In this document: one piece after another, positions 1-64,000 of the stretch
How the letters are laid out: each line of letters starts with the position of its first letter
How positions within the stretch are numbered: position 1 is the stretch's first letter
Virus record (IMG/VR): IMGVR_UViG_3300044568_003751
Coordinates: 25,312-89,311 of that record
Length of the DNA stretch: 64,000 nt
Source: a virus
Reading direction: 5' to 3' (one strand)
Translations under genes and position numbers: made by a program
The notes under the pieces: generated by a model
Told to the model about the DNA's origin: nothing
Database searches by the model: none
The model's input: only the letters and a program-made list of their open reading frames with translations

Positions 1-2
1 CC

Positions 3-1037
3 ATGAAGCAACTACGTGATAGTATGTTGAGTGAAACGCCACATGCGGCTTGCATACGCTGTTATGAACAAGAACAGTCGGGATTCTTTTCGGGACGTAA
101 ATCGGCTAACAAACACCACGGGCATCACATAAAAAAACTGGAAACAAACCCATTTGAAATGACCTACTGGGATATTCGTTTTAGTAACTTGTGTAACTTG
201 AAATGTAGATCTTGCGGGCATATCTTTAGTTCGCAATGGTATCAGGACCAGGCAAAACTAGCAGGACCAGAATGGAAGGATCGCAATAGTGTGCTAAACT
301 ATGCAGGTCGTACAGAAACAGACATGTGGACACAATTAGAGCCCCATTTGGACTATGTGGAACAGATTTACTTTGCAGGTGGTGAGCCATTGTTAATGGA
401 AGAACACTACCGCATTCTGGAAGAACTGGTAAAACGCAAACGTTTTGATGTACGACTAATCTACAACACCAACTTCACGCACACAGACCTTAAAGGCCGG
501 AGCGTATTTGAGTATTGGCGACAGTTTAACAGTGTAGCAGTGGGTGCCAGCCTAGATGGTATGGGACACCCTGCTGAATATATTAGAAAAGGCACCCGAT
601 GGTATGACGTTGTTCAGAATCGTCATAGAATGATTGCAACATGCCCCGACGTGGACTTTTATATCAGCCCCACACTCAGCATAATGAATGCTTGGCACCT
701 GCCAGACTTTCACAAGGAGTGGGTCTCTGCTGGATTAATTCGCGCACAGGATTTAAATGTAAATATACTGCAAGATCCTGCACACTATCGTATAGACATT
801 GCTCCTGCAGAATATAAACAACGCCTGGAAGAAAAGTATTTGAAACACCTATCCTGGATGAGCGACAGAGATCCGCTACAACGTGCCACACAAGGGTTCC
901 GGAGCGCCATTGCCTTTATGAACGCAACAGATAATACCCAACTAATAGATACATTCTGGCGCAAGACACATGAATTAGATGATATTAGAAATGAATCGTG
1001 GTCACATGCATTACCAGAATTGGCCGCATTAAAATGA
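3..1037 (+). CDS. Radical SAM protein with N-terminal twitch/SPASM-like region (5' partial)
   Basis: CNLKCRSC motif, FAGGEPLL, YNTN; upstream CxxC (CIRC); probably starts before the window. Confidence 0.85.
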   Translation: MKQLRDSMLSETPHAACIRCYEQEQSGFFSGRKSANKHHGHHIKKLETNPFEMTYWDIRFSNLCNLKCRSCGHIFSSQWYQDQAKLAGPEWKDRNSVLNYAGRTETDMWTQLEPHLDYVEQIYFAGGEPLLMEEHYRILEELVKRKRFDVRLIYNTNFTHTDLKGRSVFEYWRQFNSVAVGASLDGMGHPAEYIRKGTRWYDVVQNRHRMIATCPDVDFYISPTLSIMNAWHLPDFHKEWVSAGLIRAQDLNVNILQDPAHYRIDIAPAEYKQRLEEKYLKHLSWMSDRDPLQRATQGFRSAIAFMNATDNTQLIDTFWRKTHELDDIRNESWSHALPELAALK

Positions 1038-2251
1038 ATTTACCACAAGACAAATTTTGCGTGTTGCCCTGGATCAGCCTAGAAGCCTCACCTGTAGGAA
1101 CTGTGCGTCCATGTTGCTTGGCCGATGACGAGATACTAGATGATGCAGGCCGCAAGTTTGAATTAAGTACGGCTAACTTTCGAGACATACAAAACTCCGA
1201 TCACATGCGTCAACTACGCCAACAGTTCTTGGACAGCGAACAGCCACAAACATGCCGTAAATGCTGGTCAGAAGAACGTGCTGGTCGTACTAGCAAACGT
1301 ATGCACACACTAGACAGACTCAAGCACATGGGCATCGGGTCAGAATTCACAGCAGATGCCAAGCCACTCATGTTCTTGGATCTCAAACTGGGCAATATAT
1401 GTAATCTTAAATGTCGCATATGCGGGTCATGGTCATCAAGTCAATTTGCCGCAGAAGATATTGCACAACTACCCCGGGACGAACAGAAAAAGTCACACGC
1501 TTACACAATGCTACGGGCCGGTGCATGGCCCAGAGAAAATGATCAATTCTGGTCGGAAATAGACAATCATTTAAATGACATACGCTATATAGAATTCACC
1601 GGCGGTGAACCATTCTTGATTGACGAGCATTTTGATATGCTACAGGGCATGGTGGATCGTGGTATTGCTGATCAAGTTGAAATTCATTACAACACCAATG
1701 GCACACAATATCCCCAACGTGGGGAACAGATTTGGCGTCATTTCCGCAAGGTAGAAATTGCATTCTCTATAGATGACACAGGTGAGCGTTTTGAATATCA
1801 GCGTTCAAATGCTGAGTGGAAGCTGGTATGTGAGAACATGGATCGTTTCCGTGACTTGAAAGAAATACACGCTAATATTCATTTGCAAATCTGCACCACA
1901 GTAAATGTGTTTAACATTCGCTACATAGATCAATTGGCTGTGTGGCTGGACCGCAATACCAACAGCTTTGAATTTGTGTATTGGAATGTCATGCATGACG
2001 CTTGGTATTTCTCCGTTGCTACCCTGCCTGACACGGCCAAACTAGCACTGACCCAACATTTGTCAACAGCAGCCATTCCCCCGCGTTGGCAAGGGGAGTT
2101 TGCTAGGATTGTGGACTTTATGAATGGCGGCGCAAGCACAGATGGATTTATGTTACGCATGAAAATACAGGATCTAGATCTCAAAAGAAATACTGACTTC
2201 GCAATTAGTTGTCCTGAAATGGCTGAATTAATTGAATACAGCAGGTGTTAG
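1034..2251 (+). CDS. Radical SAM protein with N-terminal twitch/SPASM-like region
   Basis: CVLPW..PCC..CRKC then CNLKCRIC, FTGGEPF; ATGA overlap with the upstream stop. Confidence 0.85.
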   Translation: MNLPQDKFCVLPWISLEASPVGTVRPCCLADDEILDDAGRKFELSTANFRDIQNSDHMRQLRQQFLDSEQPQTCRKCWSEERAGRTSKRMHTLDRLKHMGIGSEFTADAKPLMFLDLKLGNICNLKCRICGSWSSSQFAAEDIAQLPRDEQKKSHAYTMLRAGAWPRENDQFWSEIDNHLNDIRYIEFTGGEPFLIDEHFDMLQGMVDRGIADQVEIHYNTNGTQYPQRGEQIWRHFRKVEIAFSIDDTGERFEYQRSNAEWKLVCENMDRFRDLKEIHANIHLQICTTVNVFNIRYIDQLAVWLDRNTNSFEFVYWNVMHDAWYFSVATLPDTAKLALTQHLSTAAIPPRWQGEFARIVDFMNGGASTDGFMLRMKIQDLDLKRNTDFAISCPEMAELIEYSRC

Positions 2252-2307
2252 ATTAATTTTCGATCCCGATGATCACAAAATTGCTACATATAGAAGGAAA
2301 GATTTCA

Positions 2308-3267
2308 ATGAAAAAGATATTGGTATGCGGAGCAGGAGGATTTATTGGCACACACCTTGTGCGCAGCCTACGAGCACAGGGCCATCATGTGATAGGAGCA
2401 GATTTAAAATTTCCTGAGTTTTCAGTCACCGCCGCAAATGAATTCCGTCAAGTGGACCTGCGCAATCAACAGCTGGTTGCACAATTAATCACACAAGACA
2501 TAGATGAAATATATCAACTGGCCGCAGACATGGGCGGTGCTGGGTTTGTTAATACAGGTGATAATGATGCTGACATCATGTACAATTCTGCAACTATCAA
2601 TCTCAACGTTCTAAATGAAATGGTCAAGAAAGAAGTTAAAAAAATATTCTATACCAGCAGCGCCTGTGTCTACCCAGAGCACAATCAACTTGACCCCGAC
2701 AATCCCACGTGCTCAGAAGCTAGTGCATATCCTGCTGATCCTGATTCCGAATACGGCTGGGAAAAACTGTTCAGTGAACGTCTTTATGCCAGCTTTGCCC
2801 GAAACTATGGTATTGACACACGCATAGCCAGATTGCACAATGTGTTTGGTCCATTGGGTTCTTGGTCAGACGGCAGAGAAAAAGCGCCAGCTGCTTTGTG
2901 TCGCAAAGTGCTGGCCAGCACAGGCACAGTGGATGTATGGGGGCCAGGGCATCAAACACGAAGTTTTATGTACATAGATGAATGCATTGAAGGCATCCAC
3001 AGATTAATGGCCAGTGATTACACTCAACCCTTGAATATAGGTTCAGCCAGACTGATCAGCATCAATGAACTGGTTTACATGATTGGTGATCTTTGTGATA
3101 AAAAGATCATGATTAACAATGTCACAGGGCCACAAGGTGTAATGGGTCGAGTCAGCGACAACACACAAATTCGGCGTGTGTTGGGCTGGGAACCTCCGGA
3201 CAGCCTTGAATCGGGGCTGGAACAAACATTAAAATGGATTGCTCAACAAAGCTATGCGCAAGCCTGA
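2308..3267 (+). CDS. NAD-dependent NDP-sugar epimerase (GDP-mannose 3,5-epimerase-like)
   Basis: GAGGFIG, LAADMGG, SSACVYP, YGWEK, GREKAPAA. Confidence 0.9.
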   Translation: MKKILVCGAGGFIGTHLVRSLRAQGHHVIGADLKFPEFSVTAANEFRQVDLRNQQLVAQLITQDIDEIYQLAADMGGAGFVNTGDNDADIMYNSATINLNVLNEMVKKEVKKIFYTSSACVYPEHNQLDPDNPTCSEASAYPADPDSEYGWEKLFSERLYASFARNYGIDTRIARLHNVFGPLGSWSDGREKAPAALCRKVLASTGTVDVWGPGHQTRSFMYIDECIEGIHRLMASDYTQPLNIGSARLISINELVYMIGDLCDKKIMINNVTGPQGVMGRVSDNTQIRRVLGWEPPDSLESGLEQTLKWIAQQSYAQA

Positions 3268-4543
3268 TACCATGTGTCTTGCACCCTGGGTGCATACCTA
3301 TCTTTCACCGCAGACTGAGCGCAGAATGTGTTGTGCGTCACGGGAACCTGCGCAGAATTTTGAACAGTACATAGATACTGCCGCAGGCACAGGGCGATAT
3401 ATACCCGTGACTCTTGAGGCGCACTGGAATTCAGAACACATGCGATCAGTACGGCGGCGCATGATGGCCGGAGAAACACTACCAGAATGTGAGGTTTGTA
3501 ATGACCGGTTACTCAATGTATCCGTATACCGCGATTATTTTTGGCACCTGTTCCAGGGAAGACTTGATCAAATATGGGATAACACTGAACCAGATGGATC
3601 GACTCATATGCGCCCTGTTTCATGGGATTATAGGTTTTCAAACCTGTGCAATTTCAAATGTAGAACCTGTGGCGACATGCTGTCCAGCGCCTGGGAGAGT
3701 GAACAAAAGCAGAACAACATGGTTGACTGGGCTAATCCTAAAAACAATTGGATGCGAAACGATATACGTGCCGAAATCTCACATTTTCAGGATAGTCAAA
3801 TTGAAGCCGAATTCAGTTCAGCTGTTGAGCAACACAGAGTAGAAGAAATATACTGGGTGGGTGGCGAACCCCTGATGTACGAACAGCACTGGCGTTACAT
3901 GAAACGAATCGTAGAACTAGGAGACGGGGGGAAATTATATGCTAGATACAATACTAATCTTAGCCGCGTACACTATCGCGGCATTGATCTTTTTGACGAT
4001 ATTCTCAGTCATGTTCGGGACTGGCAAATATGTGCTAGCCTGGATGGAACTGACCACATTGGGGAATATATTCGTACAGGATTGGATTATGCACAGTTCA
4101 AGCGTAATTTTGAACACGGACTACAGTACGCAACAAATGCCAGACAAATGCGTATTGATTTTACACTCACTTTGCCCGGAATGTTCGAAACGGATGCAAT
4201 ACAACAATTGGCAAAACAGTTTGGAGTAGAACTGCTGGCCAAGGTTATCTTCAGTTTCTCACCAGATATTATCTTGAGTCCTTTAGCATTACCTAGACAC
4301 ATACTAGATTCATGGATCGACGAACTAGCAGGCCGCTCCGCAGGTGCCATGCGTGATGTACTGTTACAATTAAAGACCCGGCCCACATTTGAGGAACAAT
4401 GGCCGGATCAATATCGTGCAGGGCTTGCAAAAGGCAAAGCCCGTGTGTTACAACTAGAACAAATAAGAACACAGTCAGTAACAATGACAGATATCCTGGG
4501 CAGCCGTCCAGAAGTACTAGAATGGTGGATGAAAATTGCTTGA
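3254..4543 (+). CDS. Radical SAM protein with N-terminal twitch/SPASM-like region
   Basis: CLAPW..MCC..CEVC, CNFKCRTC, GGEPL, YNTN. Confidence 0.85.
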   Translation: MRKPDTMCLAPWVHTYLSPQTERRMCCASREPAQNFEQYIDTAAGTGRYIPVTLEAHWNSEHMRSVRRRMMAGETLPECEVCNDRLLNVSVYRDYFWHLFQGRLDQIWDNTEPDGSTHMRPVSWDYRFSNLCNFKCRTCGDMLSSAWESEQKQNNMVDWANPKNNWMRNDIRAEISHFQDSQIEAEFSSAVEQHRVEEIYWVGGEPLMYEQHWRYMKRIVELGDGGKLYARYNTNLSRVHYRGIDLFDDILSHVRDWQICASLDGTDHIGEYIRTGLDYAQFKRNFEHGLQYATNARQMRIDFTLTLPGMFETDAIQQLAKQFGVELLAKVIFSFSPDIILSPLALPRHILDSWIDELAGRSAGAMRDVLLQLKTRPTFEEQWPDQYRAGLAKGKARVLQLEQIRTQSVTMTDILGSRPEVLEWWMKIA

Positions 4544-5573
4544 TACGATTGAAATAGATCTACGCAGTCAAGATAACAAAGTCTTAACTGTGTACATAGA
4601 TGTGGAAGACAACAGTTTAAGTCGTAAATGGCTCACAGCATTAAATGATATTGTTCATAATAATCTGCACTTAGAAAAGAACTACTGCTGGTTAGGCTGG
4701 ACAGAAAGTGCAAGAAACGCAGAGTATTTGTGTATACAGATCAATAGATCAATTAATGCCATTAATGCCAGCACGTTGGATTATCGCATTCAAGACTTCT
4801 TTAGCCCTGGCACAGTGATTCAAGCTGATCTAGACATTGATCATGCACGAATGAATCAACTGCACAGATACTTTGAAGATCTTCAGGGCACAGCAGGTGC
4901 CATGAGCTCGCACTACACAGCCGCAGATGATCACACACGTTGGCACATACGTCAATTGAACCTGTTGTGTCACGAACTAGAAAGTCTTGTGTTAAGTATG
5001 CGTAAGGCCGTGCAGGCACCGGAATGGCGTAGACCGTCGCAATTGATGTGCTGGTTACAGGCGCCACGCTATGAACTGGATGAACAAGACTTAGAGTTGT
5101 TTGGCATCGATACTATTAATCGTAGTTTGGGCGGTGTGTATGTGGGAGTTAATAAAGCAGTGGGCAAGCATCATTGGGAAGTGTTCTGTGACGAAGGCAG
5201 AGATTCGCGAATTGGCGAACTTGTTACCTCAGGACTACGCACACAGACTCAGGCCGCTGCGGACTTTGACATTGAATGGGCACGTGATCCCGGCGCATAC
5301 CCGTGGCAAATCACGCAGTTGGCCGAATTTCGTGAATGGCTTGCCAGGAATGGATTCAACCCAGATGATCCCGGCCTCACAATTGGTCACCCGCAGGTGG
5401 GGCAGGTTGATCTTGAAAGGTCATTTGGTACAACCAATTACCAAACAATCTGGGCACAACTAGCACAACACATGGATGTGTACTCAATTCGCACTTCAAG
5501 TGCTGGTGCTATATACAACTACAGTTGGAGTGATCCAGACTATGATCTACAACAAATTAAGGAATTAAAATGA
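4536..5573 (+). CDS. Hypothetical protein
   Basis: 345-aa ORF overlapping both neighbours (probable TTG start). Confidence 0.75.
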   Translation: MLDTIEIDLRSQDNKVLTVYIDVEDNSLSRKWLTALNDIVHNNLHLEKNYCWLGWTESARNAEYLCIQINRSINAINASTLDYRIQDFFSPGTVIQADLDIDHARMNQLHRYFEDLQGTAGAMSSHYTAADDHTRWHIRQLNLLCHELESLVLSMRKAVQAPEWRRPSQLMCWLQAPRYELDEQDLELFGIDTINRSLGGVYVGVNKAVGKHHWEVFCDEGRDSRIGELVTSGLRTQTQAAADFDIEWARDPGAYPWQITQLAEFREWLARNGFNPDDPGLTIGHPQVGQVDLERSFGTTNYQTIWAQLAQHMDVYSIRTSSAGAIYNYSWSDPDYDLQQIKELK

Positions 5574-5671
5574 AATGGATTCGCAGACTTTGGGATAGAA
5601 TTACGCTAGAATATCGTTATCGTAAAAAATTAAAAGAACTACGCAAACGAGATCCTTTTATCTACAAATGA
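5570..5671 (+). CDS. Small basic protein MKWIRRLWDRITLEYRYRKKLKELRKRDPFIYK (33 aa)
   Basis: Not in the ORF track; exactly fills the gap with ATGA overlaps at both ends. Confidence 0.75.
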   Translation: MKWIRRLWDRITLEYRYRKKLKELRKRDPFIYK

Positions 5672-7146
5672 ATATTCTTGGTATCTCTGCAGGCTTTCAT
5701 GATGCCGCTGCCACAGTTGTCTCACCTGACGGGGAGATACTGTTTGCTGCACATTCTGAGCGTTATAGCAAAAAGAAAAACGACGCTGACTTTTGTCAGG
5801 GCTTGCTAGACGAAATTCTTGAATATGGTCCTGAAACAGTTGCGTACTATGAACGCCCTTGGGCAAAACAAGCAAGACAATGGTACGCAGGCCAAGGCGT
5901 TGAATGGGACAAACTAACAACAAAACAAATATTACGTAAACAGTTGGGCGGACAAATTGAACCTGAGCGGGTACACAGTTACAATCACCATTTATCGCAT
6001 GCGGCCGCGGGCTTTCAAACCAGCCCGTTTGAACGTGCCACAGTGGTGGTAATAGATGCAATAGGTGAATGGGATACCGTCAGTATCTGGGGTGCCGAAT
6101 ATGATTCAAAAGGTCGGGCACAGTACAAGAGATTATGGCGTCAGATTTATCCACACTCAATTGGGCTGTTCTACAGTGCAGTGACCAGCCGCATTGGCCT
6201 ACACCCACTGGACGAAGAATACATCACCATGGGCATGGCAGCCTGGGGACGCAACACCTGGTATCATGACATGCGTGAACATGTTATTGCTAGTGAACGT
6301 GATCTTGAACTGCGACACAACTTTCACACAGGCATGAGCGCAGAGTTCTTGGTAGGCGCCAGTAATGAAAACATTGCAGCCGCTGGGCAGTTGGTAGCAG
6401 AAGATCTTATTCGACAAGTAATGATTCGCGCTAGAAACCTAGGTTTTAATTCAAATCTGGTATATATGGGTGGGGTGGCATTGAATTGCACAGCCAACCG
6501 AATGCTAGGAGATTACTTTGAAAATATATGGATTATGCCTTGTCCCGGTGATGCTGGTAGCAGTCTCGGTTGTGCCGCTTTGGCTCTTGGGCGTAGAATT
6601 AACTGGCGCAACAGTTATCTGGGCCATTGCATTCCAGGTGTTTATCCTGTTAACCAGTTGCTGGATCGGCTTCTTGGTGACAAAATTGTCGGAGTGGCAT
6701 CAGGCAGAGCCGAGTTTGGCCCCCGCGCACTCGGAAACCGTAGCCTCCTTGCAGATCCTAGAGGCAGCGAGATCAAGGAGAAAGTAAATGCGATCAAACG
6801 TAGACAACAGTTTAGGCCGTTTGCCCCGGTCATACTGGCTGAGGTGGCTGATGACTATTTTGATATGCCAGTGGGTTGGCATCATAGTCCTTATATGCAG
6901 TCAGTCGCTAGGTGTCGCCAGCCTAGCCTTACTCCTGCTGTATGTCATGTTGATGGTACCAGCCGAGTACAGACTGTGGCGAAAGATGGATCAGGCATAA
7001 GAGAACTACTAGAAAAATGGTATGTGCTAACAGGATGCCCTATGTTGTTAAACACGTCATTAAACATACGTGGAGAACCCATGGTCAATGATCGAGCAGA
7101 TGCCGATCGTTTTGAACAGTTATACAGCGTTAAGGTTTGCAGTTAA
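5668..7146 (+). CDS. Carbamoyltransferase, NodU/CmcH family
   Basis: HDAAA, ERYSKKK, HHLSHA, GGVALN, EFGPRALGNRS, RPFAP, HVDGTSRVQTV, LNTSLN. Confidence 0.95.
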   Translation: MNILGISAGFHDAAATVVSPDGEILFAAHSERYSKKKNDADFCQGLLDEILEYGPETVAYYERPWAKQARQWYAGQGVEWDKLTTKQILRKQLGGQIEPERVHSYNHHLSHAAAGFQTSPFERATVVVIDAIGEWDTVSIWGAEYDSKGRAQYKRLWRQIYPHSIGLFYSAVTSRIGLHPLDEEYITMGMAAWGRNTWYHDMREHVIASERDLELRHNFHTGMSAEFLVGASNENIAAAGQLVAEDLIRQVMIRARNLGFNSNLVYMGGVALNCTANRMLGDYFENIWIMPCPGDAGSSLGCAALALGRRINWRNSYLGHCIPGVYPVNQLLDRLLGDKIVGVASGRAEFGPRALGNRSLLADPRGSEIKEKVNAIKRRQQFRPFAPVILAEVADDYFDMPVGWHHSPYMQSVARCRQPSLTPAVCHVDGTSRVQTVAKDGSGIRELLEKWYVLTGCPMLLNTSLNIRGEPMVNDRADADRFEQLYSVKVCS

Positions 7147-7775
7147 TGGATTACAAAAAATTTAAATCATTTGAAAAAAGAGCACTGGACACAGTGTACA
7201 CTGAAGTTCCTGGAGGATTTCATGATGATATTATTCCAGAGATAACTCAAAGATTTTTACTTGAATTCAATCTAGACCCACAATGCAAAATTCTTGATAT
7301 TGGGTGTGGTCCGGGAATTTTTATAAAGTCGGCCCAGTCCATGGGATACAACAACGTGACTGGAGTAACACTAAGCACACAAGATGTTGATGCATGTATT
7401 TCACAAGGATTTGATGTGATACATGCCAGCATGACTGATTTGCCCATTGAGGATGCCAGTGTTGATTTTATATGGTGTAGGCACGCACTAGAACACAGTC
7501 CGTATCCATTGTTCACCTTGTTTGAATTTCATCGTGTGTTAAAACCCGATGGGCAAGTGTTTATTGAAGTTCCTGCTCCGGGCAACGAACGTGTATACAT
7601 TCATGAGTTCAACCCTAATCATTACAGCATTTTAGGTGATCGAATGTGGCAAGGATTGTTTAACAAAGCCAATTTTGAATTGGTCCAGGATTGGGTGTAT
7701 GATATCAATTTGTCGTTAGCGCACAAGATTGTCAACGAAAAATCTTATATGTTTGCACTTAGATCCAAGGGTTAA
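7146..7775 (+). CDS. Class I SAM-dependent methyltransferase
   Basis: ILDIGCGPG, RHALEH, RVLKPDG. Confidence 0.9.
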   Translation: MDYKKFKSFEKRALDTVYTEVPGGFHDDIIPEITQRFLLEFNLDPQCKILDIGCGPGIFIKSAQSMGYNNVTGVTLSTQDVDACISQGFDVIHASMTDLPIEDASVDFIWCRHALEHSPYPLFTLFEFHRVLKPDGQVFIEVPAPGNERVYIHEFNPNHYSILGDRMWQGLFNKANFELVQDWVYDINLSLAHKIVNEKSYMFALRSKG

Positions 7776-8812
7776 AGATATGTTTCTAGTCCGCCCCGGC
7801 GACGGATGTCTTGTGTACAGCATGAGATGCCGCCATCCCAGAAGTAACTGTGACGCAGTTCCGAGATAATGGGTTCAATCCGGTGCCGACGACAGTAGTC
7901 AAACACTTCTCGGTTGTATGCACTGAAGATAACGTGGCTTTCGTCTAGTACCAAGCAGTTGACATCAAACACAGTTTCAGCCACAAAACCAGTCCACTTG
8001 CTTAGATATGTGTCTACAAACTGTGTGAACTCAGGTGTGGGTGTTTGTCCTTGCACATACCAAGCACCTGGTGATTGTTCGTACTTGAACTTGCCCACTT
8101 CCATTGCGGCCCAGATTGAGCTATCCCATATCTTGCATACGTCCCAACCAGGAAAGTCTCGAGCAAGATCCAAGTTAACATCGTGCTTGGAACTCAGCAA
8201 CACTCCGGGCTTGAGAATAGCAAACACAGCATCTCCATGGCCATCAGTGATGGCTTCATGGATGCGATATTCAGGACCCAGCACGTTGTCCACAATCCAG
8301 CGGGTCTGCTCGGGCTTTAGGAAGTCCGAATTGTCAAAGAACACATCACGGCCCACACGCACAATACAACTTGCACTCGCTTGGTTAAGGATACAGTTCT
8401 TATCCCAGCCCGTGGGGCCATGTGGATTGATAACAGTACCGCCCTGGGACTCGTACTCATTGCATAGTGAATCCAGTTCCTGCATGGCCAACACACGTAG
8501 CAGTTTGTCGCCTAGTGTGATTTGCCAGTCGCGTGGAGTTAATGGAGGAAGCGGAGCACCATTGCCGTGTATCTGTCCCCGGATAAACCGATCCCGGTCA
8601 GGTAGGTCAGGACGACGTACTCGGGCACCTGACTTTTCTATTGTGCGTTGCAAGTTGGCAAGGTCTTCTTCAGTTTCCAAAAGGATTTGTTGTAGCTGAT
8701 TACGCACTTGTGCGTTCTCAATGAAGTCAAAATAATCTGGGCTGTACGCACGGCCGACTATGACTTCTTCAAGCGGTTGCCAACTTGTATAACTGTTAAT
8801 AGGATTCATCAA
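7772..8812 (-). CDS. Amidinotransferase (glycine/inosamine-phosphate amidinotransferase family)
   Basis: LEEVIVG, PRD, GHGD, FDVN, DGGISCCT(Q)DIRR catalytic Cys. Confidence 0.85.
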   Translation of the reverse strand: MMNPINSYTSWQPLEEVIVGRAYSPDYFDFIENAQVRNQLQQILLETEEDLANLQRTIEKSGARVRRPDLPDRDRFIRGQIHGNGAPLPPLTPRDWQITLGDKLLRVLAMQELDSLCNEYESQGGTVINPHGPTGWDKNCILNQASASCIVRVGRDVFFDNSDFLKPEQTRWIVDNVLGPEYRIHEAITDGHGDAVFAILKPGVLLSSKHDVNLDLARDFPGWDVCKIWDSSIWAAMEVGKFKYEQSPGAWYVQGQTPTPEFTQFVDTYLSKWTGFVAETVFDVNCLVLDESHVIFSAYNREVFDYCRRHRIEPIISELRHSYFWDGGISCCTQDIRRRGGLETYL

Positions 8813-9983
8813 TGTGCTCGAGTAGGATATTTAAGCGAGCAGTCTTGGTCTCAAGAAATAACTGCTGGTTGTGTTCTATGTCTTGTCGGACCGTGTCGAA
8901 TCTATCGGCCAAGCGATGCTGTGATTCTTTAATGGCCGCACAAAGACGCACCCAACGTTCAGTATTGTCTTTGATGCGATCATATGTGTTATCTAACACC
9001 TGGTCAAACACACGATATCCTTGATCTCTCAACAGCTCTAGACTGCCAGCACAGCCAGCAATAAAGAATAGTTGACCATGTTTGATTGGTTTGAAAGTTT
9101 TTTCTGTCAAGAACGCACCACCCGATTGATCAGCGTCCCAGTGCGTTTCAAGCACAATGTTACAATAGCTGTCCATATAATACTTGGGCACAATCATGCT
9201 GTGGTTGTTGCGGTCACTATCAGATAACTCATCATTCACATAAGGAGTTTGAGATAGAAACAGTTGTGTTGATTCGCGTAGATTTTTTATGCTGTCAATC
9301 TCAATGGGGCTATCAGCAAAATCCACAGGCTCAGTTACAGTTTCACAATAGCTCCAGTAACTGTTGTCCAGCAGTTTATTTTGCTGCAGGTTGGCCATGG
9401 CCATTGCTCGCCAGGGTTTGTGTAAACGCACAAGAGCAGTGAAGTCTCGGGAGCGAGACCGGTCATGTATTTCCAACGGAGCAACGTTGTGATTGCGTTG
9501 GTAATACCAAAGTTCAAAGTCATTGAAATAAACAAAACCAGGAATGTCACGTGCGGCAGTGTTGGCACTGACAAACACATAGCATTTCGGGGGCAACTGA
9601 TGTTGTTTGACCAACGCATCTAGTCTTTGTTTCATGCGCTCAGGATTATCTCCTTCATGGTAATAAAACAATATGCGTATGTGACTGTGCCCGAGCTCGG
9701 TAAACACACGCTCGGGCAACAGTTCAAAGTAGTCTATACCAAAGTCAAAGAAACCTAGACCAATAGGATACACAGCATCTGCTGGCCATGTATCATGCAA
9801 CCCAACAATGTTTAGATTGACCGCGTGGTGATCGCAATACTCTTGCAATCGTAACGGGATGGTATAAGGCCAGTGTGAACCAAACTCACGCCAGCTCTGA
9901 GTGTATGGTCGCCCTTCATGTGGGGCAAACGCAGGATATATTTTACCCTTGACTATTCGGTCCGCTATCAGTGTCAATGCCAT
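8796..9983 (-). CDS. Hypothetical protein, glycosyltransferase-like (TEKTFKP family)
   Basis: ET..FLTEKTFKPI..G.L..LR..GY..F C-terminal module; paralog of 9943..11064. Confidence 0.65.
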   Translation of the reverse strand: MALTLIADRIVKGKIYPAFAPHEGRPYTQSWREFGSHWPYTIPLRLQEYCDHHAVNLNIVGLHDTWPADAVYPIGLGFFDFGIDYFELLPERVFTELGHSHIRILFYYHEGDNPERMKQRLDALVKQHQLPPKCYVFVSANTAARDIPGFVYFNDFELWYYQRNHNVAPLEIHDRSRSRDFTALVRLHKPWRAMAMANLQQNKLLDNSYWSYCETVTEPVDFADSPIEIDSIKNLRESTQLFLSQTPYVNDELSDSDRNNHSMIVPKYYMDSYCNIVLETHWDADQSGGAFLTEKTFKPIKHGQLFFIAGCAGSLELLRDQGYRVFDQVLDNTYDRIKDNTERWVRLCAAIKESQHRLADRFDTVRQDIEHNQQLFLETKTARLNILLEHIDESY

Positions 9984-11064
9984 TCAACATCTCCTGTAGT
10001 TCTTGCCACAACACAGTTTCAAAGCCGCCGTTGTAAAAATGATTCCAATTGTGTTGGATTACTTCCTGTGCGGCATCAAACAGGTCTTGTTTTGCTACCG
10101 GCGACAATTCGTCTAGGCTACGCAACAGGCTAGCAATACGTGCAATGCGCACATCGTCCTCTGCTGAGTCATAGCTTTCGTCCCAGATACCTTCAAATGT
10201 GCGGAAACCATAACTGCGCAAGTACGCAAGACTGCCTTGAGTGCCCACAACAACAAACGGCATGCCTAAGGCAATGGGTTTGAATGTTTTTTCTGTGATG
10301 TGATGTCTGCGTCCTGTGGCCACAGTCTCTGTCACTAGATACAACAAACTCTCTGCTGACTCATCAAACAGACTCAGCCAGCATGAATGCATGGGATGAT
10401 CTGTTTCACCTGCAAAGTTAATGGGTAGTAATTGTTTGGCAAATACTTCTTGTATGTCAGGATATTTGGTCGCCAAAGGTTTGATGGCGTCATAGATTGA
10501 AATGTCTTCAGCAGGACACACACTCGGACAACTGATGTGATTGTCCGTGAGTTTGTTTTTGAATATGTGATACAACATTTCCAGTCTATGTTGACGTTCG
10601 CCTGCAATAATGCGATTGGGCGCAATAAAAGTCTTTGTTATCTTACGCTCATCAGGCGGAGTAATCAAAAAGGTCTTATCGTATCCTCGATACCAATCTA
10701 GTGCTGCCCAGCCGTGAAAGAAGTAATAATAACTTTTCCATCCATACTTGGCGCATAGAGTATCTACATTGTCGCTATCACGCTCACTGGTACATATAGC
10801 ACCAATCGGAGGACGTTTATTTTGTAGATCTGCATTGTTTGCTCTAACATGCTCAAATGTTTCGGTGTGTATGTTCAAATGAATAGGCTCCTGGTCGAAA
10901 AAGAATATATAATTGTGTTCGTGCATGTTTTCTCTACCATACCCAATAACACTGTCAGGATCACTGCGCCCAAAAGGATCGCACATCAATGCACGTACAC
11001 CGGGACGATGTTGGCGCAACCAAGGCCAAAAAGTATTGTTGTAAATTTCATCTATTCTAATCAT
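9943..11064 (-). CDS. Hypothetical protein, glycosyltransferase-like (TEKTFKP family)
   Basis: ET..HITEKTFKPIALGMPF..LRSYGFRTF..DESYD. Confidence 0.65.
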   Translation of the reverse strand: MIRIDEIYNNTFWPWLRQHRPGVRALMCDPFGRSDPDSVIGYGRENMHEHNYIFFFDQEPIHLNIHTETFEHVRANNADLQNKRPPIGAICTSERDSDNVDTLCAKYGWKSYYYFFHGWAALDWYRGYDKTFLITPPDERKITKTFIAPNRIIAGERQHRLEMLYHIFKNKLTDNHISCPSVCPAEDISIYDAIKPLATKYPDIQEVFAKQLLPINFAGETDHPMHSCWLSLFDESAESLLYLVTETVATGRRHHITEKTFKPIALGMPFVVVGTQGSLAYLRSYGFRTFEGIWDESYDSAEDDVRIARIASLLRSLDELSPVAKQDLFDAAQEVIQHNWNHFYNGGFETVLWQELQEMLNGIDTDSGPNSQG

Positions 11065-12862
11065 GTATGACGTATTCTATTCGGGTGTAAAACCCAATCA
11101 ATTTGCACACGAGCGTGAGGCTGATTCGATTGAGCATGCGCAGACCATGAGCCGCACAAAATATTTTTGGTGGATCACATACTTATGTGACTACTCGGAG
11201 TGGGATTGGCTTTGGCAGCCCCCACCTTGGCAAGCACATCAACGTCATGCATGGCCCAGCCAATGGCAAAAAGATTCTGGTACATATCTAGTTCCGCGGT
11301 CAGCATACGCTGACACAAATTATCATCCCACACCCAGTATTATACGTGTTCACAGCGACAGTGTCAACTGGTCAATTCCCGACAGTATTGAATCTTTTGA
11401 CACCACTTGGCATCCAGATCCAACAGACCCGCCTTACATATATCAGTTTGGTACACAACATCAGCGCACTGGTGGTCCGCAATATTGTGTGCCCGGTGCT
11501 GTTGATCTAAAGTTTGTGGACCAAATGCGTGTGACAACCAGCAGAGTGGCCACTGCTGTATACGAAATTGATCACATGGATGGTAATGCGGGCAACATCG
11601 TCAACACCACTAGGCGTGTTCGTTACTTTGACAACTATCGAGACACACTCATACGCTTGGCTCGAAGCGTAGGCACTGAACATGAGTTTGTGTGGGTATG
11701 TTCCAGCATTTGTGATTATACCAATTTTGACTTTTCGTGGCATCCTGAGCAATGGCAAGCCACAATGTTACACGTATTTGCCAGCGATGGCGAGAAGTTT
11801 GGGGACACATTCTTCATGCATGTGCCCTCATTTGCTCGTCGTGCAGAACGTGCAGAATTGCTAGAATGGTATGACTGTAACTTTGTGAGTACCAGTGTGC
11901 CACGTAGACCCATGCCTGTAATAGAACACAACTACGATAGCCAAGCCCAAGCAGTTCAAGCATTGCCGTTTGATGGACCACTTGCTGTGTATACCACAAC
12001 AGATTATGTGCCGGGCAACTTGGCCACAGTTCCACTATGGAGAGAGAATGTCAAAACCATTGTGCCACTCTCAACAGGTGCTACCAGTGTGATTGTGCCC
12101 AAGACAGCGGTTCCCTATATCAAAACGCAGTTGTATGATTATCCTTATATAGACCGAACGCATCGCAAAGATAAAGATCAACCCCTGGACATTGTGTTTA
12201 TTGACAATGGTGAACGTGATGCTGACAGTAATTTTACACATCTTAATAGTGTAACATACAATTTAGAAAATAGATTACATCGAAGTTCCGGCGTGACGGG
12301 TCGTGTGGCCGCATACCAAGCAGCCGCCGACATGTCTAAAACTCCTTGGTTCTTTGCTGTGTTTGCTAAACTACGAGTCAACCAACACTTTGATTGGTCC
12401 TGGCAACCTGACCGCATGCAAGCGGCCAAGCACTATATCTTTCATGCACGAAACACAATCAATGATCTTGAATACGGTCACCAAGGCATGATTGCTTATA
12501 ATCGAAAACTCACACTAGAAAACACAGGTCAGGGCCTGGACTTTACACTGGACCAGCCACACGAAGTGGTGCCTGTACTATCAGGAGATGCCATATACTA
12601 TACCTCAAACTGGGTAGCCTGGCGCACAGCATTTAGAGAATGTCTGAAGTTACGGGCCAGTTTACCTGACGTAGAAAATGAATATAGATTAAAGCAATGG
12701 CTTGAGGTAGACCACGGTGCAGGCCGGTGGAGTTCAAAAGGTGCTCAAGATGCTGTGGAGTACTATGAAGAAGTTGGCGGCGATTTTGCAGCACTCAAGA
12801 AAAGTTATGAGTGGGCCTGGTTGGCCACTTATGCGTTGATCAAACGCAATATAGTGTCTTAG
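11063..12862 (+). CDS. Large hypothetical protein with three internal repeats, possibly GT-A-like
   Basis: Repeats KYFWW..CDYS.WDW.W.P / EFVWV..CDYT.FDFSWHP / PWFFAV..FDWSWQP. Confidence 0.7.
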   Translation: MYDVFYSGVKPNQFAHEREADSIEHAQTMSRTKYFWWITYLCDYSEWDWLWQPPPWQAHQRHAWPSQWQKDSGTYLVPRSAYADTNYHPTPSIIRVHSDSVNWSIPDSIESFDTTWHPDPTDPPYIYQFGTQHQRTGGPQYCVPGAVDLKFVDQMRVTTSRVATAVYEIDHMDGNAGNIVNTTRRVRYFDNYRDTLIRLARSVGTEHEFVWVCSSICDYTNFDFSWHPEQWQATMLHVFASDGEKFGDTFFMHVPSFARRAERAELLEWYDCNFVSTSVPRRPMPVIEHNYDSQAQAVQALPFDGPLAVYTTTDYVPGNLATVPLWRENVKTIVPLSTGATSVIVPKTAVPYIKTQLYDYPYIDRTHRKDKDQPLDIVFIDNGERDADSNFTHLNSVTYNLENRLHRSSGVTGRVAAYQAAADMSKTPWFFAVFAKLRVNQHFDWSWQPDRMQAAKHYIFHARNTINDLEYGHQGMIAYNRKLTLENTGQGLDFTLDQPHEVVPVLSGDAIYYTSNWVAWRTAFRECLKLRASLPDVENEYRLKQWLEVDHGAGRWSSKGAQDAVEYYEEVGGDFAALKKSYEWAWLATYALIKRNIVS

Positions 12863-13476
12863 TATGGATATTTTATTGGATTAGTACTACTACCTTGAGT
12901 ACGCCTTATATTTACAATTGGAGATGGAATGTAATTCCAGTTTAAAATATTTGAGCCCATTAATTTGTCGGAGTGCCCTGGACCATGTGTCTTGCAAAAT
13001 TCTACAAGTTTCTTTGCACCAGTCGGTGATAGCCAATAAGCAGAAGCACCTGCAGACCAAGAGCCTAATTTAGAACTTTGATGCAAAACATACGGGCGTG
13101 TTAGTTTTAATAAATCAAAATTAGTCTTGATTTCAATTAACTCCGCTGTAATTTCAGAGTCGTCTTCTAAAACTATAATCGGTTCATCTAAACTAATGCA
13201 CCGATTCCATAAAGTAAAATGACTAAAAAAACATCCATGTGCCCCAGGTAAATTTCCAAATTTATCTAAACGTTTGGTTGATCTTTTTGGCGGTGGTAAA
13301 TTGTATTCGCTCCAAATATTTTCTGGTAAGTTATACCCATTGACAGCGTTAAAAATTTCAGTTTGCCAATTAAATTCTTGACAGGATCTTATTGCATTGT
13401 TGTACCTGTGAAAAGCCGATTGTGAATGAATACCTGCATTTGAATATAGTAATGAAATAATATAAACTTTGTACAT
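12859..13476 (-). CDS. Glycosyltransferase family 25
   Basis: YIISL, FNAVNG, GCFFSH..LW, IVLEDD, AYWLSP.GAKKL; AT-rich. Confidence 0.85.
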   Translation of the reverse strand: MYKVYIISLLYSNAGIHSQSAFHRYNNAIRSCQEFNWQTEIFNAVNGYNLPENIWSEYNLPPPKRSTKRLDKFGNLPGAHGCFFSHFTLWNRCISLDEPIIVLEDDSEITAELIEIKTNFDLLKLTRPYVLHQSSKLGSWSAGASAYWLSPTGAKKLVEFCKTHGPGHSDKLMGSNILNWNYIPSPIVNIRRTQGSSTNPIKYPY

Positions 13477-14546
13477 TATACGATCTCTAACAACTGATCC
13501 ATGATGTATTCTACTTCTAAGTCTGTTAATTCGGGGTAGATAGGCAGACTTAGACAACGTCTACTGAGTGAGCTGGCAGCACTCAACATGTCGGGCCCTT
13601 GGTAGTGTTGGTATGCAGGAAGTTCGTGCAAAGGATGCTCGTAGTGAACTCTTGTGTCAATACCTGCCTTTAAGAGCCTGGCTCGAACTTGATCGCGGTC
13701 GTCTATGTCAATAACAAATTTGTGGAAGCAATGAGTATCAAAGTTTGTTTCGTTGATCAAACAACGCACAGGACTATCCTTGAATGCATCTATCCACTGT
13801 CTAGCAATGTACCTACGGCGTGCTTGCCAGTCGTTTATGTACTTTGTTTTGACTAACATTTGAGCACAGTCAACTTCACTCATACGTGAGTTTGTACCTA
13901 CTTCGGCATGCCCGGTGTTCTTGCCATTGTTGACCCAACCACGAGCGTAATTCAACAACTCGTAGTCATCTGTAACAACGGCACCACCATTGCCATAGTT
14001 GCCCAAGTTTTTCATGGGATCAAAACTAATTGCAGAAGCCATACCATGACGATACCTGCTACCAGCTAGCCAATGTTGTGCAGCATCTTCGATTAACGAT
14101 CCTTGCCTGTGCATCCAGTCCGGTAATGCAGCACCGTATAATCCTATGCCAAGTATGCCCTGGATTGATACCTCCTGGTCGATCTTGCTGTAATCCATGA
14201 TACCATATGCATCTGTGTCAACAAAATGTATATTCCAACCTGCACGAATAAAAGCATTGGCACTGGCCGGAAATGTCATGGACGGAACAAGTACAGTGGG
14301 AGGATGTATTCCTAGTCTTTGACGAACAAAGCTGGCAATAATTTCTAGTGCTTGTGTGCCTGAATGACAAGTAACAGCATGCTTGATATGATTTTCATAG
14401 GCCAACCATGACTCAAAGTTAGCAGTGTTTTCTGCATTCATGAGACGACCAGATGTTAGGACTTGATCCGTAACGTCCAGTATCTCTTTGCGTAGATTGT
14501 TATACTGTCTTTGAAGACCAGTAAACTGAATTAGAGAGCCATTCAT
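13476..14546 (-). CDS. DegT/DnrJ/EryC1/StrS PLP-dependent sugar aminotransferase
   Basis: SGTQAL, IEDAAQ, SFDPMKNLGNYGNGG, LSLPIYPEL. Confidence 0.92.
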   Translation of the reverse strand: MNGSLIQFTGLQRQYNNLRKEILDVTDQVLTSGRLMNAENTANFESWLAYENHIKHAVTCHSGTQALEIIASFVRQRLGIHPPTVLVPSMTFPASANAFIRAGWNIHFVDTDAYGIMDYSKIDQEVSIQGILGIGLYGAALPDWMHRQGSLIEDAAQHWLAGSRYRHGMASAISFDPMKNLGNYGNGGAVVTDDYELLNYARGWVNNGKNTGHAEVGTNSRMSEVDCAQMLVKTKYINDWQARRRYIARQWIDAFKDSPVRCLINETNFDTHCFHKFVIDIDDRDQVRARLLKAGIDTRVHYEHPLHELPAYQHYQGPDMLSAASSLSRRCLSLPIYPELTDLEVEYIMDQLLEIV

Positions 14547-15471
14547 AGTATTTTTGGAATCCTTCTTCAACGTCTACTTTGGGATCAAAGCCAAGTATGG
14601 TTCTTGCACGATCGATATTTAACGCACCGCGACTTGGGAAGTCTGCGTCTTTGTCACGTGTTTCAATTGTGCCTCGGCCCACAATCTTCACAATCATTTC
14701 TGCGGCTTCTAGCAAACTTACCGAGTGTGATTTGGTAATGTTGAATGTTTTATTGGCACTCATGATACGTGTAGCCGCCGCAACAACGCCATCCGCGGCG
14801 TCATCCACATAGGTAAAGTCTAACGTCTCCCCTGCACCATTAACATTGAGCACGCCTCCTCGCATGGCTGTGAGCATAAATTTAGCCACCACTCGGTCTT
14901 CCACGTCCAAGGGTCCGTATACAGCACTAGGGCGAATAATAGCGTAGTCAAAGCAACCACGACGATGATAGTCTTTAACAAGGTCTTCTCCTGCAAGTTT
15001 CATAATTCCATATTGTCCAATTGGACGGCATGGGTCATCTTCTAGCACCTGGTCTTCAAAGTCTCCATACACCATGCTACTAGATATGTACACAACACGT
15101 TCGACTCGGTGTTTTTTGGCACTCTCGCAAACGTTGATCAATCCCTCCATCATGACTCTAGCACCCCATGCAGGGTTGGCATTCACAACTTTTTGTCGAG
15201 GAAAGCTGGCCATGTGTATGATTACTTCTGGCCGGTGATTCTCTACCACACGATCAAACGCTTCGGCATCAGAGATATCAGTGCGATATATGTGCTGTGT
15301 TTTAATCTTCTTACGTCTCTCATCCAACAAGTACTCTAGTTCGTCTTGCGGAATAATACCATAGTTGGTCATAATGTCCACAATCACAACTTCGTGTTCT
15401 TTTGCTTCTAATCGTTCGACTACATTGTGTCCAATCAGACCCATGCCCCCGGTTACTAAAAATTTACTCAT
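14500..15471 (-). CDS. NAD-dependent epimerase/dehydratase
   Basis: TGGMGLIG, SSSMVYG, YGIMK, DFTYVDD. Confidence 0.92.
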   Translation of the reverse strand: MSKFLVTGGMGLIGHNVVERLEAKEHEVVIVDIMTNYGIIPQDELEYLLDERRKKIKTQHIYRTDISDAEAFDRVVENHRPEVIIHMASFPRQKVVNANPAWGARVMMEGLINVCESAKKHRVERVVYISSSMVYGDFEDQVLEDDPCRPIGQYGIMKLAGEDLVKDYHRRGCFDYAIIRPSAVYGPLDVEDRVVAKFMLTAMRGGVLNVNGAGETLDFTYVDDAADGVVAAATRIMSANKTFNITKSHSVSLLEAAEMIVKIVGRGTIETRDKDADFPSRGALNIDRARTILGFDPKVDVEEGFQKYYEWLSNSVYWSSKTV

Positions 15472-15794
15472 TTATTATTTTCCCATTTGAGTCGCCAAAA
15501 AGTTTCGTTTTGTTCGCTGAGTCTGGCCACAATACGATACATGTGTCCATAACTATGTGGGTCCATGCTACGAGTCCAGTAAGGTTTGTCCACAGCATTT
15601 TCCATTATGAATCGGCCAGCATCTGATTCTTGCCATTTGTATATGGGTTCTGCTACAAATAAGTCCGGATCTTCTACATCGCCCATGCGTATCTCGTGTA
15701 CACATACATCACGAAAGCGCACTGCCTTATCGCCGATAATTTTGACTTGTTCAGGTTGCCAGTGGTCTGGTTGTTCCGTGTGTGTTATTGCCAT
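15468..15794 (-). CDS. Hypothetical protein
   Basis: 108-aa ORF coupled to the epimerase. Confidence 0.7.
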   Translation of the reverse strand: MAITHTEQPDHWQPEQVKIIGDKAVRFRDVCVHEIRMGDVEDPDLFVAEPIYKWQESDAGRFIMENAVDKPYWTRSMDPHSYGHMYRIVARLSEQNETFWRLKWENNK

Positions 15795-15814
15795 ACACTA
15801 GTATAGCAGATGGA

Positions 15815-16486
15815 TCAAGTTTTTGCAACTAGATCGGTGGCCATTGGGAAGATTGCAGCAATGGCTCGAGCACACTCAACTGCCACTGCTTGATGTTCTA
15901 GTTGTGTACCATTACCTGAACGTAGTTCAATAAAGTGTATCCATGATCGCAAGGTACCGTTCATGTATAGTCGACTTTGTATCAGGCCTTCAGGCAGCAC
16001 AGCACGTGCCTGTTCCTTGGCAATACCGTTAGCAATAGCCCATTCGTACTCGCGTCGGGCTGCATAGATCACACGTTGTTGAGCACGATACCACTCGTTC
16101 TCCAACAAGTGATCCGCATGCTCTATGCTGTTTTGTCGATTCTTTGGGTCTTGAAGTCTTCCACTGCGGGTAACAAACTCAAGATCCGTTGTCGGGTCAG
16201 CATATCGTTGACTGAATTCTTGGAAACTGAAACTTCGGTGTCTGAGGATTTGCCGTGCAATATCTCGTGTTGTCGTAATTTCCATGCAAGCTGAAACCAT
16301 TTCGAGTGGACTCCAATGCTGGTGTCGCACAAGGTAACGGATGAGTTTTTCGCTGGTTTCGTTGTTGAACTGGTTGGAGGGATTGGATACTCGTGCGCAG
16401 AAAGCGATAAGTTCTTGAGCATCGTCAATGCCCTGGGTTCTAAAGTCTTCTGTTGGTTGCGAATAGGAGACAAGTCGGACATTCAT
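15815..16486 (-). CDS. thyX: FAD-dependent thymidylate synthase
   Basis: HWSPLE, RQILRHRSFSFQEFSQRY, EQARAVLP. Confidence 0.97.
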   Translation of the reverse strand: MNVRLVSYSQPTEDFRTQGIDDAQELIAFCARVSNPSNQFNNETSEKLIRYLVRHQHWSPLEMVSACMEITTTRDIARQILRHRSFSFQEFSQRYADPTTDLEFVTRSGRLQDPKNRQNSIEHADHLLENEWYRAQQRVIYAARREYEWAIANGIAKEQARAVLPEGLIQSRLYMNGTLRSWIHFIELRSGNGTQLEHQAVAVECARAIAAIFPMATDLVAKT

Positions 16487-16797
16487 ATATCTTTTAAAAG
16501 TCGATCAGTTTCGGGTTGTACAAGTTTGGCAACTTCAGTAACATCAACCACAAAGTCAATGTCACGAACTGTGTCGCCAAGTTCGGTTAGTGTGCGGGTC
16601 AACACCATCTCAAGTTCTTCAAGATCAAGTCCTTGGCGGCGTAACGTAGCCAAGTTCAAAGTTCTTTGTCGCCGACCATCTTGACTACCGCCCAACTTGA
16701 TCACAACTTTTTTGATGCATTCAAGTGGAACTTCGGTCTTGGTCACTTCAGAGATTATGTGTTCCCACTGTTGTATAAATTCATCACTGAACGGCAT
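16483..16797 (-). CDS. Hypothetical protein
   Basis: 104-aa ORF overlapping both neighbours. Confidence 0.7.
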   Translation of the reverse strand: MPFSDEFIQQWEHIISEVTKTEVPLECIKKVVIKLGGSQDGRRQRTLNLATLRRQGLDLEELEMVLTRTLTELGDTVRDIDFVVDVTEVAKLVQPETDRLLKDI

Positions 16798-17521
16798 CAG
16801 CAGTCGCTAGCTTGGCTTTGGGAGGACGACCTTTTTTAGGTGCAGTTGTGACAACAGGATCAGCCATGGTATAGTCTGATAAGTTCACAGCAGGATTCAA
16901 TCCTTGTGCTTGCTTTTTCATTCTGGCAGCTTCGGCAATCATGCCTTTGGCTTCTGATTCCATGCGCTTGGCCTGTGCCAACATGTTGGCCGCAAGAGTC
17001 TTGTCATCCAGGGCACCATCCGGGGATTGTAGTGGTGGAACATAAGGTGTGGCTGTGTCTTGTGATTTGCGTTCTTCTCTACGTTTGTATTCTGCTTCGG
17101 CCTTGCGCTTTTGTGCAGGATCAACAAAGCCAGCACTGGCGTCAATTTCTTGCAGTCGCTTGAGTGCTTCGCCGCCTTGTTCCATCTCACGGATGATCTT
17201 GTTCATCTCATCCAGTTTGACTGAACTCTGTGTTGTGGGAGTTACAATTACTTGATTGGTAGGCACCTTCTTGATCATGCCTTCTCGGTGCAAGGCTTCC
17301 AGTTGTGGACGACCATCTGGCAGGAGATTGCGATGCAATACTTCAGACAGATTGGTAGCTGCCTGTCCAGCAGGGCTTTCCAGCGTGGACATGATTGAGT
17401 TATGAATGTGTGTGGGCAATGTGTCGGGATATACCACAAGGCACATGTGATCCTCGCCTGGTACTTCTCTAAAGAGCAGTGCAACCTTGCGGTCTCCGTG
17501 TCGTCCTATATGTTTAAGCAT
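16784..17521 (-). CDS. Hypothetical protein with C-terminal AT-hook-like KKGRPPK
   Basis: Start MLKHIGRHG preceded by AAGGAG RBS; coiled-coil C-terminus. Confidence 0.75.
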   Translation of the reverse strand: MLKHIGRHGDRKVALLFREVPGEDHMCLVVYPDTLPTHIHNSIMSTLESPAGQAATNLSEVLHRNLLPDGRPQLEALHREGMIKKVPTNQVIVTPTTQSSVKLDEMNKIIREMEQGGEALKRLQEIDASAGFVDPAQKRKAEAEYKRREERKSQDTATPYVPPLQSPDGALDDKTLAANMLAQAKRMESEAKGMIAEAARMKKQAQGLNPAVNLSDYTMADPVVTTAPKKGRPPKAKLATADAVQ

Positions 17522-17714
17522 TGGTATCTCCTTGTGGTGGTGCTTGGTCTGTTTGATCTTGTTGCTTACTGGCCTCAAGGAATCTAGACAGTTTGTCGTA
17601 AGTTTCTCCTACTCTGGTCATCTCTGCGGCTCGAAAAGCACCTCGAGTGCATGCGGCATCGATAAGAGCATGTAATGATGCTAAATCAGCAATGGTAAGT
17701 TGAGTGTTTTCCAT
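17514..17714 (-). CDS. Hypothetical protein
   Basis: 66 aa; TAAATA motif 5 nt upstream of ATG. Confidence 0.7.
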   Translation of the reverse strand: MENTQLTIADLASLHALIDAACTRGAFRAAEMTRVGETYDKLSRFLEASKQQDQTDQAPPQGDTNA

Positions 17715-17738
17715 ATAGATATTTACTGTCTACATATC

Positions 17739-18623
17739 TCAAGAAATAATTTCAGTCGGTATTTTGGAGAAATTCACTAGTCCCAATTGCTGTCTAATTA
17801 GTTCAATAGGAAGCGTGATTGTAGGCAGAAACGGCATTTGTAATCTTAACTGATTCTGGTAATTATCTTTTACAGGGTGTAATCTTTCAAAACCATTCAT
17901 TTTGACTCTACGTTCCATCTCGGGCCAAGCACGTTGAAATTCTAATATTTTTTCAGGACTTACCCCAAGCGGATTCTGCACAAAGTAATTAACATCTTGA
18001 CAAACTATTTTTAGTACTGAACTGTCTAAATACGCCGCTATCAGTTCAGGAGTAGTTTCATAAAAACTAGGATAGTGTCGATTGCCGTGTGATTTATTCC
18101 ATTCGTGGGTCATCACATGTGTAGGACTATACTTTATTACTGGTTGTCCTGCATGTTTAGAAATTGCATCTTCGCGACCTCCCATGATTAAACTATATCC
18201 TTGTTGTTCTGCTTGTTCCATTAACCAAAGTTGTAGATATCTAAAAACTTCGTGGCTTTTATATCCTTGATCAATATAAGGTTTTGCACCTTGCTCAATG
18301 AAATTCAATATGTCAACATTCAATACAATTGGATTAATTTTATGTTGAGTGCAGAATTTAAAAGCCCATTCTATATCTTGTTCATTGTACTTGTCATTAT
18401 ATTGCATAATGAATACAACAAAGTCTATTTCTTGTTCAATTAGACTGCGACAAATAACTTCGCTATCAATTCCACCACTGAATGCAACTGCTAGTGGTGC
18501 AGTGGCAGATTTAGCAATAAGTCGAACAGTGGTGTTAACTTCTTCACGTAACGATCCTGCTTGCCTATTAATTGGCTTAAAACTCACAGTAAAAGGATAT
18601 AAAGTATAATCAAATGCTAACAT
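17739..18623 (-). CDS. PP-loop (N-type ATP pyrophosphatase) protein of unknown function
   Basis: AFSGGIDSE motif; AT-rich. Confidence 0.65.
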   Translation of the reverse strand: MLAFDYTLYPFTVSFKPINRQAGSLREEVNTTVRLIAKSATAPLAVAFSGGIDSEVICRSLIEQEIDFVVFIMQYNDKYNEQDIEWAFKFCTQHKINPIVLNVDILNFIEQGAKPYIDQGYKSHEVFRYLQLWLMEQAEQQGYSLIMGGREDAISKHAGQPVIKYSPTHVMTHEWNKSHGNRHYPSFYETTPELIAAYLDSSVLKIVCQDVNYFVQNPLGVSPEKILEFQRAWPEMERRVKMNGFERLHPVKDNYQNQLRLQMPFLPTITLPIELIRQQLGLVNFSKIPTEIIS

Positions 18624-18835
18624 TTTTGAGTCCCTAAAAATTGATTCAATCGATCGACTGCTTCGTTGAAGTCCACTGCCCAAACCCGTGCTTCTAATAT
18701 GTTACCTGTGATCTGCATGTCAAACGGTATGACACCGCCGAACGCAAAATCATCTGGAAGTTCTGTAGTTACCACAAATTCCTGCAAATTCTTTGCTCTA
18801 AAGATCAAGTTAGTGGCCATGTCGACTGAGTTCAT
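18617..18835 (-). CDS. Hypothetical protein
   Basis: Small ORF in a coupled string. Confidence 0.6.
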   Translation of the reverse strand: MNSVDMATNLIFRAKNLQEFVVTTELPDDFAFGGVIPFDMQITGNILEARVWAVDFNEAVDRLNQFLGTQKC

Positions 18836-19071
18836 TTGTACTCCTTAATATCCTTGTGCTTGACAATGATAAAGTTATATATGCGATTGTCATGCCGGAT
18901 GGGTAAATCTAGGTGTATGGTGATCTCAGGACCGTCCCGGTGGTTGAGCAAGCGATCGTTGCCAACCGTGCCCACAAACGGGATCCGGTTCCACTTACCT
19001 GTAACACGATCACCTATGTCCCATACGGCTTGGTAGCCTATACGGTCAAAGTAATCAGTTTGACTGCCCAT
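18832..19071 (-). CDS. Hypothetical protein
   Basis: Small ORF in a coupled string. Confidence 0.6.
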   Translation of the reverse strand: MGSQTDYFDRIGYQAVWDIGDRVTGKWNRIPFVGTVGNDRLLNHRDGPEITIHLDLPIRHDNRIYNFIIVKHKDIKEYK

Positions 19072-19240
19072 GCTGACCCATTTTTTTGCCAGACAGCAAC
19101 AAGTTTACTACTGAAACAAATAGACTCAAACTGCCATATGCCATGTCGCCTCGAGCAAAGTAATCTGCGGCAACCATCAAACTAACACCTGACACAAAGC
19201 CAGAAATAACATCTTGATGTTTTATTATCCATGCGTACAT
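19055..19240 (-). CDS. Small membrane protein
   Basis: Two hydrophobic segments. Confidence 0.6.
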   Translation of the reverse strand: MYAWIIKHQDVISGFVSGVSLMVAADYFARGDMAYGSLSLFVSVVNLLLSGKKMGQHGQSN

Positions 19241-19461
19241 TATATTAAATCCTTAAACATTTTTTTACGTCCTTCTTCACCAATGTGATAGTCGAACAAT
19301 TCTCTTGTGCGTTGCAACATAGCACAAGCCATCATCAATTGATCCTCACGATCATCGCACATGAGGATCTGTTGCTCTATCGGACGCATGAGGTCAGCCA
19401 TGCGTTTTTGAATCTCGCTCACATCTTTCTTTCGTGAATCATTGATTCGAAAGTTTCCCAC
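19240..19461 (-). CDS. Hypothetical protein (true start probably GTG near 19422)
   Basis: Small ORF in a coupled string. Confidence 0.55.
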   Translation of the reverse strand: MGNFRINDSRKKDVSEIQKRMADLMRPIEQQILMCDDREDQLMMACAMLQRTRELFDYHIGEEGRKKMFKDLI

Positions 19462-19628
19462 AAGAGATTGAACTTGCGCTCGTAGTATTCGGCTAGTACC
19501 TTGAAATCTTCTGTTGCGGCACCTTGATCGACGTACATTTGAATGTCAGATGTGACCTTCCAGCACTCCAAAATCTCCTGCTCAAGATCAAATCGATCTT
19601 TTGTTTTCTCAATCATTTCGATTTCCAT
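19419..19628 (-). CDS. Hypothetical protein
   Basis: Small ORF, DRFDLEQEILECW. Confidence 0.6.
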   Translation of the reverse strand: MEIEMIEKTKDRFDLEQEILECWKVTSDIQMYVDQGAATEDFKVLAEYYERKFNLLWETFESMIHERKM

Positions 19629-19764
19629 CGGGGTTCCTCCATTGGTGTTTGGCCAGTCGGGCCTCTTGATAAATCCTCTTACACAAGGTCCATACAGGAT
19701 GCCAAAAGTATCCTAGTACAAAACCCCAGACAAAAGGTCCCAGTGCTTGCAAAAAGTCATGCAT
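19609..19764 (-). CDS. Small membrane protein
   Basis: MHDFLQALGPFVWGFVLGYFW hydrophobic N-terminus. Confidence 0.55.
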   Translation of the reverse strand: MHDFLQALGPFVWGFVLGYFWHPVWTLCKRIYQEARLAKHQWRNPDGNRND

Positions 19765-19936
19765 GTTGACTCCATTTGATATATCCACCATTGGTCTCAC
19801 TCCACGGACAATATTGTTCCCATAGTACTTTGCTTGTGTCGGGATTTTCTTTGATCAGTTGGTCTATACCGGGTCGAGTAGTATACCCATCCAAACTCCA
19901 GTCGTGATTTTTTAGTGCAGTTTCAAGTTCGGTCAT
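19757..19936 (-). CDS. Hypothetical protein (59 aa, MTELETALKNHDW...)
   Basis: Read by eye; fills the gap with overlaps at both ends. Confidence 0.6.
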   Translation of the reverse strand: MTELETALKNHDWSLDGYTTRPGIDQLIKENPDTSKVLWEQYCPWSETNGGYIKWSQHA

Positions 19937-20160
19937 GGTTCAAGTCCAAAATGTTCTTTTATAAATTCGTGTAATTCTAAATTACCTGTAAAATCGTATT
20001 GATGATGATGGAAAGATTCTGCCATGTGAGTACAGTCCCGGACAATTAACCGGGCAAACTTTTCAATATCAAAGTGTTCGTCAATCATGAAGTTCCGGTT
20101 GCCATACACTTGATTCCAAGCACCGCATTCACGTGCAAATTTTTCTACACGTTCATTCAT
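19933..20160 (-). CDS. Small phage protein, 'FAELIVREC' family
   Basis: MNERV..EKFARLIVRDC..IKEHFG; paralogs at 49864 and 50160. Confidence 0.65.
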   Translation of the reverse strand: MNERVEKFARECGAWNQVYGNRNFMIDEHFDIEKFARLIVRDCTHMAESFHHHQYDFTGNLELHEFIKEHFGLEP

Positions 20161-21431
20161 TACTCAGCCTCGTCGTAGTAGGCATATTGACCCCAAGGTG
20201 GTTCAATGGTTGTGGTACCATGCAAGATCCAAACAGTATCTGCATAATTCTCATCGCCCCAGGAACCAAACGGCAAGCCGTCTGTGAACACCACCAGTCG
20301 CTTGGGCTCAATTTCATTGTCCTTCAAGTACTTGAAGATACATGTAAAGTCAGTGCCACCACCACCTGTTACTTCATAGTCACAGATGTCTTCCAGGTTT
20401 TCCGAGTCATATTGTGCAGGGTTGTATGCATCAGTATCAAACGTGATAACGTGAATACGATACGCAGGGAATGAATCCATGATGCCTTGAATTTCACCCA
20501 GGAAGTCTTTCAACATTGTTGTGCTGATACTACCTGAAGCATCCAGTGCAACAGCAATGTCAATCATGGGATCCAGTTTCATACCGGGCATGACCGCATC
20601 CATGTGCCAACCTTTACGGCTGGCTCGCATCCAAGTGTAATCACTCTTGATGGTGGATTCCAATTGCATACGCAGCAATTCACGCCAGTTCATCTTGGGC
20701 TCAGTCATGTCTTGTATAAGACGCTTGACACCTGCTGGGATATTACCTGCACCGTCCACGGTGGCGGCTGCCGCCAGCATGGCTTCTTTGATCTCGTCAC
20801 GGATTTGTTGGCGCTCTTCGGGAGTGAGTTTGGGACGACCTTTGCCTTCTTGATCATCATCACCACCATCATTGGGATCGCCTTCGCCATCCATGTGCTC
20901 GTCGATCATTTTGTCCAGCAAATCGCTGATGTTGATCTTTTCTGCTTTTTCGTACAAAGCATCATAGATCTCTTCTGAACTCATGCCTTCATACTTGCGG
21001 TCGAACAAGCAAGGCACTGTGGTAATCATCTCACCTACCTTGTGTTTAACCAAGTCGCCATTCACAGCAAAGTCATTGGCAATATTAAACAACTGTGGAT
21101 CGCGACTGCCGCGACGCCCAAAGTGATCATAAACACAATGCAGGACCTCGTGTCCAAACAAGAATTCAATCTCTTTGGGCTTGAGCATTTTAATAAAGCG
21201 ACTATTGTAATAGAAGTTTCTGCCGTCTGTTGCGGCAGTGGCACACCACTCATCTGCGTTTACTAGTTTCAAGCGAGTAGCAAGGTTGCCAAAGAATGAC
21301 GCTTTAAGCAACAGGCCCACACGGGCAGTGATCAACATTTCACGCACAACTTTGTCAAGTTTAGTATCCATGGGCCCAATAAGATCTTTAAACTTATCAG
21401 ACTCTTTTTTGTTTACTGTACTGGTAGTCAT
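20160..21431 (-). CDS. Metallopeptidase plus VWA-like domain protein (DUF2201-like)
   Basis: TAATDG, HEVLH, DASGSI MIDAS, GGGGTDF, FTDG. Confidence 0.9.
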   Translation of the reverse strand: MTTSTVNKKESDKFKDLIGPMDTKLDKVVREMLITARVGLLLKASFFGNLATRLKLVNADEWCATAATDGRNFYYNSRFIKMLKPKEIEFLFGHEVLHCVYDHFGRRGSRDPQLFNIANDFAVNGDLVKHKVGEMITTVPCLFDRKYEGMSSEEIYDALYEKAEKINISDLLDKMIDEHMDGEGDPNDGGDDDQEGKGRPKLTPEERQQIRDEIKEAMLAAAATVDGAGNIPAGVKRLIQDMTEPKMNWRELLRMQLESTIKSDYTWMRASRKGWHMDAVMPGMKLDPMIDIAVALDASGSISTTMLKDFLGEIQGIMDSFPAYRIHVITFDTDAYNPAQYDSENLEDICDYEVTGGGGTDFTCIFKYLKDNEIEPKRLVVFTDGLPFGSWGDENYADTVWILHGTTTIEPPWGQYAYYDEAE

Positions 21432-21457
21432 GTGTGTCCTTTGTTGCTTATGTGTAT

Positions 21458-21486
21458 ATTATAGCAGATCACGATTTATTGGTCAA
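21458..21486 (-). promoter_or_regulatory. Sigma70-type early promoter
   Basis: TTGACC-N17-TATAAT with TG extended -10. Confidence 0.75.
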
Positions 21487-21508
21487 GTAATACTGGAGTA
21501 TTACAAAA

Positions 21509-22051
21509 TCAAGCACCTGCTTGGATTTCTAAAAGTGGAATATTTTCCTCATGGTTTATAACCCATTCAATAGTGTTGGCTAGTCTGTCTAAACTTAACC
21601 ATGTGGCATGTTCGGGTTTGCCATCGTTTAACCCGCCGGCAATTATATGAGAAGTCTTAATTCCTTTTTTCTTGTTTAACTGAAGACTGCGATCTCGCAA
21701 AGATCTTTTTTGTATGCTATAAGTTCCGTAGATACTGTCTGAAGGAATACCAGTAACACCCATCCATTCGGCATTGCTTCCGATGTTTATAATATGACCG
21801 TTGATGTTGTTTTTAGACCACTCATCCCATGTGGCTTCTAGCAATGCTAATTGGCCACCACCACAAATAAAAGAACTATTAATAAAGATTTTGTAGTTCT
21901 TAATTTCTTTTCTAAAAAAATCTTCACTGCCCGGAGTCCAAAATCTAAGATCGAATTCAGTGGCTCTACTTGCAAATTTTGCATTAGGAAATTTTCTTCT
22001 AATGGCAGACGCAACAGTAATATGTTCCGGATTTCCCGTACAAAGCATCAT
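21509..22051 (-). CDS. Degenerate short-chain dehydrogenase-like protein
   Basis: IFINS, HIINIGS, YSIQK (YxxxK); AT-rich. Confidence 0.6.
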   Translation of the reverse strand: MMLCTGNPEHITVASAIRRKFPNAKFASRATEFDLRFWTPGSEDFFRKEIKNYKIFINSSFICGGGQLALLEATWDEWSKNNINGHIINIGSNAEWMGVTGIPSDSIYGTYSIQKRSLRDRSLQLNKKKGIKTSHIIAGGLNDGKPEHATWLSLDRLANTIEWVINHEENIPLLEIQAGA

Positions 22052-23187
22052 GATATAAATTTACTCCATTCTGGATTTAGCATTCTAAAATTTGTGTTTC
22101 TTATTTTATCTAATTTGGATATGTCTGTCCAAAAACTATTATGCGATTGATCACTAATATTTAATAACTTTAACAATGATTGTATATCTTTGTAGTTGTG
22201 AAATTTGTTCTCTAGTGCAGAGTAAGTATCTTGCGACACGTGATTAAGAGCAAAGGGTTTGGTAGCCTTTTGGAAAATTAAATTGGTCGGATCCTGATAT
22301 CTGTTGTAAGGAAATTTTTCTTTCCACCAATCATATATTTCATTGAGATAGAAAAAATTAAGATACCCCCAAGTACAATTTATGTTGAACATATGATTGT
22401 GTGGCATGTTGTTATAGTACCAGTCTAAATTAGATTCTAATTCTTTCCATTGAATCCCGGTTCGTTGATACTCAAAACGTTGCCCAACATCATCTATGCT
22501 AAAATAAATCTCAATGAGTTTACATTTTTCCCATAATTTTAGAATGTCATCAGAAACAGTTTTTGTGCCGTTGGTGTTATAGAATACTCTAACGTCTGAT
22601 AATCCTTTTATCTCGTGTATTTTTGATAGTAGTCTAACATGATTTTCTGACAATAGTGGCTCTCCACCTCCATGAAAATGTAAAGATTTTAAATTTTTTA
22701 ATAATTCAACATCATCAATTTCAAGTTGTTCGTATTTTTTATATTGGAACAACTCAATGGAACGATTTGGATGTAATTTTTGATAGTCCGGGATCCATTG
22801 AGAACTGTTATGTGGGCCGCATATAACACATTTTAAGTTACAAAGATTACCAACACTATAGTCAAGTCCTTGTGGACCTTCTAGATCAATTTCGGTATCT
22901 TTGTGATACTCTTCATAGAGTCGTTTTGCCCCTTGCCTGCGACTTTCTTGTCCATTAGCTTCGGCATTGTAACAGGTTTGACACCCAGATATAGGTATGT
23001 CGTTTTCGACACATTTTTTTAATTCGGCACGTTCGGGTCCATTCCAAACCTGATCTAAATCAAACTCGGTTGACTCTTTAATATAACCCTTAAAAAAACT
23101 ACAAGGATTATATCCTAACTTACCGTTGTGAGACCATATGGCAAGATTTTTATAAATTTCGTAACAAAAGTATTTTTTATTTTTCAT
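22048..23187 (-). CDS. Radical SAM protein with N-terminal twitch-like region
   Basis: CQTC, CNLKCVIC, GGGEPLL, YNTNGT; AT-rich. Confidence 0.85.
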   Translation of the reverse strand: MKNKKYFCYEIYKNLAIWSHNGKLGYNPCSFFKGYIKESTEFDLDQVWNGPERAELKKCVENDIPISGCQTCYNAEANGQESRRQGAKRLYEEYHKDTEIDLEGPQGLDYSVGNLCNLKCVICGPHNSSQWIPDYQKLHPNRSIELFQYKKYEQLEIDDVELLKNLKSLHFHGGGEPLLSENHVRLLSKIHEIKGLSDVRVFYNTNGTKTVSDDILKLWEKCKLIEIYFSIDDVGQRFEYQRTGIQWKELESNLDWYYNNMPHNHMFNINCTWGYLNFFYLNEIYDWWKEKFPYNRYQDPTNLIFQKATKPFALNHVSQDTYSALENKFHNYKDIQSLLKLLNISDQSHNSFWTDISKLDKIRNTNFRMLNPEWSKFIS

Positions 23188-23190
23188 TTA

Positions 23191-23520
23191 CTATGACATA
23201 GGGTGGCTCAACAGGAACCAACTGAGTTCTTTGTCTGTTGCAACATAGATCCGATAGTCGTTGTACTTGGCACTGAAGGACCAAGTGGAGTTGATATCAT
23301 CTGGTTCAAATTCTTCCTCGTGGTGTTGCTTTGATCGGAGCAGTTCACTTCGAACTTCAACGTCTTGACCCCATCCATAGGTTGTGGTGAACCAACGTCG
23401 AGCACGATCAAAACTCAACACACCAGTACCAATCCAATGTCCTTTTGAAAACTCAATCATGTACTGGTAGGCAGTGTTATGACTGTACCTTGCATCTAGT
23501 TTTACAACTTTATATTTCAT
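23191..23520 (-). CDS. Hypothetical protein
   Basis: 109-aa ORF. Confidence 0.65.
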   Translation of the reverse strand: MKYKVVKLDARYSHNTAYQYMIEFSKGHWIGTGVLSFDRARRWFTTTYGWGQDVEVRSELLRSKQHHEEEFEPDDINSTWSFSAKYNDYRIYVATDKELSWFLLSHPMS

Positions 23521-23578
23521 ATAGAAAGGAGGGCAGTGCGACACAGCCCTGTGTATTTAACCACCACCCCCCTTAAAC

Positions 23579-24661
23579 TTAGGCGCTGGCCTGCAAGATG
23601 TACTTGCCAAAGCGTTGGTGGAACTCGTCAAAGTTCTTCAACTTGGTTGGGAGGAACGGCAAGTCGTATGTGGTCAATGCAATACGAGCACCCATCACAG
23701 TCAACTCGGTCTCAAAGTTCTTCATCATGTAGCCCAGGAAGTTATCGGCCATCTCATGGAATTTTTTGTCTTCCACTTTGTTCTCTACTGCACCCTTCAA
23801 CTCATAGCACATGGAGATTACCAGGCTGTACATGGCCGACACTTCTTTAACATTCAAGTCTTTGACTTTGCCGTTCAAGATGTCTGTAGGGTTGGGCATG
23901 CGGCTGGCAACCTTTTTATGGGCCATGAACTTCACTGCCAAACCTTCACCCACAGTACCTGCAATCAGGTTCATTGTGGTGTCGTCGTCATCGCCTTCGT
24001 CCAACAACTGGCTTACAAATGTCCATGAGCGTGGTGTAGCAAATGCACGGCTGGCACTCTTGGCATCAAAGTCGTACAGGTCCTGCTTGGCAAAACTCAA
24101 GTAACCTACCACGTCCTTGTGGATGCGGTTGTTAACTGCCCACTCTTGCCACGATGCAAAGTCCACCTTCATCTCTTGGTGGATGAAGCGGTTTGCCAGC
24201 GGAGTTGGCATGCGATAGGTCACACCCTTGTCGCTTTCACGGTTACCTGCGGCAACCATCACAACATTGTCGGGTAATTTATACTTGCCAATGCGTCGAT
24301 TCAAAATAAGTTGATAAGCGGCACTCTGGACACTAGGTGCGGCACTGTTAAGTTCGTCCAAGAACAAGACCACAATGGGGTAGTCCTTGGACATTTCTTC
24401 ATCGGGCAGTTCCACAGGAGGAGCCCAATCCATCTTGCCAATGTCCTTGTTGTAGAACGGGATACCACGAATGTCCGTGGGTTCCATTTGACCCAGGCGC
24501 AGGTCAATCATCAAGCCACCAAGTTCTCGGGCAATGCCTTCAACCAGTTCACTCTTGCCAATGCCGGGAGGACCCCACAAGAACAAAGGACGTTTTACTT
24601 TGAATGCTTTGAGCAAAGATTTTTTTGCTTGAAGCGCGGTAACTGTGCGGGATTCTGACAT
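23579..24661 (-). CDS. MoxR-like AAA+ ATPase
   Basis: GPPGIGKS, LFLDE, AAGNR, PLANRF, TPRSW. Confidence 0.92.
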   Translation of the reverse strand: MSESRTVTALQAKKSLLKAFKVKRPLFLWGPPGIGKSELVEGIARELGGLMIDLRLGQMEPTDIRGIPFYNKDIGKMDWAPPVELPDEEMSKDYPIVVLFLDELNSAAPSVQSAAYQLILNRRIGKYKLPDNVVMVAAGNRESDKGVTYRMPTPLANRFIHQEMKVDFASWQEWAVNNRIHKDVVGYLSFAKQDLYDFDAKSASRAFATPRSWTFVSQLLDEGDDDDTTMNLIAGTVGEGLAVKFMAHKKVASRMPNPTDILNGKVKDLNVKEVSAMYSLVISMCYELKGAVENKVEDKKFHEMADNFLGYMMKNFETELTVMGARIALTTYDLPFLPTKLKNFDEFHQRFGKYILQASA

Positions 24662-24716
24662 GGGCTGTGCCTTTCAAGTTAATAAGTCTATATTGTAGCA
24701 GATGTTGATTTTGTGG

Positions 24717-24878
24717 TCAACTGTTTATTGTAGCAAAAGGGCTGAGAACTTCTTCGGGTTCTTGTGCCTCTGGATTCTCGTAGACCCAAGATACTGGGAT
24801 CTCCAGTTCACGGGCAATGTCCATTGCAGTCCGACCCTTCTCCAGCAAGGACCGAATGTCAATATCAAGTTCGCTCAT
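24717..24878 (-). CDS. Small helix-turn-helix protein (53 aa)
   Basis: Read by eye: GRTAMDIARELEIPVSWVYE. Confidence 0.6.
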   Translation of the reverse strand: MSELDIDIRSLLEKGRTAMDIARELEIPVSWVYENPEAQEPEEVLSPFATINS

Positions 24879-24883
24879 ACGGC

Positions 24884-25153
24884 TCATGCTGTCTCCTTGC
24901 TCATGTATTCAAACAATGCCCACTTGGCACGGTTCATAAGTTGACGGTGCTCTTCGATGGTATTTGCATCAGGCCGATTGTAGGCGAACATTTCTTGTGC
25001 ATCGCTCAACATGCCTGCCACAATCATCTCAGCACCTGAAAACTTGAAAGTAGCAGAGCGTTCGATGCTTTCACGCATCCGGGATTCTGTGGTTCCGTAC
25101 ATACGCACTTGGTTGATTTCCTGAGTGCTAAGTCCTTCAAATGCTTTTCTCAT
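24884..25153 (-). CDS. Hypothetical protein
   Basis: AAGGAG RBS; downstream of an early promoter. Confidence 0.7.
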   Translation of the reverse strand: MRKAFEGLSTQEINQVRMYGTTESRMRESIERSATFKFSGAEMIVAGMLSDAQEMFAYNRPDANTIEEHRQLMNRAKWALFEYMSKETA

Positions 25154-25182
25154 TGCTGGCTCCTTTTGTGTGTCTATGTGTA

Positions 25183-25214
25183 TATTATAGCAAATGGGTA
25201 ATTATTGGTCAACC
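25183..25214 (-). promoter_or_regulatory. Sigma70-type early promoter, 32 bp identical to 51237..51268
   Basis: GGTTGACCAATAATTACCCATTTGCTATAATA. Confidence 0.85.
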
Positions 25215-25442
25215 AAATGCTTTGACTAGTCCTGTAAGCCCAATTGCCAGTGCAACAATGTTCACCAACAACTGTGGCTTATTTGCAACACGAATTGACC
25301 ATGCCATGAACAGTATAGTACCCAGGAAAAATGCAAGGATATTGTAGGGATAGGCCGCAGGACCCACGGCGTTGAGACTGTGGCCTGCTATGATAAACAC
25401 TGCTCCGGTCCACTGTAGTATTTCGTTGATTTCTAATTTCAT
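25209..25442 (-). CDS. Small three-helix membrane protein
   Basis: Hydrophobic; TTGACC/TATAAT promoter directly upstream, so leaderless. Confidence 0.7.
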   Translation of the reverse strand: MKLEINEILQWTGAVFIIAGHSLNAVGPAAYPYNILAFFLGTILFMAWSIRVANKPQLLVNIVALAIGLTGLVKAFG

Positions 25443-25480
25443 GTTATGATTATAACCGATCTTGAATTATTGGTCAAGTC

Positions 25481-25510
25481 AAAAAAAAGCCCTACACGGA
25501 GTAGGGCTTT
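25481..25510 (-). terminator. Intrinsic terminator
   Basis: AAAGCCCTAC-loop-GTAGGGCTTT followed by a U8 tract on -. Confidence 0.85.
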
Positions 25511-25548
25511 GTGTCTTTTTCTGCGATATTTTGTCGCAGATTTGGAGT

Positions 25549-26256
25549 TTAGTGCGAGCCTAGAACCACAACTTTATGTCCGTACAAAGTCACAATTTTA
25601 GAACGCAAAGACATGTTCGTAAATTCCCCAAAATACCTGTGTTGCCAACTGATTTTTGAGAGAAACAATTTGTTGTAACCCATGGCAAAAGGAACCAAGG
25701 TTGGGTTAGAATCTAAAAATCTTCCCACACCCTCGGTGACTTCAGGCCAATGGCAGTGGAAAAAGTCATCCAAAATAACCACACCTTCATTTGACACCAG
25801 ATGATTTGCAAGATGTAAATCGGAAACTGTGTGTTGAACTGAATGTCCAGCATCCACAGAAATAAATCTAAAGTATCCTGGCTTGATATCAAATTTCTCT
25901 ACTAGGTGACTGTCAGTAGAATCAGCTTGAACAGTTCTAACATTTGAACCTCGGTGGGCATCAAACTGTTCAATATTTTTCTCAAATGCGGCCAAATTTT
26001 CATTTCCGTATTGATCCAGGCTCAAGAACTGATCACTAAAAATATCCAGAGCAAGGCTTTGGTATTCAGGATCAATCACACTGTTCAGCAAGATAAAAAA
26101 CTTGCCTTGATATACACCAATCTCCATGCATCCACCGGATTTGTTAAAATCAAAACTGTCTAAATAATCAACTACATCAAACAATGCATGATTACACCAA
26201 CCACCTACTTCATCAAACCCTGTTTGTTGGTAGTGTTTTAAATTTGAGTTATTCAT
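25549..26256 (-). CDS. Class I SAM methyltransferase (Methyltransf_24-like)
   Basis: EIGVYQGK, ISVDAGH, GVVILDD. Confidence 0.85.
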   Translation of the reverse strand: MNNSNLKHYQQTGFDEVGGWCNHALFDVVDYLDSFDFNKSGGCMEIGVYQGKFFILLNSVIDPEYQSLALDIFSDQFLSLDQYGNENLAAFEKNIEQFDAHRGSNVRTVQADSTDSHLVEKFDIKPGYFRFISVDAGHSVQHTVSDLHLANHLVSNEGVVILDDFFHCHWPEVTEGVGRFLDSNPTLVPFAMGYNKLFLSKISWQHRYFGEFTNMSLRSKIVTLYGHKVVVLGSH

Positions 26257-26294
26257 TAAAAATTATTCTTTCTTAAAAATTTTATTTACTGTAC

Positions 26295-26321
26295 AAAAAG
26301 CCCTACAGTATGTAGGATTTT
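26295..26321 (-). terminator. Intrinsic terminator, near-copy of 25481..25510
   Basis: CCTACA-loop-TGTAGG with U tract on -. Confidence 0.65.
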
Positions 26322-26336
26322 GGTAAAACTAGACTA

Positions 26337-26960
26337 TTACTTATTATCCACATGGTGCTCGGTTTTGAAATTGCCGGATTGAAACCCAACTACGCCACCT
26401 TCTGCTTCGATGCGTTTGATCACGTCTTCAAACAAGATGGGAGCGAAGTCAGTTTGCTCCACACAAACACAATGGTACCGCGGATCAATCTCCTTGCCGT
26501 ACAATACAGTTCCGGTCTTGGCATCTATGCCACGTGCCTTCTTAACACGACTGGCATGCAAGTGTCCGTGAATGTTCACACCAAAGCGACCCAACGAAGC
26601 CTCATGCACAGGAATGTGACTCAAGATCATTCCGTTCATCACATGGTACGCCCGCAACTCACGAAAGTACTCGCGGTATTCGTCATCGCGGAAGATATCA
26701 TGGTTGCCACGGATCAACACTTTGTCCCCGTTCAAGCGACTCAATGTCTTTAATGCCCGGCGGTTGATCACAACGTCACCCAAGTGGTACACCTTGTCAT
26801 TAGATCTGACTGTGTCGTTCCAGCGTCGGATCATTTCCTCGTCCATCTCATCGGGGTCAGTCCACGGACGCAATTTTACTGTGTCATCATCGGGATGTGT
26901 AAAGTGACACACACCAGCATGTCCAAAGTGCGTGTCACTGACTAAAAATACTGCTGGCAT
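26337..26960 (-). CDS. Calcineurin-like metallophosphoesterase
   Basis: SDTHFGH, LGDV, GNHD, SHIP, HGHLH. Confidence 0.92.
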   Translation of the reverse strand: MPAVFLVSDTHFGHAGVCHFTHPDDDTVKLRPWTDPDEMDEEMIRRWNDTVRSNDKVYHLGDVVINRRALKTLSRLNGDKVLIRGNHDIFRDDEYREYFRELRAYHVMNGMILSHIPVHEASLGRFGVNIHGHLHASRVKKARGIDAKTGTVLYGKEIDPRYHCVCVEQTDFAPILFEDVIKRIEAEGGVVGFQSGNFKTEHHVDNK

Positions 26961-27020
26961 CTTGTGCTCCTTTCTTGTACTTGTAATTATAGCATTTGGA
27001 CAATATCTGGTCAAGTAGTA

Positions 27021-27497
27021 CTAAGGTATTACTTCTTGCCAGGTGTGATCACCCATGTATTTGACCTGCATTATGTACTGGTAATCTTCAGGCACGCCAG
27101 TGTTCCAGTCTGTGGGTCCAGTAAGCACCAACAGATTTTTCTCATGCCGCTTGTGCCACACCAACCAATAGCAATTGCCCATTACAATTTGAAAATGGTA
27201 TTCTGCGGCATATACAGCATCAGTAACATCAAGTCTGCGACGAATGTCTTGTGCTTGTTTTTCTAGCACTGTGACCAGTTCCATGATACGATCATACTCC
27301 TGCTGGGCATACATCCTGGCATGGTTGATCATGAGATCCTTCTGTCGTTCAACAGGCACTAGATCAAATTGAGGACCTAGGGTGCTTGTGGCGTAAGGCG
27401 TTACATTTCTGTTGAAAAAATGTACCAGTGTGTTGCCAGTATTGACATCAAAACTTTCGCGTCCCTTGGCCGAGTTAGGTGGATCAGTATCCGCCAT
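27021..27497 (-). CDS. DUF2452-like protein
   Basis: PY..S.GP, coiled coil, C-terminal DHTW. Confidence 0.6.
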   Translation of the reverse strand: MADTDPPNSAKGRESFDVNTGNTLVHFFNRNVTPYATSTLGPQFDLVPVERQKDLMINHARMYAQQEYDRIMELVTVLEKQAQDIRRRLDVTDAVYAAEYHFQIVMGNCYWLVWHKRHEKNLLVLTGPTDWNTGVPEDYQYIMQVKYMGDHTWQEVIP

Positions 27498-27774
27498 TGT
27501 CCCGGTAGCGTCGACGTGGCTCAATGTCCAATTGCTTGGTCAAATACTCTCGACCAACAAGACCAAGTTCAATCTCTTTGAGAGCAGTGACCACAGCACT
27601 GTGCTTGGGCCCTGACACACGAACTAGATCGCCTCGGCCCAGTTCTCTGGCACGGCGAGCACCGATAAGCACTAGGTCATATCGATTCTCTACTGCGGCA
27701 ACTGCGGCCTCATTACTAAGCCCCAGGGTTGATTCATATACCAGTTCATCTTGTCTAGTTTGTACGTTATTCAT
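27484..27774 (-). CDS. rpoZ: RNA polymerase omega subunit homologue
   Basis: ENRYDLVLIGARRARELGRG and VTALKEIELG motifs. Confidence 0.85.
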   Translation of the reverse strand: MNNVQTRQDELVYESTLGLSNEAAVAAVENRYDLVLIGARRARELGRGDLVRVSGPKHSAVVTALKEIELGLVGREYLTKQLDIEPRRRYRDNGGY

Positions 27775-28069
27775 CTTGGTCCTTTGGTAATCCGTTTGAG
27801 TGTCGATCTGAAGTTTTTTCTAAGTCTTGAAACAGTCGTTTTTCTTGCTGAGTCAATCTATCCTTGTGTGTCTTGCGTGGATTACCGCACAAGAAACAAC
27901 CGGGATTTCCACAATCCATGGCATGGTGTTTGGCCAATCGATGTGTTTGTTTGATGTTACGTTGGTTATATGTTGCATGGCTTTTGGCAATGTTTACTTG
28001 CCTGGCTATGGCCACGTCTGTTTTGTGACGTCGTTTTGAGTTTATATATCGGGCTAGATCGTTGCTCAT
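27767..28069 (-). CDS. Hypothetical basic protein with CxxxxCxxC
   Basis: DCGNPGCFLCGNPRK. Confidence 0.7.
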   Translation of the reverse strand: MSNDLARYINSKRRHKTDVAIARQVNIAKSHATYNQRNIKQTHRLAKHHAMDCGNPGCFLCGNPRKTHKDRLTQQEKRLFQDLEKTSDRHSNGLPKDQDE

Positions 28070-28083
28070 AATCACCTGTGTAA

Positions 28084-28121
28084 AACAATGTAGAACTATT
28101 TTAACATAGTTCTACATTGTT
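28084..28121. repeat. 16-bp perfect inverted repeat
   Basis: AACAATGTAGAACTAT-N6-ATAGTTCTACATTGTT. Confidence 0.85.
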
Positions 28122-28127
28122 GTCAAG

Positions 28128-28256
28128 TCATAATGGTTGATATTCTTCTTTACCGCAACCACACTCTGGACAGTTATAGTATTTTGGCAAATCTTCAAAC
28201 TTGCCATCTGTCTCTTCATTGTGGACATGGCCACATACAGTGCATACGTATTCCAT
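28128..28256 (-). CDS. Rubredoxin (42 aa)
   Basis: Read by eye: YVCTVCGHVH..FEDLP..NCPECG; not in the ORF track. Confidence 0.9.
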   Translation of the reverse strand: MEYVCTVCGHVHNEETDGKFEDLPKYYNCPECGCGKEEYQPL

Positions 28257-28265
28257 AGCAGTTCC

Positions 28266-28703
28266 TTACTGGGCGGCCTTGTGAGCTTCTAACGCTTTGG
28301 TAAAGCGGTTGGCATGTGAACGTTCGGCTTTGGCCAGGGTTTCAAACCAGTCAGCAATCTCATCCAGGCCTTCGTCACGAGCAGTTTTTGCCATGCCCGG
28401 ATACATGTCAGTGTACTCGTGTGTTTCTCCGTGTATGGCTGATTCCAGTGCTTCGGCAGTGGTCTTCGCTGCCATGCCTGTGGCAGGATCTCCTGAACCA
28501 CCATCGATCAGGTATTCCATGTGACCATGTGCGTGACCTGTTTCGCCTTCGGCTGTGCTACGGAACAGTGCAGAGATATCATTGTCTCCGGCCACATCGG
28601 CCATGTTTGCAAAATACAAATAACGACGATTGGCCTGGCTTTCTCCGGCAAATGCCGCTTTTAAGTTTTGTTCGGTAAGTGTACCTTTTACAGATTGTGT
28701 CAT
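28266..28703 (-). CDS. Rubrerythrin (short form)
   Basis: [36 protein letters not shown]. Confidence 0.95.
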
Positions 28704-28747
28704 ATTTCCTCCTTGTTGACAACACTATTATATAGTATAGCAGTTGC

Positions 28748-29320
28748 CTAAGTCAAGGCATTTTGCCATTGTATTTTGTAATGAGGGTAATAGTAAGTAT
28801 TGTCACTTTCATTGGCCAGGAGCCAAGGATAGATCGGGGTAGTAAACTTTAGGCTTTGGTAACCCAGTTGACCCATGTACTCAGATGGCACAGCAGGCTC
28901 ACCGTTTTGTTTACTAGTGCCTGAATTACTCATGGTCGATCGCATACATAAACCTTCAATACTGATACTGCGTATGTGTAACATTGCACCTATCGGCCGG
29001 CCACTAATTTCTATGCGTAGCTCATGTTCAATTGTTTGGTTGCTATCAGGAATATTGTATTTGAATCTGGTGATCTCGGTTGATAATTGCTTTGTGGTCA
29101 CAATCTCGTCATCGATCAAAATGGATACAAACATTGCAGGATCTTCTGCTGTACCAGAAAATTCTATCTCTAATAATGCTGTTTTTACATAAGAAATCTT
29201 ACCATCAGTGATAATTGAATAGATACTCAAGACTGTCTCCGTAGGTATTTTGAAATTCACATTTGCTGAACAACGGCAAATTAGGGGTACGTATGCCAGT
29301 GCCATCTTCAAGATATGCAA
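28748..29320 (-). CDS. Hypothetical protein (start uncertain, probably near 29200)
   Basis: Open frame ending FTTPIYPWLL. Confidence 0.5.
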   Translation of the reverse strand: MHILKMALAYVPLICRCSANVNFKIPTETVLSIYSIITDGKISYVKTALLEIEFSGTAEDPAMFVSILIDDEIVTTKQLSTEITRFKYNIPDSNQTIEHELRIEISGRPIGAMLHIRSISIEGLCMRSTMSNSGTSKQNGEPAVPSEYMGQLGYQSLKFTTPIYPWLLANESDNTYYYPHYKIQWQNALT

Positions 29321-30323
29321 TCCATTGCTGTGCCAGTAGTTCTGTTTTCTTTTTTGTATACCATATGAACTGCATACTACCTACTTTACGAGCAATTTTG
29401 AGATATTGCTCATTAGCGTAGAAACAGTTTATGTATTGCTTCATAAATTGTTTATACGATGCATAATTGTCATGGTCGATTACTTGATTTATATTGTGCC
29501 ACATGTAGTTTTCAAACCCTGCAAAGTCAAAGAACGCACTGGTTTTTGCGGTTTGTGTGAATGCACTGTCTTTGGGAGAAAAGATTTGATTTTTAGTTGC
29601 AGCATAAAACCACCAACGTGCCTCTAACACCGTTTCAATAGGTCGTTGAGCTAATGCAAAATATTCTGTGCAAAATTCTTGCAGTGACGGATCTGTTATT
29701 ATAATCTGCCAGGGCTTGTGTAGAACTTGGTAACCTAGATTATCAAAGAAACTTTCGTCAAGACTGGCTGTGAACTCGTCGCCACCGTGGCCGTTAATCA
29801 TAATACCATCAAAAACTGTTTCTAAATACACATCACCGCTGATGTCTAGCATTTCTAATGTGGGATAATTTTTTTGTAGATATTCAAAGAATTCGCGATT
29901 TTCGTATACACTGAATGGGGAGTATAACACACGCAATTGATCTAGGTGTGTGGCATGTTTTAAGAATCCTGCTACCAAACAGGTTGAGTCAATGCCGCCA
30001 CTCCAGCACAGGTTAAGTTTTTCTCCTGTGCCGATGTAGTTGTCGACTCTTTGTGCCATGACTTCATCAAAGGTTTGTTTTGCTACAGGGGCTTGCCAAG
30101 GCCGCTGTACTGCAAACGCAAAAGGTCCAGGAACAGTTTGTGTTCTATCTACAGGCATACCGGCTGGATTGCTTGAAAATATAGAGTTTAACTCAATCAG
30201 ATTATTGTAACGATCAAAACCTTCAACCTTGGCAAGACTGCCTATCAACTGATACGGTTTGTTTTGCCAGTCTAGTATTCTATAAAAAAAACTAGGATTA
30301 ATTGTTGATAACAATGGTTTCAT
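29205..30323 (-). CDS. PP-loop protein, asparagine-synthetase-like synthetase domain
   Basis: WSGGIDST and NGHGGDE. Confidence 0.7.
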   Translation of the reverse strand: MKPLLSTINPSFFYRILDWQNKPYQLIGSLAKVEGFDRYNNLIELNSIFSSNPAGMPVDRTQTVPGPFAFAVQRPWQAPVAKQTFDEVMAQRVDNYIGTGEKLNLCWSGGIDSTCLVAGFLKHATHLDQLRVLYSPFSVYENREFFEYLQKNYPTLEMLDISGDVYLETVFDGIMINGHGGDEFTASLDESFFDNLGYQVLHKPWQIIITDPSLQEFCTEYFALAQRPIETVLEARWWFYAATKNQIFSPKDSAFTQTAKTSAFFDFAGFENYMWHNINQVIDHDNYASYKQFMKQYINCFYANEQYLKIARKVGSMQFIWYTKKKTELLAQQWIAYLEDGTGIRTPNLPLFSKCEFQNTYGDSLEYLFNYH

Positions 30324-30592
30324 GCGCTTCGATTAATTATTATATATATATAGAGATCTATTTGAAAATCGTCAAGGTCACCGGCATCATCTGTTTGAAA
30401 ATTCTGTATCTTGACCAGCAATTGGTTCTCATACAAATTTAGATGTTTCAGCATCCTAATCCTACGTTTAACTATAGTGGGATCTGTAGCGTTTACCAGC
30501 AACTCATCGAGTAACTGTGTTCTAGCTTGATTTGTTTTCGTAATTAATTTTTTTATTATTTTTATTTTGTAATAGTTTATATTGCTGCTCAT
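30320..30592 (-). CDS. Hypothetical protein
   Basis: 90 aa, very AT-rich; TAAATA just upstream. Confidence 0.5.
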   Translation of the reverse strand: MSSNINYYKIKIIKKLITKTNQARTQLLDELLVNATDPTIVKRRIRMLKHLNLYENQLLVKIQNFQTDDAGDLDDFQIDLYIYIIINRSA

Positions 30593-30619
30593 GATATATT
30601 TACTTGAAAACTTATCAGG

Positions 30620-30696
30620 TGGCCAGGTCCTGTAAGGAATTACCTCCACATTTCCGGGTTCGAAGCCCGGGATTCTATCCATTGAACTAAAGGCCG
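30620..30696 (-). tRNA. tRNA-Arg(UCG), degenerate T arm (possible pseudo-tRNA)
   Basis: D arm and CCGGG-CTTCGAA-CCCGG anticodon arm intact, ends CCA; no TTCG loop. Confidence 0.55.
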
Positions 30697-30700
30697 AATA

Positions 30701-30774
30701 TGGTGCTCCCACCGGGTAACGATCCTGGGTTTCTACATTACCAATGTAGTGTAATGCCTTTATACTATAGGAGC
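30701..30774 (-). tRNA. tRNA-Thr(GGU)
   Basis: Cloverleaf, CTACA-TTGGTAA-TGTAG, encoded CCA. Confidence 0.92.
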
Positions 30775-30777
30775 AAC

Positions 30778-30809
30778 TGGAGCGGAATACCAGAATCGAA
30801 CTGGTCACC
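30778..30809 (-). pseudogene. 3' fragment of a tRNA-Gly (T arm, acceptor 3' strand, CCA)
   Basis: GGTGACCAGTTCGATTCTGGTATTCCGCTCCA; no D or anticodon arm. Confidence 0.8.
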
Positions 30810-30854
30810 TAAATCAAGTAATTTTGTTATGAATTTTTTCCAACAGGAATAGTA

Positions 30855-31706
30855 TTATGTAACTCTTGAAGTGCTTACAAGACAAGTTCGATGCATAACA
30901 CGTGGACAATCATCTGGCGTGCCAGCGGCCAGATGCATCAATGCACGATTATCCCAAAACACAATATCAAACGGTTTCCATTTGTGTCGGTAAACATATC
31001 TGGGGTTGGTAGTGTGCTCAAATAAAAATTGCAGGAGTTCCTGGCCTTCTTTTTCGGGCAACCCGTCGATTCTAGAAGTAAAATGTGGGTTTACCCATAA
31101 AGTTTTGAATCCACCTACTGGATGTTGTTGTACAATAGATTGCAATCTAGGAGGATTCAACTCCCGTTGTTCATCAGAAAGACTTTGTCGCCAAGGATTC
31201 CGAGATTGCAATTCGTCATATTTAAGATAGTACACATGCTCGGCTTGTAGGCATTGCAATTGTTGTTTCATGTCTGCACTGAGATCATCATATGCGGCTT
31301 GTTGATCAGCAAACAGGGTATCACCACCTTGAGAAGGCAATAACTGTGCATGTAAAAATGTTCCATAGCCAGGATACTCTTTCCAACTGCTGTCTGCATG
31401 CCAGTAGAGACCGGCATCACGCATACCCAGTGGCCGGCCATCTTTGACAATATTGGATAATACCAACACTTCGGGTTGACTTGGCAAAGGGAAATCAAGC
31501 ACTGGATGATTGTTAGATGCTAATGTTCCAAAGTTTTTGCAAAAAAAGACAAGTTTATCAGGGGTAATTTGTTGATCCCGGAATATCAACAGATGTTCCT
31601 TGAGATGCGTTGATTTTAAATCAGCAATTGCTTGACTACTTAGCCGCTGAGAACAATCAAGATCTGTAACTTCTGCGCCAAATGTTGCTAGTGCCGTAAT
31701 TTTCAT
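30855..31706 (-). CDS. TauD/TfdA family Fe(II)/2-oxoglutarate dioxygenase
   Basis: WHAD, GGDTLFAD, WDNR..MH, R.MHR. Confidence 0.95.
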   Translation of the reverse strand: MKITALATFGAEVTDLDCSQRLSSQAIADLKSTHLKEHLLIFRDQQITPDKLVFFCKNFGTLASNNHPVLDFPLPSQPEVLVLSNIVKDGRPLGMRDAGLYWHADSSWKEYPGYGTFLHAQLLPSQGGDTLFADQQAAYDDLSADMKQQLQCLQAEHVYYLKYDELQSRNPWRQSLSDEQRELNPPRLQSIVQQHPVGGFKTLWVNPHFTSRIDGLPEKEGQELLQFLFEHTTNPRYVYRHKWKPFDIVFWDNRALMHLAAGTPDDCPRVMHRTCLVSTSRVT

Positions 31707-31745
31707 GGTGCAATTACTTAGTTGACACCAAAGTTAGTCAGATAA

Positions 31746-32069
31746 TTATTCAGGATTAACTTGGGCACTAATAATCATTGGAGGATATTCGAGTCCTTGA
31801 CCTAAATTTTCTGATAGAACAACATCAACCCAGGCTTGTGCAGTGGCAAGATCGGGCCAAGTACGACTGATATGTCTTGGTGTGCCTTCAGTCACACTTT
31901 CAACTACAGATTCATTTACAAGGTTATCACTTGAACATCCGTGCGTTTTTGTAAATCTTTCTAAAATTGATTCGAAATTCATTTTGTAAGCAGACATTGC
32001 TGTTACAAATTCGCTTTCAGATAAGCGATGATGGGCAAATCCCCCGAAAACTACAGTAGTTGTAGGCAT
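31746..32069 (-). CDS. Hypothetical protein
   Basis: Start MPTTT with GGAG RBS and TAAATA at 32093-32098. Confidence 0.65.
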   Translation of the reverse strand: MPTTTVVFGGFAHHRLSESEFVTAMSAYKMNFESILERFTKTHGCSSDNLVNESVVESVTEGTPRHISRTWPDLATAQAWVDVVLSENLGQGLEYPPMIISAQVNPE

Positions 32070-32153
32070 ATAAATCTCCAATTCACGTCGAGTATTTATG
32101 CTGGACTTGTCAATAATATTCAAGAGTTATTGTAGTATAAAATTACAAATATT

Positions 32154-32227
32154 TGGAGCGGGATACGAGAATCGAACTCGTCACTAAACCTTGGCAAGAT
32201 TTCGAGATACCACTTCACCAATCCCGC
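32154..32227 (-). tRNA. tRNA-Gly(GCC)
   Basis: Cloverleaf, TTGCCAA loop, CCA. Confidence 0.92.
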
Positions 32228-32239
32228 ATTTGAGAAAAA

Positions 32240-32290
32240 CCCTGTCGTGTGAGCCAACTTCCGGGAGTGGGCAACTCACAGAGGACAGGG
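32240..32290 (-). ncRNA. Long imperfect hairpin of unknown function (possible terminator)
   Basis: CCCTGTC/GACAGGG and TGTGAG/CTCACA stems followed by U5 on -. Confidence 0.45.
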
Positions 32291-32308
32291 CCGTGTTGTT
32301 ATTACTTG

Positions 32309-32782
32309 TTAGGCTGCACGTAGATCTTTGAATCTATCTGCCGCATATGAAGCCGCAAACGCATCGGGTTTGACAAAAGGTATAACATTACACACACCTT
32401 TGATGTAGCCTATGGCCTGTGATATTACACAACTTGATCCGTGTATTTCGTCTGGGTTGATGTCCAAGTGAACTTCAACTTCACGTCCTTCTAGTACTTC
32501 GGCCAGTTTCAAGTACAATTCGCTCACTTTGTACACTTCGGTCATCAACCTTAAACTGGGACGACTGGCTCGTTGATCCCAGTCGCGTTCACGTTGCACT
32601 TCACCAAACAGTTTGCAACCGTTGTTGCCATTGATGTGTACCACAATGGCCAACACATAGTCAGCATGCCAGGCACCGTTGATTTTTACACGCTCTGAAT
32701 CGCAACCAAGATAGATTCGAGTTTCGGGTGTTTGCGCCCGTATAAACTGTGCCACTTGGTCAATGTCTAGTTTTTTCATCAT
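32309..32782 (-). CDS. RNase H-like YkuK (DUF458) family protein
   Basis: IYLGCDS, RLMTEV, EVHLDIN, KPDAFAASYAADR. Confidence 0.85.
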   Translation of the reverse strand: MMKKLDIDQVAQFIRAQTPETRIYLGCDSERVKINGAWHADYVLAIVVHINGNNGCKLFGEVQRERDWDQRASRPSLRLMTEVYKVSELYLKLAEVLEGREVEVHLDINPDEIHGSSCVISQAIGYIKGVCNVIPFVKPDAFAASYAADRFKDLRAA

Positions 32783-32823
32783 CGTCTTTCTATTTAACTC
32801 AAAAACTGTTACAGTTTTATTAA

Positions 32824-32904
32824 TGGTACCCCGGGTGGGAGTTGAACCCACATTTGAATTTCTCCTTTTGAGAGAGATGACTTTGCCAATTTGTCTACCG
32901 GGGC
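32824..32904 (-). tRNA. tRNA-Leu(CAA)
   Basis: CTCAAAA loop, CCA. Confidence 0.9.
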
Positions 32905-32907
32905 AAT

Positions 32908-32990
32908 TGGTACGAGTAGCCGGACTTGAACCGGCAAGCCTAAGCGGAAGATTTTAAATCTTCTGAGTTTACCAATTTCTCCATACTCGC
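32908..32990 (-). tRNA. tRNA-Leu(UAA)
   Basis: GAAGA-TTTAAAA-TCTTC, long variable arm, CCA. Confidence 0.93.
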
Positions 32991-32994
32991 TGAA

Positions 32995-33071
32995 TGGTGC
33001 CCCAAGAGAGACTCGAACTCTCAAAATTTGGCTTCTAAGACCAACACGTATACCAATTCCGTCATCGGGGC
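32995..33071 (-). tRNA. tRNA-Leu(UAG), short variable loop
   Basis: TTGGT-CTTAGAA-GCCAA; 77 nt. Confidence 0.9.
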
Positions 33072-33236
33072 AAATAAATATCATTATGATTACAATTGAA
33101 CATGCTATGCAAACGTTATTCCAAATATCTGGTACACAGCCGTATGTGCCAGAAACTCATGCTACCACCACTAGACAATTCACTGTGAATGCCATGCTAG
33201 AGCCGCTGAATCTAAAGTTCAAACTAGATCCCTTGT

Positions 33237-33312
33237 TGGTGCCTCCTCCAGGTTCCGACCCTGGTTCCCCGGATTTTCAATCCGGTGCTATGACCACATC
33301 AGCTAAAGAGGC
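33237..33312 (-). tRNA. tRNA-Phe(GAA)
   Basis: CCGGA-TTGAAAA-TCCGG; atypical T loop GTCGGAA. Confidence 0.9.
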
Positions 33313-33317
33313 GTAAT

Positions 33318-33391
33318 TGGTACCTCGTGACAGAATCGAACTGCCGTAACCGCCGTGTAAAGACGGAGTTCTACCATTAAACTAACGAGGC
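33318..33391 (-). tRNA. tRNA-Val(UAC)
   Basis: TTTACAC loop, CCA. Confidence 0.93.
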
Positions 33392-33396
33392 GTATT

Positions 33397-33488
33397 TGGC
33401 GGAAGACGGAGGAGTCGAACCCCATCCGATTTCTCGGAACCTGGTTTTCAAGGCCAGTCGCGGCACCAACCCCGCTGCATCATCTTCC
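33397..33488 (-). tRNA. tRNA-Ser(UGA), atypical D region
   Basis: CTTGAAA loop, long variable arm, GCCA end. Confidence 0.85.
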
Positions 33489-33504
33489 TTATTGAATTAA
33501 AAAA

Positions 33505-33680
33505 AGTACTACCCGATGTTTAAGGGTATAGAACATCCTTTCGGGTAGCCCTTGTCCCTCCAGCAACATAAAACGACTGTGACTAGCAGTCTACCGCGGC
33601 TTTCGCCCGTTCAGCGGCGCTGGATCTAATAAGGTCCCTGGTAGTTGGGCCCATAGTCAATGAGTTTTTAACACACTTTT
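33505..33680 (-). ncRNA. Unannotated structured RNA between tRNA-Cys and tRNA-Ser
   Basis: Stems TCCAGC/GCTGGA, CCGC/GCGG, GGC-GAAA-GCC, GACTG/CAGTC, CTACCCGA/TCGGGTAG. Confidence 0.55.
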
Positions 33681-33688
33681 TCTAAACT

Positions 33689-33766
33689 TGGAGTAGCGGG
33701 TGAGATTCGAACTCACGGCTTTACGGATTTGCAATCCGTTCCCTTGGACCACTCGGGCACCGCTAC
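33689..33766 (-). tRNA. tRNA-Cys(GCA)
   Basis: ACGGA-TTGCAAA-TCCGT, U73, CCA. Confidence 0.93.
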
Positions 33767-33772
33767 ATAAAT

Positions 33773-33925
33773 TTAACTTGGCACAATATGAGGAATGTAA
33801 GGAACGGCTCGAGGTCCGCCGTACATCTGCTCAAACAACTTCTTGGCTTCCTGCGGTGTGCCCGCATAGATACGCTTTTTTTCTTCGCCCTGTGGTGTGC
33901 GAACTGTTGTTTCATACATTGGCAT
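33773..33925 (-). CDS. Small protein (50 aa, MPMYETTVRTPQGEEKKRIYA...)
   Basis: Read by eye; AGGAGA RBS. Confidence 0.7.
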   Translation of the reverse strand: MPMYETTVRTPQGEEKKRIYAGTPQEAKKLFEQMYGGPRAVPYIPHIVPS

Positions 33926-33939
33926 ATTATTCTCCTAAT

Positions 33940-34016
33940 TGGTCCGAGTAGTAGGATTCAAACCTACGACCCTCTGGTCCCAAACCAGATGCGCTATCAG
34001 GCTGCGCTATACTCGG
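33940..34016 (-). tRNA. tRNA-Pro(UGG)
   Basis: TCTGG-TTTGGGA-CCAGA. Confidence 0.93.
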
Positions 34017-34022
34017 GTAATT

Positions 34023-34250
34023 TTATTTCTTGGCCGACAACGGCTCTTGTGACTTTTCTATCTCTGATGTCTCGGCAAATCCTGCATTGCCACCAAAACC
34101 TTTCCAGCTGTCTTCTGTAAAAATTCTAACAGGTCGCCAGAAGCGGGCAATGATGTTGTTGATCACCACAATTCCAATTGCCACAGCAATAAAGCCTAAT
34201 GCTGTCAAAACACTACCGGCTAAAAATACCGCCGCTTGATCCATGTCCAT
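34023..34250 (-). CDS. Small membrane protein
   Basis: One long hydrophobic helix; AAGGA RBS. Confidence 0.7.
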   Translation of the reverse strand: MDMDQAAVFLAGSVLTALGFIAVAIGIVVINNIIARFWRPVRIFTEDSWKGFGGNAGFAETSEIEKSQEPLSAKK

Positions 34251-34267
34251 AAGTTTTTCCTTAATTT

Positions 34268-34341
34268 TGGAGCGGGATGAGAGAATCGAACTCTCAACTC
34301 TAACTTGGAAGGATAGCGTTTTGCCACTAAACTAATCCCGC
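34268..34341 (-). tRNA. tRNA-Gly(UCC)
   Basis: CTTCCAA loop, CCA. Confidence 0.92.
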
Positions 34342-34387
34342 GTTGAACATGTAGTATACAATATTTTTTGGATATTGTAAAGACATT

Positions 34388-34461
34388 TGGTTCCCTGTCG
34401 AGGTAACGATCCTCGGTCTCTCGATTATCAGTCGAGTGCTCTACCTTTGAGCTAACGGGGA
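34388..34461 (-). tRNA. tRNA-Ile(GAU)
   Basis: CTCGA-CTGATAA-TCGAG; T loop ATCGTTA. Confidence 0.92.
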
Positions 34462-34467
34462 AAATAC

Positions 34468-34541
34468 TGGCACGGGAACTAGGGCTCGAACCTAGAATGA
34501 CAGAGTCAAAGTCTGTAGTGTTACCATTACACTATTCCCGA
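34468..34541 (-). tRNA. tRNA-Gln(UUG)
   Basis: ACAGA-CTTTGAC-TCTGT. Confidence 0.93.
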
Positions 34542-34553
34542 ACAAAAACTTTA

Positions 34554-34628
34554 TGGTGGATGAGAGTAGAGTCGAACTACCACTTGACTCCGTATGAAGG
34601 AGGCGCACTACCATTATGCTACTCATCC
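34554..34628 (-). tRNA. tRNA with CAU anticodon (elongator Met or Ile2)
   Basis: CTCC-TTCATAC-GGAG, CCA. Confidence 0.85.
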
Positions 34629-34630
34629 AT

Positions 34631-34707
34631 TGGGGTGCATGATGGGATTCGAACCCACGCATATCGGAATCACAATCCGAGGTCTTGACCGCTTGACGAC
34701 ACGCACC
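34631..34707 (-). tRNA. tRNA-His(GUG)
   Basis: TTGTGAT loop, G-1:C73. Confidence 0.93.
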
Positions 34708-34741
34708 ATATAGAAACACACCAAGCAAATATGTTTTCATA

Positions 34742-34816
34742 TGGTAGGGGCACAGAGAATCGAACTCTGATTTACGGGTTAAAAGCCCGCTACTTTGGCC
34801 GTTAAGTTATACCCCC
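34742..34816 (-). tRNA. tRNA-Lys(UUU)
   Basis: GCGGG-CTTTTAA-CCCGT. Confidence 0.93.
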
Positions 34817-34868
34817 ACTAATCTTATCACTCTTGTCACAGTCTATGGGACTCTCCTTTTAAAATATT

Positions 34869-34943
34869 TGGTACCGCTGGAAGGAATCAAACCTCCATCC
34901 CCACGTTCGTAGCATGGTGTCCTGTTCATTGAACGACAGCGAT
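34869..34943 (-). tRNA. tRNA-Arg(ACG)
   Basis: CCATG-CTACGAA-CGTGG. Confidence 0.88.
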
Positions 34944-34948
34944 ATGAT

Positions 34949-35022
34949 TGGTGCCCCATGAGAGAATCGAACTCCCGTACCCGGATTACAAAACCGGTGT
35001 AATGCCATTATACTAATAGGGC
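34949..35022 (-). tRNA. tRNA-Thr(UGU)
   Basis: TTTGTAA loop, CCA. Confidence 0.93.
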
Positions 35023-35028
35023 AAATTT

Positions 35029-35116
35029 TGGCGGAGTATGTAGGAATCGAACCTACTCGCCCATTTCTGAACGACAGTTTAGCAAACTGTTGCCTTAACC
35101 GGTCGGCCAATACTCC
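35029..35116 (-). tRNA. tRNA-Ser(GCU)
   Basis: TTGCTAA loop, long variable arm. Confidence 0.93.
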
Positions 35117-35124
35117 ATACTTAC

Positions 35125-35203
35125 TGGCTCCGCATTTCGGAATCGGACCGAACTAACCAGGGATTAACAGTCCCGCCCATGCACCTTGCTCGGGTTCTGC
35201 GGA
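35125..35203 (-). tRNA. tRNA-Asn(GUU)
   Basis: GGGA-CTGTTAA-TCCC, GCCA end. Confidence 0.88.
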
Positions 35204-35244
35204 ATAAAACTACTTAGCAGGCACTCATGCCTGCCTTAAAAACA

Positions 35245-35330
35245 TGGTGGAGAGTCAGGGATTCGAACCCCGTATACCGTAAGGTGGAAGATTTACAGTC
35301 TCCTGAAGTCACCAATGCTTCTCACTCTCC
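35245..35330 (-). tRNA. tRNA-Tyr(GUA)
   Basis: CTGTAAA loop, long variable arm. Confidence 0.93.
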
Positions 35331-35334
35331 AATT

Positions 35335-35409
35335 TGGTGGACCGTCCCGGGTTCGAACCGGGGACTGAGGCTTGCAAAGCCACTGTGTTCCCAACTATAC
35401 CAACAGCCC
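35335..35409 (-). tRNA. tRNA-Ala(UGC)
   Basis: TTTGCAA loop, G3:U70. Confidence 0.93.
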
Positions 35410-35415
35410 ATAATT

Positions 35416-35489
35416 TGGCGACTCGTGATGGAATCGAACCACCGCTAGAAGTTTTGGAGACTTCCGCACTGCCACTATACTAACGAGCC
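35416..35489 (-). tRNA. tRNA-Trp(CCA)
   Basis: CTCCAAA loop, GCCA end. Confidence 0.93.
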
Positions 35490-35649
35490 ACGTCACACTG
35501 TTGCCAATGTGTGTATCAAAACACACTCTAAGAATATGCTTTGATACGCTCGGATTTTTTTTGTGTACAAGAACACAAGCCATCCCCGAGGCCGCCCATT
35601 TGCAGTTTTGAGTGTTGCAGGCTCGCGTTGCCATTGCACTTGATAACGC

Positions 35650-35697
35650 TTATTGCACGTTATCGTGAATCCACTTCCAGTACTCTTCTGTTGTCAT
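35650..35697 (-). CDS. 15-aa mini-ORF MTTEEYWKWIHDNVQ
   Basis: AAGGAGA RBS; lies between the attenuator terminator and tRNA-Trp. Confidence 0.5.
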   Translation of the reverse strand: MTTEEYWKWIHDNVQ

Positions 35698-35710
35698 CGC
35701 TGTTCTCCTT

Positions 35711-35745
35711 AAAAAGAAAAACCCTGGAGTTTTTAGTTCCAGGGT
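35711..35745 (-). terminator. Intrinsic terminator of putative attenuator 1
   Basis: ACCCTGGA-loop-TCCAGGGT followed by TTTTCTTTTT. Confidence 0.85.
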
Positions 35746-35774
35746 CCTTGGCTTAGATACGATTGTATACTACG

Positions 35775-35888
35775 TTAAGACCCTGTGTCTCCTAGAATGA
35801 TTGCTGTTGGGCGACCATAGGCATGTGACCAGGCTGGTGCCTGATTAAACATTGTCTTGGTTAGCAGTGAACAGATTTGTGTTTTCAT
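35775..35888 (-). CDS. Putative leader peptide 1 (37 aa, MKTQICSLLTKTMFNQAPAWSHAYGRPTAIILGDTGS)
   Basis: ATG 7 nt after a consensus -10; 3' end complementary to the terminator 5' arm. Confidence 0.6.
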   Translation of the reverse strand: MKTQICSLLTKTMFNQAPAWSHAYGRPTAIILGDTGS

Positions 35889-35895
35889 AGTATCA

Positions 35896-35924
35896 ATTAT
35901 AGTTTATTTACCTTTGTGTGTCAA
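35896..35924 (-). promoter_or_regulatory. Consensus sigma70 promoter heading the main tRNA operon
   Basis: TTGACA-N17-TATAAT; spacer also contains TAAATA. Confidence 0.85.
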
Positions 35925-35965
35925 TCACTTTGGCAAACTTTTTTGTTGTATTTACGCAACAGATT

Positions 35966-37096
35966 TTATTCACCTATACAGAAGGGTTTGCTGTAGATTG
36001 GTGCACCAACATCTTTTCCAATTATGCTGTTAACGGGATTGGTACTGTTTTCTATCAAATGATTACAAAAGTTTTTTTCTAACAAAAGATTTTTTATGCC
36101 TTTTACAAAAAGATCGGCCACAACATTGTCCTTCTTTAGCAAGGCATCTAGGCCAGTATCAAATGTTCGGGAAAGATCACCGTCAATGGTGTCCATTGTT
36201 ATTACTACTGATTCAAATTTATTTTCTTGTATTTTTTGTGTGAAACTGCCACCTGATACTATCTCTTTTTGTCTAGACAAATTTTTTGCCCAAGAAATAT
36301 AAGCGGCATTAGAAGAAATTCTAAATTTTGCGCCAGTAGGATCTAGACTAGCATTGTATGCATTTGCATTCATACGAAGTTTAAGCATTTTTTTAATCAT
36401 ATGACTTTGTTTGAGTGCCAAGACTGGGGCAGTAAAAAAACATTCAATATTCTCAAAATTCATTGTACTCAGCAAGGTTCTTGCATCATGACATGAATAA
36501 TATTTGTTATCTTTCTTGAATACTCTAGGTTGCTCGTGTCCAGTAATCAAACACCAAGTTGATCCACCAAACTGGTCGGCACAGTAATCCCACATGACAG
36601 AGTCCATGGTTCCCATGGCAAATTTAGGAATCATAGAAATATTTTTAAAAATCCAATCTTCTCCGGTTACAATTTGTTGTTTAGCCGCAGGATCAAATCG
36701 TTCTTTGACAGTGATTTTGGTCAAGGGATCATGATGATTATTTTTCAGCCAATCCACATACTGTGAATTGTACCAGGGCTCGTACTGATCATTTACCCAG
36801 ATAACAATTTCATCAATATGCAAATTATTACGTTTGAACACTTCGTAGATGGTCTGACTGTCAGTGCCACCGCTCCAGGACAGCATAACGTGTTGATATT
36901 TGTTTCTTAAATTACATGCATGGCGATCCATCAGTTGATCAAGAGACTCGGTGGGTTCTTGCAACCAATTCAGTTGATCATTCTGTTGATCATGACAAAC
37001 AAACTCAATGGGTTTCTTGCTTACAAATGCCTCATATTTGGCAAGCAGGTGATTGAAAATTATTTTATTGTTGACACGAAAGTAGATGGAAGTCAT
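35966..37096 (-). CDS. PP-loop protein of unknown function
   Basis: LRNKY..LSWSGGTDS..FKRNNLHIDEI, GHEQPR; paralog of 43574..44689. Confidence 0.7.
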   Translation of the reverse strand: MTSIYFRVNNKIIFNHLLAKYEAFVSKKPIEFVCHDQQNDQLNWLQEPTESLDQLMDRHACNLRNKYQHVMLSWSGGTDSQTIYEVFKRNNLHIDEIVIWVNDQYEPWYNSQYVDWLKNNHHDPLTKITVKERFDPAAKQQIVTGEDWIFKNISMIPKFAMGTMDSVMWDYCADQFGGSTWCLITGHEQPRVFKKDNKYYSCHDARTLLSTMNFENIECFFTAPVLALKQSHMIKKMLKLRMNANAYNASLDPTGAKFRISSNAAYISWAKNLSRQKEIVSGGSFTQKIQENKFESVVITMDTIDGDLSRTFDTGLDALLKKDNVVADLFVKGIKNLLLEKNFCNHLIENSTNPVNSIIGKDVGAPIYSKPFCIGE

Positions 37097-37105
37097 GTGT
37101 ATGAT

Positions 37106-37179
37106 TGGATGCGGGGGACAGATTCGAACTGCCGATGCACCTGGCTTATGAGACCGGTGTGGTGACCGCCCTCCCCGCT
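37106..37179 (-). tRNA. tRNA-Met(CAU), initiator-like, reduced D arm
   Basis: A1.A72 mismatch, CTCATAA loop, GTTCGAATC, CCA. Confidence 0.75.
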
Positions 37180-37189
37180 GTGTATTTAA

Positions 37190-37417
37190 TGCTCTGCGTC
37201 CCCCGGCGGTAATTATAGTGTATCAGAAATTTGGTCAGCAAGCGATTAACTCACCAATTAGTCTATTCATCACTTACACCCTCCACCCGCTTCCCGACAG
37301 GGACCGTTCTCGTATTGCTAACGCCGGTTAGGTTGGACCGCTGATTGCTCAGTGAAACTTTTCCGTTTCAGAACCACCCGTAGTTGTCACACTACTTCTC
37401 ATCGTCGGGGTCAGACT
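37190..37417 (-). ncRNA. Unannotated structured RNA of about 230 nt
   Basis: Closing pairings TCTG/CAGA, CCCC/GGGG, GGTGGTT/AATTACC; several internal hairpins; no convincing ORF. Confidence 0.6.
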
Positions 37418-37508
37418 ATCCAGTGACGCTGGAACGTTTGGGAGAGGCCACGGTTGCAGGATCTAGTGCCTTTTGCAAGGGAAGTATCCAGGCGGTGCGG
37501 CCTCAAAC
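37418..37508 (-). ncRNA. Small structured RNA 3' of tRNA-Asp
   Basis: GTTTG/CAAAC, GAGGCCGC/GTGGCCTC, CCTT-GCAA-AAGG. Confidence 0.45.
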
Positions 37509-37509
37509 T

Positions 37510-37585
37510 TGGCGGTCTTAGGGGGTAACGATCCCCACTCTTACGGCGTGACAAGCCGTCGTGCGTCCATGAACACTTTAAGACC
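37510..37585 (-). tRNA. tRNA-Asp(GUC)
   Basis: TTGTCAC loop, GCCA end; T loop ATCGTTA. Confidence 0.92.
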
Positions 37586-37588
37586 AAA

Positions 37589-37742
37589 TTTTTATAGTCA
37601 AGCACCGAGAATGCCAATTTAGGAGTCCTGCGCTAACAGTTCCAAAGCCGATGCAGTTATATTAGGATCAGTCGCCGGCCGCTGTGACCCGAATAGTGTT
37701 GGCGTCCCAACACGATACCTTATCGATGCTTGACTATAAAAA
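37589..37742 (-). ncRNA. Unannotated RNA closed by a 16-bp perfect stem
   Basis: TTTTTATAGTCAAGCA ... TGCTTGACTATAAAAA; internal GTGTTGG-GACG-CCAACAC. Confidence 0.6.
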
Positions 37743-37745
37743 CAA

Positions 37746-37821
37746 TGGTGCTCCGTGGGGGAATCGAACCCCTCCTTACCCGCGTGAAAGGCGAGTGTCC
37801 TAACCGATAGACGAACGGAGC
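37746..37821 (-). tRNA. tRNA-Glu(UUC)
   Basis: CTTTCAC loop, CCA. Confidence 0.93.
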
Positions 37822-37830
37822 ATGTGATTT

Positions 37831-38024
37831 TACATTGAGGAACCATGTGGATCTTATTCTGCTTGGCTTGCGAGGCCAAGTCACCACGGTCATTACTGCC
37901 AGACGATCCGCCGCTTTTCTGAAACTGCAAGCAGTCTCGGCTTCATGACTGATAGCAAGTGGGCATCCGCCGATGCCAATTCACTTCTACCAATGCCACT
38001 AACGGGTCTGGTAACCTCTTTGTA
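37831..38024 (-). ncRNA. Unannotated multibranched RNA of about 195 nt
   Basis: TACA..GAGG/CCTC..TGTA closure, CCAGAC/GTCTGG, GGCATC/GATGCC, GAGACTG/CAGTTTC, CTTGGC/GCCAAG. Confidence 0.6.
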
Positions 38025-38081
38025 TATTTTAAAGATCTGTTGCAAGTAGTCTCGATCGACTTTGTTGCTTTGTTAAGTTCT

Positions 38082-38110
38082 ATTGTAGCAGAGTTTCAAT
38101 TTATGGTCTA
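38082..38110 (-). promoter_or_regulatory. Internal sigma70-type promoter
   Basis: TAGACC-N17-TACAAT with TG extended -10. Confidence 0.55.
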
Positions 38111-38114
38111 GCAC

Positions 38115-38143
38115 AAAAAAGAAAACCCTCCGAAGTGGAGGGT
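38115..38143 (-). terminator. Intrinsic terminator of putative attenuator 2
   Basis: ACCCTCC-ACTTC-GGAGGGT followed by TTTCTTTTTT. Confidence 0.88.
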
Positions 38144-38165
38144 CTTTGTAAGTAGTACTTTCGTA

Positions 38166-38243
38166 TTACAGGCAAAGTCCCCAATGGCAATCCCACTCAT
38201 GTTCTGAGCGAAGGGTTGTGATGATTGCAGTTGTTTGGTTCAT
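38166..38243 (-). CDS. Putative leader peptide 2 (25 aa, MNQTTAIITTLRSEHEWDCHWGLCL)
   Basis: ATG 6 nt after TATAAT; 3' end complementary to the terminator 5' arm. Confidence 0.6.
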   Translation of the reverse strand: MNQTTAIITTLRSEHEWDCHWGLCL

Positions 38244-38249
38244 AAGTGT

Positions 38250-38278
38250 ATTATATATGACAAGTGATTGAAAGTCAA
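38250..38278 (-). promoter_or_regulatory. Sigma70 promoter heading the Glu/Asp/Met operon
   Basis: TTGACT-N17-TATAAT. Confidence 0.8.
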
Positions 38279-38329
38279 GGCTTTTTGGCTCGATTGCAAG
38301 CAGGATCTCAACAAACTGTGTTACTTTGC

Positions 38330-39223
38330 TCATTTCTTAGTCAATAGTTTTACTGCCTGTTGATACTCACGCTCAATATCACGTGCAAACTCATCGGGTG
38401 TTTGTTTTCGGGGAACTCCAGCATGTACCACAGTAACAATTTGTTTTTGCACTTCTTCGTTGGCTCTAGCACTTTCTAGCACATTGTACAAGCGATCACG
38501 TGTGTCTTTGGGGGTGCCCGGTGGCGCCCAGAACCCAGTCCAGCCTTCTTGGCTGATATTGTACCCAAGTTCCACAAGACTTTTTATACCATTACGTCCC
38601 TTTGGGGTTAGTACTGCCAGGCCGTTTAGTTCTCCAGTGGCAACTCGATCCTCCAACAAGAAAGTAACAGTGGTAACTTCGATACTCTTGTTCATCAATG
38701 CCAACATGGCCGCATTGTCACCGTTGTAGTTCACCATGATGAGATTGGGATTGTTGCCCAACAATTCTTCAAGTGCAATTCTGGTAATAGCGCCATTGTT
38801 GCCCACGGCTACTGTGCGTGTTTTCAATGCAGACTTCAGTTGCTCAACTGTGCGGATGTCGGAGTCTTTGCGACTGATCAGCATCTGACCGTTTGTGGCA
38901 CCACGCATGAGTGGCACAATCTTTGTCATGATTTCGTGGGCCGCGGGGTTACTGGCAGAATTGTAAACCACTGCACTGCTACCGGTATACATCACAGTGT
39001 TGCCGTCGGGCTTGGCTGCCATCAACTCCTGCATGCCAACTAGGCCTTCGGCGCCAGGTTTGTTGACCACTATGGCCTCAACGCCCTGGCGTGCCAATTC
39101 CTTGGCATACACACGTGCCGCAAGGTCAGTGTTGCCTCCGGCCGCATAGGTAACAATAATTTTCAATGGTTCTGCCGCATGAGCAGAAGCCACAAGTAAT
39201 AGTGAGAGTAAAAGTTTTTTCAT
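38330..39223 (-). CDS. Bug/TctC tripartite tricarboxylate transporter substrate-binding protein
   Basis: Signal peptide, YAAGGNTD..AR, NKPGAEG, KPDGNT, W.GFWAPPGTP. Confidence 0.92.
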   Translation of the reverse strand: MKKLLLSLLLVASAHAAEPLKIIVTYAAGGNTDLAARVYAKELARQGVEAIVVNKPGAEGLVGMQELMAAKPDGNTVMYTGSSAVVYNSASNPAAHEIMTKIVPLMRGATNGQMLISRKDSDIRTVEQLKSALKTRTVAVGNNGAITRIALEELLGNNPNLIMVNYNGDNAAMLALMNKSIEVTTVTFLLEDRVATGELNGLAVLTPKGRNGIKSLVELGYNISQEGWTGFWAPPGTPKDTRDRLYNVLESARANEEVQKQIVTVVHAGVPRKQTPDEFARDIEREYQQAVKLLTKK

Positions 39224-39918
39224 AGTTGATCGTAATCCAATTTAAAAGGTACGCTAGATTCAGCAAGTGCTGTGAAACGATCTGTGACCAGGCCACTCAA
39301 TCGCAACAGAGCCCTGTGCCAATATCCAGCGTTAAAAGTGCTATGAGCACCTGTGGGCCAATCCCAATGCACAACATCTCCTGCTTGCCAGTGAGTGTAA
39401 ATTTCGTCTCCAAAAATAATACCTTGTCCCCAGCGCCAGTCAGTGAGCAATATTAACACACGACTGGCAGTGCGTCTATCATTTTGAAAAGCCGCAATTT
39501 CTTCGTCACTGAATTGAATCTTGTGTATACTGGATTCTTCAGGCGTGATATAACCGTATCCAAGTTCGTCGATGTGCAATGGTTGCAATGCACCTGGCGC
39601 AAGTGTTTGTACTCGACCACTGGGCTTGCGATAGCCAATCAAATGACCAATACGTTCTACCACGGTGGTATCGGTAACCAACCATCTATCAAAGTCTTTT
39701 GGGTCTGCGGACTCGCCAACAATGGTGCTGATATCAGTGTCTTTGTAGCCCAGTTCTTGGGTCAACTGTTCTGCCACTGCCAGCCGGCTGATGTGTTTTG
39801 CTTCCTGCAAACTGGGAATACTTTGTGCAATAGTCTGTCCGTGACTTAGAAATTTATTCCAACTTTGATGTGGAGGGATATTACGGATGTTGCCTATATA
39901 TTTATAATGTTTTGTCAT
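39220..39918 (-). CDS. Hypothetical cupin/2OG-Fe(II)-like protein
   Basis: PG..QPLHID, W.AGDV..W, HSTFNAG..R. Confidence 0.6.
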   Translation of the reverse strand: MTKHYKYIGNIRNIPPHQSWNKFLSHGQTIAQSIPSLQEAKHISRLAVAEQLTQELGYKDTDISTIVGESADPKDFDRWLVTDTTVVERIGHLIGYRKPSGRVQTLAPGALQPLHIDELGYGYITPEESSIHKIQFSDEEIAAFQNDRRTASRVLILLTDWRWGQGIIFGDEIYTHWQAGDVVHWDWPTGAHSTFNAGYWHRALLRLSGLVTDRFTALAESSVPFKLDYDQL

Positions 39919-39976
39919 GAAAATAAGACTGCAACTCAGCAGTGTAATCATATTGTACGTGCATTCAGCACTTGAG

Positions 39977-40141
39977 TCAAGTCTTTTTGGTAAGGTTACA
40001 AGCAGGATCTCGGCAGGCACTAATTCGTTTGCGATCACAGTCAGGGCAGTCCTTGATTCTGATCCACGTGGCAGGCATAAACCTTACCACTTCGTTTTTG
40101 CCGGGTTTGTCCCTGCTGTCACATTCGATAGCATGTTGCAT
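39977..40141 (-). CDS. Small Cys-rich protein (54 aa, CPDC..C..C)
   Basis: Read by eye; AAGGAGA RBS. Confidence 0.55.
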   Translation of the reverse strand: MQHAIECDSRDKPGKNEVVRFMPATWIRIKDCPDCDRKRISACRDPACNLTKKT

Positions 40142-40229
40142 AATGTCTCCTTGACATACATATACAACGCCTTAGCCTGCTAACGGGTTGACAACAAAAG
40201 GTCTCTAACTCAGATTCCGCTGTGAGACT

Positions 40230-41135
40230 TCATTTCTGAGTGGCCAAAAGTGCATGAGTCAAGGGATGGAATCTTATGTAGAAAGTTGAACTCTTGGTTG
40301 TGTCTATGTTAAATGCAATATTTCTCCAGCTTTGACAACGATTTATATACAAAAATCTATCTTGACTATGTAACTTCCAATCTATTTGCAAATAGGGATC
40401 GGTCATGTCCGAGAATGGGATGTCAATTTGATAATTGGCCAAATCTAATTTTCTACGTAGATGTTGATTGACTTTGAAACTATCTATTACCTGTGACTGT
40501 TCCACTTTTGTTTCTGGAATCTGTGCTACCGGTAAATTTATTTGATTGTGTTGGTAATAAAGATTGTCACGATAGACACCAATTGACTGATTGATTTGAT
40601 CTTGATAATCTTTGAATACTGGCACTCCGGGGTCAAATTCTGCGGATCGTTCTATGTTGACCAGTCCTATTTCAAGATCAATGCCGTCGGGAATCCAACG
40701 ATGATTGTGATTGAGATTAAAGCCTTTTTCAACATGATCGACCAAGAAGGCAAAATTTTCAATGAAACAATCGTTGGCAAAAGTTTCGGTTATGATAACA
40801 TCAATTGGGTCGTGTGGCCAACTGTATCTGTCCACGCTGAGAATATCTGCGCATATCAAAGTTATTGTATCAGATAGCCCAGATTTTTCTATAAAGTTTT
40901 TTGTGACTGCATAGTTGATTGGATTGTATTCGAAACTATAAACTTTTTTAGCCCCAGCCTGAGCGGCCAGTACGCTCAACAATCCGGTGCCGGCTCCTAT
41001 GTCTAAAACCACCTTACCGCAAACATCATGTAAAGATTGCTGATAAAACTGATTGCGAGCATGATCATTGATCATCAAGAGATCAAAACCAAATGATTTG
41101 CCATCCCAGTTAATATTTTTTAGTAGATTATCCAT
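40230..41135 (-). CDS. SAM methyltransferase resembling protein arginine methyltransferases
   Basis: MIND..RN..Y, VLDIGAGTGLLS..AAQAGAKKVY, DVIITE..E. Confidence 0.8.
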   Translation of the reverse strand: MDNLLKNINWDGKSFGFDLLMINDHARNQFYQQSLHDVCGKVVLDIGAGTGLLSVLAAQAGAKKVYSFEYNPINYAVTKNFIEKSGLSDTITLICADILSVDRYSWPHDPIDVIITETFANDCFIENFAFLVDHVEKGFNLNHNHRWIPDGIDLEIGLVNIERSAEFDPGVPVFKDYQDQINQSIGVYRDNLYYQHNQINLPVAQIPETKVEQSQVIDSFKVNQHLRRKLDLANYQIDIPFSDMTDPYLQIDWKLHSQDRFLYINRCQSWRNIAFNIDTTKSSTFYIRFHPLTHALLATQK

Positions 41136-41188
41136 GTAAGGTTAAAGTTGCTCCGAGCAAATATTTATATTGGCAATTTTTGTTTATA

Positions 41189-41210
41189 AAAATAGGCTCC
41201 GGGGAGCCTA
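41189..41210 (-). terminator. Intrinsic terminator after tmRNA
   Basis: TAGGCTCC-CC-GGAGCCTA followed by U tract on -. Confidence 0.8.
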
Positions 41211-41212
41211 CC

Positions 41213-41501
41213 TGGTGATTTCTGTTACGAGGTATTTCCTACCCTAGGCTACAATCAAGCGGCCAATGCGAACTGTGAGTCGTTTGCGTTTACTTTTGTT
41301 TAGTTTTTACGACTATCGCTGTCGTGCTGTCCACTCTGTTACTCTTTGCCCTGTCGAAACTATGCAGGCCCGGCATAAAAACACAATACCAAAGTAAATT
41401 TACACGGAATACCAAAGTAAATTTATTATGCTTTTATGGTGGACCTGGGGGGATTCGCACCCCCGTCCAGAACACTTTTCTCTCGGCTTCATACAGCAAT
41501 A
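41213..41501 (-). ncRNA. ssrA: Circularly permuted (two-piece) tmRNA, tag (A)ANDSQFALAA
   Basis: Acceptor piece ..GGGGGTGCGAATCCCCCCAGGTCCACCA (ends 41437) precedes the coding piece GGGCCTG..TTCGAC (starts 41371); tag at 41255-41287. Confidence 0.92.
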
Positions 41502-41543
41502 ACTTACATTATACATTTGTATAACGCTGTTGTCTATTTATTC

Positions 41544-42593
41544 TTACATATTGGCAAAATAATTCTTGATTTCGCCTTGTCTTCTGATATCAACAGTTAT
41601 ACAATGCAAGCCGCCATCCCAAAATCCTCTGGTGCGGAATGGTAGTACGTGAACATTAAATCCATGTTTCTCCAGTTGTTCAAAAACATTTTGATCGCTA
41701 CCTATCACCAAAATATTTTTTTCATCTACTATCAAACAGTTTACTTCAAAGAATGTTTCGGTGTAATTTCCTATCCATTCTTTAGCATGTTCCAAAACAA
41801 AATTGTTGAAATTTGGACTCATTGGTAAATTTGGAACATACCAGCGCCCATTACCAGAATTGGGAAACGTTGCTGCCAGCAATGCGGCATGATTCTTGAA
41901 TTCGGGTTTTGCTACACTGATGAAATCCCAACCTGGAAAATTGTCTTTATAGTATTCAAAATAAGCAGTGACCAACAACAACCCGGGACGTAACACAGCA
42001 AATCCTGCATCACAGTGTCCACCTTGGGTGAGCATGTGACATTTATGATTTGGCCATAGATGTGGTACGTGTTTTTGAAATTCTAACAGGCGTTCTTGTG
42101 CATCTACATTCCAGTCAAATCCAGTATCCAAGAAAAAATCTTGCCCCAATTTGACTGCATTTGCACCAATGAGATTCAACCTACAAGGATTTTTTATAAC
42201 CCTTGACTCCGGGTCATTGGTATATTCCTCCAGCAAATGTCTCCAAGGAAAATTTTCTTTTAATCTTTCATCCAGCCAAGTGTCCACTACCATGGTATTG
42301 CCAAATGTTAGAAAACTATCTCGAGGGCATATTTCAGGTTTGAACAGCATTCCGTCAGGAGAAGAAAAATAATCTTCTCTGCGATCCGAATACACAGGGC
42401 GCCGAACCTTGACTCCCAGTTGTTCCAGTTTGTTGTGTATGATTTGGAGATCTTCTCGGGTCCACTCGATGATTGTTTTTAATACATCTCTATAGTTTAC
42501 ATCCACGTGGTCAAAGAACTCTGGTGGATATACATCTCCCAACCAAACTTCTTCTAATTTTGTAAAACTATCAAATGACTTGATTAACGGCAT
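41544..42593 (-). CDS. Amidinotransferase, second paralog
   Basis: LEEVWLG, PRD, GHCD, FEVN, WDGGLHCIT.DIRR. Confidence 0.85.
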   Translation of the reverse strand: MPLIKSFDSFTKLEEVWLGDVYPPEFFDHVDVNYRDVLKTIIEWTREDLQIIHNKLEQLGVKVRRPVYSDRREDYFSSPDGMLFKPEICPRDSFLTFGNTMVVDTWLDERLKENFPWRHLLEEYTNDPESRVIKNPCRLNLIGANAVKLGQDFFLDTGFDWNVDAQERLLEFQKHVPHLWPNHKCHMLTQGGHCDAGFAVLRPGLLLVTAYFEYYKDNFPGWDFISVAKPEFKNHAALLAATFPNSGNGRWYVPNLPMSPNFNNFVLEHAKEWIGNYTETFFEVNCLIVDEKNILVIGSDQNVFEQLEKHGFNVHVLPFRTRGFWDGGLHCITVDIRRQGEIKNYFANM

Positions 42594-43305
42594 AATTTTC
42601 CTGGGCGGGATCTGTCATCATCACAACTTCTAACCATCTTTTCCTATATATTTTTACAGCCTGGTGATCTATGGGTGCTATATTTAACCAGTCACAACAA
42701 CGATCTAAATTTTGTAAAACCAACTGCTCTTCATCATACCAAAGACAATTCCAATGGAACGGGTCAGAAACCTGTTGCAAAACAACTTCAATATCCGCGT
42801 CCCAAAGTTCAGAAACCAAACGATGCGATGGCCTATTTCCCAATCGACGTCGTTTGTTAAACTGAGAAAAATTATTGAAGATTATGAGTTTTGCATTTGG
42901 CCAAAATATCTTGTACTGTCTGACGGAAAAAGTGTCATGGCATGCCAAGAAAAAATATTGTTTGCTACGGAATATTTCATCCATCACCGGATGAATATAT
43001 TTCTCAACTATGTGTTTGAAATTCAGATTAGAGAAGGCACTGTTATTAGCAGGGAATCCCAGTAATTCTACAAATCCCAATCCAAGATCGTCCCAATACC
43101 CTTGTTGCTGGCATTGATCCAATCTTGTCATTAGATAATCTACCTTGGATTGAAAATCAAATTTCCCCAACAGTTGTTTTTGGGCCAAATCACTGTGAGA
43201 AAAAACACAATTATCAGATAACCCCAAACAATTGATTAAAAAATTTCCACCAGCACCCATTGGATAACATACCAAAATTACCTTGTCACTTTGATTATCT
43301 AACAT
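42571..43305 (-). CDS. Hypothetical protein (YPxGAGGNFL, possible P-loop/sulfotransferase-like)
   Basis: 244 aa, AT-rich. Confidence 0.6.
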   Translation of the reverse strand: MLDNQSDKVILVCYPMGAGGNFLINCLGLSDNCVFSHSDLAQKQLLGKFDFQSKVDYLMTRLDQCQQQGYWDDLGLGFVELLGFPANNSAFSNLNFKHIVEKYIHPVMDEIFRSKQYFFLACHDTFSVRQYKIFWPNAKLIIFNNFSQFNKRRRLGNRPSHRLVSELWDADIEVVLQQVSDPFHWNCLWYDEEQLVLQNLDRCCDWLNIAPIDHQAVKIYRKRWLEVVMMTDPAQENYAVNQVI

Positions 43306-43347
43306 GAGTACGATCTGTTGTAAAATATTTTATCATTGGAAAAACTA

Positions 43348-43530
43348 TTAATCTTTTGAACGCTGATTGCAAGCAGCCACAATACGTTTATTTTGGGCTT
43401 GATATTCTTCGCGTTTTTGGACCCGGGCTTGTTCACATTCTGCTTGAGTCTTGTACTTGGCTTGTTCACCATACTCAGGCACAGGGCCTAACACACTAAA
43501 ACTCAACACCCAGATCAATGTCCGGCTCAT
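43348..43530 (-). CDS. Small exported-type protein with two Cys
   Basis: Hydrophobic N-terminus, TQAECEQA..C. Confidence 0.6.
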   Translation of the reverse strand: MSRTLIWVLSFSVLGPVPEYGEQAKYKTQAECEQARVQKREEYQAQNKRIVAACNQRSKD

Positions 43531-43573
43531 GGCAAAATCCTAACTGCTTTATTTATAGTCAATCAGTTGGATA

Positions 43574-44689
43574 TCATGTGCCGATACAGTACTCCTTTGA
43601 CCATGTAAATTTCAAACTGCTAAAACGCATGTCGCCGGATCTAAACCAGCCGTTGTTCTTTAGCCAATTGACAAAACCAAACTCACTGGTTAGATTATGA
43701 AATCCTTTGAGATAGTTCACCGCCGCCGGATTGTTATTGGACAAGTCATGAAGCAGGTATTGATCAGAACTGTGTACATTGCGCCAGTCGCCTTGGACCT
43801 GTAGTTGCAGTTGATCAAAAGATTCATTACCAATTTTTTGTGTGTGACTGACTCCAATATAAACTTCATCGTGTCTACCACATGCCGTGGCCCAGGCACG
43901 ATATCCTGCAGGGTCCTTGTCCCATTTGGCTTCGGCCCAGTCATTGTTGTACAGCGGTTGTGCAGTTTGTTTGATGATACGGTTGACTGCATGTTTGACC
44001 ATGTGTGCTTGTTTGATTGCAATCAAGGGCTCAAAGAAAAAATGCTCAATGTAATCGTGTCCCATTGTGGGTTGTAGCACCATGCTGAGTTGTCTATGAT
44101 ACCAAGCACCGTCACGATAGACCAGTCTAGGCTTTTCATAACCACCTATGGCTTTCCATGTGTGCCCAGCATGATTCTTTTCGCACAAAAATTTCACAGC
44201 ATCTGCAGAACTTGTGTTGCCGTATTTGAGCAAATCGCCTTTGTCTTTCCACACCCAGTCTTCATCAGGCAAATCAATCAGTCGCAGGTCAGTGTCGTGA
44301 TCATCGTAGCGTGTGATAATAGTGGTTGGATCCCAGTGATTTTTTCGAATCCAGTCCACATTGCGCTCGGGAAACATTTCAGAATCCTCACCTGCTTTGA
44401 TAATCAGTTCGTCAATGTGAATATTGTTGCGTTTAAAAATGTTGTAGATAGTATGACTGTCAGTGCCGCCACTCCATAACAGGATCAGTCGCTCATATTT
44501 CTCACGCAAGGCAAGAGCATGTTGCGTCATCAAGAAGTCTAGCGATGCTTCGGGTTCCAGAGTCCAATCAAATTGATCAAACTCATAGTCGTAACAGTAA
44601 AATTTAAGTTCGTGATTGTTTTTCCAGCAATCTCGTAGGGCTAGAAACACATTGTTGTAATGTTGCCCGTTTACTTGATATGATACCAT
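43574..44689 (-). CDS. PP-loop protein of unknown function
   Basis: LREKY..LWSGGTDS..FKRNNIHIDEL, GYEKPR. Confidence 0.7.
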   Translation of the reverse strand: MVSYQVNGQHYNNVFLALRDCWKNNHELKFYCYDYEFDQFDWTLEPEASLDFLMTQHALALREKYERLILLWSGGTDSHTIYNIFKRNNIHIDELIIKAGEDSEMFPERNVDWIRKNHWDPTTIITRYDDHDTDLRLIDLPDEDWVWKDKGDLLKYGNTSSADAVKFLCEKNHAGHTWKAIGGYEKPRLVYRDGAWYHRQLSMVLQPTMGHDYIEHFFFEPLIAIKQAHMVKHAVNRIIKQTAQPLYNNDWAEAKWDKDPAGYRAWATACGRHDEVYIGVSHTQKIGNESFDQLQLQVQGDWRNVHSSDQYLLHDLSNNNPAAVNYLKGFHNLTSEFGFVNWLKNNGWFRSGDMRFSSLKFTWSKEYCIGT

Positions 44690-44690
44690 G

Positions 44691-45575
44691 TTATTTTTTT
44701 AGTTGATCTCTGTAGTATTCAGTTTCTTTGACGGCCCTGGCATTCAAGTCATTGTCTGCTTTGACCACTACAAAACTTCTTTCTGTAAGAGGTTTGGTCA
44801 GTTCTGCATCCTGGCTCCATGTTTTGATAATGCTGATCAATTCTGCATTCTTTAACAAATTGCTGTGGTTGGGAATTGCTGTGGCATACCAAGTTTCAAA
44901 TTGATATTTTGGTAATACAGTGTTCATTGCAGGAATGTCACTGCGCACAACTTTGCTAGATGCAAGAAATTTAACCTTGCCTTCCAATCCAGTATAAGCC
45001 GCAATCTGGTCGTAACCACAAGCAGTATGCCCGCCCACAATGTCTGGAATCATCTGACCTGTTCCTTTGTAGGGCACGGGTACAAATTTAGTACCGTAAG
45101 TGGAATTGATTTGTTTGAGTTCAATCTCACCATGGCTGTTGCTGACACCACACACAGTTTCTTTTTTCTTGGCTGTTTCGATCAATTCTCTAAATGTTTT
45201 GATTTCACCAGTTTCGGGAGTGATAAAAATCATGGGGTTGGACACAGATGGTCCTATCAGTTGTGTTTTTTTGGCATAGACATTTTCTCTATTGAGCAAT
45301 ACATTGGAAAATACAAAATTTGCAGAACTTGCCACAAATATAACATTGTCTCGTTTTTCCACTGCAATGTTTAGAGCAATGTCTCCGTTGGCTCCAGGGT
45401 GATACACAACCACGTTATCATGTCCTTTGTTTATCAATGCTTTTGATAAACTACGGGCGGTCATATCAATTGCACCACCTGGAGGTGTTGGTACAACAAT
45501 AGTGATTGGTTCTCCGGCAAACACAGTGGTCGAGAATACTAAGGCAAAAATAAATTGTGTAAATTTTTTGATCAT
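44691..45575 (-). CDS. Bug/TctC substrate-binding protein
   Basis: Signal peptide, PPGGAID..AR, PGANG, VPYKGTG..D..GGH. Confidence 0.9.
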   Translation of the reverse strand: MIKKFTQFIFALVFSTTVFAGEPITIVVPTPPGGAIDMTARSLSKALINKGHDNVVVYHPGANGDIALNIAVEKRDNVIFVASSANFVFSNVLLNRENVYAKKTQLIGPSVSNPMIFITPETGEIKTFRELIETAKKKETVCGVSNSHGEIELKQINSTYGTKFVPVPYKGTGQMIPDIVGGHTACGYDQIAAYTGLEGKVKFLASSKVVRSDIPAMNTVLPKYQFETWYATAIPNHSNLLKNAELISIIKTWSQDAELTKPLTERSFVVVKADNDLNARAVKETEYYRDQLKK

Positions 45576-45729
45576 GGGTTCTCCTAAAAGTTTATTATAC
45601 ACGATTGCTAGTAGGAGGTCTACATACGGTGCGGCGTTCTGAGCATAGTATGTCAGTAAAAGGGTCACTACCCCGGGCGTCACTTGTGATACCGACGTCA
45701 GCCTGTTGCTGGCGTTACAGAAATATTTA
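45576..45729 (-). promoter_or_regulatory. Structured 5' leader with anti-SD (riboswitch candidate)
   Basis: Starts after TAAATA; hairpins; CTCCTA complementary to the TAGGAG SD. Confidence 0.45.
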
Positions 45730-46713
45730 GTTCTGCAAGTCGATCATGTAAAAATCTTGTCCAAATCTGTACAATGAATGCATGTGACTTGAGTAGGTAA
45801 TAGCATCTCTGAATCGTTGACTAAATTCACTGTGCGCATCAGTATAGTAACTGACTCCCAGTTCTAATATCAATTTAATAACATTGATCAATGTTTTTTT
45901 GCTAAAAGCATATTGAGTGTTGCGTTTGTTCCAAAATTCATGTGACAGTGTTGTTTCTTCAATTGTGTAGAGATTGTCATGCCACATCATATCCAAGGTG
46001 CATACATCTATTTCTAATTTTTTAATTTCAAACTCGGCACCACACTTGTTTTTTTCTGCATACTGTTTGATGTCTAAAAATAATTGTTTGGTAAGACCAA
46101 AATGATTGGTTAAAAAACACTGACTACTAAAATTACTTTGTTGAAAGAATGGCTGTGTACCTTTGATGCCAAGCACACATTCGGGGCCAATGGGTTGATT
46201 GTCAAACAGCAAACTACCGGGCCTGCTTATCTCCATGCCAATAGGGGTAAAAAATGAAAAGTCAACTTTGTGAGGAACTGTGTGCAAGTCAATGTAAACT
46301 AATAAAGGTTGTTGATCCTTCTCGATTTGTATAATCGCATAATCAGCTAAGTCAAGATTGCTCAACCATCTCTTTTGACCGTTTAATACATTATCTGTCA
46401 GAGTCATAGTATCAGATCGTTTTAGTATGCTATAGCATCCAATCAGTTGACCATATGATTGTGTCAACACACGGTCCTTGATGGTTGGAGAGGAACACAG
46501 TTGTACAGAAATTACGGCTGTGGCATAATGTTGTATGTTATGCGCTAGGCCTAAACTGAGTTGACTTAGCCGTTGTAGATTTTTAAAAAATAAGATTTTT
46601 TGATTAAAAGAAGAGTCAAGAAAATTTAAATCAAAGTAGCTTGATAACTTTGCTAAATTTTTTCGATCAAATTTTAAGTCAGATACTGATTCAGACAAAA
46701 AAGATTCTAGCAT
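45727..46713 (-). CDS. Acyl-CoA dehydrogenase-like protein
   Basis: LNGQKRWLSN, PIGM, FSQRFRDA...SH. Confidence 0.7.
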   Translation of the reverse strand: MLESFLSESVSDLKFDRKNLAKLSSYFDLNFLDSSFNQKILFFKNLQRLSQLSLGLAHNIQHYATAVISVQLCSSPTIKDRVLTQSYGQLIGCYSILKRSDTMTLTDNVLNGQKRWLSNLDLADYAIIQIEKDQQPLLVYIDLHTVPHKVDFSFFTPIGMEISRPGSLLFDNQPIGPECVLGIKGTQPFFQQSNFSSQCFLTNHFGLTKQLFLDIKQYAEKNKCGAEFEIKKLEIDVCTLDMMWHDNLYTIEETTLSHEFWNKRNTQYAFSKKTLINVIKLILELGVSYYTDAHSEFSQRFRDAITYSSHMHSLYRFGQDFYMIDLQN

Positions 46714-46749
46714 TTATACATTATACTGCCTATGCCAATCTCTGTCAAC

Positions 46750-47748
46750 TTAATGTAGTCGTTGTTTAACAATCTGTTTGACAATCTCTTTATCTTCCCA
46801 GTATTTCTGGGATTTGACCCAACTTAATCGTGCTTTGTGTCTGAGTTTTTCTGTGTCTTCGGCAGACATTTCTGTAATAGTGATGCCATTTGCTTTGGCT
46901 TCTGTTTCAAATTTTTCAGCATCCTCTAAGGACCACTGGCGTTCTTGTCTAGATGCATCAAGAGCGGCTTTACGGAATGCTTCTTGATATACCGGAGTTA
47001 AACTGTCCCAGAATTTATTGCTGACTAAAATAGTGGTCAAGAACATGCTGTGATTTGTTTTAAAAACGTAGTTGCCATTGACTTGTTTAAAACGCAGATA
47101 AGTTGTTTCTACACCATCACATCCGTGTTGCATTGGATCTTTTTTATGCCATGTTGTAGGAGCAGATATTTCGTATGATCCTCCCATGTCCTCGAGGGTT
47201 GTTCCTAAAGACGTTGATTGTTGTACAGCAATTTTCATTGTTGATAGTTGATCAAGAGTTGTAATAGGCTCATGTGATCCAACTACTCGATAACCGCCAC
47301 TGTAAGTAAATGCCAATCCAGTAACGCCGCTTTTACGTGCTAATTCTGAACATAATTTTTGTCCTACTGGACCTTCAACCACACGCTGGACATGGTCATG
47401 ATCTTCAAACAAAAATGGCAAATCTAATGCTCTAAAATCATGATGATGATCACCTACTCGGAATATTTGAATCTGACTCATTTCAACTTCACTGTCAAAC
47501 AATGCACCCCAAAACGCTTTCATGCCAACTTCTTCAAAAGTTACATCGTTATCTGGTGAATGTTTCATTTCCTCAAGACCGGGTATTTCGTGATATTTTT
47601 CTACATAATCATCATACGTAAGCATTTCAATTTCAAACTCATCATTTGAATATTTTTTTAATGCGTCTGAAAAAGCACGAGCAGTACGAAAAAATAATTC
47701 TTGTGGTTGATGTGCAATAAGCCATCTAATTTTGCGGGGTGTTGACAT
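46750..47748 (-). CDS. TRAP transporter substrate-binding protein, DctP family (no clear signal peptide)
   Basis: LDLPFLFEDHDH, SGGYR, TNH, FWDSL. Confidence 0.85.
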   Translation of the reverse strand: MSTPRKIRWLIAHQPQELFFRTARAFSDALKKYSNDEFEIEMLTYDDYVEKYHEIPGLEEMKHSPDNDVTFEEVGMKAFWGALFDSEVEMSQIQIFRVGDHHHDFRALDLPFLFEDHDHVQRVVEGPVGQKLCSELARKSGVTGLAFTYSGGYRVVGSHEPITTLDQLSTMKIAVQQSTSLGTTLEDMGGSYEISAPTTWHKKDPMQHGCDGVETTYLRFKQVNGNYVFKTNHSMFLTTILVSNKFWDSLTPVYQEAFRKAALDASRQERQWSLEDAEKFETEAKANGITITEMSAEDTEKLRHKARLSWVKSQKYWEDKEIVKQIVKQRLH

Positions 47749-47781
47749 GTATATCTCCGGGGGTGTTTGTACGATTATTTA

Positions 47782-48264
47782 TCAATCATTATCCTGTTCT
47801 TTTGGAATCCATCCCAGTTGGAACAAATCCTTGCGTATTTGATCCGTTACAGTGCCTTCGGGCACATGCCCTAGATCTACCCAATCCGCATCGGGCTCAC
47901 CCTGTATGCCCGAGCAGTACCATTCAATGTAGTCACCCGATTCGCGCATGTCAGCCACAATACCACCGGCATAGCGCCAGCTGGCACTCCAGCGTTGATC
48001 CTTGAGCAAAGGCCAAACATCATTCTTTTGCCATTCTTGGTTGCACAAGGCCGCGTACAAGTTTTGAGCATAGGTCTTGGTGCTTTTTGTCTTGTCACAG
48101 ATCCACTTGGTACTGCGAAGATCGTACTCCAGGTTATCTTTTTGCCACTCAGGATCTGCTATTCGTTCCTGGTCTTGATTCCGCAAACGTTCTAGTACTT
48201 CGGCTAATTCATCTGAAGAGTTTTGAAAGGTATGACGTTCGGGACTTGAATTTATTTTAGTCAT
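47782..48264 (-). CDS. Conserved phage hypothetical protein
   Basis: YAQNLYAALCN, SWRYAGGIVA, GDYIEWYCSG. Confidence 0.75.
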   Translation of the reverse strand: MTKINSSPERHTFQNSSDELAEVLERLRNQDQERIADPEWQKDNLEYDLRSTKWICDKTKSTKTYAQNLYAALCNQEWQKNDVWPLLKDQRWSASWRYAGGIVADMRESGDYIEWYCSGIQGEPDADWVDLGHVPEGTVTDQIRKDLFQLGWIPKEQDND

Positions 48265-48270
48265 AGTATT

Positions 48271-48345
48271 TGGTCCGGCGTAGTGGAATCGAACCACTAT
48301 TATCTCTTTAGAAGAAAGATGTCCTATCCGTTGAACGAACGCCAG
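48271..48345 (-). tRNA. tRNA-Arg(UCU)
   Basis: CTTCTAA loop, CCA. Confidence 0.92.
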
Positions 48346-48349
48346 CGAA

Positions 48350-48424
48350 TGGTGCCTTGGGAGGGAATTGAACCCCCACTCAAGCGATTATGAGTCGCCT
48401 GCTTTACCATTAAGCTACCAAGGC
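48350..48424 (-). tRNA. tRNA-Ile2(CAU)
   Basis: Anticodon arm GGCGA-CTCATAA-TCGCT as in enterobacterial Ile2 tRNAs. Confidence 0.85.
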
Positions 48425-48447
48425 ACGTTTTTATTATAACAGGAACG

Positions 48448-48828
48448 TTATTTAGTCGCAACAGTGCCGTCTGCCAAGTGGTCCTGTTTGATTTCCCGCA
48501 CAGGATGCCCTAAGATAGTGGCAATGTAGTTTTTATAAACAATTCGTTTGTTGTTGAAATCACGAATTGCAATAGCACGACGACCGATCTCTTGTAGGCT
48601 CAACATCTGCTCTACCCCAGATTTCAGTTGCCATTCCAAGTCCCAGATAGCATGATGGATGTCAGTCATTGCTTGAATGTTTGCATCTAGTTCTGCGCTT
48701 TGTGGCAGTTGACGATATCGTTCTTCATACCAATCAAGTTCAATTTGGTTTGCGCCCTGAGTGCGAGCGTGTTTTACTCTAGCAATGCACAAGCGATCGA
48801 TGAGTTCTAGTACAGGAAGAAATTCCAT
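48448..48828 (-). CDS. Hypothetical protein
   Basis: 126 aa, ELIDRL..IWDLE..NNKR. Confidence 0.7.
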   Translation of the reverse strand: MEFLPVLELIDRLCIARVKHARTQGANQIELDWYEERYRQLPQSAELDANIQAMTDIHHAIWDLEWQLKSGVEQMLSLQEIGRRAIAIRDFNNKRIVYKNYIATILGHPVREIKQDHLADGTVATK

Positions 48829-48874
48829 ATTTGCCTTATGTAAACACGTATTATATGATATTTCTAAGTATTTG

Positions 48875-49183
48875 TCAAGCCTTGTGCCAAACTATATCTG
48901 ATTTTACTTCTAAACTTTCGTTGCCGTCGTATTCGTTTATGATGAATTCAGTACCTTCAGGAAGCCATTGAATTTCTAAATCTCTCATGCCACCATCATA
49001 GATATCTGGGTACTTGAGTTTGACATAGACCTCTAATTCTTCCCACCGGTTGTGTTCTACAAATTCTACAATGGCAGGATCAAACAGGATTTCTTCGTGT
49101 TCAGCATTCCAAGTTGACCAGCCGGCACCATGTCCTGGCGATACCAGTACTGCTACTTGGCCATCACGGACGAGTTTGTTCAT
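48875..49183 (-). CDS. Conserved phage hypothetical protein
   Basis: VSPGHGAGWSTWN, EYDGNE. Confidence 0.75.
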   Translation of the reverse strand: MNKLVRDGQVAVLVSPGHGAGWSTWNAEHEEILFDPAIVEFVEHNRWEELEVYVKLKYPDIYDGGMRDLEIQWLPEGTEFIINEYDGNESLEVKSDIVWHKA

Positions 49184-49449
49184 TTCAAGTCGCCTCGGAG
49201 GGTGTGCCAAACCACAGGATCACATCCAAGATAGATGCGGTATTTCACATTGTTGCGCCAGCGTGTGAATTCGTTGATCCGGCGTTCTACAAAGTTAAAC
49301 ATTGAGTCACGAAACCAAAAAGGATTCAATATGGCCGCAATCATGGCCACAGCCAGGGGTGGCATAAGAATTACTACAGTGAACCAATGGAACGCCATGG
49401 CACGATAGAATCGGCCACCCGCAGGTGTTAGTGTAATTTCTTTGTTCAT
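49180..49449 (-). CDS. Hypothetical membrane protein
   Basis: Central hydrophobic segment; ATGA overlaps. Confidence 0.65.
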   Translation of the reverse strand: MNKEITLTPAGGRFYRAMAFHWFTVVILMPPLAVAMIAAILNPFWFRDSMFNFVERRINEFTRWRNNVKYRIYLGCDPVVWHTLRGDLK

Positions 49450-49643
49450 TGCTGTACCTTTCTGCATTCAAACACGCCTGGGAACATTTTTTGTTCACGT
49501 ACCAATTGATCCATATATGTGACCATGGAAGTCCGGGTCTTTTCACAGTCCGCTATTTCTCTAAACTGACTCATGCGTTCTATGTGAAAGCCTGGAATAC
49601 CGGCCTTGGTCACAACCAAAAATGTAAATATTAATTCGTACAT
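49446..49643 (-). CDS. Hypothetical protein
   Basis: Coupled small ORF. Confidence 0.6.
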   Translation of the reverse strand: MYELIFTFLVVTKAGIPGFHIERMSQFREIADCEKTRTSMVTYMDQLVREQKMFPGVFECRKVQQ

Positions 49644-49867
49644 GGTTCAAATCCTAAATTGTTTGCGTATTCTCGAATAGACGTTGCTGAGTTAAGGCCG
49701 TCCTCATCTGTGAACACAGGATCATTGGTATGAGTATACCCATCCAAGAATGAGATAAACCAAGAGGGCTGACCATAACTTGAGCAAGGTGTGGCCTGTC
49801 CTATTCGACGACCATTCACATAAGGTGGCCGATCAATGCTGACGAGATACTGACTAATCTGGTTCAT
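49631..49867 (-). CDS. Hypothetical protein
   Basis: Coupled small ORF. Confidence 0.6.
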   Translation of the reverse strand: MNQISQYLVSIDRPPYVNGRRIGQATPCSSYGQPSWFISFLDGYTHTNDPVFTDEDGLNSATSIREYANNLGFEPCTN

Positions 49868-50163
49868 TCTTCAACTCCAAAATGTTTCTCTATCCTGCTA
49901 ACAATGGTAGAACCTACACCATCATATTCATCAGCAATACCAACACATTCGCGAACAATCAACTCGGCAAACTTTTCTGTGGCTTCGTGTGAATTTCCTA
50001 CCCGGCTAGTAGGACCTAACAGTCCAGCCTTTTCGGCAAGTTGTCCAATTCGTTTGTTCATTTTAGGTTTGAGTCGAGGAGCATATGGCCCTTTACTACA
50101 AACATGAGCAACATCAAAGTCTGGATAAGTGTCTCCGCAAAAATTGCATGTAATTTGTTTCAT
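49864..50163 (-). CDS. 'FAELIVREC' family protein with N-terminal CxxC..HxC extension
   Basis: MNKRIGQLAEKAG..EKFAELIVREC..IEKHFGVEE. Confidence 0.65.
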   Translation of the reverse strand: MKQITCNFCGDTYPDFDVAHVCSKGPYAPRLKPKMNKRIGQLAEKAGLLGPTSRVGNSHEATEKFAELIVRECVGIADEYDGVGSTIVSRIEKHFGVEE

Positions 50164-50429
50164 AGTTCAACCTCGTAGTTCTTTTTGATGTGCTTGGCAA
50201 TAGTATAGCCTTGTCCCAGTGTAAGCCCATCAAACCGGTAGGCAGTATCAGCACAGTCGCGGATCAACAATTCAGCAAAGTGTTTCACAAACCGCTCCAA
50301 GTCCGCAGGCGTCATGGTGCTCCAAGTTTCCTTGAACTTGTCGTCCAGCGTCTGTGCCATCAGTTGTTTGATACGCTTGTTCACTGCGATCTCCGCTTCA
50401 TCCATGTGTAGTCTACCCCGTCTGGACAC
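50160..50429 (-). CDS. 'FAELIVREC' family protein (start probably GTG near 50384)
   Basis: NKRIKQL..HFAELLIRDC..IKKNYEVEL. Confidence 0.6.
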   Translation of the reverse strand: MSRRGRLHMDEAEIAVNKRIKQLMAQTLDDKFKETWSTMTPADLERFVKHFAELLIRDCADTAYRFDGLTLGQGYTIAKHIKKNYEVEL

Positions 50430-50584
50430 TTGCCATTCTTGATACTGTCAGCGCCAAACACACCCACAATCTCCATGCCATTGCCTGTGATAGTAACAAA
50501 CTCGCCCAACGCCCGGGCATACGCCATGGCTAGATCTAAAGATTCAAAATCTTGTTGTTGAGTCGGGCTTGCTACATTATACAT
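50381..50584 (-). CDS. Hypothetical protein
   Basis: Coupled small ORF. Confidence 0.65.
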   Translation of the reverse strand: MYNVASPTQQQDFESLDLAMAYARALGEFVTITGNGMEIVGVFGADSIKNGKCPDGVDYTWMKRRSQ

Positions 50585-50767
50585 TCAATCCATTAGACTG
50601 TAAAGTCTATCTTCCCAATAAAATTCATAACTTTGGCATTGTTCGGCAATCTTGCCCACAAGGCTGGCACGTTGTAAATAGGTTCTACTTGTTTTTGCCG
50701 CTTCTAATTTGGCAATCAGCGCATCAATGTCTGCATTCATACGCTCGTCAAGTGGTGTTAGTCTCAT
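50585..50767 (-). CDS. Hypothetical protein
   Basis: Small ORF MRLTPLDE.. Confidence 0.6.
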   Translation of the reverse strand: MRLTPLDERMNADIDALIAKLEAAKTSRTYLQRASLVGKIAEQCQSYEFYWEDRLYSLMD

Positions 50768-50859
50768 ATGTTTTCTCTTTACATGTATCGGTTGATGAAC
50801 CAAACTTTGATCACAAAGGTAACGGCCAGGAATAAGAACATTTCAATCATACAATTTCC

Positions 50860-51207
50860 TTAATCTAATCGGCTACCAGCGTAGGCAGAGAAGCCGTATC
50901 GCTTGAAAACATCAGCCGCCGCTTGGGCACCTGCTTCCAGGGTGTCTACGTTTTGCACGTACATGTTGGATGGATTCCAGATTTGGAAAGCACCTGTGTG
51001 ACTCTTGCTCACGCCTGCTTCTTTGAGAGCACGGCCCAGTTTGGTATTGCCTCGAACACCAAAGATATCAACCCAGGCAAAGCCACAGGCAAACTGATCT
51101 TTTCCGCCAAGTTTTTCTTGGAAGAAACGTTCAGCGGCTTCACGAGCGGCTGACTTGGCTTCGGCCACGATTGTGTCTACTTTGACACCGTTTAGTGTTA
51201 CTGTCAT
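50860..51207 (-). CDS. Conserved phage hypothetical protein
   Basis: ACGFAWV..AGSRLD; AAGGAG RBS; early promoter upstream. Confidence 0.75.
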   Translation of the reverse strand: MTVTLNGVKVDTIVAEAKSAAREAAERFFQEKLGGKDQFACGFAWVDIFGVRGNTKLGRALKEAGVSKSHTGAFQIWNPSNMYVQNVDTLEAGAQAAADVFKRYGFSAYAGSRLD

Positions 51208-51236
51208 GGAGGGCTCCTTTTTAGTTTCTATACAAG

Positions 51237-51268
51237 TATTATAGCAAATGGGTAATTATTGGTCAACC
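51237..51268 (-). promoter_or_regulatory. Sigma70-type early promoter, identical to 25183..25214
   Basis: TTGACC-N17-TATAAT. Confidence 0.85.
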
Positions 51269-51603
51269 GCTTTTGTACGCACATCTGTGTTGAGTGCAGG
51301 TGTATACTTTCGTATTAGTTCACGCTCTAGTGTGTGCGCTTCAGTCTTGCCACGCACCGTGTCAACAATCGCAAAATTCACAGCCGACTCACCAGCGGCA
51401 CGAATTGCTTCGTACAGACGCCATGATTTGTCTTCTGTGCGTGAGCGATAGATGTGCTTGTTGATGCGTGAGCGCAGGCTCATGGTGATGGTGCGTTGAG
51501 TTTTTGCTGTAACACCAATGTAGTACTCCAGGCCAATTTGGATGAAGTAAACAATGTGTGTACGGTCCACTCGTTTTTTGCGTGATTGCTTTTTAAGTTC
51601 CAT
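51256..51603 (-). CDS. GIY-YIG-like nuclease domain protein
   Basis: HIVY..YYIGVT, R..KH, ERELI..P.LN; leaderless from the promoter at about 51610-51638. Confidence 0.7.
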
Positions 51604-51704
51604 ACAAGTATTATAACCGAAACTGCTTTTTTGGTCAACCGAAATCAACTACTACAAAAGTACTAGTTTTTGCGAGATCAAAAAGTAATACTTTGGTTTA
51701 CGGT

Positions 51705-52064
51705 TTATGTACGATCCAAATAACGCAAAAACTTTTCCAGGTCGCCATACATGGCATACATGATGGCCTGCTGACTGCCGAATATGATTAGTTTGGGAAT
51801 TTTACCCACCTTTAGATAGTAGGGACAATCAAGTTTTCGGTTCAAGGTCATAAGCAAACTGGGACTCAACACTTTTGTAAAATCAAATTCATATTGTTCA
51901 ATTGACAAAAATTTAAAAGCATCATATCCAGATATGCTCAATCTTAATCCACCATCGTCACGTGGATCTTGCCACCATGCTTTGAGCGCCAGTTCAACGC
52001 CAAGCCGGTCATCTGCTGGCAGTTGATTTAACAGTTGTTGAGTAAGTTGTTGTTTATCGAGCAT
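51705..52064 (-). CDS. Hypothetical protein
   Basis: GGLRLS..LDCPYY. Confidence 0.7.
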   Translation of the reverse strand: MLDKQQLTQQLLNQLPADDRLGVELALKAWWQDPRDDGGLRLSISGYDAFKFLSIEQYEFDFTKVLSPSLLMTLNRKLDCPYYLKVGKIPKLIIFGSQQAIMYAMYGDLEKFLRYLDRT

Positions 52065-52353
52065 CGGGGTATACTTGCGCCCCCTGCGTCAAGAGTACAA
52101 CTGTGAACTTGTCGGTCTTGAATTGTGTGTTGAGTTTACGTGCCAAGTTCTTGGCATGACCGGGATTGGAGAATGAAACCTTCTTGTATTTAGGACCTGG
52201 ATATTGTGTGAGCATGTTGGAGGTTTTCAAGTTGATAGGCTTGGTATCATAAAAAACTGCCCACACTCCATCAGAGGCCAACACTTGTTCGGTCTTGTAA
52301 GTTGCTTTGTCAGTGGATTCGATCAACACATTCGGCTTGGGTCTTGACATCAT
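52054..52353 (-). CDS. Conserved phage hypothetical protein
   Basis: MSRPKP..GPKYKKVSFSNPGHA; TAAATA upstream. Confidence 0.75.
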   Translation of the reverse strand: MMSRPKPNVLIESTDKATYKTEQVLASDGVWAVFYDTKPINLKTSNMLTQYPGPKYKKVSFSNPGHAKNLARKLNTQFKTDKFTVVLLTQGAQVYPDAR

Positions 52354-52381
52354 TATCTCCGTAGTTTATTTATCTCAAAAA

Positions 52382-52597
52382 CTACGTGGTTTTGAAACTC
52401 CCACCACTCAATTCTACTGTGACTTTTTCTTCTCGGGCCTGGATAGTTTGGCCACGCATGCCTTCCAAAGTCAGTAATAGTTTTGTAATATCACCGTGCA
52501 AGTCTTTGGCATCACGCAAATTCATGGTCAAGTCACGTTGACCACGGCTTTCTGCGGCCTTGATAGCATCAACAAAACGGTTGATATGTAAACTCAT
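52382..52597 (-). CDS. Hypothetical protein
   Basis: Coupled small ORF. Confidence 0.65.
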   Translation of the reverse strand: MSLHINRFVDAIKAAESRGQRDLTMNLRDAKDLHGDITKLLLTLEGMRGQTIQAREEKVTVELSGGSFKTT

Positions 52598-52950
52598 TTT
52601 ACAAACTGTTCTAGCTCAGGTGGTTCCCAGCCCAGAGGCTTGAGTACTTTGCCATCTTCACGCTTGCGAACCTTGCCAGTTTCACTATCGATTTTAGCAA
52701 AGTTTGTTTTCATAACTTCCTTCCAAGCACCTTCGGCGTCAGCACCGAGACTATGGATAGCACCCACAGTGACCACAAGGATATCAATCAATGCATCAAG
52801 ATCATCCACTTTGGTTGTGCTGGCCACCAATTCGTTGAATTCTTCACTGATGAGATTACAATACAGTTGGTATTGCTCCTCATTGAACTCGCCCACTGTC
52901 TGATCACAGGCTCGCATGAATTTTTCTTGATCTCTAAAGGGATTTGACAT
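52594..52950 (-). CDS. MazG-like / PRA-PH-like NTP pyrophosphohydrolase
   Basis: LISEEFNEL, DALIDI, EV..TNFAK, REDGKVLKP. Confidence 0.88.
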   Translation of the reverse strand: MSNPFRDQEKFMRACDQTVGEFNEEQYQLYCNLISEEFNELVASTTKVDDLDALIDILVVTVGAIHSLGADAEGAWKEVMKTNFAKIDSETGKVRKREDGKVLKPLGWEPPELEQFVK

Positions 52951-53383
52951 TTGCTTCTTCTTTGCTATTAAACGGACCTTGGTAATCGTATCGTTCCAAG
53001 GAGATGAGTTTTGGATGTTGAATCATTTTCCACTTGCGATGTTGTCGCACTCGATACCAACCAGCCGCAAACCATGACTTGGATTTTGTGTCTCTAGTGA
53101 ACAAGGGCAAACGGCGTTTGACGTCCCATAGAGGATTGTATACCATACCTTCCACGTTGTGACCATACACTACGTTTGCCGGCGCAGGTGTGGCTTTTTC
53201 TGGTGGCTCAAACTCAATGTTCACAGCCTCTCGAGCCATTTTGACTGTTTTGTAACTGGCCACACTGTCATGAATTTTTATGGTACAGTTACCGTTTTCG
53301 GTGACTTCAAGTTGGCCAATCTTGCGATTATCCTTCTTGAGTATCCAATATTGATTTTCTAATACTGGTTTGGCTAATATCAT
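52934..53383 (-). CDS. Hypothetical protein
   Basis: LPLFT..KSKSWFAAGWY..PKLI.L.RY.YQGPF. Confidence 0.7.
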   Translation of the reverse strand: MILAKPVLENQYWILKKDNRKIGQLEVTENGNCTIKIHDSVASYKTVKMAREAVNIEFEPPEKATPAPANVVYGHNVEGMVYNPLWDVKRRLPLFTRDTKSKSWFAAGWYRVRQHRKWKMIQHPKLISLERYDYQGPFNSKEEANVKSL

Positions 53384-54377
53384 CTAATACTCCTTTGTAT
53401 GTTTCGTTCATCCAGCGACTCACTTGATCTGCACTGTCACTGAGTTTGGTCAACTCGTACTTGCCACAGAATTTTAGGAAGTGTGCACCTACCATGCCCA
53501 CATCCTTGTGACTGATCTGTTCACGAATACAACCATCCACAACTGCTTTGACATTGTCTGGCTGTGCTGTGAGATCAATCAAGGTACAGTTACGTTCATA
53601 GTCGTCTAACACACGGTGTTCGTCACCGTTGTGGTCGGTCCAACGTTGCAGCATGAGATTGTTCCAAGAGTAGCCTTTTTTGTCTCTGTCTCCAAAGGCC
53701 TCACGGAGACCAACTTTATTCTTTGTGCCTTTCTCACGTACTCCAGGATACGCACTGAATACGTTGTCTGAGGTGTCGCCACGCATGCACTTCTCAAATA
53801 GCAACCAGGCTGGATCCGGGATCGTTTTTGGCTGTTTAGTTTTCTTATCATTGACACGGTTACCTTTAGCATCGAATATGCCCTCCAGGGTTAGTAGTTC
53901 ATCTGTGATACCATTGTATTGCGTGACGTTGTCGGCCAACAACTGCACGAAATCAGTGTCTGAGCTCACAATTGTGTGTTCATCTTGGGGGTGTAAAGAG
54001 ATCCAACGTGCTATGATATCATCTGCTTCGGCAGTGGCACAACGGATCACACTACAATTTGTTTTTGTAGACAAGTATTTAGTCAGTTCATCATAGGTTT
54101 CCCAAAACAGTTTATCTTCTTCTGCTTCTGTTTCTGTCATTGCCCCACGTGCCACAGCACGGTTAGCCTTGTAGGGTTTGTAGTGATCTTTGCGCCAGCT
54201 TCGACCCTCCAGTGCAAAAACCACATGGTCTGCTTGAAAACGCTTTGCCACTTTGTTTGCAGCCATGATTGTAACATGCAGGGCAAAGCCCAATTTGGTC
54301 CATGTGTCACTGGCACGGTGTGCTGAGTGCCGGGCACGGAAAAACATGTTGGCTGTATCAATCAGTAGGTATTTCAT
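53328..54377 (-). CDS. 5'-3' exonuclease / T4-type RNase H (FEN family)
   Basis: LIDTAN, SWRK..YKANR, EADDII, SSDTDFVQL, GDTSDN. Confidence 0.93.
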   Translation of the reverse strand: MKYLLIDTANMFFRARHSAHRASDTWTKLGFALHVTIMAANKVAKRFQADHVVFALEGRSWRKDHYKPYKANRAVARGAMTETEAEEDKLFWETYDELTKYLSTKTNCSVIRCATAEADDIIARWISLHPQDEHTIVSSDTDFVQLLADNVTQYNGITDELLTLEGIFDAKGNRVNDKKTKQPKTIPDPAWLLFEKCMRGDTSDNVFSAYPGVREKGTKNKVGLREAFGDRDKKGYSWNNLMLQRWTDHNGDEHRVLDDYERNCTLIDLTAQPDNVKAVVDGCIREQISHKDVGMVGAHFLKFCGKYELTKLSDSADQVSRWMNETYKGVLDDISQTSIRKSILDTQEG

Positions 54378-55083
54378 TAGTCACAATCAAGTTGTTATCG
54401 TAAATATATTGTAACACATGTTCAGCCCAAAAGCAATGGGCACTGTGCCCAAAATGCCAACTATCGGGGTTGACCGTTTTGAATCCGTTGTTTCTTAGCA
54501 CTGAATCGTAAGTTTGGTCAGGATCGTATGGTGCAATGTAGCATTGACTCCAGTCACGATTTTGGGAGATTTTACCAAAATGACTATTGCCATTAAACAT
54601 CACATGCTGCACCTGGTTAAGTTTGAGTTCGTTATGGAACTGCCAAATCTCGTCATGTGCTTGTTGTTCAACTTCGTCCCAGTTGATCGTGGACATAAAA
54701 TTTTTGTAACGTTCGGCAAAAACGTGCGGTACACTATCTATGCCACTGGCGTTGACTTGATACCATGTGCCTTCGTGAAACCATTCTTGTCGTTCCCACG
54801 TGGACCATTGCAGTATCACAAAAACATCCTTGAGATCAGTCTGTTCATGTAACCAAGATCTTGTGGTACGAATAACACGGGCATTTGACCCACCAGCCTG
54901 TGCGTCAAGGTACAGTATGGCATTGAGACTGTTGGCTATTTCACAGCCAAAACTCACACGTTCGTTGTCTGGATGCGGCTGTTGCCCCAAGCCATAATAT
55001 AATCCATCATCCTCTGCCCATGAATATGTATTTACTGCTTCTGCGGCCGCGGCATGACTATCACCATTAACATACAATATCAT
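54358..55083 (-). CDS. SGNH-hydrolase-like hypothetical protein
   Basis: NGDSH, GGSN.R, QWST..R, late H. Confidence 0.6.
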   Translation of the reverse strand: MILYVNGDSHAAAAEAVNTYSWAEDDGLYYGLGQQPHPDNERVSFGCEIANSLNAILYLDAQAGGSNARVIRTTRSWLHEQTDLKDVFVILQWSTWERQEWFHEGTWYQVNASGIDSVPHVFAERYKNFMSTINWDEVEQQAHDEIWQFHNELKLNQVQHVMFNGNSHFGKISQNRDWSQCYIAPYDPDQTYDSVLRNNGFKTVNPDSWHFGHSAHCFWAEHVLQYIYDNNLIVTNEIPTD

Positions 55084-55556
55084 TTTTGTAATAGTACTTT
55101 TTCAGTCTCTGCTGCCACCACACGTTTGCGCAGGCTTGAACTGGAGAACGAGTGATCTCTACCATTAAACACTAGTTCAATGCCACGCATGCCACATTCT
55201 TCCATACCAGAGAAGTTTAGATGTTGATATTCCACACCTAACACACGAACATCCACAGGCAGGATCAACAACAAGTCACGAAGATCTTGTTCGGTTTGGT
55301 ATACAACAACTTCATCAACGTAACGGCAGGCGGCCAACTGTATCTGTCGCTCCACAATAGATTGTATAGGGCGATTCTTAGTCTCGGGTCTATCGATAGT
55401 TGGGTCTGTCTGGAGCCCGCAGATCAGGTAGTCACAATGATTCTTGGCCTCGCTGAGCATAGCAATGTGGCCCGCGTGGAGCATGTCAAAGGTTGAAAAA
55501 GTGATGCCAATTTTCTTCCCGTCTTGTTTGAGTTGTTTAATGTGATTGAAAATCAT
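55080..55556 (-). CDS. Cytidylyltransferase (TagD-like)
   Basis: TFDMLHAGH, CRYVDEV, SSSSLR. Confidence 0.9.
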   Translation of the reverse strand: MIFNHIKQLKQDGKKIGITFSTFDMLHAGHIAMLSEAKNHCDYLICGLQTDPTIDRPETKNRPIQSIVERQIQLAACRYVDEVVVYQTEQDLRDLLLILPVDVRVLGVEYQHLNFSGMEECGMRGIELVFNGRDHSFSSSSLRKRVVAAETEKVLLQK

Positions 55557-55954
55557 GATACTTCAGTTCTTCCGCCGCCGATGTCTCTAGTGTTGACATA
55601 CTGTCCAACACCTTTGATTATGGCCTGTTCTTGTTCCCAGGTTTCCATTACCACATGTCTGCACACATTTTGAAACCAACGATCCACTATGTCAGCATCC
55701 ACATCATCGGGTTTCATCATGTAGCCGGCTTTGACCAGGCGTGCCACAAAGATTTCATTCCAGTCTAATTCAAACGCACCCTGGTGCAGATTGTCAGGAT
55801 CGATATCCATACGTACCATTGCCACATATGGCTCGTTCTTTTCTGTGGCAATTTCTTTTTCAGTCTTGACTGGTGCCTTGACCTTTGGTTCTTTTGCAGT
55901 TTTGGGCTCTACTTCGGCCTTGGTTTTTTTCTTGAACCAATCAAATATTGCCAT
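55553..55954 (-). CDS. Conserved phage hypothetical protein
   Basis: ATEKNEPYV, FELDWN, VDRWF..C. Confidence 0.7.
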   Translation of the reverse strand: MAIFDWFKKKTKAEVEPKTAKEPKVKAPVKTEKEIATEKNEPYVAMVRMDIDPDNLHQGAFELDWNEIFVARLVKAGYMMKPDDVDADIVDRWFQNVCRHVVMETWEQEQAIIKGVGQYVNTRDIGGGRTEVS

Positions 55955-56802
55955 TAGGTTCCCCATTCGTTCTTGAATAGTGGCACTTGTAGTCTATCAC
56001 TGTAACGCCAGCCTTTTCGCATTGCCATTTCTGCCACTGCACGATTGTTAAGGGTATACACTCGCTCAACGCCACCAACAGGCATGACATACACAGGACC
56101 TGTAAACCCTGCCGCCCTATACGCACCCACTGCACATTCTGCATCTGCTAGATCCTGTTCTGTTGCTACCACCAGTTTCAAGTAAGTATAACCAAATTGT
56201 TCGTATTCACATACCACTTCTGGAAGTATGGCTTCTTCCCACTTCTCACCAGACCCAGGAAGTTTAGCACTGACGCTAAATGTAATTTCACGTTGTGCTC
56301 TCCAACGCTGTAAGTATTCTTTAAATTCAGGTGTTAGTTTTTGGGTACCATTTGTTTCAAATGTAATCTCTTTTAGTCTGTGCATACTGTCGTGATCCAG
56401 CAAGTCTGGATAAGCACGTTGCCAACCCAACAAAGGCTCACCACCTGTGATTACCAAATGCTCATCTTCCCAACGACGATGTGGTAGTATCTGCATGATA
56501 CGATCAACAATGGCATTGGTCTCAAGCATGGGACTTAGGTCTTTAAAGTCTGGATGCCATGACGCATAACTGTCGCAACCTGTACTAACTAAGGGCAAGT
56601 CTTTGTACTTTTCAAAAGCTCGTATCATGGTATGTGTGGCTGCAAGATCGGTTGCTTCGTGGCTCACCTCGCCACGTGACATACCAAATCCTGCACATGT
56701 AAAGTTGCAACCAAATGTTCTCAAGAACACCGACGGCACACCCATGTATCTGCCTTCGCCTTGGATTGAATAAAATAATTCTGCTATTTTAAGTTTGCTC
56801 AT
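55954..56802 (-). CDS. queE: 7-carboxy-7-deazaguanine synthase (radical SAM)
   Basis: ELFYSIQGEG, FLRTFGCNFTC..(insert)..GCDS, TGGEP, ETNGT; near queD and folE. Confidence 0.9.
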   Translation of the reverse strand: MSKLKIAELFYSIQGEGRYMGVPSVFLRTFGCNFTCAGFGMSRGEVSHEATDLAATHTMIRAFEKYKDLPLVSTGCDSYASWHPDFKDLSPMLETNAIVDRIMQILPHRRWEDEHLVITGGEPLLGWQRAYPDLLDHDSMHRLKEITFETNGTQKLTPEFKEYLQRWRAQREITFSVSAKLPGSGEKWEEAILPEVVCEYEQFGYTYLKLVVATEQDLADAECAVGAYRAAGFTGPVYVMPVGGVERVYTLNNRAVAEMAMRKGWRYSDRLQVPLFKNEWGT

Positions 56803-56917
56803 TTATATCCTCTGTTGTACATTCATTGATTATACACGAAACATGAAAATTGTCAAGTATTATGAATTCTAATTAATGCATTCTATAAATGAACAATGCA
56901 TATTATCTGATATAAAA

Positions 56918-58918
56918 CTATGCTGCTAGTTGTTTTACAGAGAACGAGCCTTGTGCTTTGGCAGCACCTAGACCACGCTGACTTGCTTTGCTGTTAACCG
57001 CACCAACTAGGTCAACGGTGGCTTTGCCAAAATTGCGACGTCGCGCATAATAAAATAACTCTAAAAATCTATTGAGACTCATGGTTTTGTCTTCGGGGAA
57101 ATCCAGTAGATATACTGTAGATTCGTTGACCAGGGATCGATTGAAACTGAGATATTCCCAAATATTATAGTCCAGAGTCAAATTCAAGGGATAGGCATTT
57201 CTGTCCGCATATTTGATGTAGTAACTGCGTTGGAAACGCATGAGACTGGCCAAGAGATCTGTTGGCAACATGTAACGCTCTAAGAAAGTTTCCAAGAAAT
57301 CATACAAGTCATCCACTCGGTCTTCTTGGTGCATGTTCATTGAGGTACGATGTATGATGTTCCAACCATGAATCTCTACACCAATCTTGGGATGATTGAT
57401 CCGGCCAGTATTCATCCAGTTGGAAAAATATGTTCTGGCTTCGTCTGCTTCTTTTTTGATCCATTCATGAGTCATAGCATACTCAAACAGATCTTCATAG
57501 TAGTCGTTGTAACTGATACCCAGATACTTGTTGATAAATCTGGCCACAATGGTAGCAAAGCCATTGATATGAAATGTGGTCTGGAACCACGAAAAAATCT
57601 GCGCATCCAACATCACCGGAGTGGGCATGTCTTTAGTGCCTGTTATAACGTCAATGCTTTCTTCAATGTGCTCCACGCTGTATGAACCAGCAAAGTAATC
57701 AGTTACGGGCTGACTAGTAATCTTAAACAGTTTTTTCTGTAGCAGATTCATTTCGGCATTTTCCAACAACTGAGCTTGGAACACAGTGATACCGGTGTGT
57801 TGATTTAGGTCATACAAGGCATAGAAGTTTTTCTTCCAGGATTCTAGGGTTTCGCCAGGCAAGCCCAGGATAAGTTCGGTGTAGGCCGGAATGTTGCGTT
57901 GATCACACAGTTCAAACACTTCGTTAAGTTTGTTCATCTCCATGTTCTTGCGACGAATATTTTCCAACACATCCAAGTCAAGACTCTGTACACTCAGTGT
58001 GAGACCTTGATTGAAGCCCCTGGCATCCAGCAGTTTCTTCACAATGTCGATCACTTCCTTCTTTTGGTTCTTGGCCCAGGCCACAGAGAAAGTTCGAGGC
58101 GATCCGTACTTTTCTTGCATCTCAATAATCTTGTCAGCAATCATGCCATCACGTTCGGGAAACATGCCAAAGTTAGCATCAGTGATTGAAATCCAATCAA
58201 AGTTGCGTTTGGCCATCCATTCAAGTTCGTGGAACACTCTAGTTAATTCAAACTGCTTGACCTTGTTGTAGGTCAAGCTGCCCCAGTCACAAAAAGTACA
58301 AGCATAGGGACAACCACGATTGGTTTCAAGTGTTCCTTGCCAGGTCACTTCAGGATGATCTGCCATTATTTTATCAAATATGCCCGACAGGTAAGGACTG
58401 GCCACCTGCTCAAGACTTTGAATACGTTCTGCGTCTTGTGTTTTTACAGCCTCACCGTTGCGATTGATCAACAGGCCTGGCACTGATTCCCAGTCACCAG
58501 TTTCAAAGTGTTCCAGCACTCGCTTGAATGTAATTTCACCTTCATAGCAGATCACTAGATCCATGAACGGTTCTCGACGAAACAGATCTGGGTCAGTTAT
58601 TGCCGGCTCTGGTCCACCAAACACAGTCAATACCGTGGGATTGATTTCTTTGATACGGCGGGCTAACTCATAGTTATAGCGATGATTCCATACATAGGTA
58701 CTAAAAGTCACAATGCTGTTGAGTGCCAGTCGTTGTGCCACAGGTTCCAGCGCATCTCGTCGCCAGATCCAGTCAGTGGCTTCAAACTGTTCACGTATGG
58801 CGGGATCGGCTAGGCTATAACTCCACACTACACCTGCAGAATACGGCAGGTAATAGGCGTTGAATTCTTTGGGCCCTTGCTGAAAATTGGGTTGCACAAA
58901 GGCAATGGTATGTTTCAT
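56918..58918 (-). CDS. Cobalamin-binding (class B) radical SAM protein
   Basis: STYVWN, GGPE, EGE, ETNRGCPYACTFCDWG, DANFG, ILGLPGET. Confidence 0.9.
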   Translation of the reverse strand: MKHTIAFVQPNFQQGPKEFNAYYLPYSAGVVWSYSLADPAIREQFEATDWIWRRDALEPVAQRLALNSIVTFSTYVWNHRYNYELARRIKEINPTVLTVFGGPEPAITDPDLFRREPFMDLVICYEGEITFKRVLEHFETGDWESVPGLLINRNGEAVKTQDAERIQSLEQVASPYLSGIFDKIMADHPEVTWQGTLETNRGCPYACTFCDWGSLTYNKVKQFELTRVFHELEWMAKRNFDWISITDANFGMFPERDGMIADKIIEMQEKYGSPRTFSVAWAKNQKKEVIDIVKKLLDARGFNQGLTLSVQSLDLDVLENIRRKNMEMNKLNEVFELCDQRNIPAYTELILGLPGETLESWKKNFYALYDLNQHTGITVFQAQLLENAEMNLLQKKLFKITSQPVTDYFAGSYSVEHIEESIDVITGTKDMPTPVMLDAQIFSWFQTTFHINGFATIVARFINKYLGISYNDYYEDLFEYAMTHEWIKKEADEARTYFSNWMNTGRINHPKIGVEIHGWNIIHRTSMNMHQEDRVDDLYDFLETFLERYMLPTDLLASLMRFQRSYYIKYADRNAYPLNLTLDYNIWEYLSFNRSLVNESTVYLLDFPEDKTMSLNRFLELFYYARRRNFGKATVDLVGAVNSKASQRGLGAAKAQGSFSVKQLAA

Positions 58919-58925
58919 GCAGTAT

Positions 58926-59774
58926 TTAAGCCTTGACGGCATGCGGATTGGCAAACTGTACCATTTGGCTGTTTATATCATTTTCGGCCAGTCTCTGCCA
59001 GGGATCTTGAGTACCTTTGAAAATGTTTTCAAAAAATTCAGTACTTGCGCCTTGTTGACGCATGTAAGCGGCCAGTTTAGCACAATCTAAATGCCTTGCA
59101 TCTATCATCTCTCTGCTGTGAAAATCTCTGGGATCATCGGGCTTGCCTTCTAGCATGGGACGATTGGCATAGATGTCATCGTTGTTGTTGCCAGTCAAGT
59201 CAAACCGATCATGCAACACATCCACACTAATTCGCTGATAGATGTCCAGCATGTAGGCCTGCTGACTTACCCAACCATCTTGTGTGGGATGAGGACTTAT
59301 GTAGCCCAGCAAGTCATACCATGTTCGTGGAACTATGGGAAAGATTGAATAAGGGTGCATGCGATGAGTGCAAAAACTAAGCAGTCGGAACTGGCCAGTA
59401 TAACTCATGATTGTGGTGTCCCATCCTTGACTTTGCATCACAGCATCGTCGTTCCAGATCACCAACCAATCACTGTCGGTTTGTTTGGCCATGGCATTGT
59501 TGTATTTGTGTAAATTCACATAGCCCATGCGTTCAAACTTCATAGCAGTATAACTTACGTCACGCTGGTCCATCCAAGGTTGCAGTTCATCAACAAAGTA
59601 TTTGAACCCTATGTCATCATCATTGTCAAAAGCAAACATGATTTGCACACGACTAGCATCGTCGGCTAGTTCTACCAAACTGCGTACACTGCGACCCAGA
59701 CTCTCTGTTCGACCACGAGTGGCCAACAGCATAGCAATACCATATTCATGTTCTTGCATCAACATCTCCATCAT
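58926..59774 (-). CDS. Glycosyltransferase family 2-like protein
   Basis: LATRGR, DNDD, WNDD (DxD-like). Confidence 0.75.
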   Translation of the reverse strand: MMEMLMQEHEYGIAMLLATRGRTESLGRSVRSLVELADDASRVQIMFAFDNDDDIGFKYFVDELQPWMDQRDVSYTAMKFERMGYVNLHKYNNAMAKQTDSDWLVIWNDDAVMQSQGWDTTIMSYTGQFRLLSFCTHRMHPYSIFPIVPRTWYDLLGYISPHPTQDGWVSQQAYMLDIYQRISVDVLHDRFDLTGNNNDDIYANRPMLEGKPDDPRDFHSREMIDARHLDCAKLAAYMRQQGASTEFFENIFKGTQDPWQRLAENDINSQMVQFANPHAVKA

Positions 59775-60286
59775 GCAAACAAATCTTCTTTCCATTCACG
59801 ATGGCCTTCACGGAATGCCATATTGCTTTGTGTTTCACGCACTTCTACACGATAGCACCATAGACGTTCGGCTTCGCCCTCGCCCCACATTTCTGGAATG
59901 TAAACACCGTTCACATACTTGTACAGCATGTCTGCAAGGCCTTCACAACCAAGTCTTGGCAATACTACAACTTTGGCCATTTTCTTTTCTTGTAGCAGTT
60001 GGTATGTGGCCATTTCTGGATCATCCTGCGCCACAATAAGAGTATGATCAAATTGATCTTCTAGTGTCTTCTTTAGTTCCTTGAGACCGCCATAGTCAGC
60101 GGCCCAGTTGCGCACATCCAAGTCGTCTGTGCCAAAGAAAAATTTCATACTGAAACTGTACCCGTGAATTAGATTGCAATGGCTGTCTGCTCGCCACTGC
60201 CTGTAGGCGCACGGAAATGCGTCGTGATATTCTTTGGTAGACGTATATTTGTACATACGTGGAATTGGGATTTGATAACTGGTCAT
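59771..60286 (-). CDS. queD: 6-carboxytetrahydropterin synthase
   Basis: HCNLIHGY, DYGGLK, FDHT, GCEGLA, VRET. Confidence 0.9.
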   Translation of the reverse strand: MTSYQIPIPRMYKYTSTKEYHDAFPCAYRQWRADSHCNLIHGYSFSMKFFFGTDDLDVRNWAADYGGLKELKKTLEDQFDHTLIVAQDDPEMATYQLLQEKKMAKVVVLPRLGCEGLADMLYKYVNGVYIPEMWGEGEAERLWCYRVEVRETQSNMAFREGHREWKEDLFA

Positions 60287-60373
60287 GCTGTTTCTCCTAT
60301 GTTAAATTATAGCATAGGCGGCGGAGTTTGTAAAGCGGGACGATGCCGATAGGCCGCTTAAAAGAATATTTAT
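60287..60373 (-). promoter_or_regulatory. Structured queD leader (riboswitch candidate)
   Basis: TAAATA; AAGCGG/CCGCTT stem; CCTATG/CATAGG hairpin over the SD. Confidence 0.5.
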
Positions 60374-60384
60374 GCTGAATTATG

Positions 60385-61065
60385 TTACTGAATTCTATTG
60401 TAAAAACAGTTGACATGCTCTACAAATTCGTGTTTGGCTCGTTGATGTAAATTATACCACAATCCATGCACTTGATTTGCCAAATCATAGCAATTGCTCA
60501 GTTCAAACCATTCGATCATGGTGTTGTAAAATGTTTTATCAAGAGTAGGTTGGTATAAACAATCCACGGCTATAACTTTATTTCCTGATTGTCTTGATAA
60601 ATTGTTCACATTTAACATAATTCTGTGTTTAACATCTATTTTAAATTTTTCGGGTGTGCAATGAAACAAGTTGCTGTTTAATTTAAAGTAACATTGTAAT
60701 GCCAATTCTGGATCAATAGTACAAACTAAGTTTTTATCTACGCCGTCAACCAAAGTACAAAGGTGCTCTAATTGAAAAACTTGCCGGGTCTCTTGATAGA
60801 GAAATTCCATCCATAACCAATTGTCCCAAGATCGTTTTGAAGAATAAATTTGGGTACGGAAACTTTCAAGTTTGGACTCGGCATCAAGAAATGTTATTTG
60901 TCTACTTGAGTCTGTAATTTTTGAAAATCCTCCGTCCACCGAAGGAGTTAATACAAATTGAAAAACAGGATCCAGTAGGGCCAACCATCTCACATGATTA
61001 CCAAATCCACCAACGGGTGCGCACACTCCGCATTTCAAAGGAGACGAACTTGTTATATCAATCAT
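60385..61065 (-). CDS. Hypothetical protein (PxGGFGNH motif)
   Basis: 226 aa, AT-rich; N-terminal motif like 42571..43305. Confidence 0.6.
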   Translation of the reverse strand: MIDITSSSPLKCGVCAPVGGFGNHVRWLALLDPVFQFVLTPSVDGGFSKITDSSRQITFLDAESKLESFRTQIYSSKRSWDNWLWMEFLYQETRQVFQLEHLCTLVDGVDKNLVCTIDPELALQCYFKLNSNLFHCTPEKFKIDVKHRIMLNVNNLSRQSGNKVIAVDCLYQPTLDKTFYNTMIEWFELSNCYDLANQVHGLWYNLHQRAKHEFVEHVNCFYNRIQ

Positions 61066-61466
61066 TCAGGTTGCTGATATGTATCAGTTTTGTAGTTGGC
61101 TTGACCAGGTATGACACCACGCACACCACCAACAGGATCAGAAGTATCTCCATGCATTCTTGGGATCAAATGCACATGAGGATACATCACTGTCTGCCCG
61201 GCAGCAACTCCTGCATTTAATCCAATGTTAAAAGCATCACACTGATTGTTCTGCACCATTTGACGACCAGTCAACAGAGCCATGCCCATGGCTACCACAA
61301 TAGATTCGTCAGTGTTGGCACGTGGCACAAACAACAGGTGACCTTGTGCCACAGGATATGCATCACGGAACACAGCAATGTGAGTGTTACTAATTTCAGG
61401 CACTGTGTTGGTCCAGGGGGCTACTTTTCCATCCTGGGCGGCTGTTAGTGTTGCGTAACTAATCAT
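61062..61466 (-). CDS. HIT family hydrolase
   Basis: D.YPV..GHLLFVP, AAGQTV..PHVHLIPR. Confidence 0.9.
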   Translation of the reverse strand: MISYATLTAAQDGKVAPWTNTVPEISNTHIAVFRDAYPVAQGHLLFVPRANTDESIVVAMGMALLTGRQMVQNNQCDAFNIGLNAGVAAGQTVMYPHVHLIPRMHGDTSDPVGGVRGVIPGQANYKTDTYQQPE

Positions 61467-62209
61467 CGTGGTGCAAAGTCCTGTTGTAGTTTGATATTGT
61501 CAAAGAATTCCTTCTTCACGCTTTGGTCTGTTTTGAAGGCTCCATGGAGTACGGTAGTTTGGGTAAGACTACTGTGAGCCATAATACCACGATTCTCGCA
61601 ACATCCGTGGGTAGCCTGAATATAAACGGCAACATCTTGGGATCCAGTTGCAAACTCGATCTCACGAGCGATGTCCATGCAGAGCTCTTCTTGAAGAGTT
61701 CCGCGTCGGGCACACCATTGTGCGATCCTGGTGTACTTCGAAAGACCAATGAGTTTGGCGCCAGCAATGATTCCAATATAAGCAACACCCGTAACAGGTT
61801 GATGATGGTGGCTACACATGCTCTTAAGCTCTGAACGCACCACCAACATACCTTCGTATGCTCCTGCTGTGTCATTTGGGAAAGCCGTTGCATTAGGCGA
61901 TTCCTCATACCTACCAGCCATAATTTCGTTGAAGTACATCTTTGCCAACCGGCGAGCCGTACCTTGTGAGTTTGGGTCATTTTCTCTGTCAATCAATAAT
62001 GCATCAAGTACACCTTCGAATGCTGTGGTGGCTTCATCAATCAGTTGCTCTTTCATTGACTCGTCAATATACTCGCTAACGTTGTCGCCGGCCCAGAATC
62101 TTTTTCCGTCACGTTTGAATTTAAAGCGAAGGTGATCGCATGCCTTGCCCAGGCCGTAACCACCATCTCCGGCCCTTGCGTCTATGGTTGTTTCTTTTTT
62201 ATCTGTCAA
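61463..62209 (-). CDS. folE: GTP cyclohydrolase I
   Basis: SMCSHHH, IGLSKY.RI, RRGTLQE, HGCCENRG. Confidence 0.95.
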   Translation of the reverse strand: MTDKKETTIDARAGDGGYGLGKACDHLRFKFKRDGKRFWAGDNVSEYIDESMKEQLIDEATTAFEGVLDALLIDRENDPNSQGTARRLAKMYFNEIMAGRYEESPNATAFPNDTAGAYEGMLVVRSELKSMCSHHHQPVTGVAYIGIIAGAKLIGLSKYTRIAQWCARRGTLQEELCMDIAREIEFATGSQDVAVYIQATHGCCENRGIMAHSSLTQTTVLHGAFKTDQSVKKEFFDNIKLQQDFAPR

Positions 62210-62261
62210 TTTTATTTCTCCGAGTTACTGACGTGGATGTCTTTGTTGTATTGTATAGTAT

Positions 62262-62969
62262 TTAGATTGCAATGTCAAGCGGGTTTTTGTTATATTTTAC
62301 AAAAGGTAAAATTGCTTCAACAAATAATTGATGTCCAAATTTGTTAAGATGATAATCCGTTTTGCTTAGACTACACTTGTTGTCCAAAATAAAGTCAAGA
62401 TAAAACAACGTGGGTTCAATAGAAATATTACTTACACTTTCCTTGCTAAAATAGATTGGAATGTAGCGGCATGGCGCAGTTAATTTAACACTGTCATAAT
62501 AACTTTGAAAATTGGTGTTTTGTTCATACTCAGAATAATAATTGTCAAACCAGGTATCGTAAAATTTGTTGCTTTTTGTTTTTGAAAGTATCCCAGTCCA
62601 TTTGGCAGGTGAGTCGTTGACTGGATTATTATTTCTCATAAATTTGTGTTTGAGTCGTGTGTAAATCAAACTGGTGTTTATAATTTCTTGATGCAACGGA
62701 TTAGTTTCATCGAACACAAACGACTTCCTACTGGGATGACTCCACCCTACTATAACTGTGTCGATTGAATTTATGTACCGTTTATTTTCTAAATAGCAAG
62801 AGTAGATTGCAAAATTGTCAGAGGCGATTTCTGCACGATTCACACATTCAGCGTTTATTTTATCAGCAAGCAAAGATGGCCAACTATCATCTTCAGAGAC
62901 TCCGTGTGCTTGACACATACTGGGTCCAAAAATCCATAACTTGGGTTTGATTAATTTTTGTTGATCCAT
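62262..62969 (-). CDS. SGNH-hydrolase-like hypothetical protein
   Basis: FGPSM, SWP, GWSHPSR, DYHLN..GH. Confidence 0.6.
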   Translation of the reverse strand: MDQQKLIKPKLWIFGPSMCQAHGVSEDDSWPSLLADKINAECVNRAEIASDNFAIYSCYLENKRYINSIDTVIVGWSHPSRKSFVFDETNPLHQEIINTSLIYTRLKHKFMRNNNPVNDSPAKWTGILSKTKSNKFYDTWFDNYYSEYEQNTNFQSYYDSVKLTAPCRYIPIYFSKESVSNISIEPTLFYLDFILDNKCSLSKTDYHLNKFGHQLFVEAILPFVKYNKNPLDIAI

Positions 62970-63529
62970 TTTTTTATATCGTCAAATACATGTTGGTTGG
63001 CTTCAGAGGACAAATGATTCATTAATCCTGGAGATTCAACAAACAACTTGTGGTAGTTGATGTCGATCTGGTTATTGTTGTTATTAAAAAATGTGATGTG
63101 TAAACTGGGTATATTTTTTTCTTTGAGAATGCAACTGATATCGCTAACAATCAATTGGTGTGCATATAAAAAGAACTCATCAAAAAAATATTTTTCGTAA
63201 TATTCTTTCACACAGGCCACCTGAGGATTGTTGGATTCTGCCACATCAATGTAGATAAAATCGCAAGAATGATGCAGACAGTCGTCTTGGTGCAATGGAT
63301 TGTGTTCCACCGGCAATCGATAAGGACTTGTATGCACAACAATGCAATGAGTGATATCATCCAATGTATGCTTAACCAACTGAGTCTGAATTCGGAATTC
63401 GCTACAGCCTGCTTGACATTGGTTATCTACAAAATATTCTTTTGATAACAGATTGGGCCAACCTTCTTTGTTTGGATACTTGATTGTCCAATCTGCCCCG
63501 AAACTGTCTCCTAATAATAATATTTTCAT
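62951..63529 (-). CDS. SGNH-hydrolase-like hypothetical protein
   Basis: LGDSFG, GWP, AGCSE, NHLS..AN. Confidence 0.6.
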   Translation of the reverse strand: MKILLLGDSFGADWTIKYPNKEGWPNLLSKEYFVDNQCQAGCSEFRIQTQLVKHTLDDITHCIVVHTSPYRLPVEHNPLHQDDCLHHSCDFIYIDVAESNNPQVACVKEYYEKYFFDEFFLYAHQLIVSDISCILKEKNIPSLHITFFNNNNNQIDINYHKLFVESPGLMNHLSSEANQHVFDDIKKWINKN

Positions 63530-63693
63530 ACGTGCGCATTCTGCTCAATGAATATACTACCAACATCGGGATAGTCAAAATATTGATCAAGTTGCGGGGT
63601 GAATTTTTTTTCAGCAAGCAAATTTAGTCCTGTCACGCATTCTTCAGGACGCATGTAATAGTGATATCCTACTGTGAATTCTTTTTGTTTGAT
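63526..63693 (-). pseudogene. 3' fragment of a DegT-like aminotransferase paralog
   Basis: KQKEFTVGYHYYMRPEECVTGLNLL..YPD aligns with the C-terminus of 63751..63999; no N-terminal part. Confidence 0.65.
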
Positions 63694-63750
63694 TATACTT
63701 CTTGGTAGCCTTTGTCATCAATGTTATTTATTGATATTGATTCTGTCATC

Positions 63751-63999
63751 TTATTCCTTGATAGTAATAGTTCTTAAATCGGGATACAAAACTTCTTTGG
63801 ACGGCGGACAATGTTCTTTGAGACCTTCTAACAATGCCAACCCTTGAACTGCTTCTTCGGGTGTGGGCTTGTAGTGATACCCGACTCGAAACTCTTTTTG
63901 TTCTACCCAAGGTTTGATATTTAGATTTCGTCCGTCGTACCTCATACAAATAATTGTATCATATGCCGCTCGGTCATCTAGTATTATAGCACCACCACG
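63751..63999 (-). CDS. DegT-like aminotransferase, C-terminal part (cut by the window edge)
   Basis: RGGAIILDD..MRYDGR..GYHY..PEEA..GL..YPDL. Confidence 0.7.
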   Translation of the reverse strand, partial: RGGAIILDDRAAYDTIICMRYDGRNLNIKPWVEQKEFRVGYHYKPTPEEAVQGLALLEGLKEHCPPSKEVLYPDLRTITIKE

Positions 64000-64000
64000 G

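Follow-up and report, generated by a model that had tools for sequence, protein, structure and literature searches.

A predicted ribosome-dependent leader-peptide attenuator ahead of the main tRNA operon of an uncultured phage

It is a long-standing and unsettled question why phages have tRNA genes of their own and by what means these are controlled. At the locus described here, the main tRNA array of the phage lies behind a short open reading frame (ORF) and an intrinsic terminator whose 5' arm can also pair with the end of that ORF. Does translation of the ORF decide how much transcription reaches the tRNA genes? We have analyzed the locus within its window (the whole 64,000-nt stretch of DNA under study) and compared it with relatives. 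The features point to a ribosome-dependent leader-peptide transcription attenuator that gates the main tRNA operon, a reading to which we assign a probability of roughly 0.7. Slow translation by ribosomes probably leads the phage to direct more transcription into its tRNA genes. Coordinates of the features are collected in Table 1.

Table 1. Features of the leader, of the region downstream and of a second family member, in window coordinates
Feature	Position	Strand	Basis
Sigma-70-type promoter: TTGACA 35924-35919, 17-nt spacer, TATAAT 35901-35896	35896..35924	-	sequence, 12/12
Leader ORF, 37 codons + TAA	35775..35888	-	ORF call; position kept in relatives
5' arm of predicted antiterminator P1, CAGGGUCUU, last codons and first base of stop	35777..35785	-	sequence, fold
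Small hairpin P2, inside P1	35754..35772	-	fold
3' arm of P1, AGGACCCUG, 35745-35740 common to terminator 5' arm	35740..35748	-	sequence
Intrinsic terminator: 8-bp stem, 9-nt loop ACUAAAAAC, U4CU5	35711..35745	-	sequence
AAGGAG ribosome-binding site (35709-35704) and 15-codon ORF (35697-35650, MTTEEYWKWIHDNVQ)	35650..35709	-	sequence
Element 2, conserved structured RNA of about 150 nt	35494..35640	-	fold z, copies, covariation
tRNA array, 22 genes, tRNA-Trp to tRNA-Thr	30701..35489	-	ARAGORN, Rfam
Second, shorter family member: promoter, ORF, helices; upstream of tRNA-Glu and tRNA-Asp	38112..38278	-	promoter, ORF, helices

An initial annotation of this DNA had described a perfect promoter with an ATG 7 nt further on, and this description holds. 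The promoter is the top-scoring site in a promoter scan of positions 30000-40000, and the ATG (35888-35886) begins 7 nt past its -10 element, a spacing from which the leader mRNA is predicted to be leaderless. The pattern TTGAC-N18-TANAAT-N7-ATG has a single mismatch-free match in the window, which is the main leader; when up to one mismatch is allowed there are two matches compared with 0.32 expected. This arrangement is widespread among relatives. Among 85 relatives picked without regard to the promoter, so that the count is not circular, 61 have a promoter of at least 10/12 located 5-11 nt upstream of the in-frame ATG of the leader ORF. The spacer is 17 nt in 60 of these 61, and the gap between the -10 element and the ATG is 6-7 nt in 41. 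Other relatives (14 loci inspected) have a 5' UTR with a Shine-Dalgarno-like stretch in place of the adjacent promoter, which argues for translation of the leader ORF. No same-strand terminator was seen in the window sequence between the upstream gene and the leader promoter, and transcripts from upstream may thus also enter the leader.

The leader ORF encodes a peptide of 37 residues composed of 18 different amino acids, with Val and Glu missing, in agreement with the initial annotation. Its position is conserved as well. We assembled 85 distinct loci from three scans whose sole criteria were the terminator pattern and a GGGTYY motif 22-75 nt upstream, and all 85 have an ORF of at least 25 codons that ends 12-45 nt before the GACCC of the terminator, compared with 10.2 ± 2.9 (maximum 23) after shuffling. 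This count and the promoter count given above are the non-circular ones, whereas a further set of 92 members was defined by promoter, ORF and terminator criteria, which makes its promoter and ORF statistics partly circular. The leader stop is located 21-35 nt upstream of GACCC in 66 leaders and 20-32 nt upstream of the terminator stem in the 92 members. At this distance a terminating ribosome would cover the 5' arm of P1 and not the terminator. The 5' arm begins 8-33 nt upstream of the stop in relatives, and in the window the stop itself overlaps P1.

The 9-bp helix that had been proposed between the end of the ORF and the 5' arm of the terminator is confirmed, as is the terminator. Pairing of CAGGGUCUU with AGGACCCUG involves eight Watson-Crick pairs and one U.G pair, with the last U of CAGGGUCUU being the first base of the TAA stop. 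The terminator is composed of ACCCUGGA at 35745-35738, the loop, UCCAGGGU at 35728-35721 and the tail UUUUCUUUUU at 35720-35711. Its stem is G+C-rich, and it was missed by an automated scan that allowed loops of 3-8 nt. Since positions 35745-35740 are used by both helices, P1 and the terminator are mutually exclusive. Folding of 35890-35700 reflects this choice, with the antiterminator as the minimum-energy structure and the terminator as the centroid; the z-score is -2.99 and none of 200 shuffled sequences folds as well.

Comparison among relatives indicates that both of these alternative structures are under selection. Covariation of both helices, which had been suggested as a check, is present in alignments that are blind to structure. 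In the first alignment (A1), 85.0% of P1 cells are paired compared with 53-56% after sliding by one column, pair 19-75 of P1 occurs as CG in 35 sequences, UA in 19 and UG in 4, and RNAalifold recovers P1 unprompted. The second alignment (A2) was made with MAFFT from 25 sequences, and pair counts are limited to P1, an inner helix P1b and the terminator because MAFFT did not align P2 across subfamilies. For P1 plus P1b, 84.7% of A2 cells are paired (52-59% when slid by one column) and both sides have changed in 6 of 12 pairs, including four of the five pairs of P1b; for the terminator helix the corresponding values are 97.0% (53-67% when slid) and 3 of 8 pairs. The covariation score of each was matched by none of 500 shuffles. 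Additionally, A2 columns 71-72, which are common to both helices, change together with both partners.

The 92 members present the same picture one by one. Their best P1 helix has a mean length of 8.5 bp and a mean score of 8.0 compared with 4.5 for shuffled sequences, with p <= 0.05 in 75 members. Among 66 relatives, the segment enclosed by the P1 arms is likewise more stably folded than its shuffled versions, with a mean z of -2.2 and values below -1 in 83%. A scan that was anchored on the promoter alone recovered members with divergent shared segments, for example AACCCCAGG with CCUGGGG, and GGCCUCGG, and these members still pair both ways.

To model the effect of a ribosome, we folded the 92 members with a footprint of about 28 nt masked around the stop and scored the terminator as formed when its stem was at least 80% formed. 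The terminator was formed in 31 of the 92 members as free RNA, in 76 with the mask at the stop, in 38 with the mask 45 nt upstream of the stop and in 32 with the mask 60 nt upstream; these masked folds address geometry and folding, not ribosome occupancy. The window leader behaves as the initial annotation had anticipated, with its terminator going from 0% formed in free RNA to 100% formed with the mask at the stop. In this leader the terminator also forms when the mask is placed 30 or 60 nt upstream of the stop, and the 45-nt position alone keeps the antiterminator. The equilibrium model is not clean, as 31 of the 92 free leaders fold the terminator and 15 of the 92 masked leaders do not.

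These features can be arranged into a mechanism. Host RNA polymerase would use the near-consensus promoter and, judging from the spacing, begin transcription at the ATG or a few bases from it, and a ribosome would load on the 5'-terminal AUG and trail the polymerase through 37 codons. A ribosome that reaches the stop in time would cover CAGGGUCUU with its footprint, leaving GGACCCUGG to pair downstream; the resulting terminator would end transcription at 35720-35711. When the ribosome lags, whether because one of many codons is decoded slowly, because initiation is inefficient or because the leader is not translated at all, CAGGGUCUU would pair with AGGACCCUG first. Formation of P1 would reduce the terminator stem to 2 bp set back from the U-tract, and the polymerase would go on to transcribe the 15-codon ORF, element 2 and the array of 22 tRNA genes. 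Untranslated RNA is also predicted to read through because no upstream pairing of the 1:2 type was found. The result would be negative feedback, in which ample usable tRNA would lead to fast leader translation and consequently to less tRNA transcription.

The genes downstream are in keeping with such a role. ARAGORN finds 22 same-strand tRNA genes behind the leader where the initial annotation had counted about 24. Among 74 members that can be evaluated, 63 have a same-strand tRNA within 600 nt downstream and 69 have one within 1000 nt. The promoter scan detected no promoter-like site of at least 10/12 between the window terminator and tRNA-Trp. Of 71 members, 50 likewise lack such a site in the interval from the terminator to the first tRNA, but the other 21 have one, and every short-type member has a promoter-like site about 12 nt past the terminator. 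Read-through may therefore not be the sole source of tRNA transcripts.

The window contains a second family member of the short type. Its promoter is TTGACT-N17-TATAAT (38278-38250), with the ATG at 38243 starting a 25-codon ORF that runs to 38166. Its P1 is GGGGACUUUG:CAAAGACCC and its terminator lies at 38146-38122. A downstream promoter-like site, TAGACC-N17-TACAAT, scores 9/12. The second leader contains Glu and Asp codons ahead of a tRNA-Glu/Asp operon.

The codon content of the leaders bears on what the switch would sense. Long leaders, grouped into 36 clusters, use a mean of 18.83 distinct amino acids compared with 16.65 ± 0.23 expected, and all 20 amino acids occur in 12 of the 36 clusters compared with 0.58 expected. 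The earlier suggestion that the leader samples the whole tRNA pool thus gains support for the family (18.8 compared with 16.65), but not on the strength of the 18 amino acids of the window leader, which are not significant alone (p 0.16). The window leader has no run of any single codon. An unusual choice of codons in this leader was considered and rejected, as its codon-usage index of 0.74 is ordinary when compared with 0.75 ± 0.05 for 36-codon windows of phage genes; the share of A-ending codons (15/36 compared with 28% in phage genes) is not convincing. With almost every amino acid represented in the long leaders, what the switch senses is most likely the overall speed of decoding.

A variant of this explanation, rather than a full rival to it, holds that what each leader senses is the supply of those tRNAs that its own operon encodes, and not general translation stress. 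We regard this codon-specific version as a serious but doubtful candidate. Codons located 10-24 nt before P1 match the first four tRNAs of the operon in 59 of 205 cases compared with 38.6 ± 4.7 when leaders and operons are re-paired, a value reached in none of 5000 permutations, and codons at or after P1 exhibit no excess (63/352 compared with 59.8, p 0.33). Permutations within groups give p values from 0.076 to below 0.001 and a control region gives 0.01-0.12 at coarse groupings; the match is confounded by shared descent, which inflates the statistics. The short-type leaders provide the clearest cases. All 17 with an evaluable operon have Glu and Asp codons before P1 and all of their operons contain tRNA-Glu, and where a Tyr codon is also present before P1 the operon has tRNA-Tyr in 13 of 13 evaluable cases, compared with 1 of 4 for short-type leaders that lack it. 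L447 is an exception to the Tyr rule. In a test for each amino acid over 35 clusters the association between leader and operon has an odds ratio of 18 for Tyr (p 0.0007), with p values of 0.03 for Cys and 0.055 for Asp, and Tyr alone survives correction. Additionally, the main leader lacks Glu and tRNA-Glu is encoded in the other operon. The long leaders speak against this version, since they use nearly every amino acid whatever their operon holds. For example, 78 of the 79 long leaders contain Trp, including ones whose operon lacks tRNA-Trp, and the window leader has Asn and Asp codons ahead of an operon without those tRNAs and lacks Val though its operon includes tRNA-Val.

General and codon-specific sensing can be joined into a "tRNA census" in large uncultured phages, in which each tRNA operon would be set by the decoding speed of the codons in its leader. 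We offer this joint reading tentatively, at somewhat less than an even chance. As its equally tentative component, main arrays may have leaders that use nearly all 20 amino acids, and the Glu/Asp/Tyr operons may have leaders spelled with the amino acids of their own tRNAs. If true, a tRNA census would amount to phage tRNA homeostasis, operon by operon, and would provide an automatic answer to depletion of host tRNAs, including their cleavage by anticodon nucleases.

A different explanation takes the ORF for an ordinary small gene of the phage, flanked by a promoter and a terminator of its own, whose product is the peptide and whose helix has no regulatory role. The peptide could indeed have a function of its own, as a pN/pS of 0.35 over 85 pairs suggests moderate purifying selection and the peptides have conserved motifs that include a near-invariant Trp and N-S-I/D; the promoter-like sites that follow the terminator in 21 of 71 members would also fit. 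An ordinary gene would not, however, be expected to keep a helix that destroys its own terminator, with three-way covariation across very different sequences, nor a fixed distance from stop to terminator, nor tRNA genes downstream in 69 of 74 cases. For a folded or functional peptide of this size, so high an amino-acid diversity would be unusual, and five leader peptides have no match in Pfam or PHROG at E up to 1. We consequently view the ordinary-gene explanation as improbable.

Equally hard to sustain is a switch operated by a protein, a tRNA or a small molecule, or a terminated RNA of about 178 nt that acts in trans, with the ORF being incidental: the unusually conserved terminator loop (mostly YUAAAMA) would suit a binding site or loop contact, and attenuator-derived small RNAs with functions of their own are known (PMC6614838). 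Against this, all 85 loci keep the ORF open where 10.2 are expected, and the ORF begins either at the 5' end predicted for the transcript or downstream of a Shine-Dalgarno-like stretch, with its end at a constant position relative to the helices. No Rfam 15 family, T-box and known leaders included, matches at gathering scores (in 35400-36000 chance-level matches alone appear at E up to 10), and a role of the RNA in trans would be compatible with attenuation.

The element is one of a large family whose members are found on contigs of uncultured phages. When 35400-36100 was compared by blastn with 50,697 phage records, no cultured relative was found; the tRNA-Trp part alone matched 15 records at no more than 12% coverage, and the 45-nt terminator region gave chance-level matches only (E 0.8-9) against the phage records. 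The terminator pattern occurs at no fewer than 120 loci in bacterial and archaeal genomes. These are mostly ordinary terminators, and among the matches listed only two are family-like, L300 (on a contig binned as Haliscomenobacter) and L371. Contigs from sequencing runs (shares <=0.19), whose libraries may contain DNA, include a few short contigs of relatives with 90-99% likeness, and these carry no information on transcript ends or levels.

Translation-dependent attenuation is well established for amino-acid operons (trpL, hisL, leuL, thrL, pheL, ilv), where the position of the ribosome on the leader ORF selects the helix. The predicted phage attenuator resembles the trpL/hisL type in having a short upstream ORF and a terminator 5' arm that doubles as an antiterminator strand. 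It differs in that its targets would be phage tRNA genes instead of biosynthetic genes and that no single regulatory codon forms a run, almost the full set of amino acids being present in long leaders. In addition, a leaderless start is predicted, and no upstream helix of the 1:2 type was found. Upstream ORFs that sense antibiotics, known from Term-seq and from resistance genes, flip a terminator to read-through when the ribosome slows. In a similar manner, slowing of the ribosome for whatever cause would lead to read-through here, making the element a general sensor of translation stress; those ORFs control bacterial resistance genes in response to drugs, whereas here the output would be the supply of phage tRNA. 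T-box riboswitches bind uncharged tRNA directly and have no ORF. As in a T-box, the choice between terminator and antiterminator would report on tRNA status, but the phage element has a leader ORF and does not match the T-box in Rfam.

Our literature search found no published leader-peptide attenuator of phage tRNA genes, in accordance with the initial annotation, which knew of no phage example. As far as the available portions of these sources go, leader-peptide attenuators are covered in PMC3082878 and PMC6614838, polycysteine leaderless ORFs are described in mycobacteria (10.1101/834739) and leaderless leader peptides in Deinococcus deserti (PMC4007540). In these leaderless attenuators of Actinobacteria and Deinococcus an ORF that begins at a 5'-terminal AUG, as is predicted here, controls the genes behind it. 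They are, however, bacterial systems that respond to a single amino acid and regulate metabolic genes, and the same portions report none for tRNA genes or phages. Anabaena sp. PCC 7120 has a long silent tRNA array, the trn operon, with the repressor TrcR (PMC8421152, PMC10272220, in the parts available). It resembles the situation predicted here in that an accessory tRNA array is turned on when translation is impaired. As described there, TrcR binds direct repeats over the -10 element and start site, and the array is carried on a cellular plasmid and not by a phage; the word stems "attenuat" and "leader peptide" have no occurrences in the main texts of these two papers.

A translation-sensing attenuator before the arrays, if true, would imply that demand controls the supply of tRNA, in place of plain expression. 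Classical attenuation would also be extended in three respects, to tRNA genes, to phages and to a leader in which many codons, rather than a single one, are read. The element is about 215 nt, self-contained and dependent on host polymerase and ribosomes, and it is thus amenable to reporter assays and could serve as a compact sensor of translation capacity.

Two further features lie between the terminator and the first tRNA gene, and both were absent from the initial annotation. The 15-codon ORF, whose AAGGAG site is a strong ribosome-binding site, is predicted to be translated solely from read-through transcripts. Element 2 has a fold z-score of -4.42 and no match in Rfam; it occurs in 23 distinct copies, and an alignment of 22 contains covarying helices. 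The peptide of the 15-codon ORF is the same in relative L012, where the DNA has synonymous differences, and relative L002 encodes a two-residue variant.

The source IMG/VR virus record comprises 89,311 bases with a completeness of 26% (CheckV), and thus covers only part of the genome of a large uncultured phage. The promoter, 7-nt gap to the ATG, 37-codon leader ORF, 9-bp helix and terminator described in the initial annotation are all present (see the table), and a tRNA array does follow them, although with 22 genes as opposed to the earlier count of about 24. The promoter is the top-scoring promoter-like site within 30000-40000. Pairing of the leader ORF end with the terminator 5' arm generates an antiterminator helix, P1 (8 Watson-Crick pairs and one U.G), and since 35745-35740 is common to P1 and the terminator, these helices are mutually exclusive in the window. 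In a fold of 35890-35700 (z -2.99) the MFE structure has P1 and the centroid has the terminator. Two elements absent from the initial annotation, a 15-codon ORF with an AAGGAG site and a structured RNA (element 2), separate the terminator from tRNA-Trp, the first tRNA. A Rfam search returned no family matching the attenuator, the 15-codon ORF region or the structured RNA of the window.

Table. Coordinates of features in the window (all on the - strand)
Feature	Position	Details
Sigma-70-type promoter	TTGACA 35924-35919; TATAAT 35901-35896	17-nt spacer; 12/12
Leader ATG	35888	7 bases past TATAAT
Leader ORF	35888-35775	37 codons; TAA at 35777-35775
P1 5' arm	35785-35777	CAGGGUCUU; final nine bases, through first base of stop
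P1 3' arm	35748-35740	AGGACCCUG
Terminator stem	35745-35738; 35728-35721	ACCCUGGA, loop ACUAAAAAC, UCCAGGGU
Terminator tail	35720-35711	UUUUCUUUUU
15-codon ORF	35697-35650	MTTEEYWKWIHDNVQ; span 35650-35709; strong AAGGAG site
Element 2 (structured RNA)	35640-35494	~150 nt; z -4.42
22 tRNA genes	35489 to 30701	ARAGORN
Second, short-type attenuator	within 38112-38278	before tRNA-Glu and tRNA-Asp
Its promoter	38278-38250	
Its leader ORF	38243-38166	25 codons
Its terminator	38146-38122	
Hairpin	35944-35961	UGUUG-CGUAAAUA-CAACA, then A-run
Two-piece (permuted) tmRNA	41164-41550	Rfam beta_tmRNA, 138.9 bits; tag ANDSQFALAA

Relatives were found in IMG/VR. In the closest (L002), whose upstream 376-aa protein is 82% identical, the layout is as in the window and the window's U.G pair is replaced by U-A, a half-compensatory change. 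Another 11 contigs carry the identical 27-base terminator; all have tRNA arrays, and their leaders otherwise differ strongly. Degenerate terminator scans gave at least 120 loci with the loop left free and 38 with the stem left free, and a scan anchored on the promoter and double ATG alone picked up members whose terminators differ considerably. Applying a detector to all loci yielded 92 distinct members among the matches listed. Additionally, a non-circular set of 85 distinct loci, also among the matches listed, was defined solely by the terminator pattern and a GGGTYY motif located 22-75 nt upstream. No similar attenuator was found in cultured phages. Of 74 evaluable members, 63 have a same-strand tRNA gene at most 600 nt downstream, 69 at most 1000 nt and 73 at most 2000 nt; between the terminator and first tRNA, a promoter-like site scoring at least 10/12 is absent in 50/71 and present in 21/71.

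Conservation of the leader ORF position, which the initial annotation had put forward as a check, is pronounced. All 85 listed loci contain an ATG-initiated ORF of at least 25 codons with its stop 12-45 nt before GACCC, versus 10.2 +- 2.9 (maximum 23, 200 trials) after the upstream part was shuffled. Of the 85, 61 have an in-frame ATG with a promoter of 10/12 or better 5-11 nt ahead of it, and the spacer is 17 nt in 60 of these. Among 14 loci inspected, most of which lack such a promoter, several have the promoter further upstream, a ~50-nt 5' UTR containing a hairpin, and a Shine-Dalgarno-like stretch preceding the ATG; relatives from subfamilies whose leader ORF is not leaderless include L035, L040, L047, L048 and L064, with a promoter ~50 nt further upstream. 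These lineages have gained a ribosome-binding site, as expected of a translated leader ORF. The leader peptides align as one family (pN/pS 0.35; 85 pairs, 70-97% identity) that matched none in Pfam or PHROG. Among the 92 members, 54 leaders start ATGATG and the stop is TAA in 70, TAG in 22 and TGA in 0. The GGGUCC motif is read as G-S or as R-V-R in different subfamilies and is thus constrained as RNA.

Covariation of both helices, likewise proposed as a check, is evident in two MAFFT alignments of attenuator relatives (A1, 61 sequences; A2, 25 sequences). In A1, 85.0% of P1 cells are paired versus 53-56% with the partner slid one column, one pair occurs as CG:35, UA:19 and UG:4, the covariation score is reached by 0/500 shuffles, and RNAalifold selects P1 unaided. 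In A2, P1 together with an inner helix (P1b) has 84.7% of cells paired with both sides changed in 6/12 pairs, and the terminator is 97.0% paired with both sides changed in 3/8. Columns 71 and 72 of A2 belong to both helices and change along with their P1 partners (6, 5) and terminator partners (90, 89). This three-way agreement is kept with unrelated sequences in members found from the promoter only, for example CCUGGGG : AACCCCAGG : CCUGGGGU and GGGGUCUUGG : CCAAGGCCUC. The best P1 helix in the 92 members averages 8.5 bp, with a mean score of 8.0 versus 4.5 in shuffles (p <= 0.05 in 75), and the stretch inside P1 folds better than shuffles (mean z -2.2, 66 members). Selection acting on both of two mutually exclusive structures is the hallmark of a switch.

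The distance from the stop to the downstream GACCC is 21-35 nt (66 leaders) and to the downstream terminator stem 20-32 nt (92 members), and the P1 5' arm begins 8-12 nt (the window's class) or 20-33 nt before the stop, such that a terminating ribosome would occlude the 5' arm of the antiterminator without touching the terminator. Folding with and without a mask around the stop, as the initial annotation had suggested, points the same way: holding positions -13 to +14 unpaired raised the number of members with at least 80% of the terminator formed in the MFE fold from 31/92 to 76/92, versus 38/92 and 32/92 with the mask shifted 45 and 60 nt upstream. The window's terminator went from 0% to 100% formed with the mask at the stop, in a model that is crude, as moving the mask 30 or 60 nt upstream in the window likewise yields the terminator and some members break the rule.

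We consider it probable, at roughly 0.7, that the mechanism is classical ribosome-dependent attenuation acting on phage tRNA operons. The terminator would form when a ribosome keeps up and arrives at the stop; with a late or absent ribosome the antiterminator would form first, polymerase then proceeding through the 15-codon ORF, element 2 and the tRNAs. As no 1:2-type protector helix is shown, the default without translation would be read-through. A non-ribosomal riboswitch, a terminated RNA that acts in trans as a small RNA, or a plain small gene each fit less well, given that the three-way covariation of P1 and the terminator, the fixed stop position and the universal presence of the leader ORF count against all three. 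The peptide or the terminated RNA may have a separate function of its own. Ribosome-dependent attenuation of these operons would likely provide negative feedback on tRNA supply as well as induction under slow decoding; a link to anticodon nucleases is speculation.

The suggestion that the leader samples the whole tRNA pool is supported by the family but not by the window leader alone, whose 18 amino acids are unremarkable (p 0.16). Of the 79 long leaders (33-53 codons), 27 contain all 20 amino acids, 20 contain 19, 26 contain 18 and 6 contain fewer. With one leader per cluster (36 clusters at 60% identity) and same-length windows of this phage's proteins as control, the mean is 18.83 versus 16.65 +- 0.23 expected (maximum 17.47, 3000 draws), and all 20 are used in 12/36 clusters versus 0.58 expected. 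This raised diversity explains why Trp is absent from only 1 of the 79. Between codons lying 10-24 nt ahead of P1 and the first four tRNAs of the operon there are matches in 59/205 cases versus 38.6 +- 4.7 when leaders and operons are re-paired (41 clusters; 0/5000 permutations); control codons at and after P1 show no such excess (63/352 versus 59.8, p 0.33). Under within-subfamily permutation the match is weaker (p 0.076 to below 0.001) and the control region also gives some signal, which shows a contribution from shared descent. Taking amino acids singly, the match is clear for Tyr only (10/2/5/18, p 0.0007).

This match is most obvious in the short type, which includes the window's second copy. 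The 25-codon leader of that copy carries Glu-x-Glu-x-Asp immediately before the antiterminator arm. In each of the 17 short-type leaders whose operon could be evaluated, Glu and Asp codons immediately precede P1 and tRNA-Glu follows. Where a Tyr codon also precedes P1, tRNA-Tyr is in the operon in 13/13 evaluable cases; for the four leaders without it, including the second copy, tRNA-Tyr occurs only in the operon of locus L447. A promoter-like TAGACC-N17-TACAAT lies ~12 nt past the second copy's terminator, and all short-type relatives keep a promoter-like site there.

The nearest published systems are the textbook amino-acid attenuators, certain bacterial leaderless leader ORFs and the Anabaena trn array; the mechanism proposed here is classical. 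A full-text literature search found no tRNA genes, and no phage tRNA cluster, described as controlled by a leader-peptide attenuator, in agreement with the initial annotation, which knew of no phage example. Leaderless leader ORFs, as predicted for the window, are described in mycobacteria (10.1101/834739) and Deinococcus (PMC4007540). The Anabaena trn array is induced by translational stress, with the repressor TrcR acting at the promoter, and the main texts of both papers mention neither attenuation nor leader peptides (PMC8421152, PMC10272220). As far as these searches reach, the tRNA target, phage setting, mostly leaderless start and many-codon leader are new in print.

Several neighboring features were also observed. 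The terminator loop (window 35729-35737) is unusually conserved across the family, being mostly ACUAAAAAC, ACUAAACAC or AUUAAAAAC, and remains so among the matches listed from the scan in which the loop was left free. The 15-codon ORF lies directly past the terminator; its peptide is identical in L012, with several synonymous differences, and has two residues changed in L002, and other relatives have a 50-60-aa ORF at this position. Element 2 is conserved and contains the invariant stretch AAAYGGGCGG and the hairpin GGC-AACGNGA-GCC; compensatory changes occur in a helix that flanks GGAUGA...GUGAAAAAU, and the 3' hairpin has a variable insertion. Its 23 distinct copies among relatives usually start immediately after the terminator and end a few bases before a tRNA. 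The hairpin that follows the stop of the upstream gene and precedes the -35, and which has a counterpart with an AUAAAUA-type loop at the same place in relatives, might serve as an operator or a processing site, or might mark where the upstream unit ends. In many relatives a tRNA-Met gene lies 55-85 nt ahead of the leader's ATG. Finally, the tmRNA is of betaproteobacterial type and its tag recurs in relative L013, which hints at a betaproteobacterial host.

Follow-up and report, generated by a model that had tools for sequence, protein, structure and literature searches.

In several systems the processing of tRNAs sets the ends of neighbouring RNAs contained in the same precursor, as described by the punctuation model of mitochondria and for the spacer RNAs of E. 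coli tRNA operons. The neighbours concerned are mRNAs, rRNAs or short unstructured spacers. Structured RNAs are also found downstream of phage tRNAs, the HDV-like "theta" ribozymes being the case in point. In phage T4, two RNAs encoded in the tRNA cluster, rnaC and rnaD, have been detected by Northern blot, and their functions are given as "of yet unknown" in the excerpted text of PMC9697503. The GOLLD and ROOL RNAs, as characterized in an excerpt of PMC12286853, are ornate phage and prophage RNAs "often near tRNA islands" and with no known function, tRNAs being sometimes located inside GOLLD. The text of PMC7162821 consulted mentions tmRNAs and tRNAs, and no RNAs like those treated here; the literature searched contained no description of them.

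The DNA analysed here is a stretch of 64,000 nucleotides (the window) from the virus record IMGVR_UViG_3300044568_003751, which is 89,311 bases long, has a CheckV completeness of 26% and encodes 26 tRNA genes recognised by ARAGORN as well as a permuted tmRNA. Since related virus records span up to 330-374 kb and the sequencing runs containing the stretch are almost all lake-water metagenomes, the source is an uncultured giant freshwater phage. The locus of interest (Table 1) is probably a tRNA operon with four independent structured non-coding RNA genes, A, B, C1 and C2, which would be carried by one precursor and released by tRNA processing. On the sequence evidence assembled below, the four are uncatalogued structured RNA families without a match to any Rfam model, interleaved with tRNAs.

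Table 1. Features of the array and its leader, in order along the minus strand, with positions in the window
Feature	Position	Strand	Basis
Sigma-70-like promoter (TTGACT, 17 nt, TATAAT), predicted	38250-38278	minus	Consensus scan, 11/12 hexamer positions
Leader ORF of 25 codons, putative: MNQTTAIITTLRSEHEWDCHWGLCL	38166-38243	minus	Read from the sequence
Hairpin resembling an intrinsic terminator, with a U run after it	38122-38146	minus	Scan: 10 pairs, then a T run
RNA A (about 212 nt), first in the operon; multibranched fold closed by a long stem rich in A/U	37826-38037	minus	Folding and covariation
tRNA-Glu (UUC), canonical	37746-37821	minus	ARAGORN; Rfam tRNA 49.7 bits
RNA B, 160 nt, 21-bp terminal stem and conserved branched interior	37586-37745	minus	Folding and covariation
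tRNA-Asp (GUC), unusual T-loop AUCGUUA	37510-37585	minus	ARAGORN
RNA C1, about 65 nt, a hairpin whose internal loops are invariant	37439-37509	minus	Folding and covariation
RNA C2, about 250 nt, hairpins H1-H5 and a pseudoknot	37189-37438	minus	Covariation
tRNA-like CAU gene, non-canonical, initiator-like	37106-37179	minus	Rfam tRNA 17.3 bits, E 2.3

A preliminary description of the window had proposed an order of ncRNA, tRNA-Glu, ncRNA and tRNA-Asp followed by further ncRNAs, and this order stands: ARAGORN places both tRNAs, and non-tRNA sequence fills all three gaps. The limits of the elements have now been set from homologues and from joints in contigs of RNA libraries. Those of A (38037-37826, formerly 37831-38024) and B (37745-37586, formerly 37589-37742) are nearly the same as before, but the border between C1 and C2, formerly drawn at 37417/37418, lies about 21 nt away at 37438/37439, as given by the starts of homologues and by a contig joint (37438/37509). 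The pairing of spacer ends close to the tRNA boundaries is found in A, B (by way of its 21-bp stem) and C1, but not in C2, whose closing helix spans the 3' domain only. The spacers, with GC contents of 0.49-0.54, had been called richer in GC than the flanking genes, which is correct for the downstream gene (0.31-0.40) but not for the upstream TctC-like gene (0.46-0.56). Finally, the spacers indeed lack a good ORF, the longest on the minus strand (103 aa, 37619-37930) crossing tRNA-Glu.

None of the families in Rfam accounts for the spacers. With Rfam 15 they have no match at the gathering score in the window, no suggestive one in 36900-38400 with E relaxed to 10, and none in related loci either at the gathering score (five loci) or at E up to 5 (nine loci). 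GOLLD, ROOL and HDV-like ribozymes, which had been suggested as candidates, are likewise without a match to their Rfam models in the window and in nine related loci. RNase P RNA, 6S RNA, SRP RNA, riboswitches and ribozymes have likewise been rejected, the Rfam result being null and the shared words faint and visible by eye only. A relationship with Y RNA has also been discarded: its Ro/TROVE partner (PF05731) occurs in none of five phage records, four of them 95-100% complete, in which the controls were matched. Moreover, a blastn comparison with 50,697 records of named phages matched 46 of them, each over at most 7% of the query and always on the tRNAs.

The decisive evidence for the predicted structured RNAs is covariation, single-sequence folding being clear only for B. 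Folding of the whole spacers as first delimited gave weak z-scores (-1.0, -1.5), prior to the refinement of the borders. With the refined borders, z is -2.96 for A and -5.53 for B, none of 200 shuffles folding as well in either case, -2.73 for C1 (2 of 200 shuffles) and only -1.47 for C2 (17 of 200). A compensatory change is present at 22 of the 32 predicted pairs of A (23 sequences), at 29 of the 36 pairs of B, nearly the whole closing stem included (30 sequences), and at 12 of the 19 pairs of C1 (23 sequences). For C2, aligned in 47 sequences with a mean column identity of 51%, the proportion is 27 of 39 RNAalifold pairs, or 30 of 43 when the pseudoknot and one tertiary pair are included; 98.4% of 2020 cells are then paired, as compared with 83.6% in shuffles and 35-51% with slid partners, and none of 500 shuffles reaches the covariation score. 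A, B, C1 and C2 are thus conserved and covarying RNA families, each of them a discrete gene. The proposal that the spacers are structured RNAs is borne out in this respect: a lack of covariation among homologues had been named as the result that would speak against it, and all four RNAs covary.

There is one close relative, IMGVR_UViG_3300027754_003437 (L001). Identity to it amounts to 96% over the array but falls to 82% for the adjacent protein, and the differences within the array cluster in hairpin stems, as paired changes. The promoter is near-identical, the leader ORF is kept with one residue changed and tRNA-Asp is 100% identical.

In the architecture predicted for C2, a long-range helix closes the 3' domain, and one hairpin, which is variable, carries a GA motif of C/D-box type. 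In the pseudoknot, the ACCC of the H2 loop would pair with a GGGU located after H3. The covariation by which this pairing appears to be kept is thin: two of its pairs show a compensatory change, which for either pair comes from just one sequence. Around 60 positions of C2 are invariant, many of them at junctions, and they include two invariant UGGN words. Some homologues lack the variable hairpin or have another element in its place, and the stem flanking it covaries. It is on this hairpin, with its kink-turn-like GA motif, that the sole recurring sub-threshold Rfam match in the array and related loci falls, that of a C/D-box snoRNA model (snoZ17 at 37217-37280, E 0.23, 23.1 bits against a cut-off of 44). 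The snoZ39 model reaches 20.8 bits against 39, and a box C/D kink-turn RNA is indicated by neither model.

A 17-mer core pattern taken as the hallmark of C2, scanned over IMG/VR, was found in at least 120 contigs, and the whole C2 profile is matched by 114 of the 120 such contigs listed, with E from 1e-100 to 1e-10. In three of five phage records the hallmark is present, each time as a single copy. Among the 17-mer matches listed for bacterial genome contigs (120, out of at least that number) none fits the C2 profile; these are chance matches in GC-rich genomes and are uninformative on the absence of C2 from bacteria. A linkage of C2 to the neighbouring ORF of 376 aa, which lies 3' of the CAU tRNA-like gene and has no Pfam match, has been rejected, a homologue being present in only 6 of 114 C2 loci.

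A constant complementarity of 6 nt is shared by C1 and C2. A specific pairing between the two RNAs has been considered and rejected, since the mean run of pairing is 6.15 for C1 and C2 of the same genome and 5.99 for mismatched partners, which is no improvement. At one variable position, 20 variants comprise 15 Watson-Crick pairs, three wobbles and two mismatches, a weak signal that is given without correction for relatedness.

The long closing stems of A and B could suggest another role for the spacers, namely that of cis-acting processing or insulator elements only, which would prevent the misfolding of pre-tRNAs, offer sites to RNase III or RNase E and then be degraded. Long processing stems of this type are carried by rRNA operons. 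The stem of B has 21 contiguous pairs, the criterion for an RNase III processing stem being an uninterrupted duplex of about 20 bp or more on the flanks of the product, and every element lies inside a tRNA operon. A mere insulator needs its stem only, however, and all four RNAs retain many invariant unpaired bases, including the C2 positions mentioned above and, in B and C1, the sequences of junctions and loops, all of them invariant across distant phages. Such bases argue for a specific tertiary structure or for partners rather than for mere spacers. Furthermore, C2 has no clamp stem, and the interiors of the families are kept while their tRNA neighbours change. This explanation is therefore considered unlikely, and independent RNA genes remain the preferred reading.

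A 23-nt inverted repeat bounds RNA B, and C1 is approximately of tRNA length and sits in a tRNA slot. Both features would speak for selfish DNA or decayed genes, that is, a miniature inverted-repeat element in the case of B, degenerate tRNAs, intron remnants or small protein genes. Nevertheless, a covariance model of B (R1) finds a single copy in each of four of five phage records, and the arm or clamp sequence of B has no second site in the 64-kb window at up to one mismatch. The covariation of the B stem and its conserved interior form a pattern of selection on RNA, not of transposition. An Rfam match to a tRNA or an intron is absent from the elements. As regards small protein genes, the indels that separate the array from that of L001 measure 8, 1, 1, 2 and 9 nt and do not come in multiples of three, and such ORFs as the array has all cross tRNA genes. 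Selfish or decayed elements are accordingly a very remote explanation, and the four families are best taken as RNA genes under selection.

The independence of these genes is seen in their arrangement in other phages. Iterated profile searches of related loci recovered distinct copies of every family (A, 34; B, 39; C1, 28; C2, 98), and 92 distinct arrangements have been mapped. When the array is compared by BLAST with 20 related virus records, its pieces recur separately. For instance, one record (G020) has the order tRNA-Glu, C1, tRNA-Tyr, C2, B, tRNA-Asp; C1 and C2 are parted by tRNA-Tyr in the locus L030. The discrete RNA modules anticipated in the preliminary description are therefore recognised as such: order and tRNA neighbours change between phages, and the families keep their interiors.

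The elements are moreover often closely apposed to tRNAs. Counted over distinct copies and a distance of 20 nt, C2 has a called tRNA on its upstream side in 57 of 95 (10 tRNA kinds) and on its downstream side in 37 of 96 (9 kinds); the corresponding figures are 19/28 and 16/28 for C1, and 9/39 and 23/38 for B. In A, such a tRNA is present upstream in a single case out of 33 and downstream in 18 of 33. The gaps between elements and tRNAs are typically of -2 to +10 nt, resembling those between tRNAs in the same loci (781 of 1606 at 20 nt or less). Flush junctions are not universal: 59 of 96 C2 copies lack a called tRNA in the 20 nt that come after them, and behind several of these RNAs stands an ORF that has a ribosome-binding site. 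Among the missed junctions are some where the neighbour is a further element, an ORF or a tRNA of non-canonical type. From their positions, the elements occupy "tRNA slots", with A as the head of the unit, which matches the prediction of the punctuation model.

The same positions have a bearing on another possibility, that the elements are catalytic or cis-regulatory, with C2 acting as a ribozyme at its junction with the tRNA CCA or at tRNA 3' ends, and A being a riboswitch-like leader that controls read-through. In many arrays C2 begins -2 to +3 nt past an encoded CCA, and its pseudoknot, invariant junction bases and two UGGN words would suit a catalytic RNA, just as the rarity of a tRNA upstream of A would suit a leader. 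The latter is also expected of the first element of an operon, and a scan found no terminator-like element at the 3' end of A. As for catalysis, no Rfam ribozyme or riboswitch family is matched, even at E up to 10, the UGGN words are constant despite the changing discriminator base of the upstream tRNA (10 kinds), and the 5' end of C2 would lie outside a nested double pseudoknot, according to our reading of the covariation fold. Such roles are considered unlikely, and release from a tRNA-punctuated precursor remains the preferred reading.

A related but broader idea is that C2, perhaps together with C1, stands for a class of RNA so far undescribed, with catalytic or tRNA-binding activity, and that the pseudoknotted core and UGGN words of C2 would act on the 3' ends of tRNAs or tmRNA, or on its own precursor. 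This is a speculative proposal with little chance of being correct; if true, the tRNA operons of giant phages would constitute a delivery platform for a kit of RNA machines.

The tRNAs that would provide the punctuation are themselves unusual. Only tRNA-Glu is canonical by both ARAGORN and Rfam, while tRNA-Asp escapes the Rfam tRNA model both at the gathering score and with E relaxed to 10. The third gene, first reported as a tRNA-Met, is so in part: ARAGORN misses it and its Rfam score falls short of the cut-off of 29 bits, but an acceptor stem, a T arm, an anticodon loop and a CCA are all present. The acceptor stem has 7 bp with a mismatch at 1:72, which is A·A in this gene and C·A in that of L001; bacterial initiator tRNAs are marked by such a mismatch. 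The anticodon loop is a standard one of 7 nt on a bulged 7-bp stem, the D arm has 2-3 bp and the gene has an encoded U-CCA end. Moreover, the acceptor stem (pair 7:66) and the long anticodon stem covary. Of 11 aligned sequences, ARAGORN calls nine tRNA-Met, the exceptions being the present element and that of L001; the CAU subtype is common to six of the nine (L132, L077, L115, L156, L094 and L095). Since two of the three punctuating tRNAs are non-canonical, their recognition by RNase P is assumed.

Upstream of A, the parts of an attenuator have been predicted: a promoter-like site, a short ORF with Glu and Asp codons and a terminator-like hairpin. The end of the leader ORF reads Ser-Glu-His-Glu-Trp-Asp..., its Glu, Glu and Asp codons matching the tRNA-Glu and tRNA-Asp of the operon. 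In the lowest-energy fold, the one fold considered, the terminator forms (z -2.99) and the Glu codons lie within a hairpin. This exact leader is present in only two distinct phages. A weaker promoter-like site is located at 38110-38082, between the terminator and A, and through it A could bypass the switch. On these consensus scans and this fold, the array may lie under a leader-peptide attenuator, as the preliminary description had supposed.

Short contigs fall on every element; they come from four metatranscriptome runs, one per study, in which DNA carry-over is possible, and as assembled contigs they cannot show RNA ends, strand or levels. They have joints precisely at module borders: C1 is absent at the joint from 37438 to 37509 and B at that from 37585 to 37754, and at a joint of 37745 to 37189 C2 is followed by B. 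The flanking protein genes (35924-37102 and 38806-39300) are almost without RNA-library contigs and the array is covered. This difference in cover is not counted as evidence, because contigs of relatives align only on the better-conserved RNA parts and contigs are no measure of expression.

Taken together, these data make the release of the RNAs from one precursor by tRNA processing the most likely, if inferred, mode of expression. A single precursor would be transcribed from 38278-38250 past the leader-peptide terminator switch, or from the site just upstream of A. Cleavage by host RNase P at each tRNA 5' end would create the 3' ends of A, B and C2, and the maturation of tRNA 3' ends would free the 5' ends of B, C1 and C2, with RNase III cleavage in the long closing stems of A and B as a possible contributor. 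Once freed, the RNAs could persist by virtue of closing helices that lock the ends of A, B and C1 and, in the case of C2, of a compact pseudoknotted fold. They might then act in trans as partners of the translation module of the phage, with its more than 25 tRNAs and the tmRNA, by binding host or phage proteins, ribosomes or tRNAs; this last step is a guess, held with low confidence.

The interest of the locus goes beyond its own phage. Phage tRNA islands are usually seen as a plain supply of tRNAs, and here an operon of 1 kb adds four strongly constrained RNA folds, one of which is present in well over a hundred giant-phage contigs. This suggests that the takeover of translation by giant phages may use RNA players beyond tRNAs and tmRNA. 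Moreover, the four RNAs are defined candidates for structural and functional work, including assays of self-cleavage, the search for binding partners and cryo-EM.

Among the described systems, the small stable RNAs of T4 known as species 1 and species 2 offer a close parallel. rnaC (139 nt) and rnaD (119 nt) lie in a phage tRNA cluster, co-oriented with a tRNA and a few nt from it (NC_000866, 70908-71171); the elements described here are likewise placed among phage tRNA genes and on their strand. Homology between them is not indicated, the profiles of A, B, C1 and C2 giving one noise hit (E 0.52) against T4 positions 69800-72600 (nhmmer --max). A palindromic 8-mer shared with a T4 RNA probe printed in the excerpted part of PMC9697503 was also dismissed, these profile searches of the T4 locus being null. 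The T4 RNAs have tRNA-like 3' parts, namely a CCA end in rnaD and a T-arm-like hairpin in rnaC, whereas A, B, C1 and C2 are without these features. Furthermore, unlike the T4 pair, the present array comprises four families, one of them a pseudoknotted RNA of 250 nt.

In being often located directly 3' of a tRNA, C2 resembles the theta ribozymes. C2 is, however, far larger, its 5' strand lies outside any nested double pseudoknot in the covariation-supported fold, and the HDV-type models of Rfam have no match over 36900-38400 at E up to 10 or in nine related loci at E up to 5. The likeness to GOLLD and ROOL consists in being phage-borne and adjoining tRNA islands; those RNAs are single units of about 580 to more than 800 nt, while the elements described here are separate, shuffled modules of 65-250 nt. 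Finally, in comparison with the systems in which tRNAs are known to punctuate a transcript, the neighbours of the tRNAs are here dedicated, covarying structured RNAs and their processing is inferred; the array would provide a natural example of the tRNA-punctuated expression of several RNAs.

In the alignment of 47 sequences of C2, the pseudoknotted RNA of about 250 nt encoded by the operon, the final loop base of hairpin H5 (column 160, near window position 37304) covaries with a base 4 nt past the stem (column 167, near 37297): 43 sequences have U-A here, and the other 4 have C-G. The two bases are likely to form a tertiary or pseudoknot pair. The internal loop of the neighbouring hairpin RNA, C1, carries an invariant UACUUC (37480-37475), complementary to an invariant GAAGUA of C2 (37398-37393) adjoining its hairpin H3; when these two motifs were tested for covariation with each other, none was clear. 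As regards the tRNA-Asp of the operon, its T-loop, AUCGUUA, departs from the usual pattern, and the gene was not reported by the Rfam tRNA model, even at E values up to 10.

Features of the operon surroundings and of the main tRNA array
Feature	Window position	Strand	Remark
Main tRNA array, tested gaps	32228-35244	-	6 gaps, 128-596 nt
476-nt non-coding stretch	35490-35965	-	between 376-aa ORF and tRNA-Trp
376-aa ORF	35966-37096	-	invariant WSGGTDS motif
tRNA-Asp	37510-37585	-	called by ARAGORN
TctC-family (tripartite tricarboxylate transporter receptor) gene	38330-39223	-	
Phage tmRNA	41164-41550	-	matches two tmRNA models

Homologues in other phage loci were sought for eight stretches, namely the six gaps of the main tRNA array, the 476-nt stretch and 38122-38330, and were found for seven: five of the gaps, including that of 596 nt (32228-32823), present in 33 loci, and both of the remaining stretches. 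The 165-nt gap (33072-33236) had no homologue among the compared phage loci. The 476-nt stretch, kept in 26 of these loci, is preceded by a perfect TTGACA-17-TATAAT site (35924-35896, minus strand; consensus scan) and is overlain at 35531-35792 by assembled metatranscriptome contigs; possibly it represents a further leader or RNA.

The 376-aa ORF, downstream of the operon, matched nothing in Pfam and has 101 metagenome homologues; its invariant motif is PP-loop-like. Immediately upstream of the operon lies the phage-borne TctC-family gene, whose product has a signal-peptide-like N-terminal start. In several relatives, a tmRNA gene directly adjoins the homologue of the 376-aa ORF. The tmRNA in the window encodes the tag peptide ANDSQFALAA and fits the betaproteobacterial and the permuted tmRNA models alike.

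Follow-up and report, generated by a model that had tools for sequence, protein, structure and literature searches.

Leader 2, a minus-strand module in front of a phage tRNA-Glu and tRNA-Asp block, is on balance likely to be a ribosome-sensing transcription attenuator, its regulated output being added to that of a constitutive internal promoter, P′. This reading rests on the arrangement of the sequence and on comparison with related phages. A short leaderless frame, an antiterminator strand at the 3′ end of that frame, and an intrinsic terminator are placed so that a ribosome moving through the frame would decide which of two RNA folds can form.

The module lies within the window, i.e., the whole stretch of 64,000 nt that was analysed. 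The source DNA belongs to a huge uncultured phage, and the 89-kb record from which it comes represents about 26% of the genome. All element positions are on the minus strand, and the features are listed in Table 1.

Table 1. Features of leader 2 and of the transcription unit behind it.
Feature	Position	Strand	Remarks
-35 hexamer, leader promoter	38273..38278	(-)	5/6 consensus letters; 17-nt spacer to -10
-10 hexamer, leader promoter	38250..38255	(-)	perfect consensus
Leaderless frame, 25 codons + stop	38166..38243	(-)	A of ATG is the predicted transcription start
Hairpin P1, within frame	38187..38228	(-)	transcript nt 16-57
Antiterminator 5′ strand	38173..38182	(-)	transcript nt 62-71; covers codons 21-24
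Hairpin P2	38144..38177	(-)	transcript nt 67-100; lower part of antiterminator; compatible with terminator
Antiterminator 3′ strand	38139..38148	(-)	final 5 bases open the terminator 5′ arm
Intrinsic terminator	38115..38143	(-)	stem of 7-8 bp, 5-nt loop, U-tract
Second promoter P′, extended -10 type	38082..38110	(-)	directly past terminator
Structured non-coding RNA, P′ to tRNA-Glu	37822..38075	(-)	compensatory changes in two hairpins
tRNA-Glu (UUC)	37746..37821	(-)	
tRNA-Asp (GUC)	37510..37585	(-)	ARAGORN only; below gathering score of the Rfam tRNA model
Leader 1	35711-35924		same phage

An earlier note on this DNA had described a TTGACT-N17-TATAAT promoter, an ATG 6 nt further on and a 25-codon ORF, and all of these were found where it had placed them. 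With a total score of 11/12, the leader promoter is among the top three of 43 promoter-like sites in a scan of positions 30000-42000. Ten leader-2 variants were compared (the window, the L002 group, L032, L033, L034, L059, L077, L086, L087 and L088). The −10 hexamer is invariant in seven close variants and one letter off in L087 and L088, and the distance from the −35 hexamer to the ATG is unchanged across all ten. The ATG occupies positions 38243-38241, starting 6 nt past the −10 hexamer so that its A is the 7th base after it, and it falls at the predicted transcription start in 10/10 variants.

Conservation of the ORF had been named as a check on the proposal, and the frame is indeed kept throughout. 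Reading from the ATG, frame 1 is open in 10/10 variants (nine scored by program, L059 read from the alignment), over 25 codons in nine and 29 codons in L086; in the window it closes with the stop codon at 38168-38166. The remaining two frames are interrupted in 9/9 scored variants. In the window copy they carry one stop each over the identical 78 nt, and a 25-codon open frame taken singly is unremarkable. The indels of L086 shift the frame across the antiterminator strand, and it is still open for 29 codons, with its stop 9 nt beyond the strand. In leader 1, a second leader of the same phage, indels within the frame are multiples of three, and indels of 1 nt and 13 nt occur just outside it.

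Promoter-spaced start codons indicate that leaderless translation is a real feature of this phage. Of the 18 minus-strand promoters scoring 11-12 of 12, six are followed by an ATG 6-7 nt past the −10 hexamer, compared with a chance expectation of about 0.6. Three of the six ATGs open frames of 115, 328 and 77 codons, and in two promoter-spaced ATG frames the family matches (a GIY-YIG endonuclease PHROG and DUF6552) reach up to the N-terminus. For the leader frame, we infer translation from geometry only, since the peptide shows no purifying selection (roughly 12 non-synonymous vs 5 synonymous base changes by manual alignment count); the alignments also show no 3-base periodicity in the changes within the frame.

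The pairing at the centre of the proposed switch was confirmed as the earlier note had given it: positions 38182-38173 pair with 38148-38139 at 9/10 positions, including one G-U, and the tenth is an A-A mismatch. The GGGNC core of the 5′ strand is invariant in 22/22 distinct modules belonging to three leader types (described below), while its flanks diverge. As this core is read in all three codon phases, the constraint acts on the RNA. Taken by itself, the antiterminator pairing of the window copy is weak and not beyond chance, since 8.4% of 500 shuffles sequester the terminator arm at least equally well (11.6% with the inner hairpin kept). Four both-sides changes occur at antiterminator pair 10-60, and covariation lies within the shuffle control, both on the 22 modules (85/500) and on the ten variants (34/500); most antiterminator pairs never vary and are uninformative either way. 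The window and its six closest relatives (7/10 rows) carry a 1×1 mismatch in the antiterminator and have 4/7 arm bases sequestered. Three divergent relatives are without the mismatch, which makes the window copy a weaker version of the antiterminator. A C-rich stretch at transcript nt 29-31 was considered as partner of the G-run and rejected, being lost in L077.

The terminator stem (38146-38122) has 10 pairs, five of them G-C, and its U-tract extends to about 38115. On the 22 modules, the 154 cells of the terminator helix are 100% paired and 17 of them are changed on both sides, which was reached by 0/500 shuffles. Along its coding strand, the 89-kb record has only three strong terminators (−14 kcal/mol or better), of which this is one, and two of the three follow leaders 1 and 2. 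The leader fold has a z-score of −2.55, and 3/200 shuffles fold equally well. Folding calculations show the two RNA folds to be near-isoenergetic, with a switch predicted to be near bistable: the energy of the antiterminator minus that of the terminator ranges from −2.1 to +3.7 kcal/mol over nine variants. In the window and its close relatives the balance lies on the side of the terminator, by 1.7-3.7 kcal/mol; for L087 and L086, folding at full length gives the antiterminator hairpin as the minimum-energy structure.

A ribosome was modelled by folding the truncated transcript with the ribosome footprint masked. The terminator arm was paired upstream (mean 0.84-0.98) when the A-site was at codons 3-16, and free (0.00-0.05) from codon 18 to the stop; at equilibrium, the model gave a terminator probability of 0.8-1.0 for every ribosome position. 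In 24 of the 25 rows listed for the three leader types, the offset of the stop codon from the end of the strand-bearing 12-nt window is between −2 and +16 nt, and the terminator arm begins 19-29 nt after the stop (21 nt in leader 2). In the 25th row (L080) the best-scoring 12-nt window is elsewhere, and the offset is not comparable. By its geometry, the frame overlaps the switch in such a way that ribosome position would choose the fold.

From these elements the following mechanism may be proposed. Host RNA polymerase would start at the near-consensus sigma-70 promoter and, since transcription would begin with the A of the AUG, a 70S ribosome could load at once on the leaderless RNA. The RNA could then fold in two ways, either with the strand of codons 21-24 pairing to the start of the arm (antiterminator), or with the arm in the terminator hairpin. 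A ribosome that keeps pace, and is between codon 18 and the stop as the terminator 3′ arm is made, would cover the antiterminator strand; the terminator would form and transcription would end at about 38115. With a ribosome lagging in codons 1-16, or never loaded, the antiterminator would form first and polymerase would read through into the structured RNA, tRNA-Glu, tRNA-Asp and beyond. In terms of this model, the module probably lets more transcription through when ribosomes lag; we infer both which way the switch works and what triggers it physiologically. P′, weaker and conserved, would give the tRNA block a constitutive floor, so that the leader would act as a conditional boost and not as the sole gate.

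In related phages, module and tRNA block are found together. P′ and the start of the structured RNA come directly after leader 2 in 9/10 variants, the contig of L059 ending before P′. The structured RNA is followed by tRNA-Glu in every relative with enough downstream sequence, so that tRNA-Glu stands after leader 2 wherever the contig extends far enough, and by tRNA-Asp where the contig reaches it (the window, the L002 group, L032, L033, L034, L077, L086 and L088; the L087 contig ends earlier). Upstream, the variants are found behind at least four different neighbours, i.e., tctC, a small zinc-ribbon frame, tmRNA and another gene. This supports the view that the leader-2 module is a conserved unit travelling with the downstream RNA and the tRNA-Glu/Asp block and not with tctC, which answers the objection, foreseen in the earlier note, that the terminator might merely end the tctC transcript.

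The note's caveat of a second promoter (38110-38082) was well founded. All ten loci with the downstream RNA unit have P′ at the 5′ end of that RNA, in two of them inside a tRNA array, and the P′ hexamers are invariant in five variants, with two spacer columns varying. Because P′ is conserved after the terminator, the tRNA block has no need of read-through. The module search required a frame and was hence blind to frame-less copies, and anchoring on the downstream RNA gives the unbiased view. Among the ten loci with the downstream RNA unit, seven have the module directly upstream, two have tRNAs there and the leader further up, and one, L081, which has two tandem P′-like promoters, is without a leader within 520 nt. 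Strict and relaxed scans of the first 74 loci gave the leader-1 and leader-2 families only, divergent variants emerging only when anchored on the downstream RNA. Two of the 15 matches to the 18-nt core (L084 and L085) are in apparent coding sequence without P′ and were taken as chance.

A third leader type is carried by L079, L080, L082 and L089. In L082 and L089 it heads a tRNA array, for which 24 tRNAs are listed in the former and 15 in the latter, which is shorter. Both leader 1 and this third type are like leader 2 in having a consensus promoter, an ATG at most 3 nt from the start, a frame running over the GGGNC strand, and the same style of terminator. Leader 2 differs in its shorter frame (25 codons, compared with 35-48), in the presence of hairpin P1, and in the antiterminator mismatch of the window's lineage; it is followed by P′ and not by a small 15-codon frame with a ribosome-binding site. 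The earlier note had taken the shared layout of two unrelated ORF sequences as an argument against chance. This argument is not borne out, as leaders 1 and 2 are related over their 3′ halves (19/40 anchored positions identical, p about 0.004), and the shared layout therefore reflects inheritance and not independent invention. Local alignment of leader 1 with leader 2 recovered the U-tract and one 13-nt match only, the kinship becoming visible only in the anchored comparison. The three leader types align in one block, and they share no sequence upstream of the antiterminator strand. In a distant blastn search of 35400-39300 against GenBank phages, 59 records matched, none over more than 80% of the query, and among the 20 records listed the matches were to tRNA genes or to unannotated stretches of about 80 nt.

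Two conserved hairpins, P1 and P2, accompany the switch. On the ten variants, pairing is kept in 96.6% of cells for the outer helix of P1 and in 94.3% for the inner one; both-sides changes occur at two pairs and one-side changes that keep the pairing at four. P1 does not overlap the antiterminator strand. In P2, one pair shows a both-sides change (C-G in four variants, U-A in one). A hairpin enclosed by the antiterminator pairing had been drawn in the earlier note, and in detail its register was wrong: as drawn, it is paired in 80% of cells, compared with 100% for the minimum-energy register (seven variants), and it shares two bases with the antiterminator pairing, so that the two cannot form together.

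With its strong promoter, three hairpins and U-tailed terminator, the leader has the standard anatomy of a bacterial small RNA. It might be an autonomous gene for a structured small or dual-function RNA of about 125 nt acting in trans, with the folds incidental and the tRNA block transcribed from P′ alone, which being conserved could serve the block unaided. Stems that are more conserved than loops, the tolerance of pair-keeping amino-acid changes and the neutral-looking evolution of the peptide would all agree with such a gene. We nevertheless consider it rather unlikely, given that the ATG is at the predicted start in 10/10 variants, that the frame survives the frame-shifting rearrangement of L086 with the stop always just past the antiterminator strand, and that the module always heads the tRNA block in the same orientation. 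The 89-kb record, about a quarter of the genome, contains no second copy and no long antisense target; a blastn-short search of it with both leaders gave no match of more than 14 nt.

A promoter placed closely before a strong terminator is, in phages, the layout of lambda pR′-tR′, and the same arrangement is seen here, with P1 and P2 as conserved hairpins right after the start. The hairpins or a phage protein might then make polymerase resistant to the terminator (in the style of HK022 put or lambda Q/N), upstream transcripts being stopped and the frame irrelevant. Contigs from RNA libraries cross the terminator, as both the attenuator and such a switch would allow: the termination point is bridged, with at least 31 letters per side, by contigs X1 record 7, X2 record 14 and X9 record 32, which come from three RNA libraries of different studies and may include DNA carry-over. 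Several features make this reading improbable. The loop of the inner hairpin varies (it is GNRA-like in the window and has another form in L002, L087 and L088), which also ruled out a boxB-like GNRA loop, and L086 has another hairpin in place of P1. No sequence upstream of the antiterminator strand is shared by the three leader types, which so have no common protein- or polymerase-binding RNA. Rfam placed no family on the leader, at gathering scores or at E up to 5; the best leader match, Phe_leader (RF01859), reached 20.1 bits against a threshold of 55 (E = 4.3) and covered the terminator only, and L087 gave 0 matches. The conserved start ATG and the placement of the stop would also be left unexplained.

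The RNA libraries (four runs, all contigs) had shares of 0.06-0.12; depth cannot rank parts of the stretch, and the contigs carry no transcript starts, ends or conditions. A joint in X1 that skips 38091-38238 was not counted, its shorter side being 22 letters. Contig cover is missing from the 376-codon gene at 35966-37096 and from most of tctC in X1 and X9, which proves nothing. The leader promoter is crossed by contigs X1 record 8, X7 record 22 and X9 record 32, so transcripts or DNA from upstream exist. That the terminator does no more than end an upstream operon (tctC, or the small zinc-ribbon frame in relatives), with promoter, ATG and frame due to chance or vestigial, would suit these contigs running over the promoter, the small frame that ends exactly at the −35 hexamer in 6/10 variants, and the same-style terminators that end ordinary genes and are followed by a promoter in the related phage L011, but it is highly improbable: a change of upstream gene (tctC, tmRNA, others) leaves the module where it was, and it does not disappear along with any of these genes; about 165 nt, with a near-consensus promoter among them, separate the upstream stop codon from the terminator, compared with about 20 nt in L011; and the promoter hexamers, ATG spacing and complementary strand are conserved where the flanks are scrambled.

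If leader 2 is an attenuator that senses ribosomes, its codons might address particular tRNAs, and specific sensing of Glu/Asp by the leader is suggestive. Of the 25 codons, two are for Glu and one is for Asp, about the share of any protein, and no cluster or tandem run of sensed-amino-acid codons was found in the leader frame. The Glu/Asp codons are kept in 10/10 variants within the 3′ strand of P1 and are identical at synonymous sites; as they sit in a conserved hairpin, RNA constraint explains their retention equally well. Read by eye, the control window holds Glu and Asp codons in 10/10 leader-2 variants, even where Ser/Glu codons differ (L086), and Glu codons in 3/4 third-type leaders. 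The third-type leaders of L079, L082 and L089 precede Glu/Asp tRNAs, and the L080 contig stops before any tRNA. The control window of leader 1, again by eye, is without Glu/Asp codons, and its array is without both tRNAs. It is possible, if doubtful, that the leader is a codon-addressed gauge, in which the two Glu codons, and right after them the Asp codon, are the last stall positions that leave the antiterminator strand free. On that reading, a shortage of usable tRNA-Glu (or tRNA-Asp), caused for example by host tRNA cleavage or starvation, would switch on the tRNA-Glu and tRNA-Asp of the phage.

Enterobacterial leader-peptide attenuators (trp, his, thr, ilv, pheA) regulate amino-acid operons. 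Leader 2 is like them in its short promoter-near frame, in the intrinsic terminator before the regulated genes, in the upstream strand that competes for the terminator 5′ arm, and in a stop placed so that a finishing ribosome blocks that strand. Unlike them, it would regulate phage tRNAs and non-coding RNAs instead of biosynthetic enzymes, its mRNA is leaderless and has neither a Shine-Dalgarno sequence nor a run of cognate codons, and a conserved internal promoter lies past its terminator. The leader also has no 1:2 pairing that would enforce termination in untranslated RNA, so untranslated leader-2 RNA is predicted to read through and not, as in trp, to terminate. Attenuation of the pyrBI/pyrE type senses the coupling of ribosome and polymerase, and in pyrBI a close ribosome prevents the terminator. 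As in these systems, the likely signal is the distance from polymerase to the leading ribosome and not one amino acid; unlike pyrBI, a close ribosome is predicted to favour the leader-2 terminator, the frame stopping 21 nt before the arm. The lambda pR′-6S RNA-tR′ region with Q offers a phage parallel, with a strong promoter, a strong terminator less than 200 nt further on and regulated read-through, but here no Q-like gene or binding element was found, and the conserved frame is foreign to the lambda module.

The trn operon of Anabaena PCC 7120 is a 26-gene tRNA array that is switched on by translational stress (PMC10272220, PMC8421152). As far as the available text of PMC10272220 goes, its control is by the ribbon-helix-helix repressor TrcR, and that text does not mention attenuation, a leader or a terminator. 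Within the limits of these sources, both systems concern an accessory tRNA array with transcription going up when translation is impaired (as predicted for leader 2), the difference being a repressor, TrcR, in Anabaena and a proposed attenuator here. No published leader-peptide attenuator before tRNA genes was found in the literature, in a search that covered subscription journals thinly.

The tRNA genes of phages are commonly regarded as cargo that is expressed constitutively. Leader 2, as a candidate attenuator of about 170 nt with a consensus sigma-70 promoter and predicted leaderless translation, is directly testable in the laboratory. Three leader types with one switch core, a constitutive internal promoter, and natural variants (with and without the mismatch, or with a shifted frame) make up a ready mutational series. 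If the codon-addressed gauge is true, leader 1, leader 2 and the third type would form a phage sensor family in which every member is matched to its own downstream tRNA block. If the attenuator reading is true, the phage would gauge the decoding capacity of the cell and respond with its own tRNAs, with consequences for the ways in which large phages deal with codon mismatch, starvation and tRNA-destroying host defences.

Leader 2, the module on the minus strand at 38115–38278 ahead of the tRNA-Glu/tRNA-Asp block, was read along that strand and searched with pattern scans, and all of the elements listed in the earlier note are present. The observation itself is therefore confirmed. The claimed complementarity of 9 out of 10 bases between the 5′ strand of the antiterminator (38182–38173) and its 3′ strand (38148–38139, overlapping the terminator 5′ arm) was also found. 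The hairpin said to be enclosed by this pairing cannot stand as drawn, since the two have two bases in common, and in relatives its register is paired in 80% of cells, compared to 100% for the minimum-energy register.

Positions of leader 2 elements and of neighbouring or comparable genes
Feature	Position	Strand	Remarks
−35 hexamer	38278–38273	−	17-nt spacer to the −10; 11 of 12 consensus letters together with the −10
−10 hexamer	38255–38250	−	perfect; strand reading and pattern scans
ATG	38243	−	A is the seventh base past the −10; strand reading and pattern scans
End of 25-codon frame	38168–38166	−	strand reading and pattern scans
Terminator stem	38146–38122	−	followed by U-tract; strand reading and pattern scans
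54-codon frame between tctC and leader 2	L002 3915–4130; remnant at window 38276–38311		
115-codon leaderless gene	51256–51603	−	GIY-YIG endonuclease PHROGs matched from residue 3
328-codon leaderless gene	45727–46713	−	no family match
77-codon leaderless gene	25209–25442	−	membrane-like product; DUF6552 matched from residue 8

The minimum-energy fold of the transcript (z = −2.55) contains hairpin P1 within the frame (nt 16–57), hairpin P2 (nt 67–100) and the terminator (nt 101–119). The window antiterminator corresponds to P2 plus four further pairs across an A-A mismatch, and occupies four of the seven arm bases. In a transcript ended before the 3′ arm, the terminator arm is predicted to be paired upstream with a mean probability of 0.78, a value that 500 dinucleotide shuffles reach in 8.4% of cases, and in 11.6% when P2 was retained. 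An open frame of 25 codons is not unusual here, as the other two frames hold just one stop apiece over the same stretch. The window sequence alone does not carry the attenuator claim far.

Using TctC and the 376-codon protein encoded between the two tRNA blocks as anchors, six variants of leader 2 with 91–96% identity were recovered, and a seventh close variant (L077) came from a pattern scan. All seven keep the length of 25 codons. Their amino acids change often and radically (we counted about 12 non-synonymous base changes and 5 synonymous ones), the base changes show no 3-base periodicity, and those in stems preserve pairing. The upstream neighbour is not constant. In the window it is a gene whose product belongs to the TctC family of binding proteins (Pfam, E = 4.7e-23), while L077 and five of the six variants recovered by anchoring carry a zinc-ribbon-like frame of 54 codons, which has two CxxC pairs, a ribosome-binding site of its own and a stop codon that overlaps the leader 2 −35. 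A 179-nt deletion in the window (junction 38310/38311) leaves only the last ~35 nt of this frame.

Three divergent variants (L086, L087 and L088) came from a search anchored to an 18-nt core of the structured RNA that lies a short way downstream of leader 2. Each has a near-consensus promoter, an ATG 6 nt past the −10, a frame, a terminator, the second promoter P′ (38082–38110 in the window, minus strand), the structured RNA and tRNA-Glu. A tRNA-Asp gene comes next in L086 and L088, and the L087 contig stops short of its position. The frame has 25 codons in L087 and L088, and 29 in L086, where the leader directly follows tmRNA. Indels in L086 shift the frame over the antiterminator strand, and it is still open, with its stop 9 nt past the strand. 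The A-A mismatch position is a U-A or U-G pair in all three, and the antiterminator hairpin is the full-length minimum-energy fold of L087 (z = −3.7) and L086 (z = −3.1). Across nine variants, the antiterminator and terminator states lie −2.1 to +3.7 kcal/mol apart.

A third leader type of 40–48 codons (L079/L083, L080, L082 and L089) was given by the same scan that confirmed the type of leader 1 (35711–35924), which has 35–43 codons. All three types have a promoter and an ATG that coincides with the predicted start or lies at most 3 nt away, and in each the frame crosses a GGGNC strand whose bases complement the terminator arm. In 24 of the 25 rows printed, the stop falls −2 to +16 nt past this strand and 19–29 nt ahead of the arm; in the remaining row, L080, the script's best window fell elsewhere. 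Across the three types, frames cross the core strand in every one of the three codon phases, so the constraint acts on the RNA. In an alignment of 22 distinct 3′ halves (A9), the terminator was paired in 100% of 154 cells, 17 of them changed on both sides, and none of 500 shuffles was as good. The nine antiterminator pairs were kept in 81.7% of cells with four both-sides changes, all at one pair, and their covariation in these 22 halves was not above the shuffle control (85/500).

When anchored, leaders 1 and 2 are identical at 19 of 40 positions (p ~0.004), which indicates that they are relatives and removes the argument of the earlier note, in which a layout shared by unrelated sequences spoke against chance. 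The prolonged keeping of both copies speaks for function. Directly past the leader 1 terminator lies a frame of 15 codons (35650–35697, minus strand) that has a strong ribosome-binding site; it is conserved in amino acids behind the third leader type (L079, L080) and deleted in L033, L034, L039 and L042/L043.

The parent IMG/VR record (89,311 bases) is ~26% complete by CheckV, and so represents a piece of a very large uncultured phage. In the window, 26 tRNA genes and a permuted tmRNA were identified, every one of them on the minus strand. Eighteen minus-strand promoters match 11–12 of 12 consensus letters, six of them with an ATG 6–7 nt past the −10, and three of these six ATGs open frames of 115, 328 and 77 codons. 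Those three protein genes have the ATG 6 nt past a consensus −10, which makes them leaderless. The whole record has only three intrinsic terminators of −14 kcal/mol or below on its coding strand, two of them being those of leaders 1 and 2. Leaderless messages and few strong terminators in this phage alter the prior for the leader 2 claim. Promoters at 41508–41536 and 48433–48461 (minus strand) directly precede tmRNA and a tRNA-Met/tRNA-Arg pair, with no leader or terminator between, so the leader design is confined to the two large blocks.

A ribosome footprint was modelled on the growing leader 2 transcript. With the A site at codons 3–16, the terminator arm is predicted to be paired upstream (mean 0.84–0.98); with the A site anywhere between codon 18 and the stop, the arm is predicted to be free (0.00–0.05). 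Since the modelled pairing flips between codons 16 and 18, the outcome would depend on pace: a ribosome keeping up with transcription would favour the terminator, and one that is behind or missing would favour read-through. Leader 2 follows the design of leader-peptide attenuation and departs from it by its leaderless start, its cargo of tRNAs and non-coding RNA, its internal promoter, and the lack of a codon run and 1:2 pairing. Unlike trp, leader 2 has no upstream pairing that competes for the antiterminator strand, so read-through is predicted for its RNA when untranslated. None of the Rfam families matched leader 2, and such control of tRNA genes was not found in a literature search; the closest parallel is the trn array of Anabaena, which is under the control of the repressor TrcR (PMC10272220). 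We regard an attenuator as the best explanation of leader 2 and as rather probable, on the basis of comparative anatomy and not of the thermodynamics of the window copy.

Sensing of Glu/Asp codons in particular appears doubtful. In its favour, Ser, two Glu and Asp at codons 13, 14, 16 and 18 are constant in all nine 25-codon variants, and L086 has the same residues with different Ser and Glu codons. The Glu codons are the final positions at which the switch strand still remains free; by eye, Glu/Asp codons occupy those positions in the third leader type and are absent from them in leader 1. Against it, the same bases double as the 3′ strand of P1, their synonymous sites are identical in the four divergent 25-codon variants, and Glu plus Asp make up an ordinary share of the frame (3 of 25 codons).

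Four coded metatranscriptome runs supplied contigs that were placed on 35400–39300; these contigs do not give ends, strand or levels. The termination point is bridged by X1 record 7, X2 record 14 and X9 record 32, and the leader promoter is crossed by X1 record 8, X7 record 22 and X9 record 32, with DNA carry-over possible in both cases. One X1 contig connects 38090 to 38239, as if from a variant without the leader body (38091–38238), and this joint is perhaps an artefact because its shorter side is 22 letters. By far the deepest contig coverage of this stretch belongs to a ~245-nt non-coding RNA at 37190–37440 (minus strand), between tRNA-Asp and a tRNA-like gene with a CAU anticodon, with several variant joints within its variable hairpin; the depth there rises to 2140 in X7, 549 in X9 and 307 in X1. 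The tRNA-like gene (37109–37179, minus strand; Rfam 17.3 bits) was missed in the window by ARAGORN, which calls it tRNA-Met in L032 and tRNA-Ile (UAU) in L086 (13000–13091). It adjoins the 376-codon protein (35966–37096, minus strand), which has a PP-loop-type SGGxDS motif, 101 homologues and no Pfam match, and may be an enzyme modifying this tRNA.

The structured RNA (37822–38075, minus strand) shows compensatory changes in two hairpins, and its first ~95 nt have one variable column in five variants. Together with its own promoter and tRNA-Glu it forms a unit in L077, L079–L083 and L086–L089, continuing to tRNA-Asp where the contig is long enough, and situated either within an array or following a leader. 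A single third-type leader heads the tRNA arrays of L082 (24 tRNAs listed) and the shorter L089 (15), and in both the unit from P′ to tRNA-Asp sits inside the array, immediately 3′ of other tRNAs. The caution that a second promoter might give basal expression was well placed: each of the 10 loci with the unit has P′ at the 5′ end of the structured RNA, and its −35 is nearer consensus in five of them (L079, L080, L082, L083 and L089). Both hexamers are invariant and the spacer variable in five aligned close variants. The Glu/Asp block therefore possesses a constitutive promoter of its own, and leader 2 can only add to the expression provided by P′.
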